Assembly: GCA_016872925.1 (NCBI GenBank)
Contig: VGYR01000001.1
Span: 1-42,782 of the forward strand
Direction: 5' to 3'
Length of the DNA stretch: 42,782 bases
Source: Planctomycetota bacterium
Lineage (GTDB): Bacteria > Planctomycetota > Planctomycetia > Pirellulales > UBA1268
Shown here: positions 1-42,782 of the stretch, in pieces
How positions within the stretch are numbered: the first letter of the stretch is position 1
Layout: each line of letters begins with the position of its first letter
Position numbers and translations under genes: made by a program
Notes under the pieces: model-generated
Databases searched by the model: none
What the model saw: the letters and a program-made list of their open reading frames with translations, nothing else
What the model was told of the DNA's origin: nothing

Positions 1-831
1 TTTGCGGCCGAGTCGGCGTTCTGCCCATCGGCCCCTTTGCCGGCACAGGCCCCAGATCGGCGTTGGCCGCAATCACCCGCAGCGTGCTGTCGATGCCCAG
101 GCACCACGGCAATCCAATCGCGTCCAGCTCCTGCCGGAACTGCGTCACGGTGCCGTAGGCACTGTCGGCCAACACCGGCCCGGAGAATCCTTCCGATCGT
201 GCTCGCCCGATCATTTCCAGGGCAATCTGCCACTTCGGACGATAGCCAATCTCGGCGGGAACGCCGGCTTTTTTCATCCGTTTGGCATCCGTCGTCCACG
301 CCTCCGGCAGGTACAGTTCGGCACCGATGCACAGCACGCTCTTCTCGACCTGGAATTGAAGCGTGACGGCGATCTGGCAGTTGCCCACCTTGCCGAGCGT
401 GCCGCTGTACTGCCGGGCCACGCCCACCGAGTGCTTGCCCTGCTTGACGAAGCCCGTGTCATCGATGATCAGCACGCCTTCCGTGCCGAAGATGCGGCCG
501 ATACGCCGCCACATGTTTTCCTGAACCAGCGAGTCCTCCCAGTTGCTCTGGTTGATGAACTGCTGGAGTGCCTGGACGTAGTCCTTCTCCGGCGAATCAA
601 TCGCGGCGAGTCGACCCGCCATCGGCTCGATGCTCTTGCGATCGCCGTCGAGCAAGAGCCCGCGGAGATAGGTCGAGCACCAGTGTTTCCGCTCACTGCG
701 TCCGATGCCGGCGGCGACGTCCTCGACGAACGCCCGCATCTCGTTCTTCAGTTTGTGAAGCTTCCGTGCATTCATGGCCGGAAGCATGACGACAAAACTC
801 ATCTGGCTCAAGATCAGCTAACGTTGTAGTA
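1..831 (-). mobile_element. One end of an IS701-family insertion sequence; the element continues beyond the left window edge
   Basis: Holds the 5' part of an IS701-like DDE transposase gene (2..787, minus) plus a 44-bp non-coding terminus (788..831) of about 43% GC in a ~70% GC background. The outer boundary and inverted repeat cannot be fixed without the other end. Confidence 0.75.
2..787 (-). CDS. IS701-family DDE transposase, N-terminal ~262 aa (3' end outside window)
   Basis: My own translation of the minus strand from ATG 787 gives MLPAMNARKLHKLKNEMRAFVEDVAAGIGRSERKHWCSTYLRGLLLDGDRKSIEPMAG...GVLIIDDTGFVKQGKHSVGVARQYSGTLGKVGNCQIAV...AELYLPEAW..KRMKKAGVP...VLADSAYG. The DDTGF.K.G..SVGV.RQYSGT.GK..NCQ block is the IS701-type signature. 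The gene is missing from the ORF track because it runs off the edge. The listed 2..829 + ORF is its antisense shadow. Confidence 0.85.
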   Translation of the reverse strand, partial: MLPAMNARKLHKLKNEMRAFVEDVAAGIGRSERKHWCSTYLRGLLLDGDRKSIEPMAGRLAAIDSPEKDYVQALQQFINQSNWEDSLVQENMWRRIGRIFGTEGVLIIDDTGFVKQGKHSVGVARQYSGTLGKVGNCQIAVTLQFQVEKSVLCIGAELYLPEAWTTDAKRMKKAGVPAEIGYRPKWQIALEMIGRARSEGFSGPVLADSAYGTVTQFRQELDAIGLPWCLGIDSTLRVIAANADLGPVPAKGPMGRTPTRPQ

Positions 832-1527
832 TTAGAACAGCTGCCGAAAACCCTCGGCGATCGTCCACTCCGCGGACGAGCCGTCGGGATCGGCGGCCCA
901 CTCCCGCCACTTGTTGACGTCGTCGCCGAGATCGCGGCCACTGACGTGCTTGAGCGCGCCGACGGCGCGATACTGCACGGCCGGATCAGGATCCTCCAGC
1001 GCCCTGGCCAGCACCGGCACGGCCGACTTGTCGCCCAACTCACCCAACTCCCGCAGCGCCCGCAAGCGGACGTCGATCTCGGAGTCGGCCCGATAGCGGG
1101 CGGCGAGCAGTTCGACGGCCTCGCTGCCGCCACGCTTCCGCCAGGCGGAACAGGCCGCCATCCGCACCCGATCGTCCGGATCCTCGAGCGCTCCGCGACA
1201 GATCGCCGCCGCCGCCGCCGTGTCGAAATCGGCAGCCACGTCGAGGATCCCGCAGCGGACGCGGGGATCGTGCTCGGCGAGGATCCGCTCCGCGAGCAGC
1301 CGCGTGAACGCATCCTGTTCAGCCGAGGAGCCGGCTTTCACGCGGCTGGCGTCGGCGGTGATCTCCTCCAGCCGCTGGTCGGCGGTGGGGCCGTATTTCT
1401 TCTGTTCGGCGATCGTCTTCGGGCTGGCCGTCAGTCGCTGCCAGCTCGTGCAGCCGCCCGTCAGGCCGAGGCACGCCACCACGGCCCACACGACCCGACG
1501 GCTTGCGGACGCGTCCTTCAAATCCAT
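832..1527 (-). CDS. HEAT-repeat lipoprotein
   Basis: ATG at 1527 inside ORF 832..1947. Signal peptide with lipobox (VVACLGLTGGC). Repeated D/E-P-D-x-x-VR motifs (EDPDDRVRMAA, EDPDPAVQYRA) typical of HEAT/PBS-lyase repeats. High GC3. Confidence 0.75.
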   Translation of the reverse strand: MDLKDASASRRVVWAVVACLGLTGGCTSWQRLTASPKTIAEQKKYGPTADQRLEEITADASRVKAGSSAEQDAFTRLLAERILAEHDPRVRCGILDVAADFDTAAAAAICRGALEDPDDRVRMAACSAWRKRGGSEAVELLAARYRADSEIDVRLRALRELGELGDKSAVPVLARALEDPDPAVQYRAVGALKHVSGRDLGDDVNKWREWAADPDGSSAEWTIAEGFRQLF

Positions 1528-1676
1528 CTCGACCGGCCTCCGAGGGGCGTGGGAGACTAGCGGCGTCCGGGCGGCCGGAGAAGCCCAACCGGAGATGCCC
1601 AGCCGGACCGTGCTCGGGCCCCGGCAGCGGCGGTGGAGACGCATCCGGCGGCGAGCCGGCGCACCGGAGAGGTTCC

Positions 1677-2852
1677 ATGCCCAGACGCTGCATCCTGCCC
1701 GCGTGCCTGCTGCTTGCAGGCTGGGCGGCCGCGTCCTGTGGCCAGGATCACGGCGCCGTGCCGGCGGACCGTGAGTCGATCGAACTCCGCGCCGCCGGCA
1801 CGCCGCCCACCGTCGAGGCTGCGGTCGTCGCGGAAGCCGTCGACGGCGGGATGCTCCTCGAACTCGACGATGGCCGCTACCTGCTGGCGCATCCTGGCGA
1901 CGTGATCTCGCGTCGCCCTCTGCCCGAGGCGGCCACCGCGGAGACACCCCGGCAGCTCGGCGAACGCGTCCTCGCCGAACTCCCCCCCGGCTTCGAACTG
2001 CTTCTCACCCGCCACTACGTCGTCTGCTACGAAACCTCACGCGACTATGCGAAGTGGTGTGCGGCCTTGTTCGAACGCTTGCACGAGGTGTTTCTCAACT
2101 TCTGGTCCCGGGCGGGCATCGAACTGACACCTCCTCCACGGCCGCTCGTCGTGGTGATCTTCTCCGACAAGGCCGCCTACGAGGCGCACGCGTCGCGGGA
2201 TCTCGGGGCAGCCGCCGATCGCGTGGTCGGCTACTACAACCTGATGTCCAACCGCGTGACCACCTTCGACCTCACCGAGACCGATGGTCTGACCGGCACC
2301 GGGGCGGGCTCCGCGGGCACGGCGAACCAGATCATGGCGAGTCCCGCGGCTGCCGGGCTGGTGGCGACGCTCGTGCACGAGGCTGCCCACCAGATGGCCT
2401 TCAACTCCGGTCTGCATCGGCGGCTCGCACCGGTGCCGCTGTGGGTCAGCGAGGGCATCGCCATCTACTTCGAGACTCCCGACCTGGCTGCGAGCGGCGG
2501 CTGGCGGGGCATCGGCCCGCCGAACCGCCCGCGGCTCGACCACTTTCTCGCCCACCATCGGCACGGCGACCTCGTCGCGATCATCAGCGACGACGATCGC
2601 TTCCGCGCGGTGGAGTCGCCTCTCGACGCCTACGCCGGAGCGTGGGCCCTCACCCGGTACCTCGTGGAGGCGAAGAAGACGAAGTTCATCGATTATCTCC
2701 GCCGGCAGTCGCTGAAGCAGCCGCTCGCGGACGACTCTTCCACGGCACGACTGCGTGAGTTCGAGGCAGCCTTCGGGGCGTCCGCCGAGGCCGTCGAGCA
2801 GGAGGTCGTGAAGGCCGCCGCGCGACTGCAGACCAGCCTGCGCGGACGCTGA
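1677..2852 (+). CDS. DUF1570-like secreted protein with an HExxH motif (putative metallopeptidase fold)
   Basis: ATG at 1677 preceded by GGAGA. Signal peptide MPRRCILPACLLLAGWAAASC. LVHEAAHQMAF (HExxH) followed by WVSEGIAIYFE, as in planctomycetal DUF1570 proteins. Confidence 0.75.
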   Translation: MPRRCILPACLLLAGWAAASCGQDHGAVPADRESIELRAAGTPPTVEAAVVAEAVDGGMLLELDDGRYLLAHPGDVISRRPLPEAATAETPRQLGERVLAELPPGFELLLTRHYVVCYETSRDYAKWCAALFERLHEVFLNFWSRAGIELTPPPRPLVVVIFSDKAAYEAHASRDLGAAADRVVGYYNLMSNRVTTFDLTETDGLTGTGAGSAGTANQIMASPAAAGLVATLVHEAAHQMAFNSGLHRRLAPVPLWVSEGIAIYFETPDLAASGGWRGIGPPNRPRLDHFLAHHRHGDLVAIISDDDRFRAVESPLDAYAGAWALTRYLVEAKKTKFIDYLRRQSLKQPLADDSSTARLREFEAAFGASAEAVEQEVVKAAARLQTSLRGR

Positions 2853-2924
2853 AACCCGGCAATTGCTACATTGCTGCGGTTCCCGAACCTCGTGTTTGAT
2901 CCCCGTATCCCAAGGAGCGATCGC

Positions 2925-4130
2925 ATGACGCACGATCCCGTTGCCGGGCGGATCTCCCGCCGCGGCGTCCTCGGCGGTTCTCTGGCCGCGACGGCGGTGG
3001 CGGCTTTTCCCGCTGGCGTTTTTGCGGGCGGCGGCGACCGAATCCGCGTGGGCCTCGTCGGCTGCGGTGGCCGCGGCGTGGGAGCGGCCCTGCACGCGGC
3101 CCTGGCCGGGCCTGATGTCGAGGTGGCGGCCATCGGCGACCTGTTTGCCGACCAAGTGTCCCTGGCCGCGGACTCGATCGCGTCCGCCGGTCGCCGGCAT
3201 GGGGCGCCCTTGCTGACGTTCCTCGGTCCACAGGCCGCGGCGCAGGTGATCGCCGCCGACGTCGATCTCGTGATCCTCGCCACGCCGCCGCATCTCCGAC
3301 CGAGCCATGCGGCGCTGGCGATCCGCGCGGGGCGGCACGTGTTCTGCGAACCTCCCGTGGCAGTCGATGCGGCCGGCGCGCTGGCGATGCTCGCGGTCGC
3401 CGCCGAGGCCCGGGCCCGCGGCCTCACCGCGGCATGCGGCCTCCACTCGCGACACCACGCCCCGACGGCCGCCGCGATCGCGCGCATCCACGACGGCCGC
3501 ATCGGCCGTGTGACGCGGGGAGTCGCCGTGGCGGAGCTGGGCCTGCCCTGGCGACGGCCGCGGCTGGCCGGTTGGACCGACGCGGAACACGAGCAGCGAA
3601 ACTGGATCGACGTCCCGAGGCTTTCCGGGGGACCGCTGGTGGAGCATCACGTGCATGCCATCGACCGGGTGCTCTGGGCCTTTGGCGACCTGCCTCCAGA
3701 GTCGGTCACGCCGCTCTTCCACACGGAGTTGCTGCCGACCCCTGCCGAGCGGTCGCCGGCCGTCGCCGTCACTTACCGGTTTGCCGACGGCCGCACGCTC
3801 GTGGCGGGCATCGCACGGCGCGAGGGGATCGAGACGCGCGTGGAGGAAACCGTCTATGGAACTCGAGGGGACGCCGATCTCCGGGCCGCGCTGGTTTCGG
3901 CACCGGGCAGGGACGGCGGTTCGCCGTACGAGTCCTGCATGCGAGCGGTGATCGAGGGCATCCGCCGGGGCAGTCCGCTTGGCGACCTCGAATCCGGCTG
4001 CCGGAGCACCATGGCGGCGATTCTCGGCAGGGACGCGGCCACGGCCGGGGTGCCGCTGGGGTGGAACGACGTCAGGACTGCAGGTTCCGGGGGCCAGGCC
4101 ATACAGCCCCTACAATCGGCAAGGGTGTGA
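2925..4130 (+). CDS. Gfo/Idh/MocA-family oxidoreductase with Tat signal
   Basis: ATG 2925 preceded by AAGGAG. Twin-arginine motif SRRGVLGGS. Rossmann start IRVGLVGCGGRG. Family-typical EPP motif (VFCEPPVA). Confidence 0.85.
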   Translation: MTHDPVAGRISRRGVLGGSLAATAVAAFPAGVFAGGGDRIRVGLVGCGGRGVGAALHAALAGPDVEVAAIGDLFADQVSLAADSIASAGRRHGAPLLTFLGPQAAAQVIAADVDLVILATPPHLRPSHAALAIRAGRHVFCEPPVAVDAAGALAMLAVAAEARARGLTAACGLHSRHHAPTAAAIARIHDGRIGRVTRGVAVAELGLPWRRPRLAGWTDAEHEQRNWIDVPRLSGGPLVEHHVHAIDRVLWAFGDLPPESVTPLFHTELLPTPAERSPAVAVTYRFADGRTLVAGIARREGIETRVEETVYGTRGDADLRAALVSAPGRDGGSPYESCMRAVIEGIRRGSPLGDLESGCRSTMAAILGRDAATAGVPLGWNDVRTAGSGGQAIQPLQSARV

Positions 4131-4221
4131 TTCCGGCCGTGGCCCCCGCCCGATAAGCCCGTTCGGTACCCCGGGGGCGATGGCGTCGCCGGTGTCGGGC
4201 CGGGGCGGGAGGACGTTGGGC

Positions 4222-5601
4222 ATGGCGACCACGAATCAGACGATCTACCGGCTGTACATCGCGCTGATCGTGTTCGTCGTGCTGACCTTCATCCTGGCGA
4301 TCGCGACGTATCTCTTCTATTCGCGGTATGCGGCAGAAGCCGCGGCCGCCAAGGAGGCCCGCGACGCCCTGTCGCAGAAGCAGGGGGAACTCGGCCAGGA
4401 GAAGGAAAAGTCCGAGAAGCTGCAGGCCATCATCACCGACGACGCCAGTGCCAGCCTCGAGACGCTCCAGGCGGACCTGTCGTCCTTCTACGAGAAGGAC
4501 TTCAACGCCATCCACAAGGGCACCGACGACACGCGGAACTACGCCCGGCTGGTCCTCGAAATCCGGAACGCGATTCGCGACACGAACACCCGGGCGGAGA
4601 ACGCGGAGAAGAACGAGAAGGCAGCCAACGAGCGGGCCGACACGGACATCGCTGCGGCCCGGGCGGCCCAGGAGGGGGCCGAGCAGGCGAAGGCGAGCGC
4701 CGAGGCCGAGCGGGACACGAACCGCGAGAAATGGGACGAGGACTGGAAGAAGCACGAGGCGGAACTCGCGGCCCGGCTGACCGAGCGGGAGCAGGCCGAC
4801 GCCCGGGCCAAGCGGCTCGAAACGCTGATCGGCCGGATCCGCGGCGCGGAGACCGACATCGCCGTCGAGCGCCGGTCCGATTTCCGCGCCAAGGAGACCG
4901 CGGAAGAGCAGCTCGAAATGCTGCTCGATGCGCTGCGGTCGACCGCGGGCAAGCTCCGAGAGCGAAACCGCCTCGTGGAGAGTCTGCGGGCCGCGGAGCA
5001 GCCCGAGCATGTCGTTGACCAGGTCGACGGCCGGATCGTCGACGTCGACACCGACGGCCGCATGGCGACCATCCTGTTTCCGACCACGAACAGGATTCGG
5101 GACGGGATGGTGTTCATGGTGTTCCAGGGAGGCGTGCCCGACCCGCAGGTGGCCGATCGGAAGGGGCTCGCCCAGGTGGTGGGGGTCGAAGGCCCGCTCG
5201 TGCGAGTCCGCCTCCGCGACGAGGAAATCGCCGATCCGATCAGCCCGGGTGACTGGGTGTCGAGCCAACTCTGGGACTCCGCCGAGGCGCCGGAGGTGGT
5301 CGTGATCGGATTCGTCGATCTCAACCGGGACGGGATCGAGGATCGGCGGGTGCTGGAAGACCTGCTGCGCAGCGTGGGCTCGAGGATCGACGTCACGGTG
5401 AAGCCGACGACCACGCTGGTCGTGGATGCCGGCACGCCTTCTTCGGCGGCGACCGCAGCGGCGCGGGAAGATCTGCCCCGGATCGAGTCGCAGCGGAGGA
5501 AGGAACTCGAGCAGGCGCGGACCTACGGGCATCGGGTGATCGGGATCGACGAAGCCCTTCGGCTGCTCGGGGCCGAGACCGAGACGGCCGGCGGCCGCTG
5601 A
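4222..5601 (+). CDS. Membrane-anchored coiled-coil protein of unknown function
   Basis: ATG 4222 preceded by GGGAGGA. N-terminal TM helix (LYIALIVFVVLTFILAIATYLFY). About 250 aa of charged heptad-like sequence rich in A/E/K/R. C-terminal globular part (VDGRIVDVD...MVFMVFQ...; VVVIGFVDLN...TTLVVDAG...RVIGIDEALRLLG). Confidence 0.7.
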   Translation: MATTNQTIYRLYIALIVFVVLTFILAIATYLFYSRYAAEAAAAKEARDALSQKQGELGQEKEKSEKLQAIITDDASASLETLQADLSSFYEKDFNAIHKGTDDTRNYARLVLEIRNAIRDTNTRAENAEKNEKAANERADTDIAAARAAQEGAEQAKASAEAERDTNREKWDEDWKKHEAELAARLTEREQADARAKRLETLIGRIRGAETDIAVERRSDFRAKETAEEQLEMLLDALRSTAGKLRERNRLVESLRAAEQPEHVVDQVDGRIVDVDTDGRMATILFPTTNRIRDGMVFMVFQGGVPDPQVADRKGLAQVVGVEGPLVRVRLRDEEIADPISPGDWVSSQLWDSAEAPEVVVIGFVDLNRDGIEDRRVLEDLLRSVGSRIDVTVKPTTTLVVDAGTPSSAATAAAREDLPRIESQRRKELEQARTYGHRVIGIDEALRLLGAETETAGGR

Positions 5602-5689
5602 CCGACGACCGCCCCAGCCCTGGCCGGCCACCTGCGGGCGTGGCATACTCTGCCGTCTTTCCCCTCCCTCCGCAGGACATCGGTATCCC

Positions 5690-7246
5690 ATGCCTCACCC
5701 GTCGCCGGCCGGCCATCGGCCCGGCATGCTGGCCGCCGGCATGCTCATGTGTGTCGCTCTGTTCGTTGCTCCCGCCGCTTGCAACGCAGAGCAAGGCACG
5801 CCCATCTTCGACGGCACGTCGCTGGCCGGCTGGGAAGGCAGGCCGGATTTCTGGAGAGTCGAAGACGGCGCCATCGTCGGCGAGACAACAGCCGAGAAGC
5901 CGACCAAGGGCAACACGTTTCTGATCTGGCGGCAGGGGCTCGTCGATGACTTCGAACTCACGCTGCAGTACCGGATCACGGGCACGCCGGCCGCCAACAG
6001 CGGCATCCAGTACCGGAGCCGCGACCTGGGCGACTCCGTCGTCGGCGGCTACCAGGCCGACTTCGAAGCCGGCCCGACCTACTCGGGCATCGTCTACGAG
6101 GAGCGGGGCCGCGGCATCCTCTGCCAGCGCGGCCAGCGGGCCACGATCGCCGCCGACGGCGGGAAGCACGCCGGCGAACCGATCGGTGACACCGCCGAAC
6201 TCCAGAAGACGATCCGGCCTGACGACTGGAACGACTACCGGATCGTGGCCCGCGGGCCGCTGCTCCAGCACTTCATCAACGGGCGGCTGATGTCCGAGGT
6301 GCTCGACGAGCAGGCCGACAAGCGGTCGCTGCAGGGCATCCTCGCCCTGCAACTCCATGCCGGGCCGCCGATGAAGGTGGAGTTCAAGGACATCCGGCTG
6401 AAGAGGCTGAAGCTGGCGGATGGTCGCAGGAAGCTCGTGCTGGTGGCGGGCAAGCCGAGCCACGGCCGGGGTGAGCACGAGCACCGGGCCGGCGTGATGC
6501 TCGCGGAGAAGTGTCTCGACGCGCACTTCGGCGGCGAGCCGCTGCCCCGGCTGGTGACCGAAACCTACACCGGCGGCTGGCCCGCAGACCCCACTGCCTT
6601 CGACAACGCCGACGCCATCTTCTTCTTCGCCGACGGCGGCGACGGCCACCCGGTGCTGCAGAGCAACCGGCTGGCGCAGGTCGACGCGCTGGCCAGGCGG
6701 GGCGTGGGCATCGCCTGCCTCCACTACGCCGTGGAGGTGCCGAAGGAAAACGGCGGTCCCGAGTTTCTCGAGTGGCTGGGCGGGTATTTCGAGCCGCACT
6801 GGTCGGTGAACCCGCACTGGACGCTCGCGGACACGCAGCTCGCCGAGGGCCATCCGATCGTCCGCGGCGTGAAGCCCTTCGTGACCAACGACGAGTGGTA
6901 CTACCACATGCGGTTCCGCGATCCGCCGGAGGGGCTGACGCTGATCCTCACGGCCGTGCCGCCCGACGACACCCGCCAGCGGCCGGACGGACCGCACAGC
7001 AACAATCCGACGGTCCGCAACGGGAAAGGTGGCCGCGAGGCGCTCGCGTGGGCCTACGAGCGACCCGCGGGTGGCCGCGGCTTCGGCTGCACGGGAGCCC
7101 ACTTCCACCGCAACTGGGCCAACGACGACTTTCGCACGATGATGCTCAACGCACTCGCCTGGACGGCCGGCCTCGACGTGCCGGAGGGGGGCATCACCTC
7201 GAGCGTGTCGGCCGAAGAGGTCGCGGCGAACCTGGATCCGAAATAG
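5690..7246 (+). CDS. DUF1080 (3-keto-disaccharide hydrolase-like) / ThuA-like fusion protein, secreted
   Basis: Signal peptide. The DUF1080 pattern [68 protein letters not shown]. Then a ThuA-like half ([18 protein letters not shown]...). Confidence 0.85.
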
Positions 7247-7290
7247 GTTTCGGAACCGATCGATTCACCCGCCCACGAAGGAGGCAGGCG

Positions 7291-7647
7291 TTGCCCACGA
7301 TCACGGTCGAAGGAACAGGGGCGTTCGAGGTACCTGCCGGCAAACGTCTGGTGAACGCGCTCGCCCACGAGTGCGGCACGGACCAGCTCCACGCCTGCGG
7401 TGGCGTGGCCCGCTGCACGACCTGCCGGGTCGAGTTCGTGGCCGGGGAGCCGGCGCGGATGACCCAGGCCGAGAAGGACGTGCTCGCGGCCAAGGGCGTG
7501 ACGACCCCGGGCGTGCGGCTCTCGTGCCAGATCGCGTGCGACGCCGACATGACGGTCCGGCTGATCAGCCGCTTCGAGGGCTCGGGCCGCAAGGACTGCG
7601 GCCACCGCTGCGGCGACGCGATCGAGCCGCCGCCGCAGTGGGGATAG
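7291..7647 (+). CDS. 2Fe-2S ferredoxin
   Basis: TTG start 6 nt after AAGGAGG (7278..7284), in frame with ORF 6511..7647. Cluster ligand pattern C-x5-C-x2-C ... C (HACGGVARCTTCRV ... LSCQI). Confidence 0.8.
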   Translation: MPTITVEGTGAFEVPAGKRLVNALAHECGTDQLHACGGVARCTTCRVEFVAGEPARMTQAEKDVLAAKGVTTPGVRLSCQIACDADMTVRLISRFEGSGRKDCGHRCGDAIEPPPQWG

Positions 7648-7649
7648 GG

Positions 7650-8004
7650 CGACTCGATCACCCGTGCCCCTGCCACATCCGGATGGCAGGTTCGCGGAAA
7701 GGTCGCCGGCCTTGCAGAGGAGCGCGGGTTTTCAACCCGCGGTGCAGTCGGCACAGGTTGGAAACCTGTGCTACTCCCCCGACCGGCCTCCCTGCACCTC
7801 TCCTACCGCGAGGCGTTGGCCGTCCGCGCTCACCGACCCGCACTCAGCGCGGGGTTGCCCGTGCCCCGCGAGCCGGCGTATGCCGCCAAGCGCAGCCAGG
7901 ATGGCGAAGCGCCGGCGGCATCCGAGTGAACGAAGGGCAGGATGCCCTGAGTGAACGTCCGGCGACGGGGCACGGGCAGCCCCGCGCCACCCGAACGGCC
8001 CGCG
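7650..8004. repeat. Intergenic mosaic repeat locus A
   Basis: Hairpin module H1 GCAGAGGAGCGCGGGTTTTCAACCCGCGG (7714..7742) also occurs at 26548..26577. Hairpin module H2 CACAGGTTGGAAACCTGTG (7752..7770) has a relative at 29671..29688. A partial long module L (7904..7990) aligns with 29711..29875 and with the reverse complement of 26571..26733. Inverted 18-bp arms at 7851..7868 and 7966..7983. Confidence 0.85.
7669..7690 (+). terminator. Candidate stem-loop terminator after the ferredoxin gene
   Basis: CCTGCCA-catccgga-TGGCAGG hairpin 22 nt after the stop codon, followed only by TT. There is no real U-tract, so this is weak. Confidence 0.25.
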
Positions 8005-9378
8005 TCACTTCGCGCCTGCCACGCCGAACAGCCGCTCGACGATCCCGGCGACGTCCGTCATCGCGAGCGACTCCGCGGCGGTGATGTCGGGCCGCGACGC
8101 GATCAGGATCGTCTCGTGCGGATTCGCGGGATCGACTGCGCCGTGGGAGCCCTTCACGAGCGCCGGGTCGAGCGGGATCGCGATCTGCGGCAGCCGCGTG
8201 CGGTCGAGGTGGAGCTCCAGCGGGTCGTAGCCGGGCTTGCGGTGGATGTCGATCGTCCGGGCGAAGGTCGGCGCACGCGCCTCGTCGAGCCAGGAGAAGT
8301 AGGTCTGCCAGGAGTCGAGCGTGCTCTCGATGAAGAGGTCGCCGCAGCGGTTCATGGAGCGTGGCTGGCCCGGGGCCACCAGTCCGGCCGTCACGAGTTC
8401 CTCCCCCCGGAGCACCCGGCCCACCCCTGCCCTGCCCCGGAAGAGATCGGCCACCGACACCGCATCGGCCGGATCGCGCAGGAACACGTGGCCGATCTGG
8501 TGGTCGGCGAGCGTCCACGCCCGGCTGCCCGTCAGGTCGAGGATCTCGCCGTCGGACGTCTCGCGCACCGCCAGCAAGCCAGCCTCCCGCAGGATGCGAT
8601 TGGGATGCACCGCATGCGACACCGGTCGGATCCTGTATTCGCCGGCCACGAGGACGACGAGGTCGTCGCGGCCCACGAGTGCGCCGAAATCGTCGAGCAG
8701 CGTGCCGATCTCGGCGTCGAGTTCGCCGCAGGCTGCGTGGGCCTGGGGACTGTCGGGACCGGTGCGTTGCGCGGCATAGTCGAGGTGCGGCAGATAGACG
8801 AAGGCCAGGTCCGGCGGCGCGGGACGCGACGCCTCGACGAAGCTCCGGGCGATCCACCGCGACGACTCGATGCCGGCGGCCGGCCCCCAGAACTTGTGGA
8901 GCGGAAACTCTCCGAGCGTCTCGCGCAGCCCGGCGTAGAGCGACTCCGGATTCGTGTGGCACCACATCGTCTCGGTGCCGTCGGCGTTGTGCCTGGGCGC
9001 GGGCAGGCAGACGAGGTCCGCGGTCGCATGCTTCGACTGGAGCAGGAACCAGGCCGCCGTGCGGGCCTGGGGGCGGGCCGCCTTGAGCCGGTCCCAGAGC
9101 CGCGGCGCGCGGTGGACCGAGTCCGGACTGATCCACATCTCGAGGTGCTCGGAGCCGCGGTCGAACAAGCCGTTGGCGACGACCCCATGCGCGGCAGGCC
9201 CGGTTCCGGTGGTGAGCGCGGCCTGCACCGGACAGGTGACCGCGGGGAAGCCCGGGGCGAGCGGCACCGCGCGGCCGGCGGCGGCGAGGCCGGCGAGCAC
9301 GGGCATCCGCGGCAGGTCCTCGGCCCGCAGGCCCGGAATCGAGAGCAGGAGCACGTGCGGACCGTGGGGCGTGGTCAT
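8005..9378 (-). CDS. Alkaline-phosphatase / nucleotide pyrophosphatase-phosphodiesterase family protein (EboF-like)
   Basis: Full ORF of 457 aa. N-terminal VLLLSIPGLR and TCPVQAALTTG match the metal/nucleophile region (T.P......TG) of type I phosphodiesterase/NPP enzymes. ATGA overlap with the upstream gene. Confidence 0.8.
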   Translation of the reverse strand: MTTPHGPHVLLLSIPGLRAEDLPRMPVLAGLAAAGRAVPLAPGFPAVTCPVQAALTTGTGPAAHGVVANGLFDRGSEHLEMWISPDSVHRAPRLWDRLKAARPQARTAAWFLLQSKHATADLVCLPAPRHNADGTETMWCHTNPESLYAGLRETLGEFPLHKFWGPAAGIESSRWIARSFVEASRPAPPDLAFVYLPHLDYAAQRTGPDSPQAHAACGELDAEIGTLLDDFGALVGRDDLVVLVAGEYRIRPVSHAVHPNRILREAGLLAVRETSDGEILDLTGSRAWTLADHQIGHVFLRDPADAVSVADLFRGRAGVGRVLRGEELVTAGLVAPGQPRSMNRCGDLFIESTLDSWQTYFSWLDEARAPTFARTIDIHRKPGYDPLELHLDRTRLPQIAIPLDPALVKGSHGAVDPANPHETILIASRPDITAAESLAMTDVAGIVERLFGVAGAK

Positions 9379-10223
9379 GCGGCGGACGCTCCGGCGAGGA
9401 GGGGGGCGAGAATCATGGCCGAGTCCCGGGCCGTCTCCAGCCAGCGGTGCGACTGCCGGGGCAGTTCGACGTGCAGGGGCCCGTCGTAGCCGGCGGCAGC
9501 GAGAGCGGCGACCGCCGCGGCGAGGTCGACCTCCCCGGAGCCCAGCGGCAGGTGCTCATGACGGCAGGCGCGCATGTCGTCGACGTGCACGTTGGCGATC
9601 AGCCCTCGCCACGGCACGAGGTGATCGGCGTAGGGCCGCTCGCCCATGCACTCCAGATGCCCGACGTCCACCGTCAGCCGCAGCCGTTCCGGCCGGCCCA
9701 GCCTGTCGACGATGGCCGCCGCCCGTGCGAGCGTGTCGATCACCATCCCGGGTTCGGGTTCGAGGGCGACCGTCACACCCCGGACGGTGGCATGGTCGAC
9801 GATCGTCGCCAGACCTTCGGCGACGCGATCGCAGCAGGTCTCGACGGGCGCACGGTCGCGGCCGATCCCCGACCAGAGCGACACGCACGGTGCCCCGAGG
9901 GCGGCTGCGACGTCGATCGCCCGACGGCTGAAGTCGATCCGTCGGGCCCGGGCCGAGGCATCGGCCGTGACGAGCGTGGGTTCGTGCTTCACGGCGGGAT
10001 CGAGGAGGTGGCGGGCTCCGGTTTCGACCACGCATCCGAGCCCCGCCGCCTCGAGGGCGCGCCGCCACCTGGCGACGCGGGCGGCTACGTCGGCCGCGAA
10101 GGGGTCGATCGTGTGGTGATCCAGCGTGATCGCCAGCGACGCATAGCCCAGGTCGCGGAGCTGCGGCACCGCGACGAGCGGGTCGACATCGGCGATCGAG
10201 TTGGTGCTGAAGCCGAGCCGCAT
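9375..10223 (-). CDS. Xylose-isomerase-like TIM-barrel protein (sugar phosphate isomerase/epimerase family, EboE-like)
   Basis: Full ORF of 282 aa. VALEPEPGMVIDT, VDVGHLEC, NVHVDDM and HLPLGSGEVD are typical of the AP-endonuclease-2/xylose isomerase-like TIM barrel. Confidence 0.8.
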   Translation of the reverse strand: MRLGFSTNSIADVDPLVAVPQLRDLGYASLAITLDHHTIDPFAADVAARVARWRRALEAAGLGCVVETGARHLLDPAVKHEPTLVTADASARARRIDFSRRAIDVAAALGAPCVSLWSGIGRDRAPVETCCDRVAEGLATIVDHATVRGVTVALEPEPGMVIDTLARAAAIVDRLGRPERLRLTVDVGHLECMGERPYADHLVPWRGLIANVHVDDMRACRHEHLPLGSGEVDLAAAVAALAAAGYDGPLHVELPRQSHRWLETARDSAMILAPLLAGASAA

Positions 10224-10229
10224 GACACA

Positions 10230-11150
10230 TCAGGTGGGGGACACGAGCCGGCGGCCGAGCAGGAACCAGGCGACGAGCGTGATCACGACGAGCGCCCAGC
10301 GCTCGCCGCAGGCCGCCAGCACGAGCACCGCGTCGAGCGTGATCAGCGACATGATCGCATTCCCCACCGCGGCCCGCACGCGGCCCGCGGCCGGATCGGC
10401 GACGGCCTGCGCCACCCGCACCAGGATCGACGCCGCCAGCAGGCCCCAGCAGGCGAGCCAGGTCGTCGCCGGCAGCGACGCCGTGCGAACGATCCCCTCC
10501 AGCAGCGTGGGGCCCCAGACGTACCCCGCAGTCACGGCGAGCCCGACGGCCATCGCGGCGCCGCCGGCGGCCACCGCCGCCCGCCGGCTGCGCGTCGCCT
10601 CGTCGCGGGCCACGAGCGTGATCCCTGCCACGTAGATCGCCATCCCGGCCGGGATCGCCCACTGCCAGGGAGCGGCCGGCCCGCCTGCCGCGGTCATGCC
10701 GAGGATCCAGTTGAGCGCCCGGCAGGCACCCATCACCACCGGCCCGGCCGGCGTGGCCTTTGCATGCCGGTCATAGAGCCAGATCGCGACGGTCATCGCG
10801 GCGCCGACGAGGGCCGGCCAGGGGCTCTGCGCCGCCAGCGCCGCCCCGCACGCCGCCGCCGCACCGATCGCCATCAGCACGCTGCCGGCCAGCGCGGCGA
10901 ACCGAGGGTCGATCGCACCACTCGGCAGAGGCCGCTCGGGCCGCTCTGCCCGATCGAGGGCCAGGTCGCAGACGTCGTTCAGCACCACCCCCGCGGCATA
11001 GAAGGCGATCGACGCCAGCACGGCGAGCCCGCAGCTCGCGGGCGGCCAGTCGATGGTCGTGAGCCGCGACACGACCAGAAACCCTGCGAGCGAGTCGGCC
11101 GCCGCCGTGGCCAGGTTCGGCAGCCGCACGAGCCGCAGCCACGCCAGCAT
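10230..11150 (-). CDS. UbiA-family aromatic/polyprenyl prenyltransferase (EboC-like)
   Basis: Polytopic membrane protein. First Asp-rich motif NDVCDLALD. Second region WLYDRHAK. ATG 11150 lies 1 nt after the upstream stop (a GTG at 11168 is the alternative start). Confidence 0.85.
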   Translation of the reverse strand: MLAWLRLVRLPNLATAAADSLAGFLVVSRLTTIDWPPASCGLAVLASIAFYAAGVVLNDVCDLALDRAERPERPLPSGAIDPRFAALAGSVLMAIGAAAACGAALAAQSPWPALVGAAMTVAIWLYDRHAKATPAGPVVMGACRALNWILGMTAAGGPAAPWQWAIPAGMAIYVAGITLVARDEATRSRRAAVAAGGAAMAVGLAVTAGYVWGPTLLEGIVRTASLPATTWLACWGLLAASILVRVAQAVADPAAGRVRAAVGNAIMSLITLDAVLVLAACGERWALVVITLVAWFLLGRRLVSPT

Positions 11151-11151
11151 G

Positions 11152-12018
11152 TCAGACGAGCTCCACACCGGCCGCCGCCGCCACGGCGAGCAGGTGGGCG
11201 CGGGCCGCGCAGGCCGCGTCGTCGGGGCGATCCCGATACGGGTAGAGCTCGACCGTCACCCAGAGGTCCGGCGTGTGGGCGGCGATGGCCCGGAGCGTGG
11301 CCGCGAAGTCGATCGCCCCCTCGCCGGGCACGAGGTGGTGATGCACGCGGGTGGCCGCGATGTCTTCGACGTGATAGTGCCGCGTGTGGGCCTTCATCCG
11401 GGGCACCCACTCGGCGGGATCCTCGCCCACACAGTAGGCGTGGCCAACGTCGAAGTTGAGGCCGAGCGCCGGATGGTTCACCCGCCCGGCGAACTCGAGG
11501 TACTGGCCGAAGGTCTCGATCAACAGGCCCGGCTCCGGCTCGATCAGGAGCCCGATCCCGCAGTCGGCGGCCACGTCGAGGGCGGGCATGATCTCGTCGT
11601 AGAAGATGCCGGCGGCCTGCTCACGGGTCTGCCCCGGCTGGATCTCGCCCCCCGGCTCGGTGGAGATGTGGCTGGCCCCGAGTTCGGCGGCGAGCCGCAA
11701 GGCCCGCTTCGTGTGCTCGCGGCGGATGGCCCGGTAGTGCGGGTCGGGGTCGGTCCACCCCGGATGCCAGTAGGGCTGCCGCGGATCGGCGATTGCATTC
11801 ATCATGAACGCGTTGATGTTCGACACGACGAGGCCGCTGGTCCGCAGCGCCCGCCGGATCGACTCCTTCTGCACCTCGAGCAGCCCGGCCGGCCAGGCAT
11901 GCGGCACGTCGGCGAGCAGTTCGATGCCGCCGTAGCCGAAGCCGGCGATCCGCTCGATCGCCTGCTCGACCGGCGCGTCGAGATACGCATTGGAACTGAA
12001 CGCGAGGCGAAGCGGCAT
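11152..12018 (-). CDS. Second xylose-isomerase-like TIM-barrel protein, paralogous to 9375..10223
   Basis: ATG 12018 (MPLRLAFSSNAY). LLIEPEPGLLIETF, FDVGHAYC, HYHVEDI and HLVPGEGAIDF mirror the motifs of the other TIM-barrel gene. Confidence 0.8.
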   Translation of the reverse strand: MPLRLAFSSNAYLDAPVEQAIERIAGFGYGGIELLADVPHAWPAGLLEVQKESIRRALRTSGLVVSNINAFMMNAIADPRQPYWHPGWTDPDPHYRAIRREHTKRALRLAAELGASHISTEPGGEIQPGQTREQAAGIFYDEIMPALDVAADCGIGLLIEPEPGLLIETFGQYLEFAGRVNHPALGLNFDVGHAYCVGEDPAEWVPRMKAHTRHYHVEDIAATRVHHHLVPGEGAIDFAATLRAIAAHTPDLWVTVELYPYRDRPDDAACAARAHLLAVAAAAGVELV

Positions 12019-12049
12019 GCACGGAGATCCCTTGAACTTCTGCTCCAAG

Positions 12050-12055
12050 ACTATA
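12050..12055 (-). promoter_or_regulatory. Possible -10 box (TATAGT) upstream of the TIM/UbiA/TIM/phosphatase genes
   Basis: TATAGT on the minus strand 32 nt upstream of ATG 12018, inside the only sizeable gap (196 nt) of the ten-gene array. I see no well-spaced -35 (a TTGCCG lies 22 nt upstream). Confidence 0.2.
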
Positions 12056-12214
12056 GCCGGCACCGGCCCACCGCGGACGGCAACAGCCCGGCGGAGGCAC
12101 GCGCAGGAGGCGGGGAGCTTTGGGCCCCGCAAGCCCCGCTCGGTTCCGTCGGGTCGGTGAACTCACAAAGCCCCCCGGCGACGAGCATGTCCTCCGCCGG
12201 GCTGCGGCGCACCC

Positions 12215-12436
12215 TCACGGCCAGAGAATCACCCGCGTCTCCACCCAACGGGGCCGCACCGGCAGCCGCTCGAGTTCGGTGTAGACCATGGCGGAGGGAT
12301 TCACCTCCCGCGATTCCATCTCGGCCACGTGTCGGGCCACCGCGGCGCAGCGGCCGATCCACGGCAGGCCGCCGCACCAGACGACGCCGAGCCCGGCCAC
12401 GACCGCGGCGAGGCGCAGCGGGCCGCCGGGACTCAC
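12215..12436 (-). CDS. Small (73 aa) single-TM protein of unknown function
   Basis: Not a separate ORF in the track; it is the tail of shadow ORF 12215..13726. The GTG start overlaps the TGA of the upstream transporter (GTGA). Codon third positions are almost all G/C. Sequence: (M)SPGGPLRLAAVVAGLGVVWCGGLPWIGRCAAVARHVAEMESREVNPSAMVYTELERLPVRPRWVETRVILWP. Confidence 0.55.
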   Translation of the reverse strand: MSPGGPLRLAAVVAGLGVVWCGGLPWIGRCAAVARHVAEMESREVNPSAMVYTELERLPVRPRWVETRVILWP

Positions 12437-13845
12437 GGCTCCACTCCCTTCCGGAAGAGCCAGCCGAAGGTGAGGCTCGCCATCGCCAGCGAGAGGGCCA
12501 GATTGAGGCACTGGCCGCCGACATAGAGCGCCAGCGGCCGGCCGCTGGCGAGAACCGGGGCGAGTTCGCGGAAGTTCGTCTCCAGCCCCATGCACACGAA
12601 GCCGGCGCAGAACAGCCAACCCCGCAGCCGCGACGTGAATCCGGTGGTCGAGCCGTCGATCCAGAGGGCGAACTCGGGCGACCGGCTGAACAGCCACGAA
12701 CAGACGAGCGAAGCCGCGAGAAACCCGAGGATGAACCGGGGGAACCGCCCCCACGCCTCGGCCAGGAGCGAGTCCCGCCGCGGGCCCGTCGCGCGGTCCA
12801 CCCAGCCGGCCCAGTAGACCGCGACCGCGAAGGCGATGATTCCGATCATCGAGTTCTGGATCATCTTCACGGTGGCGGCCACCTCGCCAGCCTCCTTGCC
12901 GAGCGACTCCCCGGCCGCAACGACGGCGCCGGTGGCGTCGATCGTGCCCCCGATCCAGGCGCCCCCCACGACCGGGTCGAGCCCCAGCCACTCGATGACC
13001 GGCGGCATCGCGACCATCATGATCACGGTGAAGAACAGCGACAGCCCGATGGCCAGCGACAGCTCCTCCTTCCGGGCCCGGCAGGCGGCTCCGGTGGCGA
13101 TGGCCGCCGACACGCCGCAGACCGACATGTCGGCCGACACCACCATGCAGAGCGCCTTCGATGGAATCCTGAGGAGATGCACCCCGACCCAGTAGGTGAC
13201 GACCAGCACCACGGGCGTGACCACCCACGAGGTCAGCAGCCCCGGCAGCCCGAGTTCGAGCAGCCGGCTGAAGAGCACCTCGGCCCCGAAGACCACGAGC
13301 CCGGTCTTGATGAGGTACTCGCCGGCCAGCGCCCGCCGCAGCCAGGCAGGCACGCCGACGACGTTGCCGATCAGGATGCCGAGCAGCAGCGCCCAGAGCG
13401 GATACTCGAGGTTGTAGAAGTGGATCACCTTCTGCGCCGCCAGCAGGTAGGCCGACGCCGCGAGTCCGGCGAGGCCCACGGCGCCCGGCAGGACGCCGAC
13501 CGCCGTCCGCCCACCGAGCGCCGCCCCGGCCACGGCCACCGCCACGACCCAGGCGCCGCCGAGGATGATCGGCACGGCGACGGACCGGCCCTGCTTGTCG
13601 TGCAGTGCCGCCAGCGGGTCGTCGGCCCAGGTCTGGGGCTTGTCGATCGTGCGGGAAAGCGGCGTGGGCCAGCCCTTGGGCCATGCCGCCCGACTCGCGG
13701 CGTTCTCCGGCGGCCGCGCGGACCACGTGACGGCCAGCGCCAGCGCGACGAGCGCCGCGCCGACGATCGTCGCCACCATGTCCTCGGGCAGCCCCGGCCT
13801 GGGTGTCGGCAGTCTTGCGTCCGGCATGGCGATCGTCCGTGGCAT
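12433..13845 (-). CDS. YeiH/UPF0324-family putative (sulfate-type) exporter
   Basis: 470-aa polytopic membrane protein. VVSADMSVCGVSAAIATG and GGTIDATGAVVAAG resemble the UPF0324 (YeiH) family. The start is uncertain (ATG 13845 or 13827). Confidence 0.7.
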   Translation of the reverse strand: MPRTIAMPDARLPTPRPGLPEDMVATIVGAALVALALAVTWSARPPENAASRAAWPKGWPTPLSRTIDKPQTWADDPLAALHDKQGRSVAVPIILGGAWVVAVAVAGAALGGRTAVGVLPGAVGLAGLAASAYLLAAQKVIHFYNLEYPLWALLLGILIGNVVGVPAWLRRALAGEYLIKTGLVVFGAEVLFSRLLELGLPGLLTSWVVTPVVLVVTYWVGVHLLRIPSKALCMVVSADMSVCGVSAAIATGAACRARKEELSLAIGLSLFFTVIMMVAMPPVIEWLGLDPVVGGAWIGGTIDATGAVVAAGESLGKEAGEVAATVKMIQNSMIGIIAFAVAVYWAGWVDRATGPRRDSLLAEAWGRFPRFILGFLAASLVCSWLFSRSPEFALWIDGSTTGFTSRLRGWLFCAGFVCMGLETNFRELAPVLASGRPLALYVGGQCLNLALSLAMASLTFGWLFRKGVEP

Positions 13846-13858
13846 CCTCCGCCGAGAA

Positions 13859-14677
13859 TCAACTCGAGGCCGAACGATACCGCGCCAGGGCCCGCTGAAA
13901 CACCAGCCTGGAGGCGATCAGCGACGCGATCGCGGCGATCACGGCCGCCGCCACCGCTCCCCACGCCTCGCCCGTGAGGGGTTGGGCGATCACGCGGGCC
14001 GGCACGTTGACCACCAGCAGGATCGGGATCACGAACGTGCAGACCGTCCGCAGCGGACCGCCCCAGGGACCGGCATAGATCTCCGCGGGATAGCGGGAGA
14101 AGTTGGTGAGATAGAACCAGAAGTCGTAGAGGCTCTGGTTGCGGCCCATCAGGATCGTGGCGGCGGCGAGCATGATCACGAGCCCGTAGAGGATCGCCAC
14201 GCCGCAGAGCAGCAGCAGCGGGTAGAGCAGCCAGGTGATCGCGGGCGGCGTGTGGTCCATCCGCCCGAGCGCCCAGGCGAGCAGCCCCACGCCCACGAGG
14301 CCGTTGGCCAGCGACGAGAAGTCGACCCGGTGCAGCGAGAGCAGAAACTGCGCGTCGAGCGGCTGCACGAGCACGGCGTCGAGCCCGCCGGTGCGCACCA
14401 TCTCCGTGAGCTCCTCGGCGCTCGGCATGAAGAAGGCCTGCACGATCGCGTTGATGATCAGCCCGGTGGCCACGAAGGCGAAGAACGGCGCCTTCGACCA
14501 GCCGCTCCCCTTGCCGATCTCGGGCGTGTAGGTGAACACCAGCAGGTAGAACGCCAGGTTCATCGACATCCAGCCGAGGCTCGTGACGCACTCGAGGATG
14601 AAGTTCGCCCGGAAGGTCATGTCGCGAACCAGGCATGCCCGCGCGAAGGTGCCGAAGATCGACAGGTAGCGGTTCAA
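13859..14677 (-). CDS. ABC-2-type transporter permease (second permease subunit)
   Basis: TTG start overlapping the upstream TGA (TTGA), with GGAG 8 nt upstream. LNRYLSIFGTFARACLVRDMTFRANFILE... is the typical N-terminus of the uncharacterised ABC-2 permease family. Multiple TM helices. Confidence 0.75.
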   Translation of the reverse strand: MNRYLSIFGTFARACLVRDMTFRANFILECVTSLGWMSMNLAFYLLVFTYTPEIGKGSGWSKAPFFAFVATGLIINAIVQAFFMPSAEELTEMVRTGGLDAVLVQPLDAQFLLSLHRVDFSSLANGLVGVGLLAWALGRMDHTPPAITWLLYPLLLLCGVAILYGLVIMLAAATILMGRNQSLYDFWFYLTNFSRYPAEIYAGPWGGPLRTVCTFVIPILLVVNVPARVIAQPLTGEAWGAVAAAVIAAIASLIASRLVFQRALARYRSASS

Positions 14678-15729
14678 GCGGGTCGCTCCGTCGGTCGGGA
14701 CTCTCGGTCGCCGGGCCGGATGTAGATTTTTCCCTGGCTCGTCGACGCCAGCAGCCCGGGCAGGCTCGTGGGGATGGCGGCGAGCGGGACGTGCGCGCGG
14801 GGCCGCGTCCGCAGGTCGGAGGCGAGCAGTCGCCGGGCAGTTCGCAGAAACCGCGAGATCCGCAGCAGTCCCAGCGGACTGCGATCCTTGAATTCCCCCG
14901 ACACCCAGTAGCCGGTGACGGTCTGCCCGCGAAAGATCAGGTCGCCCGGGTTGACCGTCGATTCCTTGCCGGACAAGACACCGTAGACCGCGATCGTGCT
15001 GCCCGGCGGCATGCACGCGGCGAGGGTGCCGGTCAGTTCGCCGGCCACCGCGTCGGCGGCCCACGTGGCCTCAAGGTCCCGGGCGAGCGCCGTGAGCGAT
15101 TCCGCGAAGTCGGCGCGGCTGGCGTCCAAGACGTACGTGCCGCCGGCCGCCTGCAGTTCGGCGACGAGGGCTTCGCGATGCACGATGTTGATCAGGGGGA
15201 AACCATGCCGGCGACTCAGGCGGATCAGCATCCGACCCAGCTGCGATGCCCCGGCGGTGTGGATCATCGCCCGGTGCCGCCCCCTGATCACGGGCCGGGC
15301 GAGGCCCAGGGCCGTCAGCGGATTGACGAAGGCCGACGCGGCCGACTCGTCGCTGACGGCGGCGGGGATCGGCATCGCCTCCATGGCCTTGAGGACGATG
15401 TATTCCGCCCAGAAGCCCTGGCCGGCCTGCACGGCTCCGGCCACGCGCGTGCCGACGAGCCGATCGGCGAGCCAGCCGCCCCCCGAGGCGACGACGATGC
15501 CGCAGCCTTCGAAGCCGGGCACCACCGGGAGCGCGGGGGGAGACGCGTAGGTCCCGAAGCAATACAGGACGTCCGATGGATTCACCGGCGAACAGATCAC
15601 CCTGACGAGGATCTCGCCGCGGCGGGGCACCGGGACAGGAAGCTCGACGACGCGGATTCCCGCCGGACCAGAAAACGTCTCCAGCAGCGCTGCCCGCATC
15701 GTCGTCGAGCCATCCGGCAGTTGCTTCAT
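14674..15729 (-). CDS. MDR-superfamily NAD(P)H-dependent oxidoreductase (quinone-oxidoreductase / enoyl-reductase-like)
   Basis: GEILVRVICSPVNPSD, PVVPGFEGCGIVV and dinucleotide motif HTAGASQLG. I see no obvious structural-zinc Cys cluster. Confidence 0.8.
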   Translation of the reverse strand: MKQLPDGSTTMRAALLETFSGPAGIRVVELPVPVPRRGEILVRVICSPVNPSDVLYCFGTYASPPALPVVPGFEGCGIVVASGGGWLADRLVGTRVAGAVQAGQGFWAEYIVLKAMEAMPIPAAVSDESAASAFVNPLTALGLARPVIRGRHRAMIHTAGASQLGRMLIRLSRRHGFPLINIVHREALVAELQAAGGTYVLDASRADFAESLTALARDLEATWAADAVAGELTGTLAACMPPGSTIAVYGVLSGKESTVNPGDLIFRGQTVTGYWVSGEFKDRSPLGLLRISRFLRTARRLLASDLRTRPRAHVPLAAIPTSLPGLLASTSQGKIYIRPGDRESRPTERPA

Positions 15730-15747
15730 GATGGAAACGCTCCGGTG

Positions 15748-16620
15748 TCAGCCGCCGAAGGCCGCGTAGCGGCGCGTGCCGCGGCGCCAGGCAATCCGGC
15801 AGGCGATCGCCATTGCCACCACCCACGCGGCCTCGATCGCCAGCGACCCCAGCAGTTCGGGTCCGCGGACCTTTCCCAGCCAGACGGCCGAAGGGAAGTA
15901 GGCGGTGTATTCGAAGGGCAGCCAGTGGACGACGTCGGCGAGGCTCACGCCGCCGCTGCCGACGGGCACCGTCCGCAGCAGGTCGATCGGAAACATGTGG
16001 CCCGAGAGCAGGTACTGCACGAGCATGTAGCCGAACACGATGCTCGACACCTCCATGAACCAGAAGCCGAGCATGCCGAGCGTGGCCTCCATGAAGAAGC
16101 CGAGCAGGAACGAGAGCACCAGCGAGAGCAGGAAGGCGGCGATCGTCGTGGCGTCGGGGACGGGCGGGAAGTAGCTGCGGCAGAGGAAGAACACCAGTCC
16201 GAAGGGGACCACCGCCACCGCGTAGTAGACGAGCTTGTGGGCCACGCGGGCCGCCAGCAGGAACGACACGTAGTCGACCGGCTGGATCAGGAATTTCTTG
16301 ACCGAGCCGTCGCGGACGCTGCGGGCGATCCCGCCGGCCAGCCCCGGCATGCTGGAGAAAGCCCGGGTCAGCATCGTGAGCAGGTAGTAGGCCACGATGT
16401 CGTTCCGCGAGTAGCCGGCGATGTCGCTGCGGCTGGTCGCGGAGAACACGGCCGTCCAGAGGAAGACCTGCGTGACGATCGGCAGGAACCGCATCAGCGT
16501 GCCCAGGGCGAAGTCGCCCCGGTAGACGAGCCGCTCCTCCAGGCAGATCTTCAGCATGGTCCACCAGGTCGAGAGGCCCCGGAGAGGATCCCGCAAGGCA
16601 GCGGTCGCCGCTCTGCTCAT
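15748..16620 (-). CDS. ABC-2-type transporter permease (first permease subunit)
   Basis: 290-aa polytopic protein. ATGA overlap with the ATPase gene. N-terminus ...MLKICLEERLVYRGDFALGTLMRF is typical of the family. Confidence 0.8.
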   Translation of the reverse strand: MSRAATAALRDPLRGLSTWWTMLKICLEERLVYRGDFALGTLMRFLPIVTQVFLWTAVFSATSRSDIAGYSRNDIVAYYLLTMLTRAFSSMPGLAGGIARSVRDGSVKKFLIQPVDYVSFLLAARVAHKLVYYAVAVVPFGLVFFLCRSYFPPVPDATTIAAFLLSLVLSFLLGFFMEATLGMLGFWFMEVSSIVFGYMLVQYLLSGHMFPIDLLRTVPVGSGGVSLADVVHWLPFEYTAYFPSAVWLGKVRGPELLGSLAIEAAWVVAMAIACRIAWRRGTRRYAAFGG

Positions 16621-17675
16621 CGGCCGGCCTCCGCCGCGGCGGCCTCGCGGGCGTCGGTGCGGAAGAGTTCCGCCACGATCTGCTCCAGGGGCACGTCCTC
16701 GACCGACACGTCGCGGACTCCCGTCGTGCCGAGGATCTCGGGCAGCACGTCGGCGATCCGGCCGCGGTCGATCCGCAGCACCACCTGCGGGCCGCGGAAC
16801 TCGCAGGGGAATCCGAACCGCTCGATGCGGCTCCGGTCGGGAGCCTCGTCGAGGTCGAGCGTGACGATCTTGTGCGTCGTGAACCGGTCGACGATCTCCG
16901 CCAGCGAACCGTCGTAGAGCACCTCGCCGCGGGTGATCACCACCACCCGCTCGCAGAGGGCCGCCACGTCCTTCATGTAGTGCGTGGTGAGGATCACGGT
17001 CATCCGCCGCCGCCGCTGCACGTCGCGGAGGAAGTCGTGGATCGTGTGCTGGGCGACCACGTCGAGGCCGATGGTGGGCTCGTCGAGAAACAGCACCTCG
17101 GGCTCGTGCAAGAGGGCGGCCACCAGTTCCAGCTTCATCCGCTCGCCGAGCGAGAGTTCACGGACCGGCTGGAGCACCAGCCGGCGGACTCCCAGCAGGT
17201 CGACCAGTTCGTCGCGGGTCTTCTCGAACCGGGCCGGCTCGATCCGGTAGATCTCCTGGTGCAGCCGGAAGCTCTCGGCGGCGGGCAGGTCCCACCAGAG
17301 CTGGTTCCGCTGCCCCATCACCAGGGCGAAGCGGCGACGAAACTCGTCGGCCCGCTCCCAGGGCACGTGCCCGAGGACCGTGGCCGTGCCGCGGGATGGC
17401 GTGATGATGCCGGAGAGGAGTTTGAGGAGCGTGGTCTTCCCGGCGCCGTTGGGCCCGAGCAGGGCGACGAACTCCCCCCGCCCGACCTCGAGATCGATGC
17501 CCTTCACCGCCTCGACCACCCGGCTGGTGCGATGGACGAGGGCCCGGATGCTCGCCGCGAGCCCCTCCGGCTTGTCGTAGACGCGGTACTCCTTGGCGAG
17601 GCCCGCCACATGGATCACCGGATGGATCACCGGCTCGGAGGCCCCGGCCATGCCGCCGAGATCGGTGTTGTGCAT
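16617..17675 (-). CDS. ABC transporter ATP-binding protein (ABC-2 exporter type, with C-terminal extra domain)
   Basis: Walker A GPNGAGKTT, signature LSLGERMK, Walker B LFLDEPT. Start ATG 17675 (alternative 17651). The longer listed ORF 16617..18260 runs antisense into ispF. Confidence 0.9.
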   Translation of the reverse strand: MHNTDLGGMAGASEPVIHPVIHVAGLAKEYRVYDKPEGLAASIRALVHRTSRVVEAVKGIDLEVGRGEFVALLGPNGAGKTTLLKLLSGIITPSRGTATVLGHVPWERADEFRRRFALVMGQRNQLWWDLPAAESFRLHQEIYRIEPARFEKTRDELVDLLGVRRLVLQPVRELSLGERMKLELVAALLHEPEVLFLDEPTIGLDVVAQHTIHDFLRDVQRRRRMTVILTTHYMKDVAALCERVVVITRGEVLYDGSLAEIVDRFTTHKIVTLDLDEAPDRSRIERFGFPCEFRGPQVVLRIDRGRIADVLPEILGTTGVRDVSVEDVPLEQIVAELFRTDAREAAAAEAGR

Positions 17676-17724
17676 GGCGGGAGTATAGGGGAAAACCGTG
17701 TCCGCCCCGCCGGAGTCCGCGAGC

Positions 17725-18201
17725 ATGTTCCGCATCGGTCTTGGCCACGACACCCACCGCCTCGGTCCCGGTGACACCCTCGTGATCGGCGGCGTGAGGA
17801 TCCCCCACGACCGAGCCGCGATCGGCCACAGCGACGCCGACGTGCTCCTGCACGCGATCACCGACGCCCTGCTGGGCGCCGCGGCGCTGGGCGACATCGG
17901 GCAGATGTTTCCCGACACGGCCCCGGAGAACAGGGGCCGTGACTCCGCCGACATGCTGCGGCGGGCGGCGGACGCCGTCGCCGCGGCGGGTTGGCGGCTG
18001 GTGAACCTGGATTGCGTGATCTTCGCCCAGCGGCCCAAAATCCTCCCGCATCGGGCCGCGATCCGCCGGCGGATCGCCGAGACCCTCGGCGTCGACGAAG
18101 CGGCCGTGTGGCTCAAGGCCAAGACGGGCGAGGGCGTCGGCCCGATCGGCGAGGAACGTGCGATCGCCGCCGAGTGCGTCGCGCTCGTCGAGCGGGCATG
18201 A
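17725..18201 (+). CDS. ispF: 2-C-methyl-D-erythritol 2,4-cyclodiphosphate synthase
   Basis: MFRIGLGHDTHRL...GHSDADVLLHAITDALLGA...DIG..FP: canonical IspF motifs, 158 aa. Confidence 0.95.
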   Translation: MFRIGLGHDTHRLGPGDTLVIGGVRIPHDRAAIGHSDADVLLHAITDALLGAAALGDIGQMFPDTAPENRGRDSADMLRRAADAVAAAGWRLVNLDCVIFAQRPKILPHRAAIRRRIAETLGVDEAAVWLKAKTGEGVGPIGEERAIAAECVALVERA

Positions 18202-18229
18202 CCGGACACCCTGAGGAAGCGAAGGCACG

Positions 18230-19792
18230 ATGGCGGACGCGGTGAACGGACTCCCGACAATCGAGATCTACAGCACGCTGACCCGGGCCAAGGCGCCGCT
18301 GGTCACGGTGAAGCCCGGGCACGTGGGCATGTATCTCTGCGGCCCCACGGTCTACAAGCCGAGCCACATCGGCCACATGGTCGGCCCGGTGATCTTCGAC
18401 ACCGTGAAGCGGCACCTCGTCTCCTCCGGCTGGCGGGTGACGTGGGTCGTGAACGTGACCGACGTGGACGACAAGATCATCGCCGAGAGCACGGCCCGCG
18501 GCACCACGATGGCGAAGCTCGCCGAGGAGATGACCGCCGACTACCTGGAGAACCTCGCGGCGCTGGGCGTGACCGGCATCGACGAGATGCCCAAGGCCAC
18601 CGAGCACATCGGCACGATCATCACCTTCATCGAGGAACTGATCGCCAAGGGCTGCGCCTACGCCAGCGACGGCGACGTCTACTTCGACGTGACCCGCGAT
18701 GCCGACTACGGCAAGCTCACCAACCGCTCCGTCGACCAGATGCAGGGGGAGGGAGGCTCGACGGCGGATCGGAAGCGGTCGGCGGCCGACTTCGCGCTCT
18801 GGAAAAAGGCCAAGGCGGGCGAACCAGCCTGGGAGAGCCCGTGGGGCCCCGGCCGGCCGGGTTGGCACATCGAGTGCTCGGCGATGAGCAAGGCGATCCT
18901 GGGGCCGCACTTCGACATCCACGGCGGCGGTTTGGATCTCGTGTTTCCGCATCACGAGAACGAGATCGCCCAGAGCGAGTCGCTCCACGATTGTCCGATG
19001 GCCACGTTCTGGATGCACAACGGCCTGATGCAGGCCGCGGGGGCCGCCGGCAAGGTGGGGGGCCGCCCGCGGGGCGAGGCCGGCTCCACCGACGACGCGG
19101 CCGCCCAGGCGGCCACCAAGATCTCGAAGTCGACGGGCGCCGAGCCGTTCAAGAACCTGCTCGCCCGGCATCGCCCCGAGGCGATCCGTGCGCTGCTCCT
19201 GTCCACGCACTACCGCAGCCCGATCCATTTCGGCGAGGAGCCGCTCGGCGAGAGCGCCCGGGCGATGGAGGCCTTCGAGCGGCTCTTCATCCGCTACCAG
19301 CGGGTGAGCGGCAAGACCTTCCATGCCCTGCCGTGCCGCGACCGCCGTGCCGGCGACGCGGCCGTCCCGGCGGCCGGTGACGACGCGAAGAGCCTGCGGG
19401 AAAAGTTTCTGGCGGCGATGGACGACGACTTCAACACGGCGATCGCGATCGCCTCGCTCTTCGACTTCGTCCGCGTGGTCAACAAGTTCATCGACCAGCA
19501 CGGCCTGGAGGCCAAGAAGCCCGCTGCCGAACTGGCCACGCTCGACGCGATGATGCTCACGCTCCGCGAGCTCACGGGTGTGCTGGGCCTGTTTCTCGAG
19601 CCGCCGCAGCAGCCCTCCGGCGGTGCCGACGACGGACTGGTGGCGAAGCTCATGGAACTGGTGATCGAGATCCGGGCCAACGCCCGAAAGGCGAAGGATT
19701 TCGCCACCGCCGACCTCGTGCGGAACAAGCTCACCGAGGCGGGCATCGTGCTCGAGGACCGCCCCGACGGCACCGGCTGGTCGCGGAAGTGA
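18230..19792 (+). CDS. cysS: Cysteine--tRNA ligase
   Basis: MYLCGPTVYKPSHIGH (HIGH motif), KISKS (KMSKS motif), WHIECS. 520 aa. Confidence 0.97.
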   Translation: MADAVNGLPTIEIYSTLTRAKAPLVTVKPGHVGMYLCGPTVYKPSHIGHMVGPVIFDTVKRHLVSSGWRVTWVVNVTDVDDKIIAESTARGTTMAKLAEEMTADYLENLAALGVTGIDEMPKATEHIGTIITFIEELIAKGCAYASDGDVYFDVTRDADYGKLTNRSVDQMQGEGGSTADRKRSAADFALWKKAKAGEPAWESPWGPGRPGWHIECSAMSKAILGPHFDIHGGGLDLVFPHHENEIAQSESLHDCPMATFWMHNGLMQAAGAAGKVGGRPRGEAGSTDDAAAQAATKISKSTGAEPFKNLLARHRPEAIRALLLSTHYRSPIHFGEEPLGESARAMEAFERLFIRYQRVSGKTFHALPCRDRRAGDAAVPAAGDDAKSLREKFLAAMDDDFNTAIAIASLFDFVRVVNKFIDQHGLEAKKPAAELATLDAMMLTLRELTGVLGLFLEPPQQPSGGADDGLVAKLMELVIEIRANARKAKDFATADLVRNKLTEAGIVLEDRPDGTGWSRK

Positions 19793-20849
19793 TGAGCCAT
19801 CCCAGCGCCAGCACCGTGGCCAGCGCTCTCGGCTCGGGCACGACCTGCAGGGCGTACAGGTCCTGGGCGATCCCGCCGCCATTGTCGGACACCAGCAGCA
19901 GGCTCGTGGAGCCGTCGGCGAGTTGCGGCCCGAAGGTCATCCCTTCGAAGTTCGACGTGGCGAACGAGCCCTCCCAGAGCAGCGTCTTCCCGAGGGGCGT
20001 GAAGGTCCCGGTCGCGAGCGACGCGACCGCCGCGACGTCGCTGCCGGTGGCCAGATCCACGCCGTAGAGCCGCGACCTGAAGTCGGGGATCGTGGCCCCC
20101 CCGAGTTCCCTCTCCAGCACCAGCAGCGTCGTCGCCGTCCACGGCAGCACGTCGACGACGCCACTCCGCTCCGCGGTGGTGAGCGACGTGAGGGCGGAGA
20201 TCGGATCGGTGCGGTAGGCCCATTGCCCCGCCGCGGCGAGCGACGTGTCGAATCGCTGGATCCGCACCCAGCTGCCCTGCGTGGTCGTGGAGAGCGGGCC
20301 GTCGGGCACCACCGCCTCCTCGTTGGCCGTCCACAGCCCGCCGGCGCCGAAGGCCAGCGACTCCAGCCCCATGTTGCTCTGCACGTTCGCCGGCGCGTAG
20401 ATCGCCGGCACGCCGACGCCACCGAGCGTCGCGCCGGTCGTGGCGTCGAACTGCGTGATCGACGAGGCGACCTCGTCGGACACGAACACGCTTCCCGTCG
20501 CCGCCCGGTACGCGATCCCCTCGGAATCGGTGCCGAGGCCCGGGGCCGACACGGCACCGACCACGGTGCCGCCCGTGATCCAGCCGCTGCCGGCATCGAC
20601 CGTCACCGACAGCCTCCAGAGCGACTTCGCACCGTTGTCGCCGACGGCGAGATAGTTCGCACCGCCCGTCCAGGCGATGCCGCTGAGTTCCGCGGCGCCA
20701 CTGCTGCCGCTCGACAGGGCCACCCTCCCCTGCCCCGGATCGACGACCGTCACCTGTCCCTGTACCTCCCCGACCTGGCACGCGACGACCCCCGCCACCA
20801 GCGCCGAGACCACATGCCGCCGGGCCCGAGAGAATCGACTGGCTCTCAT
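19731..20849 (-). CDS. Secreted phytase-like (esterase-like) beta-propeller protein with PEP-CTERM anchor
   Basis: ATG 20849 with signal peptide. SGIAW..NYLAVGDNG, DSEGIAY and GLESLAF resemble the phytase-like esterase domain. C-terminal VPEP + hydrophobic stretch + RCRR. The 3' end overlaps the cysS 3' end by 62 nt. Confidence 0.7.
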   Translation of the reverse strand: MRASRFSRARRHVVSALVAGVVACQVGEVQGQVTVVDPGQGRVALSSGSSGAAELSGIAWTGGANYLAVGDNGAKSLWRLSVTVDAGSGWITGGTVVGAVSAPGLGTDSEGIAYRAATGSVFVSDEVASSITQFDATTGATLGGVGVPAIYAPANVQSNMGLESLAFGAGGLWTANEEAVVPDGPLSTTTQGSWVRIQRFDTSLAAAGQWAYRTDPISALTSLTTAERSGVVDVLPWTATTLLVLERELGGATIPDFRSRLYGVDLATGSDVAAVASLATGTFTPLGKTLLWEGSFATSNFEGMTFGPQLADGSTSLLLVSDNGGGIAQDLYALQVVPEPRALATVLALGWLITSATSRCRRGGPRARCPPR

Positions 20850-20905
20850 CACGCACGCCTCCCGAGGATCCGCGGACCGACCGCAGGATAGGCCATCGAT
20901 GTCGC

Positions 20906-22036
20906 TCATTCGAGCGCCGGGTCGTGCGGCTCGTCGAACGGCCCCTCGAGCACCGCGTCGGGCTGATCGCGGCGGCCGCCCTCGTCGATCACCACCTGCG
21001 CCTGCCGGAGAATCGCCTCCGGCACCCGCCAGCGGGCCCGGTCGTAGCCCGGGGCCGCGAGGTTCACCGTCAGCCGCGGCGGGATCGACCGCGACGTCTC
21101 GCGGATCGGGATCGTCTTCGGATCGGCCCCCGCCAGGATCTCGCCGGCCATCCGCCCGGCGAGCAGACCCACCTGGTGAAAGTCGTAGCCGACGTCGAAC
21201 AGCGTGCCGCGGTCCGGCGGGCCCGGCGTGACCGAGAACACGGGCAGCCCGGCCTTGGCCGCGGCCGCCACCACCGAGTCCGTCACGCTCGAGACCGTCG
21301 TGTCGCCGGGGATGAAGATCACGTCTGCGCCGCGGGAGATCGTCGCCTGCACCGCCTCCACGACGCCCGACGAGTTCTCCACGGCGGCCTCGAGCAGCTC
21401 GAGGTTGCGGGCGGCGCAGGTGGCCCGGGCGAGTTCCATGAACCGCCGCGAGTTGCTCTCCGCGGGATTGTGGGCCGCCCCCACCCGGCGGACGTGCGGC
21501 GCGATCGACTGCAGGAGCCGGAACGTGGCTTCCACCGGCGACAGGCTGCCGTAGCCGACGAGGTGCGGGGGGTGGACGAGCGGGTCGCGGCGGTCGAGGC
21601 CGACGCCGGCCGAGAACGGATCGGCCACGGCGGCGAACACATGGACGAGCCGGCGGCCCGCGGGCCGGCCGCGGTCGTTGGCCGTCGCCAGCGCCTGCAG
21701 GGAGGGCGTGCTCGACGTCAGCCCCATGTCGAAGCCGCCACCGACGATCTCGCGGGCGATCGCGTTGGCCTGGGCGAGATCCCCTTCGGCGTTGTAGCGG
21801 CGGATCGTCACGGACGTGCCGTCGATGAAGCCCTTCTCCGCCAGCCCGTCGATCATGCCGCGGACCGCGTCGTCGAGGAGCGGCGTGCTCACCTGCTGCA
21901 ACACCGCCACCGCCGGCACGCTCCGCCGCGATCCCGCCCGGTCGGTTGCGAGCAGCAGGGCCGACGCACCGCCGAGCACGGCGAGGAGCGGCAGCCAGCG
22001 ACGGATCACGGCGGGCAGGATGGTGCGGTCGGTCAT
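20906..22036 (-). CDS. ABC transporter substrate-binding protein (uncharacterised-transport family related to TrpX)
   Basis: ATG 22036. N-terminal anchor RRWLPLLAVLGGASALLLA. Periplasmic-binding-protein-like body (VGAAHNPAESNS..., VIFIPGDTTV). Sits with the matching permease and ATPase families. Confidence 0.75.
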   Translation of the reverse strand: MTDRTILPAVIRRWLPLLAVLGGASALLLATDRAGSRRSVPAVAVLQQVSTPLLDDAVRGMIDGLAEKGFIDGTSVTIRRYNAEGDLAQANAIAREIVGGGFDMGLTSSTPSLQALATANDRGRPAGRRLVHVFAAVADPFSAGVGLDRRDPLVHPPHLVGYGSLSPVEATFRLLQSIAPHVRRVGAAHNPAESNSRRFMELARATCAARNLELLEAAVENSSGVVEAVQATISRGADVIFIPGDTTVSSVTDSVVAAAAKAGLPVFSVTPGPPDRGTLFDVGYDFHQVGLLAGRMAGEILAGADPKTIPIRETSRSIPPRLTVNLAAPGYDRARWRVPEAILRQAQVVIDEGGRRDQPDAVLEGPFDEPHDPALE

Positions 22037-22046
22037 CGCTGGAGGC

Positions 22047-22859
22047 TCACCCGTAGAGGTCGGCGAGGGTGCGGGCCGCGGCATCGTCGAGCTGGTCGGC
22101 CCGCCGCAGCGCGTCGAAGCGATCGGCGAGATCCTCGGGCGTCAGCCGCCGCTTCGCCGGCCCCTCGACGTCGAGCTCGATGCGGCCGCGGTGCACGAGC
22201 ACGAGCCGGTCGCCGAGCGACGCCGCCTGGGCCAGCGAGTGGGTGACCATCAGTGCCGTGAGCTTGCCGGCCCGGATGAGGTCGGCCGTCGCCCGCACCA
22301 CCCGGTCCGCCGCCGCCGGGTCGAGCGCGGCGGTGTGCTCGTCGAGCAGCAGGAGTTCGGGGCGGTGCCACGTGGCCATCAGGAGCGTGACGATCTGCCG
22401 CTGACCGCCCGACATCGACCCGATCGGCTGGTCGAGCCGCTCCTCGAGCCCCGGCACGATCCGGCCGATCCGGGCGGCGGCCTCGTCGCGGAGCCGCCGG
22501 TCGGTGGCCCAGCCCAGGCCGGGCAGGCGGCCACGGCAGGCGGCCACGGCGATGTTCTCGAGCACCGACAGCGAGGCGGCGGTGCCGGCCCGGGGGTCCT
22601 GGAACACGCGGCCGATCAGCCGCGCCCGGGCGTGCTGCGACCACGTGGAAATGTCGTGGCCGGCGAGCAACACGCGGCCCGACGAGAGCCGCACCGTGCC
22701 CGCGATCGCCCCCTGAAGGGTGCTCTTGCCCGAGCCGTTGGTGCCGATCACCACCACGAACTGCCCCGCCGGCACCTGCAGCGACACGCCGTCGAGCGCT
22801 CGCACCGCGGGCCCGCCCGGCGACTGGAAGATCACGGTGGCACGATCGAGGTCGAGCAT
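22047..22859 (-). CDS. ABC transporter ATP-binding protein
   Basis: Walker A GTNGSGKST, signature MSGGQRQ, Walker B LLLDEHT. Confidence 0.9.
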   Translation of the reverse strand: MLDLDRATVIFQSPGGPAVRALDGVSLQVPAGQFVVVIGTNGSGKSTLQGAIAGTVRLSSGRVLLAGHDISTWSQHARARLIGRVFQDPRAGTAASLSVLENIAVAACRGRLPGLGWATDRRLRDEAAARIGRIVPGLEERLDQPIGSMSGGQRQIVTLLMATWHRPELLLLDEHTAALDPAAADRVVRATADLIRAGKLTALMVTHSLAQAASLGDRLVLVHRGRIELDVEGPAKRRLTPEDLADRFDALRRADQLDDAAARTLADLYG

Positions 22860-22860
22860 C

Positions 22861-23763
22861 TCAGGCCTTGCTCCGGGAGCCGAGCAGCCGCGGGGCGACC
22901 AGCGCCGCGAGCACCACGGCGGCGGTGGCCGCCTTGAGCCAGTCGGGATCGAGCCCCGCCCGCAGCGCCGAGGCCACGAGCAGGCGAAAGGTCACGCTGC
23001 CCGCCGCGGCCGCCGCCAGCGCCGTGCCCAGGCCCGCTCCCCCCACCAGCGCCCGGCCGAGGAACACGCTGGCCATCCCCCAGACCACCATCCCGATGCC
23101 CATCTGGACGTCGGCGAAGCCCTGATACTGGGCCACCAGGCCGCCGGCGGCCGCCGTGAGCGAGTTGGCAATCGCCAGGCCGCCCACCGTGAGCAGGCCG
23201 GTGTCGCGGCCCAGGGCCCGGGCCATGGTCGGCGTGTCGCCGCCCGCCCGCATCGCGGTGCCCAGCCGCGTGCGGAAGAAGAGGTACAGGACCGTCGCCG
23301 CGACGATCACCACGCCGAGCGCAAACGCGGTGCGGGCCAGCTCCCCGGCCAGCGTGGCATCGACACCACACCGCTCCAGGAGCGGCCCGAGCCGCCGCTC
23401 GACCACGTCGAACAGCGTCGTGGACCGGCCCAGCGGCACGTTGCTGCGGCCCAGGGCCACCAGGTTCACGCTCGCCAGCGACGTGCTCACGAGGATGCCC
23501 GCGAGCAGCGGCTCCACCCCGAGGAAGGCGTTGATCAGCGCGGTCGCCACGCCCGCCGTCGCCCCGGCCGCCATCCCGGCGAGCGTCGCCAGGGCGGGAT
23601 CCCACCCCGCCACGAGCAATCCGGCGGCCACCACGCCCCCCAAGGTGAACGAACCATCGGTGGTGATGTCGGGAAAGGAGAACAGCCGGTAGCTCACGAA
23701 CACGCCCAGCGCCACCAGGGCGAGCGTCAGGCCGAACGTCCACGTGGAGAGCAGCGTGATCAC
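22861..23763 (-). CDS. ABC transporter permease (branched-chain/TrpY-like family)
   Basis: GTG 23763 overlapping the upstream TGA (GTGA). VITLLSTWTFGLTLALVALGVFVSYRLFSFPDITTDGSF... is the typical N-terminus of this permease family. Polytopic. Confidence 0.8.
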   Translation of the reverse strand: MITLLSTWTFGLTLALVALGVFVSYRLFSFPDITTDGSFTLGGVVAAGLLVAGWDPALATLAGMAAGATAGVATALINAFLGVEPLLAGILVSTSLASVNLVALGRSNVPLGRSTTLFDVVERRLGPLLERCGVDATLAGELARTAFALGVVIVAATVLYLFFRTRLGTAMRAGGDTPTMARALGRDTGLLTVGGLAIANSLTAAAGGLVAQYQGFADVQMGIGMVVWGMASVFLGRALVGGAGLGTALAAAAAGSVTFRLLVASALRAGLDPDWLKAATAAVVLAALVAPRLLGSRSKA

Positions 23764-25022
23764 GGGGCGGCGCCTGCGGAGGCGAGTTCGAGCGGCGCGA
23801 ACCAGACCGCCCCGCGGGCGAACTCGGAGCGGCCGCTCCCGAGCACCGGCTGGGGATCCGCCACGAGATGCATCACCGCCAGAGGCGTCGACGCCGCGAG
23901 ATCGGCCACGGTGGCGGCCAGGTCGAGACCGCCGCGCCGGAGCGGCCGATAGGGAAACACCACCGCATGGAAGTGGACGGCGAACCCGCGGCCCGGCACC
24001 TCGCGGACGAAGCCCTCGAGCGGACCGGCCGCCGGCGTGCGCGTCACGATCCCCACGACCGCGGCGGTCCGCCGCGCGTGGACCGGCTCGCGGGAGAAGC
24101 TCAGCCACGTCGCTGCGACCTCACGGGTGCCAGCCACGGGCGTGTCGCCCGCGCGGGCCTCGGCGAGCGGCCGGATCAGCTCGACGCCGACGAGCCCGTG
24201 CACTTCGCCGGCCACGACGATCCCGAGCGTCGCGGCCTGCGTCTGGGCAAGCACCGCTTCCACGAGATCGTCGAGCCGCACGCTGGGGTCGTCGCCGGAG
24301 GGTTCGAAGCCGGCCCGGGCCGCAGGGATGCCTTCCCAGACGACCCCCGAGAGCAGGCTGACGTCGGCCAGCAGGTCGCCCTGCGGCAGCACGTAGTCGA
24401 CCGCCGCGTGCGCCTGCGGCGGCCGGTGAAACACGGCCCCGGCCAACACGGCCAGCTCGCCGGCCCGCACCGCGGCCGGCCGGCCGTCGGCCAGCGCGGC
24501 CAGCCCGAGGCCGCACGCGTGCCGGGGGATGCGCCGCTTCACCGCCTCTCCCGCGCGGCCGGAGATCGCGTCACGCGGCTCGCCGAACAGCGTGCCGCGG
24601 ATCGCCGCCCCGGCGTGGGGCTCGAGCCCCAGGAGGGCCACCGGCCCGCAGGTGACGTCACGGACGGCGGCGGGCGTCGGCGATCGGCCGGCGACGGGTT
24701 CGGCCGCGCCGCCGGCGGCCTCCATGATCAGCGGCGAGAGCCGCGTGAGGTCGAGCACCCGCTTCACCGTCGGGCTCACCCGCCGCACGAAGCACGTGCC
24801 CCCCACCCCCTTCGCCGACTTCTGGGTCTCGAACAGGTGGCTGATGCCCGCGGAGCTCAGGAACGTCGTCGCCTCCAGGTCGAGCCGGATCGCATGGCGG
24901 CCGAGCCGCAGCTCGTCGGCCACCGCCTGCACGAGTTCCGGCCCGGTCTCGGCATCGATCCGGCCGGCACAGACGAGGAGCACGATGCCCTCCTGCTCCA
25001 CGCGGTCGATGCTGAGGTCCAT
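23760..25022 (-). CDS. STAS-domain protein fused to a ~310-aa domain of unknown function
   Basis: Residues 1-100 match the SpoIIAA/STAS fold pattern (LLVCAGRIDAETGPEL...IRLDLEATTFLSSAGISHLF...VSPTVKRVLDLTRL). I do not recognise the rest (AVRDVTCGPVALLG ... AVWFAPLE). Confidence 0.75.
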   Translation of the reverse strand: MDLSIDRVEQEGIVLLVCAGRIDAETGPELVQAVADELRLGRHAIRLDLEATTFLSSAGISHLFETQKSAKGVGGTCFVRRVSPTVKRVLDLTRLSPLIMEAAGGAAEPVAGRSPTPAAVRDVTCGPVALLGLEPHAGAAIRGTLFGEPRDAISGRAGEAVKRRIPRHACGLGLAALADGRPAAVRAGELAVLAGAVFHRPPQAHAAVDYVLPQGDLLADVSLLSGVVWEGIPAARAGFEPSGDDPSVRLDDLVEAVLAQTQAATLGIVVAGEVHGLVGVELIRPLAEARAGDTPVAGTREVAATWLSFSREPVHARRTAAVVGIVTRTPAAGPLEGFVREVPGRGFAVHFHAVVFPYRPLRRGGLDLAATVADLAASTPLAVMHLVADPQPVLGSGRSEFARGAVWFAPLELASAGAAP

Positions 25023-25055
25023 CGGATTCGCCGGCCGACGACGCGCGGGCCCGTC

Positions 25056-28233
<3,178 letters not shown>

Positions 28234-28312
28234 TCCGATGGCATACTTGGTCGATAACGGACCCACGTCGCAGTATAGGCCCCTGCCCTCCTCCCGGCCC
28301 CAGCCTGCCGTC

Positions 28313-29656
28313 ATGCCCGCCGCCAACCCCATCCTGATTCCCGAACTGCGGGTGATGCTCGCCGAGGGAGACGCGGCCGGCCTCCGCGAGGTGGCCGACG
28401 AACTCCATCCGGCCACGGTCGCCGAGTTCACCGAGGGGCTCGACGACGGCGAGCTCTGGCGGATGCTCGACGCCGTGCCCGTCGAGCGGCAGGCGGAGAT
28501 CTTTCCGTACTACCCGATGCCGCGGCAGGTGGCGCTGATGCGGGCCGCCGACCGGCAGCACCTCGGCGGGCTGATCGAGTGGATGGCCCCCGACAGCCGC
28601 GACGACCTGCTGCGGGAGCTCGACCCGGAGTTCGTGGAGGACATCCTGCCGCTGGTTGCCAAGGCCGAGCGGCACGACATCCGGATGCTGCTCTCCTGCC
28701 CGGAGGGCTCGGCCGGCTCGATGATGACGACGGAATACGCGTCGCTCCCCGCCGAGATCACGGCCGGCGAGGCGATCGCCCGGCTCCGCTCCCAGGCCCC
28801 CAACAGCGAATCGATTTACTACATCTACGTGCTCGACGCCGAGCGGCGGCTGCTGGGCTTCGTGTCGCTCCGCGACCTGATCCTGGCCAAACCGACGAGC
28901 CTCGTGTCGGACCTGATGCAGAAGGACGTGATCACGGTCCGGATGGACGACCCGCGGGAGCGCGTGGTCGAGCAGCTCGCCCGGTTCGACTTCATCGCCA
29001 TCCCGGTGGTCGACGACCGCGGGCGGCTGGTGGGCATCGTCACCCACGACGACGTGCTCGACGCCGTCCGCCAGGAGGCCACCGACGAGGCCCAGATGAG
29101 CGCCGCCATCACCCCGCTCGGCGAGAGCTACCTGGAGGCGGCCCTCGTGTCGCTCACCTGGAAGCGGGGCATCTGGCTGACGATCCTGTTCGCCACGGCG
29201 GCGGTGACGGCGATGGTGCTGGCCCGCTGGAAGTCGCCGCACGCCTGGCTCGTGGCCTTCATTCCGCTGGTGATCGCCAGCGGCGGCAACTCGGGCAACC
29301 AGGCGGCCACGCTCGTGATCACGGCCCTCTCGACCGGCGACTGCAAGCTCGGCGACTGGAAGCGGATCCTGCGGCGCGAGTTCGCCGTGAGCCTGATGCT
29401 CGGCCTGCTGCTGGCGATCCCCGGCTACCTGCTCGGCCTCGCCTTCGCCCCGGACGCCACGCACGCCCTGGTGATCCCGGCCACGATCCTCTCCGTGGTG
29501 ATGGTGGGATCGCTCGTGGGCTGCGTGCTGCCGCTGATCTTCCGGTCGCTGGGCCTCGACCCGGCGCTGATGAGCAATCCCTTCGTGTCGGCGATCGTCG
29601 ACGTGGTGGGCATCGTGATCTACATGGGGATCGCGTTGGCCCTGCTCGGGAGCTGA
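28313..29656 (+). CDS. mgtE: Magnesium transporter MgtE
   Basis: N-domain, CBS pair (VITVRMDD...; AIPVVDDRGRLVGIVTHDDVLD) and TM domain with SGGNSGNQ signature. 447 aa. Confidence 0.95.
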   Translation: MPAANPILIPELRVMLAEGDAAGLREVADELHPATVAEFTEGLDDGELWRMLDAVPVERQAEIFPYYPMPRQVALMRAADRQHLGGLIEWMAPDSRDDLLRELDPEFVEDILPLVAKAERHDIRMLLSCPEGSAGSMMTTEYASLPAEITAGEAIARLRSQAPNSESIYYIYVLDAERRLLGFVSLRDLILAKPTSLVSDLMQKDVITVRMDDPRERVVEQLARFDFIAIPVVDDRGRLVGIVTHDDVLDAVRQEATDEAQMSAAITPLGESYLEAALVSLTWKRGIWLTILFATAAVTAMVLARWKSPHAWLVAFIPLVIASGGNSGNQAATLVITALSTGDCKLGDWKRILRREFAVSLMLGLLLAIPGYLLGLAFAPDATHALVIPATILSVVMVGSLVGCVLPLIFRSLGLDPALMSNPFVSAIVDVVGIVIYMGIALALLGS

Positions 29657-29900
29657 CGCCCCCTCGGGATACAGGCTTTCAACCTGTGCGTGTCACCCAC
29701 CATGCGGGGTGAACGCGCCGCAGTCGGCATTCGAGAGCGTGGATGCCACGATGGCGTCCACGAACGTCCGGCGAGGGGGCACGGGCGGCCCCGAGTCCGC
29801 GCCACGTGTGACCCAGTCCCCATCGCTTCCGCGATTGGGGCTTCCGGTGCGAGGTCTGCGAGGGTGCGCCGCGGGCTTCGGCGGCGGCGCGGGTCGTGAC
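29657..29900. repeat. Intergenic mosaic repeat locus C
   Basis: H2-type hairpin ACAGGCTTTCAACCTGTG at 29671..29688. Long module L at 29711..29875 (about 165 bp, aligning with the reverse complement of 26571..26733). Module P at 29818..29846. Confidence 0.85.
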
Positions 29901-29967
29901 GATCACCCGCTCGACGCCGTCCTGCTTGTCCACGACGGCGACGAGCTTCCCCTCCGGATTCGCCTTT

Positions 29968-32451
29968 TCAAGGATCGCCCGGAGGATTTCCAGGGCCGGC
30001 GGGTGGGGCGAGGCCGGCGGCGGGATCGGACCAACCCGCCACCTGGGCAAGCGCGAGTTCCGCCGCCAGGGTGATGTTGTGGGCCGCATGGCGGGGCAGA
30101 TAGGCATTGAGCACCGCCCCCTCGCCCTCCGACCCGCTTCGCACCCGCTCCGCCACGACCCGCAGCATCGCGGGCAGGCGCAGCACGACCGCGCGGCCGT
30201 AGGAATCGGGCTCGAAGGCCGCAGGCTGGCTGGCGATCCGATCGGAAAGCCCGGCGACGCTCCGGGCGAGGTCGGTCGCGAGTCGCTTCGCCATGACGTC
30301 GGGCGCCGGCACCGCGTCGAGTTCCACGTAGCAGGTGTCGCCGAAGTGCAGCGACAAGCCCGCCGCCTGGATCGACTCCCCGCAGATCGAATCCAGCGGC
30401 GCGGCCAGCGGTGCGAGCGGTCCGGCGAGGAGAGCCCTGCCCGTCCGCAGGACCGACTGCGGTGAAGCGATCAGCGTCAGGTGACGGTCGGCGTCGAGCA
30501 TGCCGACCAGCGCCTCCATGGCGACCGGCACCACCGCCCGCACCGGCAGCGACTCGTCGGCCGCGAGCGGCCCGGCGTCGCGGATCATTCGCTCCATCGG
30601 CGACGAGTCTCCATCGGCCGACGTGCTCGTCGGCGTCATGACCAGCACCCGGCCCCGCTCGGCCCGCGGCGACCAGAAGGAGAGCGTCTCCCCCTCGAAC
30701 ACCTGTTCGTCGTCGATCACCCGCCGGGTCGTCGGGCCCCAGGCCCGCTCGCGTGCCGCGGCGTCCTCCGGTGCCGCCCGGCCCGCCGCGAAGCGGACCG
30801 AGCAGGTGCCGACGACCTCGTCCCCTTCCTCGACGAGCCACGCCATCTGGACCGACTCGATCGCCGACACGTCGCCGCCGCAGAGCGCCACGAGCCGATC
30901 GATGGCGGCCTCGACCGCGGGCCCCAGTGACCGCAGGAACAGCCTTCCCTCCTCGTCGGCAGCGACGTCGGCCAGGCGGACGAGCAGGACGGCTTCCGCC
31001 CCCGGCAGAAGAAAGGCGAGCGTGGGGGGCGATCCGGCCGTCGGTGACGCCCAGGGGAGCGCGGGATCGTCCTCGACCCGGCGGCTGGGCGAAGCGACGG
31101 GGCTGGTTGGCCGCGCTGTCCGGTTCAGATCCAGCGGTGCGGGGGCCACGGCATCGATCGAATCGGGCTGCGCACCATCGGCGGGCTGGGTTCGCGCGGC
31201 AATGGGCCTGGAACGGCGTCGTTCCCCGCCGCGCGACGTCAGCACCACGGCAGTCCCGGCCGCCAGCAGTGCGGACGCACCGATGCCGACCCACGGAAGC
31301 CAGACGGCCCGCCGCCGGGTCGCGCGACCACGGGTCGGTGATGCCGTGGCGAAGTCGAAGGCGGCTGCGCCGGGTGCCGGCTCTTCCGCAGGTCGGCTCG
31401 CGGCGGCATCAGCCGCCACCGGATGGGCCACGTCGAGGCAGCTGGAGAGTGCCGCTGCAGCCTCGCGCAGGCCGCGGGGTCGCCGGGCGGGATCATGGGC
31501 CAGCATCCGCTGCGCGACCGCGGCCAGGGCGGGCGGCACGGCCGAAGGCGGCGACGAGCCGGCACCGTCGCGGTTCGGGCCGCTCCCGGTCAGCAGTGCC
31601 TGCAGGACGGCTCCGAGGGCATACACGTCGGACGGCGCATGGCACTCGGCTGCGGCGGCGGCGAGTTCGGGCGCGAGGAACGCCTCTCGGCGGCGAACCC
31701 GCTCACCCGCATCGGGAGCGGCCTGCGGCGGCCGCAGAGGAACCACGTGCGGATCCGAGGCGAGTGGAAACTGCAGCAGCCGCACCCGCCCGCTCCGCGG
31801 ATCGCTCCCCGGCGAACTCGGCTCGCGAACGAGGGCGTCGAGCGACAGCCCGCCGTGCACGCCGCCGAGGGCGTGAAGTTCCGCGACGGCCTCAGCGGCC
31901 TCGAGCGCCACCAGGCCGGCCTCCCGCGGCGGCAGGGGTCCGAGCCGATCGACTTCATCGGCAAGGCTCTCCCCCCGCACGGGCTCACAGACGACGAATC
32001 TCGCCGCATCGACCTGCTCGAGCGACCACGTGCGGAGCAGCATGGGATGCTTGGCCCGCGCGGCGGTCGCGGCACGGATGGTGATCGCATCCCAGACCAG
32101 CGGGTCGCGGCACCGCTTCGCGTTGAGGACCACGAGCGTGACGGCGTGGCCGGTGGGCTCGTGGCGGGCGGTGAACACCAGCGTGTCGCCGGCCCGCTCA
32201 TGCCGCTCGACGAGCCGGTAGGCGCCGAGAAAAAACGGGGCGGTGCTGCCGGTCAGCAGCTGCTTCGCCTGCCAGCGGGAGAGCGTGCCCCGGCTCACGA
32301 GCCAGGCGGCGATCGCCGGAGCGGAGCCGTCGCCGGCCGTGGAGCGAGGCCGCGCCGCATGCTCGGCACGAAGGGCGGCCGCCGCGCCGGCCTCGATCAG
32401 CCGGGAGCGGACGAGCGCCTGCCAGAGGTCGTCGGGCGTGGGAGCGGGCAT
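29968..32451 (-). CDS. Transmembrane Ser/Thr-kinase-like protein, predicted pseudokinase; the 3' end is possibly frameshifted
   Basis: ATG 32451. Kinase fold is recognisable (LAPEL, SDVYALGAVLQALLTG, HDPARRP), but VAIK is VTLVVL, HRDxKxxN is VHGGLSLDA and DFG is QFP. One TM helix (VWLPWVGIGASALLAAGTAVVLT), then a ~400-aa extracytoplasmic domain. From about 30030 downward, coding signal continues in the +1 frame. Confidence 0.75.
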   Translation of the reverse strand: MPAPTPDDLWQALVRSRLIEAGAAAALRAEHAARPRSTAGDGSAPAIAAWLVSRGTLSRWQAKQLLTGSTAPFFLGAYRLVERHERAGDTLVFTARHEPTGHAVTLVVLNAKRCRDPLVWDAITIRAATAARAKHPMLLRTWSLEQVDAARFVVCEPVRGESLADEVDRLGPLPPREAGLVALEAAEAVAELHALGGVHGGLSLDALVREPSSPGSDPRSGRVRLLQFPLASDPHVVPLRPPQAAPDAGERVRRREAFLAPELAAAAAECHAPSDVYALGAVLQALLTGSGPNRDGAGSSPPSAVPPALAAVAQRMLAHDPARRPRGLREAAAALSSCLDVAHPVAADAAASRPAEEPAPGAAAFDFATASPTRGRATRRRAVWLPWVGIGASALLAAGTAVVLTSRGGERRRSRPIAARTQPADGAQPDSIDAVAPAPLDLNRTARPTSPVASPSRRVEDDPALPWASPTAGSPPTLAFLLPGAEAVLLVRLADVAADEEGRLFLRSLGPAVEAAIDRLVALCGGDVSAIESVQMAWLVEEGDEVVGTCSVRFAAGRAAPEDAAARERAWGPTTRRVIDDEQVFEGETLSFWSPRAERGRVLVMTPTSTSADGDSSPMERMIRDAGPLAADESLPVRAVVPVAMEALVGMLDADRHLTLIASPQSVLRTGRALLAGPLAPLAAPLDSICGESIQAAGLSLHFGDTCYVELDAVPAPDVMAKRLATDLARSVAGLSDRIASQPAAFEPDSYGRAVVLRLPAMLRVVAERVRSGSEGEGAVLNAYLPRHAAHNITLAAELALAQVAGWSDPAAGLAPPAGPGNPPGDP

Positions 32452-32598
32452 CTCGACACGGGCGAGGAACGTTGACGAGCTGGACTGATGGTACCGCCTT
32501 CCCGCCACGCCTTCGTAGCCCGCGGGTCCCGCCGGCTGCGGATCGCGCCTGGTATGATCCTCGTCCCGCCCGAAGATTCCCCATGGAGACCGGCTCGC

Positions 32599-33834
32599 AT
32601 GCGTGCCAGTGACGCCACGCGGATCTACTTCGACCGGGCCGCCGACGAGCTCGACCTGTCGGCCAGCATGCGGCTGCTGCTCGCCACGCCCGAGCGGGAG
32701 GTGACGGTCCAACTGCCGGTGGAGCGCGACTCCGGCGAGCTCGCCACGTTCATCGGCTACCGCGTGCAGCACAACGACGCCCGCGGGCCGTTCAAGGGGG
32801 GCCTGCGGTACCACCCGCGGGTCGACCTCGACGACGTCCGGGCGCTGGCCGCTCTGATGACCTGGAAGACGGCGGTCGTCGACATCCCGTTCGGCGGGGC
32901 GAAGGGGGGCGTGGCGGTCGATCCGAAGGACTGCTCGCTGCGGGAACTCGAGCGGATCACGCGGAAGTTCGTCGACGCCCTCCACGACATGTTCGGCCCC
33001 GACGTCGACATCCCGGCGCCCGACATGGGCACCACCGCCGACATGATGGCCTGGGTCATGAACCAGTACGGCCGCTACCACGGCTTCGCGCCGGGCTGCG
33101 TGACCGGCAAGCCGGTCGACTACCACGGCATCCCCGGCCGCGAGGAGGCGACGGGCCGCGGCGTGGGAGCCCTCACGCTCAAGCTCCTCAGCCGGCTCGG
33201 CCGCACGATCCCGGGCACGCGGATCGCGATCCAGGGCTTCGGCAACGTCGGCAGCCACGCGGCGAAGTACCTGGCTGACGCCGAGTGCCGGATCGTGGCA
33301 GTGGGCGACGCCACGGCCTCGTTTCGAAACGACGCGGGCCTCGACGTGCTCGAGCTTCTCCGGCACGTCCGCGGCACCGGGGGCCGGCTCGCCGGCTTCG
33401 CAGGGGGCGACGCGCTGCCGGCCGGCGAGCTGCTCGCCACCGACTGCGACGTGCTCGTGCCGGCGGCCCTCGGGGGCGTGATCACGGCCGCCAACGCCGA
33501 CGCGATCCGGGCGCCGATCATCGTCGAGGGAGCCAACGCGCCGGTCGAGCCGGATGCCGACGACCGGCTCACGGCCCGGGGCGTGGTGGTGCTGCCCGAC
33601 ATCCTCGCCAACGCGGGCGGCGTGACGGCGAGCTGGTTCGAGTGGGTGCAGAACCGGCAGTACTACCAGTGGGGCCTCGACCGCGTACGGGGCGAGCTCG
33701 ACCGGATTCTCGGCCGCGCCTTCGAGGAGGTGTGGCAGCTGGCGCAGGCGCGGAAGCTCCCGCTCCGCACCGCGGCCTACATGGTCGGCGTGGGCCGCGT
33801 GGCCCGCGCCACCGCCCTCGGCGGCCCGGGGTGA
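32599..33834 (+). CDS. gdh: Glutamate dehydrogenase (Glu/Leu/Phe/Val dehydrogenase family)
   Basis: ATG 32599 with GGAG upstream. FKGGLRYHP, PFGGAKGG, GFGNVGS. Confidence 0.93.
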   Translation: MRASDATRIYFDRAADELDLSASMRLLLATPEREVTVQLPVERDSGELATFIGYRVQHNDARGPFKGGLRYHPRVDLDDVRALAALMTWKTAVVDIPFGGAKGGVAVDPKDCSLRELERITRKFVDALHDMFGPDVDIPAPDMGTTADMMAWVMNQYGRYHGFAPGCVTGKPVDYHGIPGREEATGRGVGALTLKLLSRLGRTIPGTRIAIQGFGNVGSHAAKYLADAECRIVAVGDATASFRNDAGLDVLELLRHVRGTGGRLAGFAGGDALPAGELLATDCDVLVPAALGGVITAANADAIRAPIIVEGANAPVEPDADDRLTARGVVVLPDILANAGGVTASWFEWVQNRQYYQWGLDRVRGELDRILGRAFEEVWQLAQARKLPLRTAAYMVGVGRVARATALGGPG

Positions 33835-33850
33835 CGCGGCGGTGCGGTGG

Positions 33851-34050
33851 AGCCCCCATCGCTCACGCGATTGGGGCTTCCGAAGGGCATGGTCGTCGCT
33901 CGGCAACCTCCGGAAGCGTGACCGCGTGAGCGGTACGGCTGAACCACGCCACCCTCGCTTCAGCCCCCATCGCTCACGCGATTGGGGCTTCCGAAGGGCA
34001 TGGTCGTCGCTCGGCAACCTCCGGAAGCGTGACCGCGTGAGCGGTACGGC
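33851..34050. repeat. Perfect tandem duplication: two identical 89-bp units, period 111 bp (repeat locus D)
   Basis: 33851..33939 and 33962..34050 are identical base for base. Each unit begins with module P (CCCCATCGCTCACGCGATTGGGGCTTCCG). Each also contains CTTCCGAAGG...CCTCCGGAAG and an ACCGC-GTGA-GCGGT hairpin. The spacer and trailing sequence share ..ACCACGCC. Confidence 0.95.
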
Positions 34051-34080
34051 GGCACCACGCCGGACATGCTCGCCGGGCGC

Positions 34081-36105
34081 TCACCGCTGTGACGGCCGAT
34101 ACCACGCGCCGCGCAGCCAGTCGGCCAGGATCTCGATCTGCTCGCGGGTGAGTTGCGGCAGCTCCCCCTCGGCCGCGACGCCGAACCGCGGCATGCGGTC
34201 GTTGGCGTGCCCGTAGAACCTCTCGTGCGCCGGGTCGGCGATGATCCCCACGAGCCATTCGCGGCCTCCCCAGCCGGTGAGGTCGGGTTCGCCGCTGAGC
34301 TCGGCGCCGTTGTCGCGGAACCGGTGGCAGCCGCCGCAGCGGTCGTCCGCCGCCACGAGTTCTCGGCCCCGCTCCACGAGGCCGGCGATCTCCGGCGGCA
34401 CGGGGCGTCCGGCCTCCGCCGCCAGCGCGGCCACCACGGCATCGATGTCGGCCCTGGGCCAGGTCGCCTCGTCGGTGAGATCGTCGCGCACGAACGACAC
34501 CATCTCACCGTCCTTGTGGGCCGTGTTGCCGAAGTAGGCGGGGCCGGCGACCTGCTCGGGGTCGAGCAGGCCCCGGATCCAGTCGGCCGAGCCGAAGGCG
34601 AACAGGTTGGCGGCCGACGACGCCGCGATCACGGCCTCCGCGTCGGCGGCCAGTGGGTCGACGTGGGCATGGCAGCCGGCGCAGTGCTGGGCGAAGAGCC
34701 GCGGGCCCTGCATGAGCGGATCGCCGCGGACGACCGCGAGCATCCCGGCCGGCGGAATCCGCTCCGGCCGGCCGGCGAGCTCAACCGCCCGGGCGGCGTC
34801 GGCCTTGGCCAGCTTCACGGCGTCGAGGAACGCCTGCGAGCGGCGGACCTTCTCGAGCGTCTTCCACTGCCGCTCGATCGCCGTGGCCTTGGCCCGATCG
34901 CCGCCGAGCGCCGCCGCGAGTTTCACCCTGTCGCCGCCGGTCTGATCGTGGAGCGTCTCCGCCTCGGCGAGCGCGGCCCGGTCCACCCAAAGCGCGTAAT
35001 AATCCTCGCGGAGGGCCAGCCCCGTGAGCAGGCCCACCCCGGCGAGGATCGCCAGCGTGAAGGCGACGTTGAACCGGTGGCCGAGCCGCCAGCCGCCGAC
35101 GATCGGCATCAGGGCCATCGCGGCCATGATCAGGCCCGGCACGAGGATCGCGCCCACGAACTCGCCCGTCGCTCCCCAGCCCTCGAAGACCTTCAGGAAC
35201 TGGAACAGGAACAGGAAGTACCACTCCGGCCGGGCGGCGGCGTAGGGCTGCGAGGGATCGGCCGGGGCGCCGAGCTCGGCGCCCAAGTGCCCGGGATGGA
35301 CCGCCTCGCCCGCCAGCATCGCCCGCGCCGCGGGCACCAGGATCACGCCGAGCACCACCGCCATCACGGCGAGCATCGCCACGGCGTCCTTGAGCAGCTG
35401 GTCGGGCCAGAACATGCCGTCGGGTTTCGTGAGCGGCTGCTTCGCGTGCAGCCCGTGCCGGCGGAACACCGCCAGGTGCACCACCAGGAAGAGCACGAGG
35501 GTGGCCGGCAGGAAGCCCGCGTGCAGGGCGAAGAACCGGGTCAGCGTGTGATGGCCGTACTCGGGGCCGCCGATCACGAGCTGCTGCAGCGACGGCCCGA
35601 CTACGGGGACGATCCCCGCGAGGTTCGTGGCGACGATCGTGGCCCAGTAGCCCTTCTGGTCCCAGGGGAGCAGGTAGCCCGTCAGGGCCATGCCGAGCAC
35701 GAGCATCATCAGCACGAGCCCGAGCCAGAAGTTGACCTCGCGGGGCGCCTTGTAGGCGCCGTCGATCACCACCTGCAGGAGGTGCAGCGCGAGCAGCACC
35801 ACCATCGCCTGGGCCATGACGTGGTGGATCCCGCGGAGCAGCCAGCCGCCGGCCATCTCGTGCTGGATGAAAAACACGCTCTCCCAGGCCGTCTGCGCGC
35901 TGGGGGCGTAGTTCGCCCACAGGAAGAGCCCGGTGATCACCTGCGTGAGGAAGGCGAACACCAGCGTGCTGCCCCAGACATACCGCCAGCGGGCCCCGCC
36001 CGGCACCCGCTCGTAGAGCGCCTCGTGGAGGAGCGCCCGGTAGCCGGTGCGGTCGTCGAGGAAGTCGGCCACGCGGCCGAGCGGCCCCCTGCGTGGCGGC
36101 GTCAT
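34081..36105 (-). CDS. Cytochrome b (b6 + subunit IV-like) fused to a C-terminal di-heme cytochrome c domain
   Basis: ATG 36105 in an ATGA overlap with the Rieske gene. His pairs in RGIHHVMAQAMVVLLALHLL and FFALHAGFLPATLVLFLVVHL. Qo motif PEWYFL. Two CxxCH motifs (CAGCH, CGGCH) in the C-terminal ~250 aa. Confidence 0.9.
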   Translation of the reverse strand: MTPPRRGPLGRVADFLDDRTGYRALLHEALYERVPGGARWRYVWGSTLVFAFLTQVITGLFLWANYAPSAQTAWESVFFIQHEMAGGWLLRGIHHVMAQAMVVLLALHLLQVVIDGAYKAPREVNFWLGLVLMMLVLGMALTGYLLPWDQKGYWATIVATNLAGIVPVVGPSLQQLVIGGPEYGHHTLTRFFALHAGFLPATLVLFLVVHLAVFRRHGLHAKQPLTKPDGMFWPDQLLKDAVAMLAVMAVVLGVILVPAARAMLAGEAVHPGHLGAELGAPADPSQPYAAARPEWYFLFLFQFLKVFEGWGATGEFVGAILVPGLIMAAMALMPIVGGWRLGHRFNVAFTLAILAGVGLLTGLALREDYYALWVDRAALAEAETLHDQTGGDRVKLAAALGGDRAKATAIERQWKTLEKVRRSQAFLDAVKLAKADAARAVELAGRPERIPPAGMLAVVRGDPLMQGPRLFAQHCAGCHAHVDPLAADAEAVIAASSAANLFAFGSADWIRGLLDPEQVAGPAYFGNTAHKDGEMVSFVRDDLTDEATWPRADIDAVVAALAAEAGRPVPPEIAGLVERGRELVAADDRCGGCHRFRDNGAELSGEPDLTGWGGREWLVGIIADPAHERFYGHANDRMPRFGVAAEGELPQLTREQIEILADWLRGAWYRPSQR

Positions 36106-36692
36106 CCCTGCACCACCTTCTCCGCCACGCCGGCGCGGAACCGCTGCCACTTCACCTCGACCTGGCCGTTGCGCCCGACACGGCACTCGAGCGTGTCCAT
36201 CGGGCGGGGGCTCGGGCTCGGGGCCACGATCCCGCCGTCGAGCGTGAAGGAACTGTTGTGGCAGGGGCAGCGGAAGCAGTCGACCGCCCGCTCGAAACCG
36301 ATGAAGCACCCGGCGTGCGGGCAGGTCGCCGAGAGCGCCTGCACCGCGCGGGAGCCCTGCTCACGGCGGAGGTAGACCGCACCGACCGGCTCGGCGGCGA
36401 ATCCCGTCCACGCATCGACACGGTCGGCGATCACGGGAAACTGCCGCGGCACGCCGTCGTCGGGGATCGCCGCGAGGTCCGCCACCCGCAGGAACGTCGC
36501 CGCGCTGCCCTGGCGTCGCAGCGGGTCGAGAAAGGTCCACAGGCCGGCGACGACCGGCGGCAGGGTTGCCAGGCCGCCGCAGGCGACGGCGAGCACCTTG
36601 GCGAGAAAGCCGCGGCGGGATGCGGAGGCGTGGTCGGGGTCGACTACCGCCGCGTCGCGTGGGGACCGAGCATCCACAGGTCGCCGCGGCAT
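36102..36692 (-). CDS. Rieske 2Fe-2S subunit with Tat signal
   Basis: AAGGAGG 7 nt upstream of ATG 36692. SRRGFLAK. CPHAGC ... CPCHNS cluster boxes. Confidence 0.92.
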   Translation of the reverse strand: MPRRPVDARSPRDAAVVDPDHASASRRGFLAKVLAVACGGLATLPPVVAGLWTFLDPLRRQGSAATFLRVADLAAIPDDGVPRQFPVIADRVDAWTGFAAEPVGAVYLRREQGSRAVQALSATCPHAGCFIGFERAVDCFRCPCHNSSFTLDGGIVAPSPSPRPMDTLECRVGRNGQVEVKWQRFRAGVAEKVVQG

Positions 36693-36723
36693 GGCCGGAT
36701 CCTCCTTCTCGCGGTGTTCCCGA

Positions 36724-37731
36724 TCAGCAGGCCGCGGCCTGCAGGGCGAGCCAGGCCTCGTCCATGGCGGCCAGCACCCGCTCCTCGGCCGCCTCGAACG
36801 GGCCGTCGAGGATCGTGCCGGCGGCCGCCTTGTGGCCGCCGCCGCCGAACCGGGCGGCGAGCGTGTTGCAGTCGAGCCGACCGCGGCTGCGGAAGCTCAC
36901 CTTGATTCGTCCGTCGGGCTGCTCGATCAGGATCACGGCCGCCTCCGTCCCCTTCACGGCCAGGGTCAGGTTGACGAGGTCCTCGGTGTCGGCGGGCTGG
37001 GCGTGCACCTCCTTGATGTCCCTCTGCCGGACCGTCGAGACGATCACCTTGCCGTCGTGCCGCGTGGCCGCGCCCGCGAGCGTGCGGCCCACGAGGTTCA
37101 GGCGGGCGAGCGTGTCCTGCTCGAAGAGCTCGCGGTAGACCGCCGTGGGGTTGGCGCCCGCGTCGACGAGCCGGCCGGCGATCCGGAAGCTCTCGCCGCT
37201 GACGCTCGGAAAGCGGAAGCCCCCGGTGTCGGTGGAGAGGCCGGCATACAGCGGCGTGGCGATCGCCTCGGTGAGCGGCACGCGCAGGCGGAGGGCGATC
37301 TCGTAGACGATCCGGGCGGTCGCCTCGGCCGCGGTGTCCTTGAACCAGCGGTCGGAGAGGTCGTCCTCGCTGACGTGGTGGTCGATCACGAGCACCCGGT
37401 CGCGCATCGACTTCGCCACGTCCCCCATCGCCCCGAGCTGCGCCCAGGCGCTGGTGTCGAGCACGATCAGGAGATCGCGGTCGGCGAGGTCGGCCGGCCG
37501 CACCCGCTCGGCGAGCGACTCGATCCGGCCCCGCGGGTCGATCCACTTGAGGTTCGCCGGCGTGGCCTGCGCGTTGACGATCCGCACGTCCTTGCCGAGC
37601 GCGTCGAGGATCCCGGCCATGCCGAGCTCGCTGCCGAGGGCGTCGCAGTCGGGCCGCACGTGGCTGGTGAGCACGGCCTTCGAGCAGCCGCGGAGCACGT
37701 CGAGGAGCGCGGACCAGTCGAGTCGCATCAT
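36724..37731 (-). CDS. nrnA: DHH-family phosphoesterase (NrnA-like oligoribonuclease / pAp phosphatase)
   Basis: HVRPDCDALGS, LIVLDTS, VIDHH, FGGGGH. Start chosen at ATG 37731 (ATGA overlap with the ribF stop). ATG 37749 is the alternative. Confidence 0.85.
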   Translation of the reverse strand: MMRLDWSALLDVLRGCSKAVLTSHVRPDCDALGSELGMAGILDALGKDVRIVNAQATPANLKWIDPRGRIESLAERVRPADLADRDLLIVLDTSAWAQLGAMGDVAKSMRDRVLVIDHHVSEDDLSDRWFKDTAAEATARIVYEIALRLRVPLTEAIATPLYAGLSTDTGGFRFPSVSGESFRIAGRLVDAGANPTAVYRELFEQDTLARLNLVGRTLAGAATRHDGKVIVSTVRQRDIKEVHAQPADTEDLVNLTLAVKGTEAAVILIEQPDGRIKVSFRSRGRLDCNTLAARFGGGGHKAAAGTILDGPFEAAEERVLAAMDEAWLALQAAAC

Positions 37732-38681
37732 GTCGTTCCGGAGGGGCACGGGGCGGCGGCGATGCGGACGGCGGTCGCCACGTCATCGGCCAGCCGGGCC
37801 TTGAGCTCATCGACCGACGTGAAGCAACGAGTGTCACGGACGTGGTCGAGGAAGTCAACGTCGAGCGTCCTGCCGTACAGGTCGCCGCGGAAGCCGACGA
37901 GATGGACCTCCACGGATACGGCCGTCTCGCCGAAGGTGGCGTTGGGCCCGACGTGCACGGCGGCCGCGTGCACCCCGCCATCCACCTTCACCCGCGCCGC
38001 GTAGACACCCAGCGCCGGCAAGAGCGTGGCGATGCCCGCGAGGTTGGCCGTCGGGAAGCCGAGCGTGGCACCGCGGCGGGCGCCGACGACGACGGTGCCG
38101 GTGAGCCGGTAGGGCCCGGTCAACAGCTCGCTCGCCTCGGCCACGCGGCCTGCCGCCACGAGCGCCCGGATCCGCGAGCTCGACACCGGCTCGCCGCCGG
38201 CCACGACGGGCGGCACCACGTCGAGCTCGACGCCCGCCGCGGCGCAGAGCCGCTCGAGCATGGCGACGTCGCCCCGCCGCCGGGCCCCGAACCGAAAGTC
38301 CCGCCCCTCGACGAGGCATGCCGCCGCCATCCGTCCGCGGAGGATACCGGCGAAGAATGCCTCCGGCTCCAGCGCCATCAGCAGGGCGTCGGCCGGCTGC
38401 ACGCACACCGCGTCGACGCCCAGCGCCAGGAGCAGCTCGGCCCGGCGGGCCGGCGTGGTCAGCGGCACCGGCGCCTCCGCCGGCCGCAGCACGCTGGCGG
38501 GATGCGGATCGAACGTGAGCACGACCGCCGGCACGCGGTGTCGCGCGGCGGCCGCCCGCAGGCGGTCCACGATCGCCGCATGGCCGACGTGCACGCCGTC
38601 GAAGTTGCCCACCGCTGCGGCACACGCCGCGAATGGCCCGGCGTCCGGCGGAAAGACGGTCGGTGCGGCGATGGACTGCAC
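37728..38681 (-). CDS. ribF: Bifunctional riboflavin kinase / FMN adenylyltransferase
   Basis: C-terminal 317 aa of ORF 37728..40697. GNFDGVHVGH, SSSRIR, GFPTANL, EVHL..F.GDLYG. The GTG 38681 start is inferred, so the exact start is uncertain. Confidence 0.88.
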   Translation of the reverse strand: MQSIAAPTVFPPDAGPFAACAAAVGNFDGVHVGHAAIVDRLRAAAARHRVPAVVLTFDPHPASVLRPAEAPVPLTTPARRAELLLALGVDAVCVQPADALLMALEPEAFFAGILRGRMAAACLVEGRDFRFGARRRGDVAMLERLCAAAGVELDVVPPVVAGGEPVSSSRIRALVAAGRVAEASELLTGPYRLTGTVVVGARRGATLGFPTANLAGIATLLPALGVYAARVKVDGGVHAAAVHVGPNATFGETAVSVEVHLVGFRGDLYGRTLDVDFLDHVRDTRCFTSVDELKARLADDVATAVRIAAAPCPSGTT

Positions 38682-38801
38682 GGCGGGCGGAACGCGAGGG
38701 GGACGTTCGACAAGATCGCGACGTGGGCAGTGTACCGCGGGAAACCGGGGCCACGGTATGATTCCCGCCGCCCCCGGAGTTGCCCGTCCGTGCCCGACGT
38801 G

Positions 38802-40403
38802 ATGCCCATCACCGAAGACCGGCAGATCTATCTCTCGGCCGAACTCGCCTGCCGGCTCGGGGCGATCGACATCGGTTCGAACTCGGTCCGTCTGCTCGTC
38901 GCCGAGGCGATCCGCGGCGGCGCCTACCGGATCCTCGACGAGGAAAGGGAGCCCACCCGGCTGGGCCGCAGCGCGTCGCTGGAGGGGTGGCTCGACGAGG
39001 AGTCGATGAACCGCACCCTGGCGGCCCTCCGCACCTTCAAGGAAATCGCGACCGGCTACCAGGTGACGCGGCTGCGGACGATCGCCACCTGCGCGGTCCG
39101 CGAGGCCCGCAACGGCCCCGAGTTCTGCCGCCGGATCCGCGAGGAGGTCGGGCTCGAGGTGGAGGTGATCTCCGGGGAGCGGGAGGCGCGGCTGGCATTC
39201 CTGAGCGTCCAACATGCCTTCGATCTCGCCGGCCGCAACACGATCGTGGCCGACATCGGGGGCGGCAGCACGGAGATCGTGTTCGCCACCGGAAATCTGA
39301 TCGAGTCGATCTTTTCCACGCCGCTGGGCGCCGTGCGGCTCACCGAGCAGTTCGCCCTCGGCGACTGCTGCGACGGGCCGGAGGCCGCCCGGAGCCTGGA
39401 GCGGCTCGACGACGAGATCACGGGCGTGCTCAAGAAGCGGACCACCAAGCCGCTGTTCGCCCCCCACGTGCTCGTCGGCTGCGGCGGCACCTACACCACG
39501 CTCGCCGAGCTGTTGATGGCCACGAGGCGGCAGGCCGATGCGCCGTTGGCGGGCTACAAGGTGTCGCACGCGGAGGTCCGCCACCTCTGCGACCGGCTCC
39601 GGAAGATGCCCCTGCGGGCGCGGCGAAGCATGCCGGGCATGACCCCCGACCGTGCCGACATCATCGTCGCCGGGCTCTCGATCGTCGACGCGCTGATGCG
39701 GCGGTTCAACGTCAACACGCTGGCGATCCACACCCGCGGAGTTCGCGACGGCCTGCTCCGCGAGATGATCGACGAGGCCGCCGTCGGTGACGACGGCATC
39801 GACGACGCCGCCCTCCGCGACGCCGCGATCGATCGGCTCGCCGCCGCCTGCTCCGGCGAGGCCGAGCATGGGCGGACGGTGGCGACGCTGGCCGGGAGGA
39901 TCTTCGAGCAGGTCGCCGAACCGCTCGACCTGCCGCCCGCCGACCGGCTGCTGCTGGAGTGCGCGGCCCGGCTGCAGGACGTGGGCTACGTGATCAACTA
40001 CGACCAGCACCACAAGCACAGTTACCACCTGATCCGCAACAGCCGCCTGCCGGGCCTGCGGCCGCACGACCTGGAACTGGTGGCCAACGTGGCCCGCTAC
40101 CACCGCGGCGCCCTCCCCAAGAAGAAGCACGAGAACCTCTCCAGGCTCTCTCCCGACGACCAGCGGCGGGTGCAGCGGCTGGCGGCGATCCTGCGGATGG
40201 CGGGGGGCCTCGACCGCAGCCGGTCGCAGCAGGTGCGGGACGTGGTCGCGGCCGTCCACGGCGGCCGGCTGGTGCTCGACGTGGTGGCCGACCAGGAGCC
40301 GCAGGTCGACATCTGGGGCGCCGAACGGCGGACGGACCTCTTCGAGAAGGTGTTCGGAATGAAGGTCGACGTCCGCTGGGCGGGAGAGGCCGCCGCGCGG
40401 TGA
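38802..40403 (+). CDS. ppx: Exopolyphosphatase / guanosine pentaphosphate phosphohydrolase family protein
   Basis: ATG 38802. IDIGSNSVRLLV, DIGGGSTE, then the C-terminal HD-like region HHKHSYHLI. Confidence 0.9.
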   Translation: MPITEDRQIYLSAELACRLGAIDIGSNSVRLLVAEAIRGGAYRILDEEREPTRLGRSASLEGWLDEESMNRTLAALRTFKEIATGYQVTRLRTIATCAVREARNGPEFCRRIREEVGLEVEVISGEREARLAFLSVQHAFDLAGRNTIVADIGGGSTEIVFATGNLIESIFSTPLGAVRLTEQFALGDCCDGPEAARSLERLDDEITGVLKKRTTKPLFAPHVLVGCGGTYTTLAELLMATRRQADAPLAGYKVSHAEVRHLCDRLRKMPLRARRSMPGMTPDRADIIVAGLSIVDALMRRFNVNTLAIHTRGVRDGLLREMIDEAAVGDDGIDDAALRDAAIDRLAAACSGEAEHGRTVATLAGRIFEQVAEPLDLPPADRLLLECAARLQDVGYVINYDQHHKHSYHLIRNSRLPGLRPHDLELVANVARYHRGALPKKKHENLSRLSPDDQRRVQRLAAILRMAGGLDRSRSQQVRDVVAAVHGGRLVLDVVADQEPQVDIWGAERRTDLFEKVFGMKVDVRWAGEAAAR

Positions 40404-40584
40404 CGGTCGGCCCCACGCGCGTCGGTGATGGGGGCTGCGCGACGCCGGGCGACAAGGCATGGGCGGCTCCGCGCCCCTACGATCCGCCCAGCCGTCAGAG
40501 GTGTGTCCGTGTCGCCGACAGGCACGCCGGCGGCCCGGAAGTGCCGATGATGTCCTTGAACGACGCTCCTTCCACGGCACCACC

Positions 40585-40917
40585 ATGCGCCTCGCCATCC
40601 TGCTCGTCGTCGCGGCGTCACTCGCCTCGGCCTCGCCCGCCGAGGGGGCCGGCCGGCGGTGGTTCAGCGGGCCGCGGTCGCCGATGTCGCTCGGCACGCC
40701 GCAGCGGCAGGCGCCCTACGCTCCGGGCGCCTCGCCCTACGTCACCGGCCACGGCACGCGGCCGAAGTACTTCGTGCCCCCCACCAATCCGCGGACGCCG
40801 ACCTGGAAGATGTACGGCACCCCGCCGGGAGTCGTGCCGGGCGACTGGCCCACCTACGCGCCGCTCGGCTTCGGCGGCTACCGCTTCCCGGCGGTCGGCA
40901 ATCAGGCGTATCGGTAG
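40585..40917 (+). CDS. Small secreted Pro/Gly/Tyr-rich protein, unknown function
   Basis: ATG 40585. Signal peptide MRLAILLVVAASLASASPAEG. 110 aa. High GC3. Confidence 0.55.
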   Translation: MRLAILLVVAASLASASPAEGAGRRWFSGPRSPMSLGTPQRQAPYAPGASPYVTGHGTRPKYFVPPTNPRTPTWKMYGTPPGVVPGDWPTYAPLGFGGYRFPAVGNQAYR

Positions 40918-40935
40918 CCGCTCCGCGAGCCGGCC

Positions 40936-42126
40936 ATGAAGGTCATCGTCGTCGGCGCGGGCATCGGGGGGGCGAGCACCGCGATCGCGCTCAAGCACCT
41001 CGGCCACGAGGTCGTGGTCTACGACCAGATGACCGGAAACAAGCCGGTCGGGGCGGCGCTCTCGCTGTGGTCCAACGGCGTGAAGGTGCTCAACTGGCTC
41101 GGGCTCGGCGCCGAGGTGGCGGCGCTCGGCGGCCGGATGGACGACATGGCCTACCTCGACGGCCACAGCGGCGCGCCGCTCTGCCGGTTCAGCCTCGCCC
41201 CCGTCACCGCTCAGACCGGTCAGCGGCCCTATCCGGTCGCCCGGGCCGACCTGCAGGCGCTGCTGATGGAGCGGTTCGGGATGGACCGCATCCGGCTCGA
41301 TGCCCGGCTCGTAGGCCTCGCCGACGACGGCACGACCGTGACGGCGACGTTCGCCGACGGCTCGACCGACACGGCGGACATGCTGATCGCCGCCGACGGC
41401 GCCCGCTCGGCGGCCCGCGACTATGTCACGAGGGCGAACGAGGGAGGCCGCCGGATCGAGCGGACCTACTCCGGCTACGTGAACTTCAACGGCCTGATCC
41501 CGGTCGACGAGCGGATCGGCCCGGCGACGCAGTGGACGACCTACGTGGGCGAGGGCAAGCGGTGCTCCGTGATGCCGGTGGCCGGCGGCCGGTTCTACTT
41601 CTTCGTCGACATTCCCCAGCCGGCGGGCCTGCCCTACGACCGCGGCGCGGGCAAGCGGCCGCTCGAGGAGGCGTTCGGCCACTGGACGGCCGGCGTGCGG
41701 GCGCTGCTCGACGCGATCGACCCGGCCGCATCGCTCAACCGCGTGGAGATCTGGGACGTCGACCCGTTTCACACCTGGGTCCGGGGGCGGGTCGCCCTGC
41801 TCGGCGACGCGGCGCACACCACCTCCCCCGACATCGGCCAGGGCGCCTGCTCGGCCCTGGAAGACACCTTCGCGCTGGCGATCTCCCTGGCCACCAACAC
41901 CATCGGCATCGAGGACAGCCTGGTCCGCTACCAGCGGATCCGCTCCCCCCGCGCGGCCGACCTCGTGCTCCGGGCCCGGAAGCGGTGCCAGGAGACGCAC
42001 GCGTTCGATCCGGTCGCCACGCAGGCGTGGTACGAGAGCCTGAAGACCGAGGACGGCTCGGGCATCATCAAGGGCATCGTGGGCAACATCGCCGCCAGCC
42101 CGATCAACCTCGGTGGCGGCGGATGA
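40936..42126 (+). CDS. FAD-dependent aromatic-ring monooxygenase (salicylate-hydroxylase/UbiH-like)
   Basis: MKVIVVGAGIGGA (GxGxxG), ADGARS, LLGDAAHTTSPDIGQGA. Confidence 0.9.
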   Translation: MKVIVVGAGIGGASTAIALKHLGHEVVVYDQMTGNKPVGAALSLWSNGVKVLNWLGLGAEVAALGGRMDDMAYLDGHSGAPLCRFSLAPVTAQTGQRPYPVARADLQALLMERFGMDRIRLDARLVGLADDGTTVTATFADGSTDTADMLIAADGARSAARDYVTRANEGGRRIERTYSGYVNFNGLIPVDERIGPATQWTTYVGEGKRCSVMPVAGGRFYFFVDIPQPAGLPYDRGAGKRPLEEAFGHWTAGVRALLDAIDPAASLNRVEIWDVDPFHTWVRGRVALLGDAAHTTSPDIGQGACSALEDTFALAISLATNTIGIEDSLVRYQRIRSPRAADLVLRARKRCQETHAFDPVATQAWYESLKTEDGSGIIKGIVGNIAASPINLGGGG

Positions 42127-42688
42127 GCGCGGCGGCGAGCAGGCATCCTGCCCCGGCAAGCGCCACCGTGCCGGGCTCCGGCACCGCGACGAGGGCGAGC
42201 GTGTTGCCGCCCAGGTAGTTGGAGTCGAGCGTGTAGCCGGTCGGCAGGCTGGTGACCGTGCCGAACGTGCCGGCAAGCGAGGCGTAGGAGCCGAACACGT
42301 AGGCAGGCTCCGTGAGCGGGTCGAGAACGGTGAAGGCGACACTCGACGTCGGAGCGAGCGAGAGCGCCGTCGCCACGCCGATGCCGCCCGACTAGGAACC
42401 CGAGAGGAAGATCTCGAGACCCCCGCCGAGCGCGAGGCCGGACCCGAAGGAGAGCGTGCCCTGCCCCTGCGGCTGCACGATCGATCCCGTGCCGGTCGTC
42501 ACGCCACCGAGCACCGTGCCCGTGGCCCGCAGCGTCTGGCCACTCGCCAGGGTGAACCCGCCGGTGACGCCCGTCACGTTGAGCACGCCGTAGACGGCCA
42601 CGTCGGTACTTGACGCAATGTTGTTCGCCGCCGCCAACAGGGCGAGCGTGCCGCCGGACTGCACCACGGTGCTGCCGGAGTAGAGTCT
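42104..42688 (-). pseudogene. 3' remnant of a beta-strand-repeat surface protein with PEP-CTERM anchor, interrupted by an in-frame TAG
   Basis: ORFs 42104..42376 and 42392..42667 are in the same frame, separated only by TAG at 42392..42394. Gly/Thr-rich repeats (GGTLALLAAANNI..., GTVLGGVTTGTGSIV) and C-terminal VPEPGTVALAGAGCLLAAALIRRHR. The frame closes upstream at TAA 42689..42691, where GC content drops. No start or signal peptide is present. Confidence 0.7.
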
Positions 42689-42782
42689 TTATTCGTGACA
42701 CACACGTCGTTTGCGCGCATGTTTACGCTGCCGTCGCCAGTCCGTGGTAATGCAGCCTGACACACGTGCCGAGGACGCTCTG

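Follow-up and report, generated by a model that had tools for sequence, protein, structure and literature searches.

A planctomycete version of the ebo gene set in which two TIM-barrel genes flank an EboC-like prenyltransferase gene

The window, the whole stretch of 42,782 nucleotides that was analyzed, comes from a freshwater planctomycete and carries a compact four-gene unit on its minus strand. An earlier, sequence-only reading of this DNA had described four same-strand ORFs joined by a 1-nt gap, a 6-nt gap and an ATGA overlap; the ORFs, their strand, their coordinates and their spacing were all borne out. The unit and its upstream neighbors are listed below in the order in which they are read.

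16617–17675, minus strand: DrrA-type ABC-2 exporter ATPase (Pfam and NCBIfam)
15748–16620, minus strand: ABC-2 permease, PF06182 (Pfam and NCBIfam)
14674–15729, minus strand: MDR oxidoreductase, inserted between the two permeases and unique to this genome
13859 to about 14677, minus strand: ABC-2 permease, PF06182 (Pfam and NCBIfam)
12433–13845, minus strand: YeiH-family membrane protein (PF03601, 161 bits; TIGR00698, 78 bits)
12215–12436, minus strand: small ORF of 73 aa, whose GTG overlaps the YeiH stop; conserved at related loci L001 and L003
12019–12214, minus strand: intergenic gap of 196 nt upstream of TIM-A
11152–12018, minus strand: TIM-A, 288 aa, xylose-isomerase-like TIM barrel, first gene of the four-gene unit
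10230–11150, minus strand: UbiA, 306 aa, predicted EboC-like membrane prenyltransferase of the UbiA superfamily
9375–10223, minus strand: TIM-B, 282 aa, xylose-isomerase-like TIM barrel, similar in type to those next to Ino1-type ebo clusters
8005–9378, minus strand: phosphodiesterase, 457 aa, alkaline-phosphatase/NPP superfamily, predicted to be of EboF type; the unit ends with this gene

A single base (11151) separates the TIM-A stop from the UbiA ATG, six nucleotides (10224–10229) lie between UbiA and TIM-B, and the TIM-B stop overlaps the phosphodiesterase start (9375–9378). The ATG starts at 11150 (UbiA) and 12018 (TIM-A) give ORFs shorter than the longest possible, and these shorter starts fit the lengths of homologues (305–306 and 288 aa, respectively). 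The sole sizeable same-strand gap between the YeiH and small-ORF genes and TIM-A is 12019–12214, which is likely to be the promoter region of the unit—an assignment made from the layout, as a scan of positions 7200–12600 for sigma-70 promoters and terminators found nothing.

The canonical ebo operon comprises eboABCDEF (Yurchenko et al. 2016, PMC5133447), and was represented in our comparisons by the cluster on plasmid pAT1 of Aureibacter tunicatorum. The UbiA protein (PF01040, 60.6 bits) has EboC as its best match among 18,950 NCBIfam models, at 180 bits and under the 250-bit cut-off, and is 29% identical to EboC over its full length; its syntenic Pirellulales orthologues all score 188–219 bits on the same model. 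The cut-off is strict: for Deinococcus and Mycetohabitans, whose ebo clusters are complete, NCBI likewise gives the UbiA proteins of these clusters no name beyond ‘UbiA family prenyltransferase’. The motif NDVCDLALD, picked out by the sequence-only reading, is present, and NDxxDxxxD, ERPERPLPSG and MGxCR are common to this protein and to UbiA proteins from bona fide ebo clusters, as is a degenerate second Asp-rich motif (ARDEA vs DRDDD in E. coli UbiA). In a tree whose deep branches are poorly resolved, the protein forms part of a clade of its own (83% support). From the best-scoring family model, although below its cut-off, and the signature motifs, we assign UbiA as EboC-like, as the sequence-only reading had proposed.

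Its proposal that the phosphodiesterase corresponds to EboF also holds. The protein (PF01663, 143.7 bits) matches Aureibacter EboF over its full length (32% identity, E = 6e-87), as well as the phosphodiesterases of a Streptomyces ebo cluster (39%) and of Haloferax (41%), with E values for the EboF homologues ranging from about 1e-85 to 1e-89; against 2gsn, the closest NPP of solved structure, the match is partial and reaches no more than 45 bits. The same unusual residues as in EboF occupy the NPP metal-ligand positions, while the Thr nucleophile is kept. Full-length similarity together with these family-specific substitutions identifies the protein, at the level of sequence, as a full-length EboF homologue.

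The assignment of the TIM barrels (PF01261; 127.1 bits for TIM-A and 142.9 bits for TIM-B) required revision. Both contain EPEPG, DVGH, HV(E/D)D and HL..G.G, as had been noted, and they are indeed paralogues; however, these are family-wide metal-site motifs, and the two proteins are only 29–31% identical (E = 1e-16 to 1e-22), marking them as old paralogues rather than products of a local duplication. TIM-B shares 44% identity (E = 1e-65) with the TIM barrel whose gene directly follows that of the SCO3242-family prenyltransferase in the Streptomyces ebo cluster, and groups with this protein and its Gemmatirosa counterpart in one clade (92.5% support), whereas TIM-A is 40–41% identical to both UbiA-flanking TIM barrels of Haloferax volcanii pHV3; each is thus nearer to proteins from other phyla than to its neighbor, contrary to the earlier view that the gene is duplicated here, and sequence comparison places them in two old, separate subfamilies. 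Neither is EboE, as had been supposed: on the EboE model (cut-off 250 bits) TIM-A scores 26.9 and TIM-B 17.6 bits, EboE is larger (about 390–400 aa), and in the tree both branch apart from EboE (bootstrap 100%). Within the module, conservation is highest for TIM-A (79–93% identity in the full-length close homologues listed, 63–74% in distant Pirellulales). The AF2 model of TIM-A (pLDDT 88) retrieves generic isomerases and epimerases of keto-sugars and inososes in Foldseek, and its best PDB match by sequence is the dehydroshikimate dehydratase AsbF (E = 2e-8); for TIM-B, the best PDB relatives belong to the class I xylose isomerases (E = 2e-18).

The gene order recurs across dozens of relatives and so is not a chance arrangement. 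TIM-A lies immediately upstream of UbiA at 29 of 33 close and 15 of 31 distant loci, and TIM-B follows UbiA at 40 of 41 close loci; the phosphodiesterase is found downstream at only 12 of 26 close loci. The best 80 genome loci are all from MAGs (freshwater MAGs for the close relatives), with no planctomycete isolate among them. By tblastn, EboA, EboB and EboD are absent from the window, as had been stated, and EboE and Ino1 were not found there either; nor was EboG. Two scans covering 160 related loci detected no EboE, EboD or Ino1 at distances of up to 10 kb from either the module or EboB. EboB itself (TatD; 41–46% identical to Aureibacter EboB) adjoins the module at seven loci from more distant Pirellulales and at a further five metagenome loci, often with an EboG-like gene upstream.

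In many close loci, though not in all, the YeiH gene is placed between TIM-A and the ABC-2 genes, and from this synteny it and the small ORF (12215–13845) are possibly associated with the four-gene unit. The same may apply to the DrrA-type ABC-2 exporter (13859–17675): the ABC-2 gene ABC2b occurs within 3.5 kb upstream of UbiA at 22 of 22 close and 6 of 27 distant loci, and directly adjoins UbiA at five loci that lack TIM-A. As the housekeeping genes cysS and ispF are also syntenic, this adjacency may reflect inherited gene order instead of a functional link.

The sequence-only reading considered the ebo product to be still unknown. That is outdated, as a preprint of May 2026 names the ebo genes as the source of thallusin, an algal growth signal, with eboB, eboC, eboE and eboF each needed for its production in Stieleria maiorica (Mal15_37820, Mal15_01440, Mal15_49730 and Mal15_03990, respectively; bioRxiv 10.64898/2026.05.21.724671). 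Planctomycete ebo genes are described as scattered, with eboA absent (bioRxiv 10.64898/2026.05.21.724671; PMC5133447). With scattering of this kind, and with EboB beside the module in more distant Pirellulales, genes missing from 42.8 kb need not mean the reduced variant that the sequence-only reading suggested. S. maiorica belongs to the same phylum and, like the window, shows no eboA, but the window brings its EboC and EboF homologues together with a pair of additional TIM barrels. Read from primer-derived peptides only, EboC of S. maiorica has an N-terminal RLPN, an NDVxDxxxD-type motif and a C-terminal T like the window UbiA, while its motif DVFDLEKDKAERKM differs from the DV.D...DR.ERPERP of the window UbiA family; these peptides found no match, and no close relative, among the proteins compared. 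The primer-derived C-terminus and GS(W)ISxS motif of an S. maiorica protein resemble EboE.

Compared with the canonical operon, the window lacks EboA, EboB, EboD and EboE, and its UbiA gene is flanked instead by genes for small TIM barrels. A closer parallel for TIM-B is provided by the inositol-type ebo clusters with an SCO3242-family prenyltransferase (on a plasmid of Streptomyces sp. NBC_00826 and on plasmid 2 of Gemmatirosa kalamazoonensis), in which a small TIM barrel stands by the prenyltransferase or Ino1 and an EboF-type phosphodiesterase is present. Unlike the window, these clusters carry Ino1, EboB and EboE, with EboA as well in Streptomyces; the window UbiA reaches only 137 bits on the NCBIfam SCO3242 model (cut-off 260), and TIM-A has no close counterpart in them. 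The Saccharomonospora cluster is given as ino1-3 plus ebo (bioRxiv 10.64898/2026.05.21.724671), and TIM-B may correspond to Ino2 or Ino3 of that study. The TIM–UbiA–TIM order itself is matched in haloarchaeal plasmids, compared over about 12 kb each: Haloferax volcanii pHV3 and Natronococcus sp. CG52 carry TatD–TIM–UbiA–TIM with Ino1 and a phosphodiesterase, and Haladaptatus pallidirubidus has the same core and phosphodiesterase, with no Ino1 annotated in the stretch compared. The haloarchaeal UbiA is 36% identical to that of the window, and no EboE is annotated in these stretches or detectable by BLAST on pHV3; however, the window has neither their TatD nor the Ino1 of two of the three plasmids, and the TIM barrel that they encode downstream is of another type than TIM-B. 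To our knowledge, these haloarchaeal clusters are uncharacterized.

Could UbiA simply be a housekeeping prenyltransferase (for a quinone, haem O, chlorophyll or an ether lipid) that lies among sugar-metabolism genes by chance? JGI automatically annotates its homologues as ‘4-hydroxybenzoate polyprenyltransferase’, and among solved structures a DGGGP synthase comes closest to it (41.6 bits). Set against the 180 bits for EboC, however, NCBIfam DGGGP-synthase-type models reach no more than 60 bits and the ChlG model 26, while the UbiA, MenA, CyoE and MqnP models give no match at E ≤ 0.01; the tree separates the protein from E. coli UbiA, MenA and CyoE (76% bootstrap), the canonical second Asp-rich motif is missing, and the family is linked across phyla to EboF, EboB and ebo-type TIM barrels. 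Models and tree thus place the protein outside the MenA, UbiA, CyoE, chlorophyll synthase and DGGGP synthase clades; the housekeeping explanation is largely refuted already and barely credible. Only slightly more weight attaches to the idea that the four genes share no common function and are held together by slow rearrangement of the region. It draws on the synteny of cysS, ispF, ThuA, GFO and DUF1570 genes in the same relatives and on a phosphodiesterase that roughly half of the close ones have lost from the locus, but is made very improbable by the tight spacing, by the independent adjacency of the same families in Haloarchaea, Actinomycetota and Gemmatimonadota, and by the persistence of TIM-A, UbiA and TIM-B together where the flanks change, as on a 451-kb contig.

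More serious, although still unlikely in our judgement, is a self-contained, EboE-independent pathway in which the TIM–UbiA–TIM proteins and the phosphoesterase would turn a precursor derived from inositol into another prenylated product—for example a prenylated cyclitol (phosphate) or small aromatic, possibly a membrane-bound or signaling lipid and not thallusin. The haloarchaeal clusters, with Ino1 and a phosphodiesterase but EboE not found, fit this proposal, as do the lack of EboE near the module in every planctomycete locus examined, the strong conservation of TIM-A expected for a key catalytic step, and a UbiA clade that stands apart and falls under both the EboC and SCO3242 cut-offs. 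On the other hand, thallusin-type clusters have EboB, EboC-like and EboF-like proteins too, ebo genes are known to be dispersed in planctomycetes, with what appears to be a genuine EboE encoded elsewhere in S. maiorica, and the haloarchaeal regions were compared over only about 12 kb each.

The four-gene unit is a lineage-specific version of the widespread, known ebo set, not a new kind of system, and its module recurs across phyla beside other ebo genes; the ebo link of the sequence-only reading stands for two of the four genes, UbiA and the phosphodiesterase, and falls for the TIM barrels as EboE. Several points count against an ebo and thallusin reading: the thallusin link comes from a preprint; the close relatives are freshwater MAGs, about half of them with no phosphodiesterase at the locus; UbiA is below the EboC equivalog cut-off and sits in a tree with poorly resolved deep branches; EboE, EboD and Ino1 were not found near the module, and the window has no EboA, EboB or EboG either; and the S. 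maiorica EboC peptides matched none of the proteins compared, which makes orthology with the enzyme studied there no more than putative. We nonetheless consider it reasonably probable that TIM-A, the EboC-like protein, TIM-B and the EboF-like protein constitute part of a planctomycete ebo system whose other genes lie elsewhere in the genome, and that this sub-cluster serves to prenylate an aromatic intermediate derived from a cyclitol. We infer the substrates, order of steps, final product, export and location of the missing genes as follows. A cyclitol or inosose (phosphate) would be made by an Ino1-type or EboD-type enzyme encoded elsewhere, isomerized or dehydrated by the two metal-dependent TIM barrels, and relieved of its phosphate, as a cyclitol-derived intermediate, by the EboF-like enzyme; EboB and EboE, also encoded elsewhere, would yield a hydroxylated aromatic (quinoline-type) acceptor, which the EboC-like enzyme would prenylate at the membrane, farnesyl diphosphate being the probable donor. 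This would give a drimane-quinoline meroterpenoid resembling thallusin or saccharoquinoline, and the adjacent ABC-2 exporter may secrete it.

The ebo-like module of the window comprises four genes transcribed from the minus strand in the order TIM-A, UbiA, TIM-B and phosphodiesterase (PDE), and the open reading frames, their spacing, their Pfam families and the motifs quoted in the sequence-only reading are all present. The genes are separated by 1 nt (TIM-A/UbiA) and 6 nt (UbiA/TIM-B) or overlap by 4 nt (ATGA, TIM-B/PDE), and the start codons originally chosen match the lengths of homologues (305-306 aa and 288 aa). The arrangement of the module and its neighbours (window GC ~71%) is as follows.

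Module and neighbouring genes
16617-17675, minus: DrrA-like ABC ATPase, upstream of the module
15748-16620, minus: first ABC-2 permease (PF06182), upstream of the module
14674-15729, minus: MDR-type oxidoreductase, between the two ABC-2 permease genes
13859 to about 14677, minus: second ABC-2 permease (PF06182), upstream of the module
12433-13845, minus: YeiH-family membrane protein, upstream of the module
12215-12436, minus: conserved 73-aa ORF, no Pfam match, followed by a gap of 196 nt before TIM-A
11152-12018, minus: TIM-A, 288 aa, PF01261 (well above the Pfam threshold)
10230-11150, minus: UbiA, 306 aa, PF01040 (well above the Pfam threshold)
9375-10223, minus: TIM-B, 282 aa, PF01261 (well above the Pfam threshold)
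8005-9378, minus: phosphodiesterase, 457 aa, PF01663 (well above the Pfam threshold)
7291-7641, plus: 2Fe-2S ferredoxin, convergent with the phosphodiesterase gene (PF00111 in relatives)

Comparison with the NCBIfam models gives the EboC equivalog (NF035940) as the top match for UbiA, at 180.3 bits, although the cut-off of 250 is not reached. Syntenic Pirellulales orthologues score 188-219 bits with this model, the Haloferax protein 159 and the Aureibacter control 342. The SCO3242 model (NF045897) gives 137.1 bits, below its cut-off of 260 (Streptomyces control, 348 bits), and the next-best model outside ebo does not exceed 60 bits: the scores are 34-60 bits with DGGGP-synthase-type models and 26 bits with ChlG, in every case far under the cut-off, and the UbiA, MenA, CyoE and MqnP models produced no match at E ≤ 0.01. 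As the prenyltransferases of the complete Deinococcus and Mycetohabitans ebo clusters are also labelled by NCBI only as 'UbiA family prenyltransferase', the EboC cut-off is too strict to settle membership; the curated model misses the EboC-type enzymes of planctomycetes, haloarchaea, Deinococcus and Mycetohabitans. In an alignment, NDxxDxxxD and ERPERPLPSG are common to the window UbiA and its counterparts in the six ebo and ebo-like clusters retrieved, the MGxCR of the window protein is found in four of those six, and the second Asp-rich motif is degenerate (ARDEA, versus DRDDD in E. coli UbiA), a degeneracy common to ebo-cluster UbiA proteins. These EboC-type signatures are missing from E. 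coli UbiA, MenA and CyoE, from which the window UbiA is separated with 76% bootstrap support; its own clade (83%) lies inside a poorly resolved EboC-like radiation. All trees were constructed by neighbour joining only, with support taken as direct bipartition counts over bootstraps, and the deep UbiA branches are poorly resolved. Judged by these sequence comparisons, the prenyltransferase is nearest to EboC among the UbiA subfamilies and carries EboC-type signatures. Identification as MenA, UbiA, CyoE or DGGGP synthase is ruled out by the model scores and the non-canonical second Asp motif; more broadly, with neither a curated match nor a canonical second Asp motif, the protein does not belong among the classical UbiA-superfamily enzymes (UbiA, MenA, CyoE/CtaB, MqnP, ChlG/BchG, DGGGP synthase), as the sequence-only reading had proposed.

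The connection to ebo proposed in the same reading is borne out further by the phosphodiesterase, which matches the EboF proteins of three ebo clusters over its full length at 260-270 bits (32% identity to Aureibacter EboF, E 6e-87; 39% to Streptomyces; 41% to Haloferax); the top-scoring solved NPP reaches only 45 bits. NCBIfam returned no EboF-named model, so no curated cut-off is applicable to the assignment. At four NPP metal-ligand positions, the window phosphodiesterase and the EboF proteins have EboF-specific residues in common. The protein is most probably an EboF, a distinct lineage of the PF01663 phosphodiesterase/alkaline-phosphatase family. Relative to Xanthomonas NPP, the EboF-family proteins (window 8005-9378, minus, with those of L004, the Aureibacter tunicatorum pAT1 ebo locus, L005, the Streptomyces sp. 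NBC_00826 plasmid, L089, Gemmatirosa kalamazoonensis plasmid 2, and loci L006, L087 and L088) carry the changes D54->P/V, H214->Q and D257-H258->E-Y, with retention of the Thr nucleophile, D210 and H363. As four canonical NPP/alkaline-phosphatase metal ligands are replaced, the metal site and chemistry of the family may be atypical.

The TIM barrels give a different result. The sequence-only reading had taken them for duplicated EboE-type proteins, and neither part of that proposal survives. Against the EboE model (NF035939, cut-off 250 bits; EboE is about 390-400 aa), the scores are 17.6 bits for TIM-B and 26.9 bits for TIM-A. With two EboE proteins, BLASTP finds no more than partial, weak hits (E 1e-4 to 1e-8), and in the tree every small TIM barrel stands apart from EboE at 100% bootstrap; together, these results rule out TIM-A or TIM-B as EboE. 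A recent duplication is likewise rejected, as TIM-A and TIM-B are only about 30% identical to each other, whereas TIM-B shares 44% identity (E 1e-65) with the Streptomyces ebo TIM barrel encoded directly after the SCO3242 prenyltransferase, and TIM-A is 40-41% identical to both of the UbiA-flanking TIM barrels on Haloferax pHV3. TIM-B forms a clade with the Streptomyces and Gemmatirosa TIM barrels (the latter following Ino1) with 92.5% support; TIM-A pairs with the upstream TIM barrel of the haloarchaea at only 57%. The nearest solved proteins by sequence are the AsbF dehydratase for TIM-A and a class I xylose isomerase for TIM-B. An AF2 model of TIM-A (pLDDT 88) was compared with the PDB using Foldseek, which returned generic keto-sugar and inosose isomerases and epimerases (SCO6571, UlaE, YcjR, IolI, ketose 3-epimerases and a QuiC-like fusion) with similar scores throughout, so isomerase, epimerase and dehydratase activities of TIM-A are indistinguishable by structure. 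The module genes diverge unevenly: TIM-A stays 63-74% identical where UbiA falls to 35-43% (loci L007-L086), and the top database matches are 93% identical for TIM-A and 82% for UbiA.

Conservation of the gene order, a point on which the sequence-only reading also proved right, was assessed in a genome scan from which the best 80 loci were taken, nearly all labelled as Planctomycetota MAGs (mostly Pirellulales/Planctomycetaceae), many from freshwater lakes. Counts were made with aligned coordinates and are divided into close loci (UbiA 47-79% identical to that of the window) and distant loci (35-43%).

Conservation of genes around UbiA in related loci
TIM-A directly upstream: close 29/33, distant 15/31
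TIM-B directly downstream: close 40/41, distant 6/32
Phosphodiesterase downstream: close 12/26, distant 14/30
ABC-2 permease within 3.5 kb upstream: close 22/22, distant 6/27
EboB within 6 kb downstream: close 0/17, distant 5/24

The TIM-A–UbiA–TIM-B order is conserved in the close loci, with the phosphodiesterase present in only 12 of 26. Twelve of the MAGs that carry the locus have doubtful titles (L009, L015, L016, L021, L022, L026, L028, L042, L044, L056, L066 and L075). Those titled 'Candidatus Kuenenia' show 75-92% protein identity and full synteny with Pirellulales/Planctomycetaceae MAGs, so these labels look unreliable, as do the Chitinophaga/Chitinophagaceae titles of two of the 80 loci.

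In the distant loci, EboB shares 41-46% identity with the Aureibacter protein, and a scan seeded with planctomycete EboB found the gene adjoining the module in several metagenome loci as well, divergently oriented beside PDE–TIM-B–UbiA–TIM-A. In 12 metagenome loci (L106, L108, L110, L149, L151, L155, L160, L162, L164, L166, L167 and L171), a small ORF directly upstream of EboB is homologous (33-46% identity over 63-87 aa) to a Deinococcus hypothetical protein encoded between a DHQS-like gene and TatD, the eboG position of Yurchenko et al., which suggests that the planctomycete variant is of the eboG type, not the eboA type. The genes between the phosphodiesterase and EboB in two of the related loci (L063 and L067) are heparinase II/III-like and probably unrelated. 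Within the 42.8-kb window, neither Pfam searches with the remaining large ORFs nor tblastn using reference Ebo sequences detected TatD/EboB, EboE, EboD, Ino1 or EboA, and no EboE, EboD or Ino1 was found within 10 kb in 160 related loci.

The same families recur in other phyla. As in Haloferax, Natronococcus and Haladaptatus, the window UbiA has a small PF01261 TIM barrel to either side, encoded on its own strand: the order is TatD–TIM–UbiA–TIM–Ino1–PDE in Natronococcus and PDE … TatD–TIM–UbiA–TIM in Haladaptatus, and in Haloferax PDE and Ino1 occupy one strand and TatD–TIM–UbiA–TIM the other. With the inositol-type (SCO3242) clusters the window shares a small xylose-isomerase-like TIM barrel (TIM-B) beside the prenyltransferase, but its UbiA falls under the SCO3242 cut-off; the Streptomyces order is Ino1–UbiA–TIM–EboA–TatD–EboE–PDE, and in Gemmatirosa EboE on the opposite strand is followed by EboB–EboF–UbiA–Ino1–TIM. 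These independent recurrences in Haloarchaea, Streptomyces and Gemmatirosa point to a functional link and not simply to gene order passed down by descent.

Yurchenko et al. (2016, PMC5133447) defined eboA-F, described variants of the eboA and eboG types, and saw no ebo clustering in three planctomycetes. The product, given as unknown in the sequence-only reading, has since been addressed: a preprint (bioRxiv 10.64898/2026.05.21.724671, May 2026) reports that biosynthesis of thallusin and saccharoquinoline rests on ebo genes, that eboB, C, E and F form a core, each essential in Stieleria maiorica, that EboC enzymes of three phyla transfer a farnesyl group to a trihydroxyquinaldic acid ester, that Actinomycetota use Ino1-3 in place of EboD, and that planctomycetes have scattered ebo genes and lack eboA. 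Judging from peptides deduced from primers, eboE of S. maiorica probably encodes a true EboE. A protein database search for S. maiorica EboC, using a 92-aa chimeric query with the deletion-primer peptides, returned only fragments of 72-160 aa, none containing the peptides.

The cluster is best read as a planctomycete ebo sub-cluster, in which EboC-like and EboF-like genes are joined by two accessory TIM barrels of kinds that also occur in the ebo-like clusters of the Ino1 type and of haloarchaea; it extends the known ebo system and is not a new kind of system. The TIM barrels would act as metal-dependent isomerases or dehydratases on an intermediate derived from inositol or an inosose, phosphate would be removed by the EboF-like enzyme, the EboC-like enzyme would prenylate the resulting aromatic acceptor at the membrane, and the ABC-2 system could possibly export what is made. 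A thallusin-like end product would require EboB, EboE and a cyclitol-forming enzyme to be encoded at other sites in the genome. The main competing explanation is that TIM-A–UbiA–TIM-B(–phosphoesterase), common to Pirellulales and haloarchaea, works autonomously without EboE and converts an inositol-derived cyclitol into a prenylated product other than thallusin. The haloarchaeal arrangement and the lack of EboE within 10 kb in the related loci are consistent with such a module; the essential eboE of S. maiorica and the EboB adjoining the module in distant relatives are consistent with the ebo sub-cluster, and we regard autonomy as rather unlikely. Were it true, 'ebo-like' clusters would encode a range of different meroterpenoids or lipids derived from cyclitols, not one molecule.

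For the ebo sub-cluster, the result corrects the view that planctomycete ebo genes are simply dispersed: both papers that treat them call them unclustered, yet a sizeable set of Pirellulales MAGs, most of them from freshwater, has EboC in a conserved module with two non-EboE TIM barrels and often EboF, to which distant relatives add an adjoining EboB, often with an EboG-like gene upstream. It also offers roles for the accessory TIM barrels, as TIM-A and TIM-B are candidates for the early part of the pathway, between cyclitol and aromatic core, which is poorly understood, and the adjacent ABC-2 transporter is a candidate exporter. If the product is thallusin-like, freshwater planctomycetes join the potential producers of this algal morphogen.

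Two further genes were not counted in the pathway: the TAT-signal periplasmic GFO/IDH oxidoreductase (2871-4130) and the ThuA-domain protein, because both are encoded on the opposite strand, with lower conservation and no more than weak similarity to IolG (46 bits). A promoter and terminator scan of 7200-12600 returned zero sites and is uninformative in a planctomycete genome of 72% GC. In the ThiC ORF (25056-27299, minus), only residues 302-724 of 747 match the ThiC domain, reflecting either a long N-terminal extension or over-extension of the ORF in high-GC sequence. The MDR-superfamily oxidoreductase (top model a PIG3-like quinone oxidoreductase, 90.8 bits, under the cut-off) has a stop codon directly next to, or overlapping, the presumed start of the permease gene that follows, and is missing from all 80 related genome loci, where the two permease genes adjoin. 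The ferredoxin is 91% identical to that of the related locus L001, and its position is kept in relatives even without the phosphodiesterase (L003). The GTG start of the 73-aa ORF overlaps the YeiH stop codon (GTGA); the encoded protein is hydrophobic at its N-terminus, with MVYTELERLPVRPRWVETRVILWP conserved at the C-terminus, and is kept, and called as a gene, in both L001 and L003.

Follow-up and report, generated by a model that had tools for sequence, protein, structure and literature searches.

In mycobacteria, the decaprenyl-phospho-arabinose route is formed by the UbiA-family PRTase Rv3806c, the phosphatase Rv3807c and an epimerase, a set that makes a lipid-linked sugar used outside the cytoplasm. 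The ebo operon (eboA-F; PMC5133447) was assigned to the biosynthesis of thallusin and is linked to the thallusin/saccharoquinoline pathway; its product is a prenylated metabolite derived from a cyclitol, with EboC as the farnesyltransferase (bioRxiv 10.64898/2026.05.21.724671; PMC5133447), and this 2026 preprint supersedes the role of ebo in metabolite traffic that the preliminary description of the locus studied here had assumed. In the same work, few conserved operons are reported for the planctomycete phylum, whose ebo genes are described as scattered, and a survey using permissive MMseqs2 matches reports core ebo genes from several orders of the phylum (bioRxiv 10.64898/2026.05.21.724671). 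Here, we compare with these and other systems a ten-gene array from a planctomycete window, that is, the whole stretch of 42,782 nucleotides of DNA that was analysed.

Gene content of the array

The ten co-directional open reading frames were reproduced as first described, with their coordinates, families and junctions and the TATAGT in the 196-nt gap, and they present the coding GC pattern (GC3 of 0.86-0.95 in a genome of 71% GC). The features are as follows.

16617-17675, minus strand: g1, ABC ATPase (ABC_tran, PF00005), DrrA-like ABC-2 type; conserved core
15748-16620, minus strand: g2, first ABC-2 permease (ABC2_membrane_6, PF06182); conserved core, 4-nt overlap with the g1 stop
14674-15729, minus strand: g3, MDR / quinone-oxidoreductase-like protein (ADH_N + ADH_zinc_N); lineage-specific insertion
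13859-14677, minus strand: g4, second ABC-2 permease (PF06182, 122 bits); conserved core
12433-13845, minus strand: g5, YeiH-family membrane protein (PF03601); clade-restricted accessory
12215-12436, minus strand: g6, 73-aa single-pass membrane protein of no family
11152-12018, minus strand: g7, xylose-isomerase-like TIM barrel (PF01261), MJ1311 / AsbF / IolI-like
10230-11150, minus strand: g8, UbiA (PF01040), EboC-like membrane prenyltransferase; cluster anchor
9375-10223, minus strand: g9, TIM barrel (PF01261), UlaE / xylose-isomerase-like
8005-9378, minus strand: g10, NPP / alkaline-phosphatase-superfamily protein (PF01663); variable component
17682..17687, minus strand: P1, -10-like TATACT, 6 nt 5' of the g1 ATG
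12050..12055, minus strand: P2, -10-like TATAGT, 31 nt 5' of the g7 ATG, inside the 196-nt gap
17725-18201, plus strand: ispF (MEcPP synthase; PF02542, 201 bits), divergent neighbour of g1

The recomputed junctions from g1 to g10 are -4 (ATGA), +18, -4 (TTGA), +13, -4 (GTGA), +196, +1, +6 and -4 (ATGA) nt. On the g1 side the array is flanked by ispF, which has a 49-nt control region in common with g1, and then by cysS; its g10 side is bordered by a 2Fe-2S ferredoxin gene in convergent orientation (7291-7647) and by a 3-keto-disaccharide-hydrolase/ThuA gene.

The g1 ATPase is nearest to the DrrA-, GldA- and NodI-type ABC-2 exporters (PF00005, 89 bits; TIGR01188 drrA, 203 bits, under the cut-off of 312), and no binding-protein gene occurs in the array. 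The anchor protein g8 (PF01040, 60.6 bits) has an invariant Asp-rich motif, N58-D59-xx-D62-xxx-D66, and its AF2 model (pLDDT 90.8), with DGGGP synthase, ApUbiA and the Rv3806c-type PRTase as top fold matches, confidently predicts a UbiA fold, nearest to the lipid synthase DGGGPS. Both TIM barrels match PF01261 (127 bits for g7 and 143 for g9) as well as PDB profiles. Of the six metal ligands canonical for NPP, two are missing from the g10 protein (PF01663, 144 bits): compared to the Xanthomonas NPP, an Asp is changed to Pro15 and a His to Gln204, both invariant in 19 sequences, and Thr48 is retained. No hydrophobic segment is predicted in g7, g9 and g10, and inspection of their translations revealed no obvious signal peptide, so that these three proteins are probably cytoplasmic.

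Regarding the remaining genes, g5 scores 161 bits on PF03601 and 78 bits on TIGR00698, under the cut-off of 232, and carries an N-terminal extension of roughly 120 aa; other gene callers place its start six codons downstream, resulting in 464 aa. Its small neighbour g6 has one hydrophobic segment and no match in Pfam or NCBIfam, and an alignment of 16 sequences shows 19 invariant residues and, in most of them, an LWP C-terminus. The g3 protein is 18 residues longer than its 333-aa homologues, with 9 N-terminal and 11 C-terminal residues unaligned.

Conservation of the array in related loci

The comparison is based on 160 related loci, all found by a UbiA search, so that the ABC genes were counted only in loci with a UbiA gene; loci were divided into close and distant, and the adjacency counts cover the assessable ones only (36 close and 23 distant). 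In 36/36 close and 11/23 distant loci the UbiA block is immediately preceded by co-directional ABC genes, and the two halves of the array are thus not neighbours in a single genome only. An arrangement seen again in dozens of independent assemblies is more than chance. The linkage, with close or overlapping spacing, is common to three architectures, ABC3-[YeiH-g6]-TIM7-UbiA-TIM9-[PDE], ABC3-UbiA-PDE and ABC3-TIM7-UbiA, and holds in planctomycete lineages with UbiA identity down to 35-43%. In distant lineages the gap from permease to UbiA is 8-74 nt and that from permease to TIM7 mostly 2-42 nt (133 and 330 nt in two of six loci), and g7 overlaps the UbiA start in several loci (4/12 distant loci, by -4, -4, -14 and -20). 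The best conserved protein of the cluster is g7, with identities of 80-95% in close and 62-70% in distant loci; those of g1 are 68-91% and about 60%, respectively. Of the downstream genes, g9 was found in 51/52 close and 12/34 distant loci, and g10 in 25/52 and 14/34. All-against-all clustering of the neighbouring ORFs gave no other recurrent neighbour in more than seven loci besides TIM, PDE, ABC, ispF and cysS; genes of the TatD-like and desaturase-like types each recur in six. Therefore, the conserved planctomycete core is formed by the ABC ATPase, two PF06182 permeases and the EboC-like UbiA protein, together with variable PF01261 TIM barrels and the NPP-like hydrolase. Since the helper enzymes differ between lineages, one fixed pathway is unlikely, and the 12/23 distant loci in which no ABC exporter adjoins the UbiA block indicate that export through this pump is not obligatory.

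The proposed linkage of exporters and reductase to the prenyltransferase module was in this way sustained for the ABC-2 exporter, as a physical and often tight or overlapping association across planctomycete lineages, and not for YeiH or the MDR reductase. YeiH is present in 22/36 close and 0/23 distant loci, paired with g6 in every locus but one (L055). This pair is an accessory inserted later and restricted to the window's freshwater Pirellulales-like clade, and it does not behave as the integral second exporter previously suggested. In another locus (L069), bestrophin-like and carbonic-anhydrase-like genes, assigned by visual reading of their translations, are found ahead of YeiH, an association that would point to anion transport.

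The MDR gene, previously regarded as part of the system, is absent from 36/36 close and 23/23 distant assessable loci, and a g3 search of 80 genome loci gave no match, even at E<=10. Only one narrow subclade (L163 and L168-170) has the MDR gene between the permeases, and its homologues with 82-86% identity stand alone, in unrelated gene contexts. In relatives, the g4 start, a GTG or ATG, comes 1 nt after the g2 stop; MDR sits exactly at this junction, where the TTG start of g4 arose. Thus, the MDR oxidoreductase is a later insertion, located exactly where the two permease genes meet. In a sister lineage MDR is 95% identical and the ABC genes only 83-86%, which indicates that it is under selection where it is located.

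Upstream of g1, the block GTTTTC(C/G)CCTATACT, followed by 6 nt and the ATG, is conserved in 27/27 close loci, and its equivalent in distant loci is a TATAAT located 6-9 nt ahead of the ABC ATG. A 6-nt spacing to the start codon is typical of leaderless mRNA, and P1 is predicted to be a promoter of the leaderless type. In 51/52 loci a TAnnnT also precedes g7, in most cases between -40 and -31, and it is retained even where the g4-g7 gap is about 40 nt; the other internal genes have one in only 0-23% of loci. P2 is therefore a candidate internal promoter for g7. With a conserved -10-like box for g7-g10, the ten genes would probably constitute two transcription units in the window's clade, g1-g6 and g7-g10. 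This box, and the unrelated genes at the junctions elsewhere, make the single obligatory unit first proposed improbable in this clade.

Reading of the array and its alternatives

Our findings suggest, with a probability of about 0.55, that the array is a composite: a core of ABC-2 exporter and UbiA with helper enzymes, later insertions of YeiH-g6 and MDR, and a g7-g10 block with its own unit. Its most likely function would be to tailor a compound in the cytoplasm, prenylate it at the membrane and export it through the ABC transporter. The exporter, an ATPase with two PF06182 permeases, would be expressed from the leaderless-type promoter facing ispF, and the helper set would consist of one or two PF01261 TIM-barrel proteins resembling sugar or cyclitol isomerases or dehydratases, together with the NPP-like phospho-hydrolase, plus a TatD-like hydrolase in some lineages. 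We hypothesize that the cytoplasmic TIM-barrel enzymes form a phosphorylated head group derived from a sugar or cyclitol, to which the UbiA enzyme may add, on the inner side of the membrane, an isoprenoid chain; the NPP-like enzyme would then remove or cleave the phosphate group, and the ABC-2 transporter would flip or export the amphipathic product. As the reductase and YeiH are lineage-specific later insertions, the array would be an uncharacterised variant of a known cluster type and not a ten-gene machine.

A possible, although rather unlikely, alternative is that the ABC exporter, YeiH, the oxidoreductase and the UbiA/TIM/PDE genes are independent units without shared function, adjacent because they lie on an inherited segment that includes ispF-cysS. 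The flanking genes (cysS, ispF, ferredoxin, the ThuA-domain gene, DUF1570 and thiC) are syntenic as well, and ispF adjoins the array in 34/36 close and 10/23 distant loci and lies directly beside the UbiA block in four (L093, L102, L140 and L152). Since ispF, usually with cysS, is the neighbour in all ABC-linked loci of sufficient length, an ancestral arrangement inherited vertically explains part of the conservation. Moreover, P2 may be a promoter of g7-g10 alone in this clade, half of the distant UbiA loci lack an ABC neighbour, and the junctions tolerate unrelated genes, in part of opposite orientation (UbiA-TIM9 in L040/L048, permease-YeiH in L059/L072). However, the ABC-UbiA adjacency persists at the lowest UbiA identities and at about 55-60% CysS identity, in a phylum with few conserved operons; it is kept where both TIM genes (type B) or YeiH have been lost; and 12 of the 14 permease junctions measure 2-74 nt, with some gene overlaps, as is typical of co-transcription.

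We consider it improbable that the array is the planctomycete ebo pathway itself, with saccharoquinoline, thallusin or a closely similar compound as its product; g8 would then be EboC and g10 EboF, g7/g9 would replace EboE and a TatD-like EboB would lie elsewhere. Among named families, g8 scores highest on EboC (NF035940, 180 bits over the full length), followed by SCO3242 (NF045897, 137 bits); PF01663, TIM-barrel and, in distant loci, TatD-like genes recur beside UbiA, and the permissive survey cited above places ebo core genes in this phylum. Nevertheless, g8 and 20/20 sampled representatives of its family are under the cut-offs of EboC (155-204 bits vs 250) and SCO3242 (260). On the EboE model, with a cut-off of 250, g7 and g9 reach only 27 and 18 bits, yet they match PF01261 strongly, and canonical EboE does so only marginally. 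EboA, EboB and EboD were not found in the window, and neither the recurrent neighbour clusters nor the small number of neighbours scanned in related loci included an EboD-like cyclase. Judged by these profile scores, the core first called ebo-like is paralogous to ebo and not a canonical ebo operon.

Least probable is the build-reduce-export system originally envisaged, in which MDR would reduce a prenylated intermediate and the ABC-2 pump and YeiH would both export: all ten genes run in the same direction and overlap by 4 nt at four junctions, and MDR is intact, translationally coupled to g4 and selected in place, but neither MDR nor YeiH-g6 (missing from 14/36 close loci) belongs to the conserved set, P2 is conserved and the gene context of YeiH in L069 would point to anion transport, so that as a general system it is largely refuted.

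Comparison with known systems

The composite array proposed here shares with the ebo operon an EboC-like UbiA, xylose-isomerase-superfamily TIM barrels, a PF01663 hydrolase and, in some relatives, a TatD-like protein, as well as the possible logic of a prenylated product derived from a sugar or cyclitol. It differs in that its UbiA, TIM and other testable proteins fall outside the curated Ebo families, two canonical PF01261 proteins replace one EboE, EboA and the EboD cyclase are missing, and a dedicated ABC-2 exporter and ispF adjoin it; its genes also form a cluster, in contrast to the scattered location reported for true planctomycete ebo genes. The Actinomycetota-type ebo cluster (SCO3242 with ino1-3) likewise has no eboD and has extra putative isomerases or dehydratases, but it belongs to another phylum and has no ABC exporter, and no inositol-3-phosphate synthase gene lies near the array. 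The DrrAB, NodIJ and GldAFG exporters have the nearest ATPase families, permeases of the ABC-2 clan and no substrate-binding protein; in contrast, the array scores are all under the curated cut-offs and two different PF06182 permeases are used, a family for which no characterised transporter was found in the literature. For g8, the closest solved structure both by sequence (E 1e-9) and by fold (TM 0.65-0.70) is the archaeal ether-lipid enzyme DGGGP synthase (PDB 6M31/7BPU), a UbiA-fold protein that prenylates a phosphorylated polyol lipid, although identity is only 17-18% and neither a GGGP synthase gene nor other archaeal-lipid genes are near the array. Finally, the mycobacterial decaprenyl-phospho-arabinose route, with no sequence orthology and with other phosphatase and epimerase families, offers an analogy only, but its logic is like that proposed for the array, and g8 has the PRTase structure (8J8J) of this route among its fold matches.

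Gene content and borders of the array

The ten co-directional genes on the minus strand of the window (GC content 71%) form a mosaic, in which a backbone joining ABC transporter genes to a UbiA gene is conserved among relatives and carries two conserved -10-like boxes. Frame-specific GC analysis together with an ORF listing recovered all ten genes, from 17675 down to 8005, at exactly the coordinates of the preliminary description, and its family assignments were borne out by Pfam and NCBIfam searches. The junctions, when recomputed, had the same lengths of -4, +18, -4, +13, -4, +196, +1, +6 and -4 nt, and the TATAGT that it had noted in the gap between the sixth and seventh genes was placed at 12050-12055.

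Genes of the array, numbered in order of transcription (all minus strand)
g1: ABC ATPase (Pfam/NCBIfam)
g2 and g4: ABC-2 permeases (PF06182)
g3: MDR oxidoreductase (Pfam/NCBIfam)
g5: YeiH family, 470 aa (PF03601)
g6, 12215-12436: 73-aa protein without family, one hydrophobic segment
g7 and g9: TIM barrels (PF01261), called TIM7 and TIM9
g8: UbiA (Pfam/NCBIfam)
g10, 8005-9378: PF01663 protein, called PDE

The array is bordered on one side by the divergent ispF-cysS pair and on the other by a convergent ferredoxin gene, followed by a 3-keto-disaccharide-hydrolase/ThuA gene. The ferredoxin gene (7291-7647, plus strand, TTG start, 118 aa), which encodes a small 2Fe-2S protein and lies between the ThuA-domain gene and g10, was not listed in the preliminary description; its homologue is named Fer2 in related contigs. 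Searched against Rfam at gathering thresholds, the entire window gave no match. The FAD-binding gene at 40936-42126, considered as a geranylgeranyl reductase, was rejected and is the urate hydroxylase HpxO.

Some repeated or possibly mobile sequence was also observed. A truncated ORF at the contig end (2-817, minus strand) has a translation that is transposase-like in appearance. A palindromic element of ~140 nt, REP- or MITE-like in looks, occurs in two copies, one just 3' of g10 (7847-7987) and the other intergenic, upstream of thiC (26650-26789). Its 22-nt terminal inverted repeats, CGGGGCACGGGCAGCCCCGCGC-like, are 95% complementary and 97 nt apart, and the two copies lie in opposite orientation and align at roughly 75-80%. 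The palindrome region near g10 folds far better than shuffled sequence (z = -5.4), and the exact arm was found in none of the 170 fetched loci.

Conserved backbone and added genes

With the UbiA protein as query, a genome scan gave 80 close loci (47-79% UbiA identity), all from Pirellulales MAGs of the Planctomycetota, which were mapped by tblastn of the ten window proteins and the flanking genes. Their layout, confirmed by independent gene calls with precomputed Pfam, is a divergent ispF-cysS pair, then ABC-permease-permease-(YeiH-g6)-(TIM7)-UbiA-TIM9-(PDE), with optional genes in brackets, and finally the convergent fer2 and ThuA-domain genes.

Genes found in assessable close loci
ABC genes upstream of the UbiA block: 36/36
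YeiH: 22/36
MDR: 0/36
TIM7: 65/70
TIM9: 51/52
PDE: 25/52

Since the flanking genes are syntenic too, conservation within this clade alone cannot separate function from inheritance. An exhaustive g8 search of 1.84 billion representatives returned 219 clusters at E<=1e-30, with 50-52% identity for the first few matches and <=44% thereafter, and a metagenome scan with a profile of distant UbiA members supplied 80 more loci (34-62% identity to g8). The comparative check proposed in the preliminary description came out positive for the ABC genes, which adjoin the UbiA block in other genomes, at 36/36 close and 11/23 distant assessable loci, counts that hold among UbiA-bearing loci, every locus of both sets having been sampled through UbiA. 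At those 11 distant loci ABC-permease-permease lies directly upstream, usually with ispF-cysS beyond. The linkage is missing in the other 12, two of which (apparently the same sequence) have a lone divergent permease gene.

Architectures of the distant loci (ABC3, ATPase and two permease genes)
ABC3-UbiA-PDE, without TIM genes
ABC3-TIM7-UbiA-(TIM9)-(PDE)
Delta-9-desaturase-like gene, then UbiA-TIM9-PDE
TIM7-UbiA alone
UbiA-TIM9 alone

In the distant loci 8-74 nt lie between permease and UbiA. Of six permease-TIM7 gaps, four measure 2-42 nt and the remaining two 133 and 330 nt, and in four lineages the TIM7 and UbiA genes share 4-20 nt. When all neighbouring ORFs were clustered, no further widely recurrent partner emerged and no DHQS-like cyclase was seen. 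Loci without the ABC genes have DUF1501- and DUF1559-type neighbours, recognised by eye, which suggests that the g8 family is largely planctomycete. The ispF gene adjoins the UbiA block at two loci (L093 and L102) although the ABC genes are missing, and at two others (L140 and L152) it follows PDE in the same orientation. This persistent adjacency could be due to simple deletions or inversions; it is also conceivable that MEP-pathway supply is linked to the g8-type prenyltransferase.

Two kinds of lipid-related neighbour were seen among the distant loci. In six loci of one lineage (L126, L149, L117, L116, L121 and L125) a membrane desaturase-like gene directly precedes UbiA-TIM9-PDE in the same orientation, with the His boxes HRLLTH, HRRHH and HNNHH and a DesA-family model score of 103 bits, below cut-off. 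At L119 the gene after UbiA resembles, by eye, a CDP-alcohol phosphatidyltransferase.

The junctions of relatives also accommodate unrelated genes, identified by reading translations, except for the L168 pair, which was identified by precomputed Pfam.

Insertions at the junctions of related loci
L016: large gene encoding a protein that contains cytochrome c, at the permease-permease junction
L055, 2659-6010: Fic-domain 'mobile mystery protein B'-like gene, helix-turn-helix partner and DnaQ-like exonuclease gene (by eye), between ABC ATPase and first permease
L035, 4639-5757: Fic-like gene only (by eye), between ABC ATPase and first permease
L059 and L072: gene for an 850-aa protein on the opposite strand, separating permease from YeiH
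L069, 4281-6012: bestrophin-like and beta-carbonic-anhydrase-like genes (by eye), directly before YeiH
L040 and L048: isocitrate dehydrogenase gene on the opposite strand, separating UbiA from TIM9
L168: an alpha/beta-hydrolase gene and a ceramidase-like gene, at the g6-TIM7 junction

The L055 and L035 insertions are lower in GC (59-61% vs ~70%) and would be mobile DNA inside a transporter operon.

The MDR gene of the window is also an insertion. A single nucleotide separates the TGA stop of g2 from the start of g4 (GTG or ATG) in relatives. The MDR cassette of the window occupies precisely this spot, and g4 there begins with a TTG that overlaps the MDR stop. Homologues with 82-86% identity are stand-alone genes of 333 aa in unrelated planctomycete contexts, and the 351-aa form between the permeases was found only in a narrow subclade (L163 and L168-L170) with 95% identity in MDR, 83-86% in the ABC proteins and 86.5% in DNA over 13921-18201. 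A search of the related loci at E<=10 returned two chance-level MDR fragments and nothing else. Its junction position, stand-alone homologues and narrow occurrence indicate that MDR is a maintained, lineage-specific addition outside the conserved system.

The g5 protein belongs to the YeiH/putative sulfate exporter family (PF03601, 161.5 bits against a threshold of 24.5), and its TIGR00698 score of only 78 bits against 232 places it in a divergent subfamily with an N-terminal extension. Among its best 120 matches all homologues come from the same clade and the same array position; presence or absence among loci is the basis on which the YeiH module is regarded as independent. The g6 gene comes directly after the YeiH-type gene and frequently overlaps the stop codon of the latter; it encodes a small, conserved membrane protein that has an N-terminal hydrophobic helix followed by HV..ME..(E/G)VNPAAMYYTELERLP.RP.W, with most copies finishing in LWP. 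It matched no family in Pfam or NCBIfam and may be a subunit of the YeiH-type transporter. The L069 insertion hints that this module handles small anions and not a prenylated product.

The ten genes had been proposed to form one synthesis-and-export system. For the conserved core this idea is plausible; there is no support for extending it to all ten genes, reductase and YeiH included, MDR being present in 0/36 and YeiH in 22/36 assessable close loci, and both being absent from all 23 assessable distant ones.

Upstream boxes and predicted transcription units

A sigma-70 consensus scan of 7000-18400 gave no promoter, and the promoter evidence was therefore drawn from conservation across loci, by aligning their upstream regions. 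Ahead of g1, 27/27 loci share the sequence GTTTTC(C/G)CCTATACT, separated from the ATG by 6 nt, and distant lineages show TATAAT 6-9 nt before the ABC ATG; judged by general promoter geometry, this spacing would be of the leaderless mRNA type. The conserved block lies within the 49-nt intergenic region between ispF and g1 (17676-17724 in the window) and has the same position in L002-L079. As its conservation extends beyond a plain -10 hexamer, it suggests a regulator site or a bidirectional control region shared with ispF.

The second box is a TAnnnT hexamer that 51/52 loci carry before g7, in most cases between -40 and -31, which identifies the TATAGT of the window as a conserved feature. The hexamer is retained even where the permease stop and g7 are only ~40 nt apart, and most loci lacking g7 have a similar box ahead of UbiA. 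For g2, g4, g5, g6, g8, g9 and g10 the proportion of loci with the hexamer upstream is 0-23%. The close co-directional spacing agrees with a single operon, whereas the conserved box before g7 runs counter to it, and the pattern predicts two units in the clade of the window, g1-g6 and g7-g10. A terminator scan of 7000-18400 gave one terminator-like site, within g2, which is fewer than expected by chance, and none between genes; the 196-nt gap between g6 and g7 gave no significant RNA fold (z = -1.3) and no sign of a structured RNA or terminator.

Protein families, proposed product and relation to ebo

The g8 protein is a member of the UbiA superfamily (PF01040, 60.6 bits vs a gathering threshold of 34.2), with an Asp-rich motif, N58-D59-xx-D62-xxx-D66, whose four residues are invariant. 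Its all-helical model (pLDDT 90.8) matches UbiA-fold structures with probability 1.00, the best being DGGGP synthase, Aeropyrum UbiA and the Rv3806c-type phosphoribosyltransferase. A quinone or haem prenyltransferase (MenA, UbiA, CtaB, CyoE) was ruled out, the NCBIfam matches being EboC, SCO3242, DGGGPS-like and ChlG. The exact g8 sequence is assigned, in a protein collection clustered at 90% identity, to a group in which the representative and the members listed are g7-like 288-aa 'sugar phosphate isomerase/epimerase' proteins, probably a clustering artefact of fused or overlapping gene calls. Against the EboC profile (NF035940, cut-off 250 bits) g8 scored 180.3 bits and 20/20 representatives of its family stayed below, at 155-204 bits; against SCO3242 (cut-off 260) the 20 sampled scored 122-175 bits. 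A canonical EboC was sought among the 150 nearest 50%-identity representatives, and 0/20 sampled reached the cut-off. With all 20 under both cut-offs, the g8 family is set apart by curated-profile scores as a coherent third branch beside both EboC-type families.

The most conserved protein of the cluster is g7, with 62-70% identity where UbiA has 35-43%; it matches the profiles of MJ1311, the dehydroshikimate dehydratase AsbF, UlaE and IolI, and g9 those of UlaE and xylose isomerases. Aligned to Xanthomonas NPP, g10 keeps the Thr nucleophile and has the first metal-binding Asp replaced by Pro15 and one His by Gln204, both invariant in 19 family members, so that the metal site of this family, or its chemistry, is probably altered. 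No hydrophobic segment was found in g7, g9 or g10, which are therefore probably cytoplasmic. The nearest named families of g1 are DrrA/GldA/NodI-type exporter ATPases; with PF00005, PF06182 twice and no binding-protein gene in the array, g1, g2 and g4 are predicted by family content to form an ABC-2 type exporter. A literature search on PF06182/COG4587 transporters or on clusters of this type found nothing relevant.

We envisage that cytoplasmic enzymes would tailor a head group, that prenylation would take place at the membrane, with a dephosphorylation step, and that the ABC exporter would release the prenylated compound. A bolder reading, tentative and with a probability of about 0.4, is that these loci represent an undescribed third branch of EboC-like prenyltransferase clusters, apparently mainly or wholly planctomycete by gene context, ancestrally wired to a dedicated ABC-2 exporter and head-to-head with the MEP gene ispF. 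Abundant planctomycetes of fresh water and the sea would use it to make and export a new prenylated counterpart of thallusin, either an envelope lipid or a signalling metabolite. Only recently was canonical ebo connected with thallusin, a picomolar algal morphogen, and the exporter-coupled sister clusters (~160 planctomycete loci), which occur in uncultured freshwater lineages from many lake metagenomes, point to a second prenylated product. The genes worth cloning are the ABC triad, TIM7, UbiA, TIM9 and PDE, with MDR, YeiH and g6 omitted, and the two predicted transcription start regions can be tested with lake metatranscriptomes. For genome mining in general, a tidy ten-gene co-directional array with stop/start overlaps can still combine a conserved core with recent insertions.

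The ebo operon is defined by EboA, the TatD-like EboB, the UbiA-like EboC, the cyclase EboD, the TIM-barrel EboE and the PF01663 protein EboF (PMC5133447). It was first tied to the export of a scytonemin precursor (PMC6282210), and a May 2026 preprint links it to thallusin biosynthesis, in which EboC farnesylates hydroxyquinaldic acids; in the planctomycete Stieleria maiorica eboB, C, E and F are each essential and the genes are scattered (bioRxiv 10.64898/2026.05.21.724671). The window cluster lies outside the curated Ebo families, its EboC and EboE scores being below cut-off and EboA and EboD absent. Against EboE (NF035939, cut-off 250 bits, ~380 aa) g7 and g9 scored 26.9 and 17.6 bits; unlike EboE they are proteins of 282-288 aa and strong PF01261 members. 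No NCBIfam match to EboA was obtained among the cluster proteins, and EboA is reported to be absent from Planctomycetota (bioRxiv 10.64898/2026.05.21.724671). Among the window ORFs scanned there was no EboD-type cyclase (DHQS-like, PF01761), and neither the recurrent neighbour clusters nor the sampled neighbours included one. A putative counterpart of EboF is matched by Pfam family only, g10 sharing PF01663 (144 bits) with two metal ligands replaced. A TatD-like gene, matched to EboB by class only, is absent from the window and present at six distant loci (64-86% identity between loci): convergent to PDE in L099, L105, L112 and L122, of which L105 and L112 are ABC3-UbiA-PDE loci, at a greater distance downstream in L108, and ahead of the ABC genes in L140. 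With this gene, those distant clusters hold the full set of ebo-like enzyme classes. The likeness of the window cluster to ebo lies in its enzyme classes, whereas it differs from ebo in that its genes are clustered and joined to an ABC exporter.
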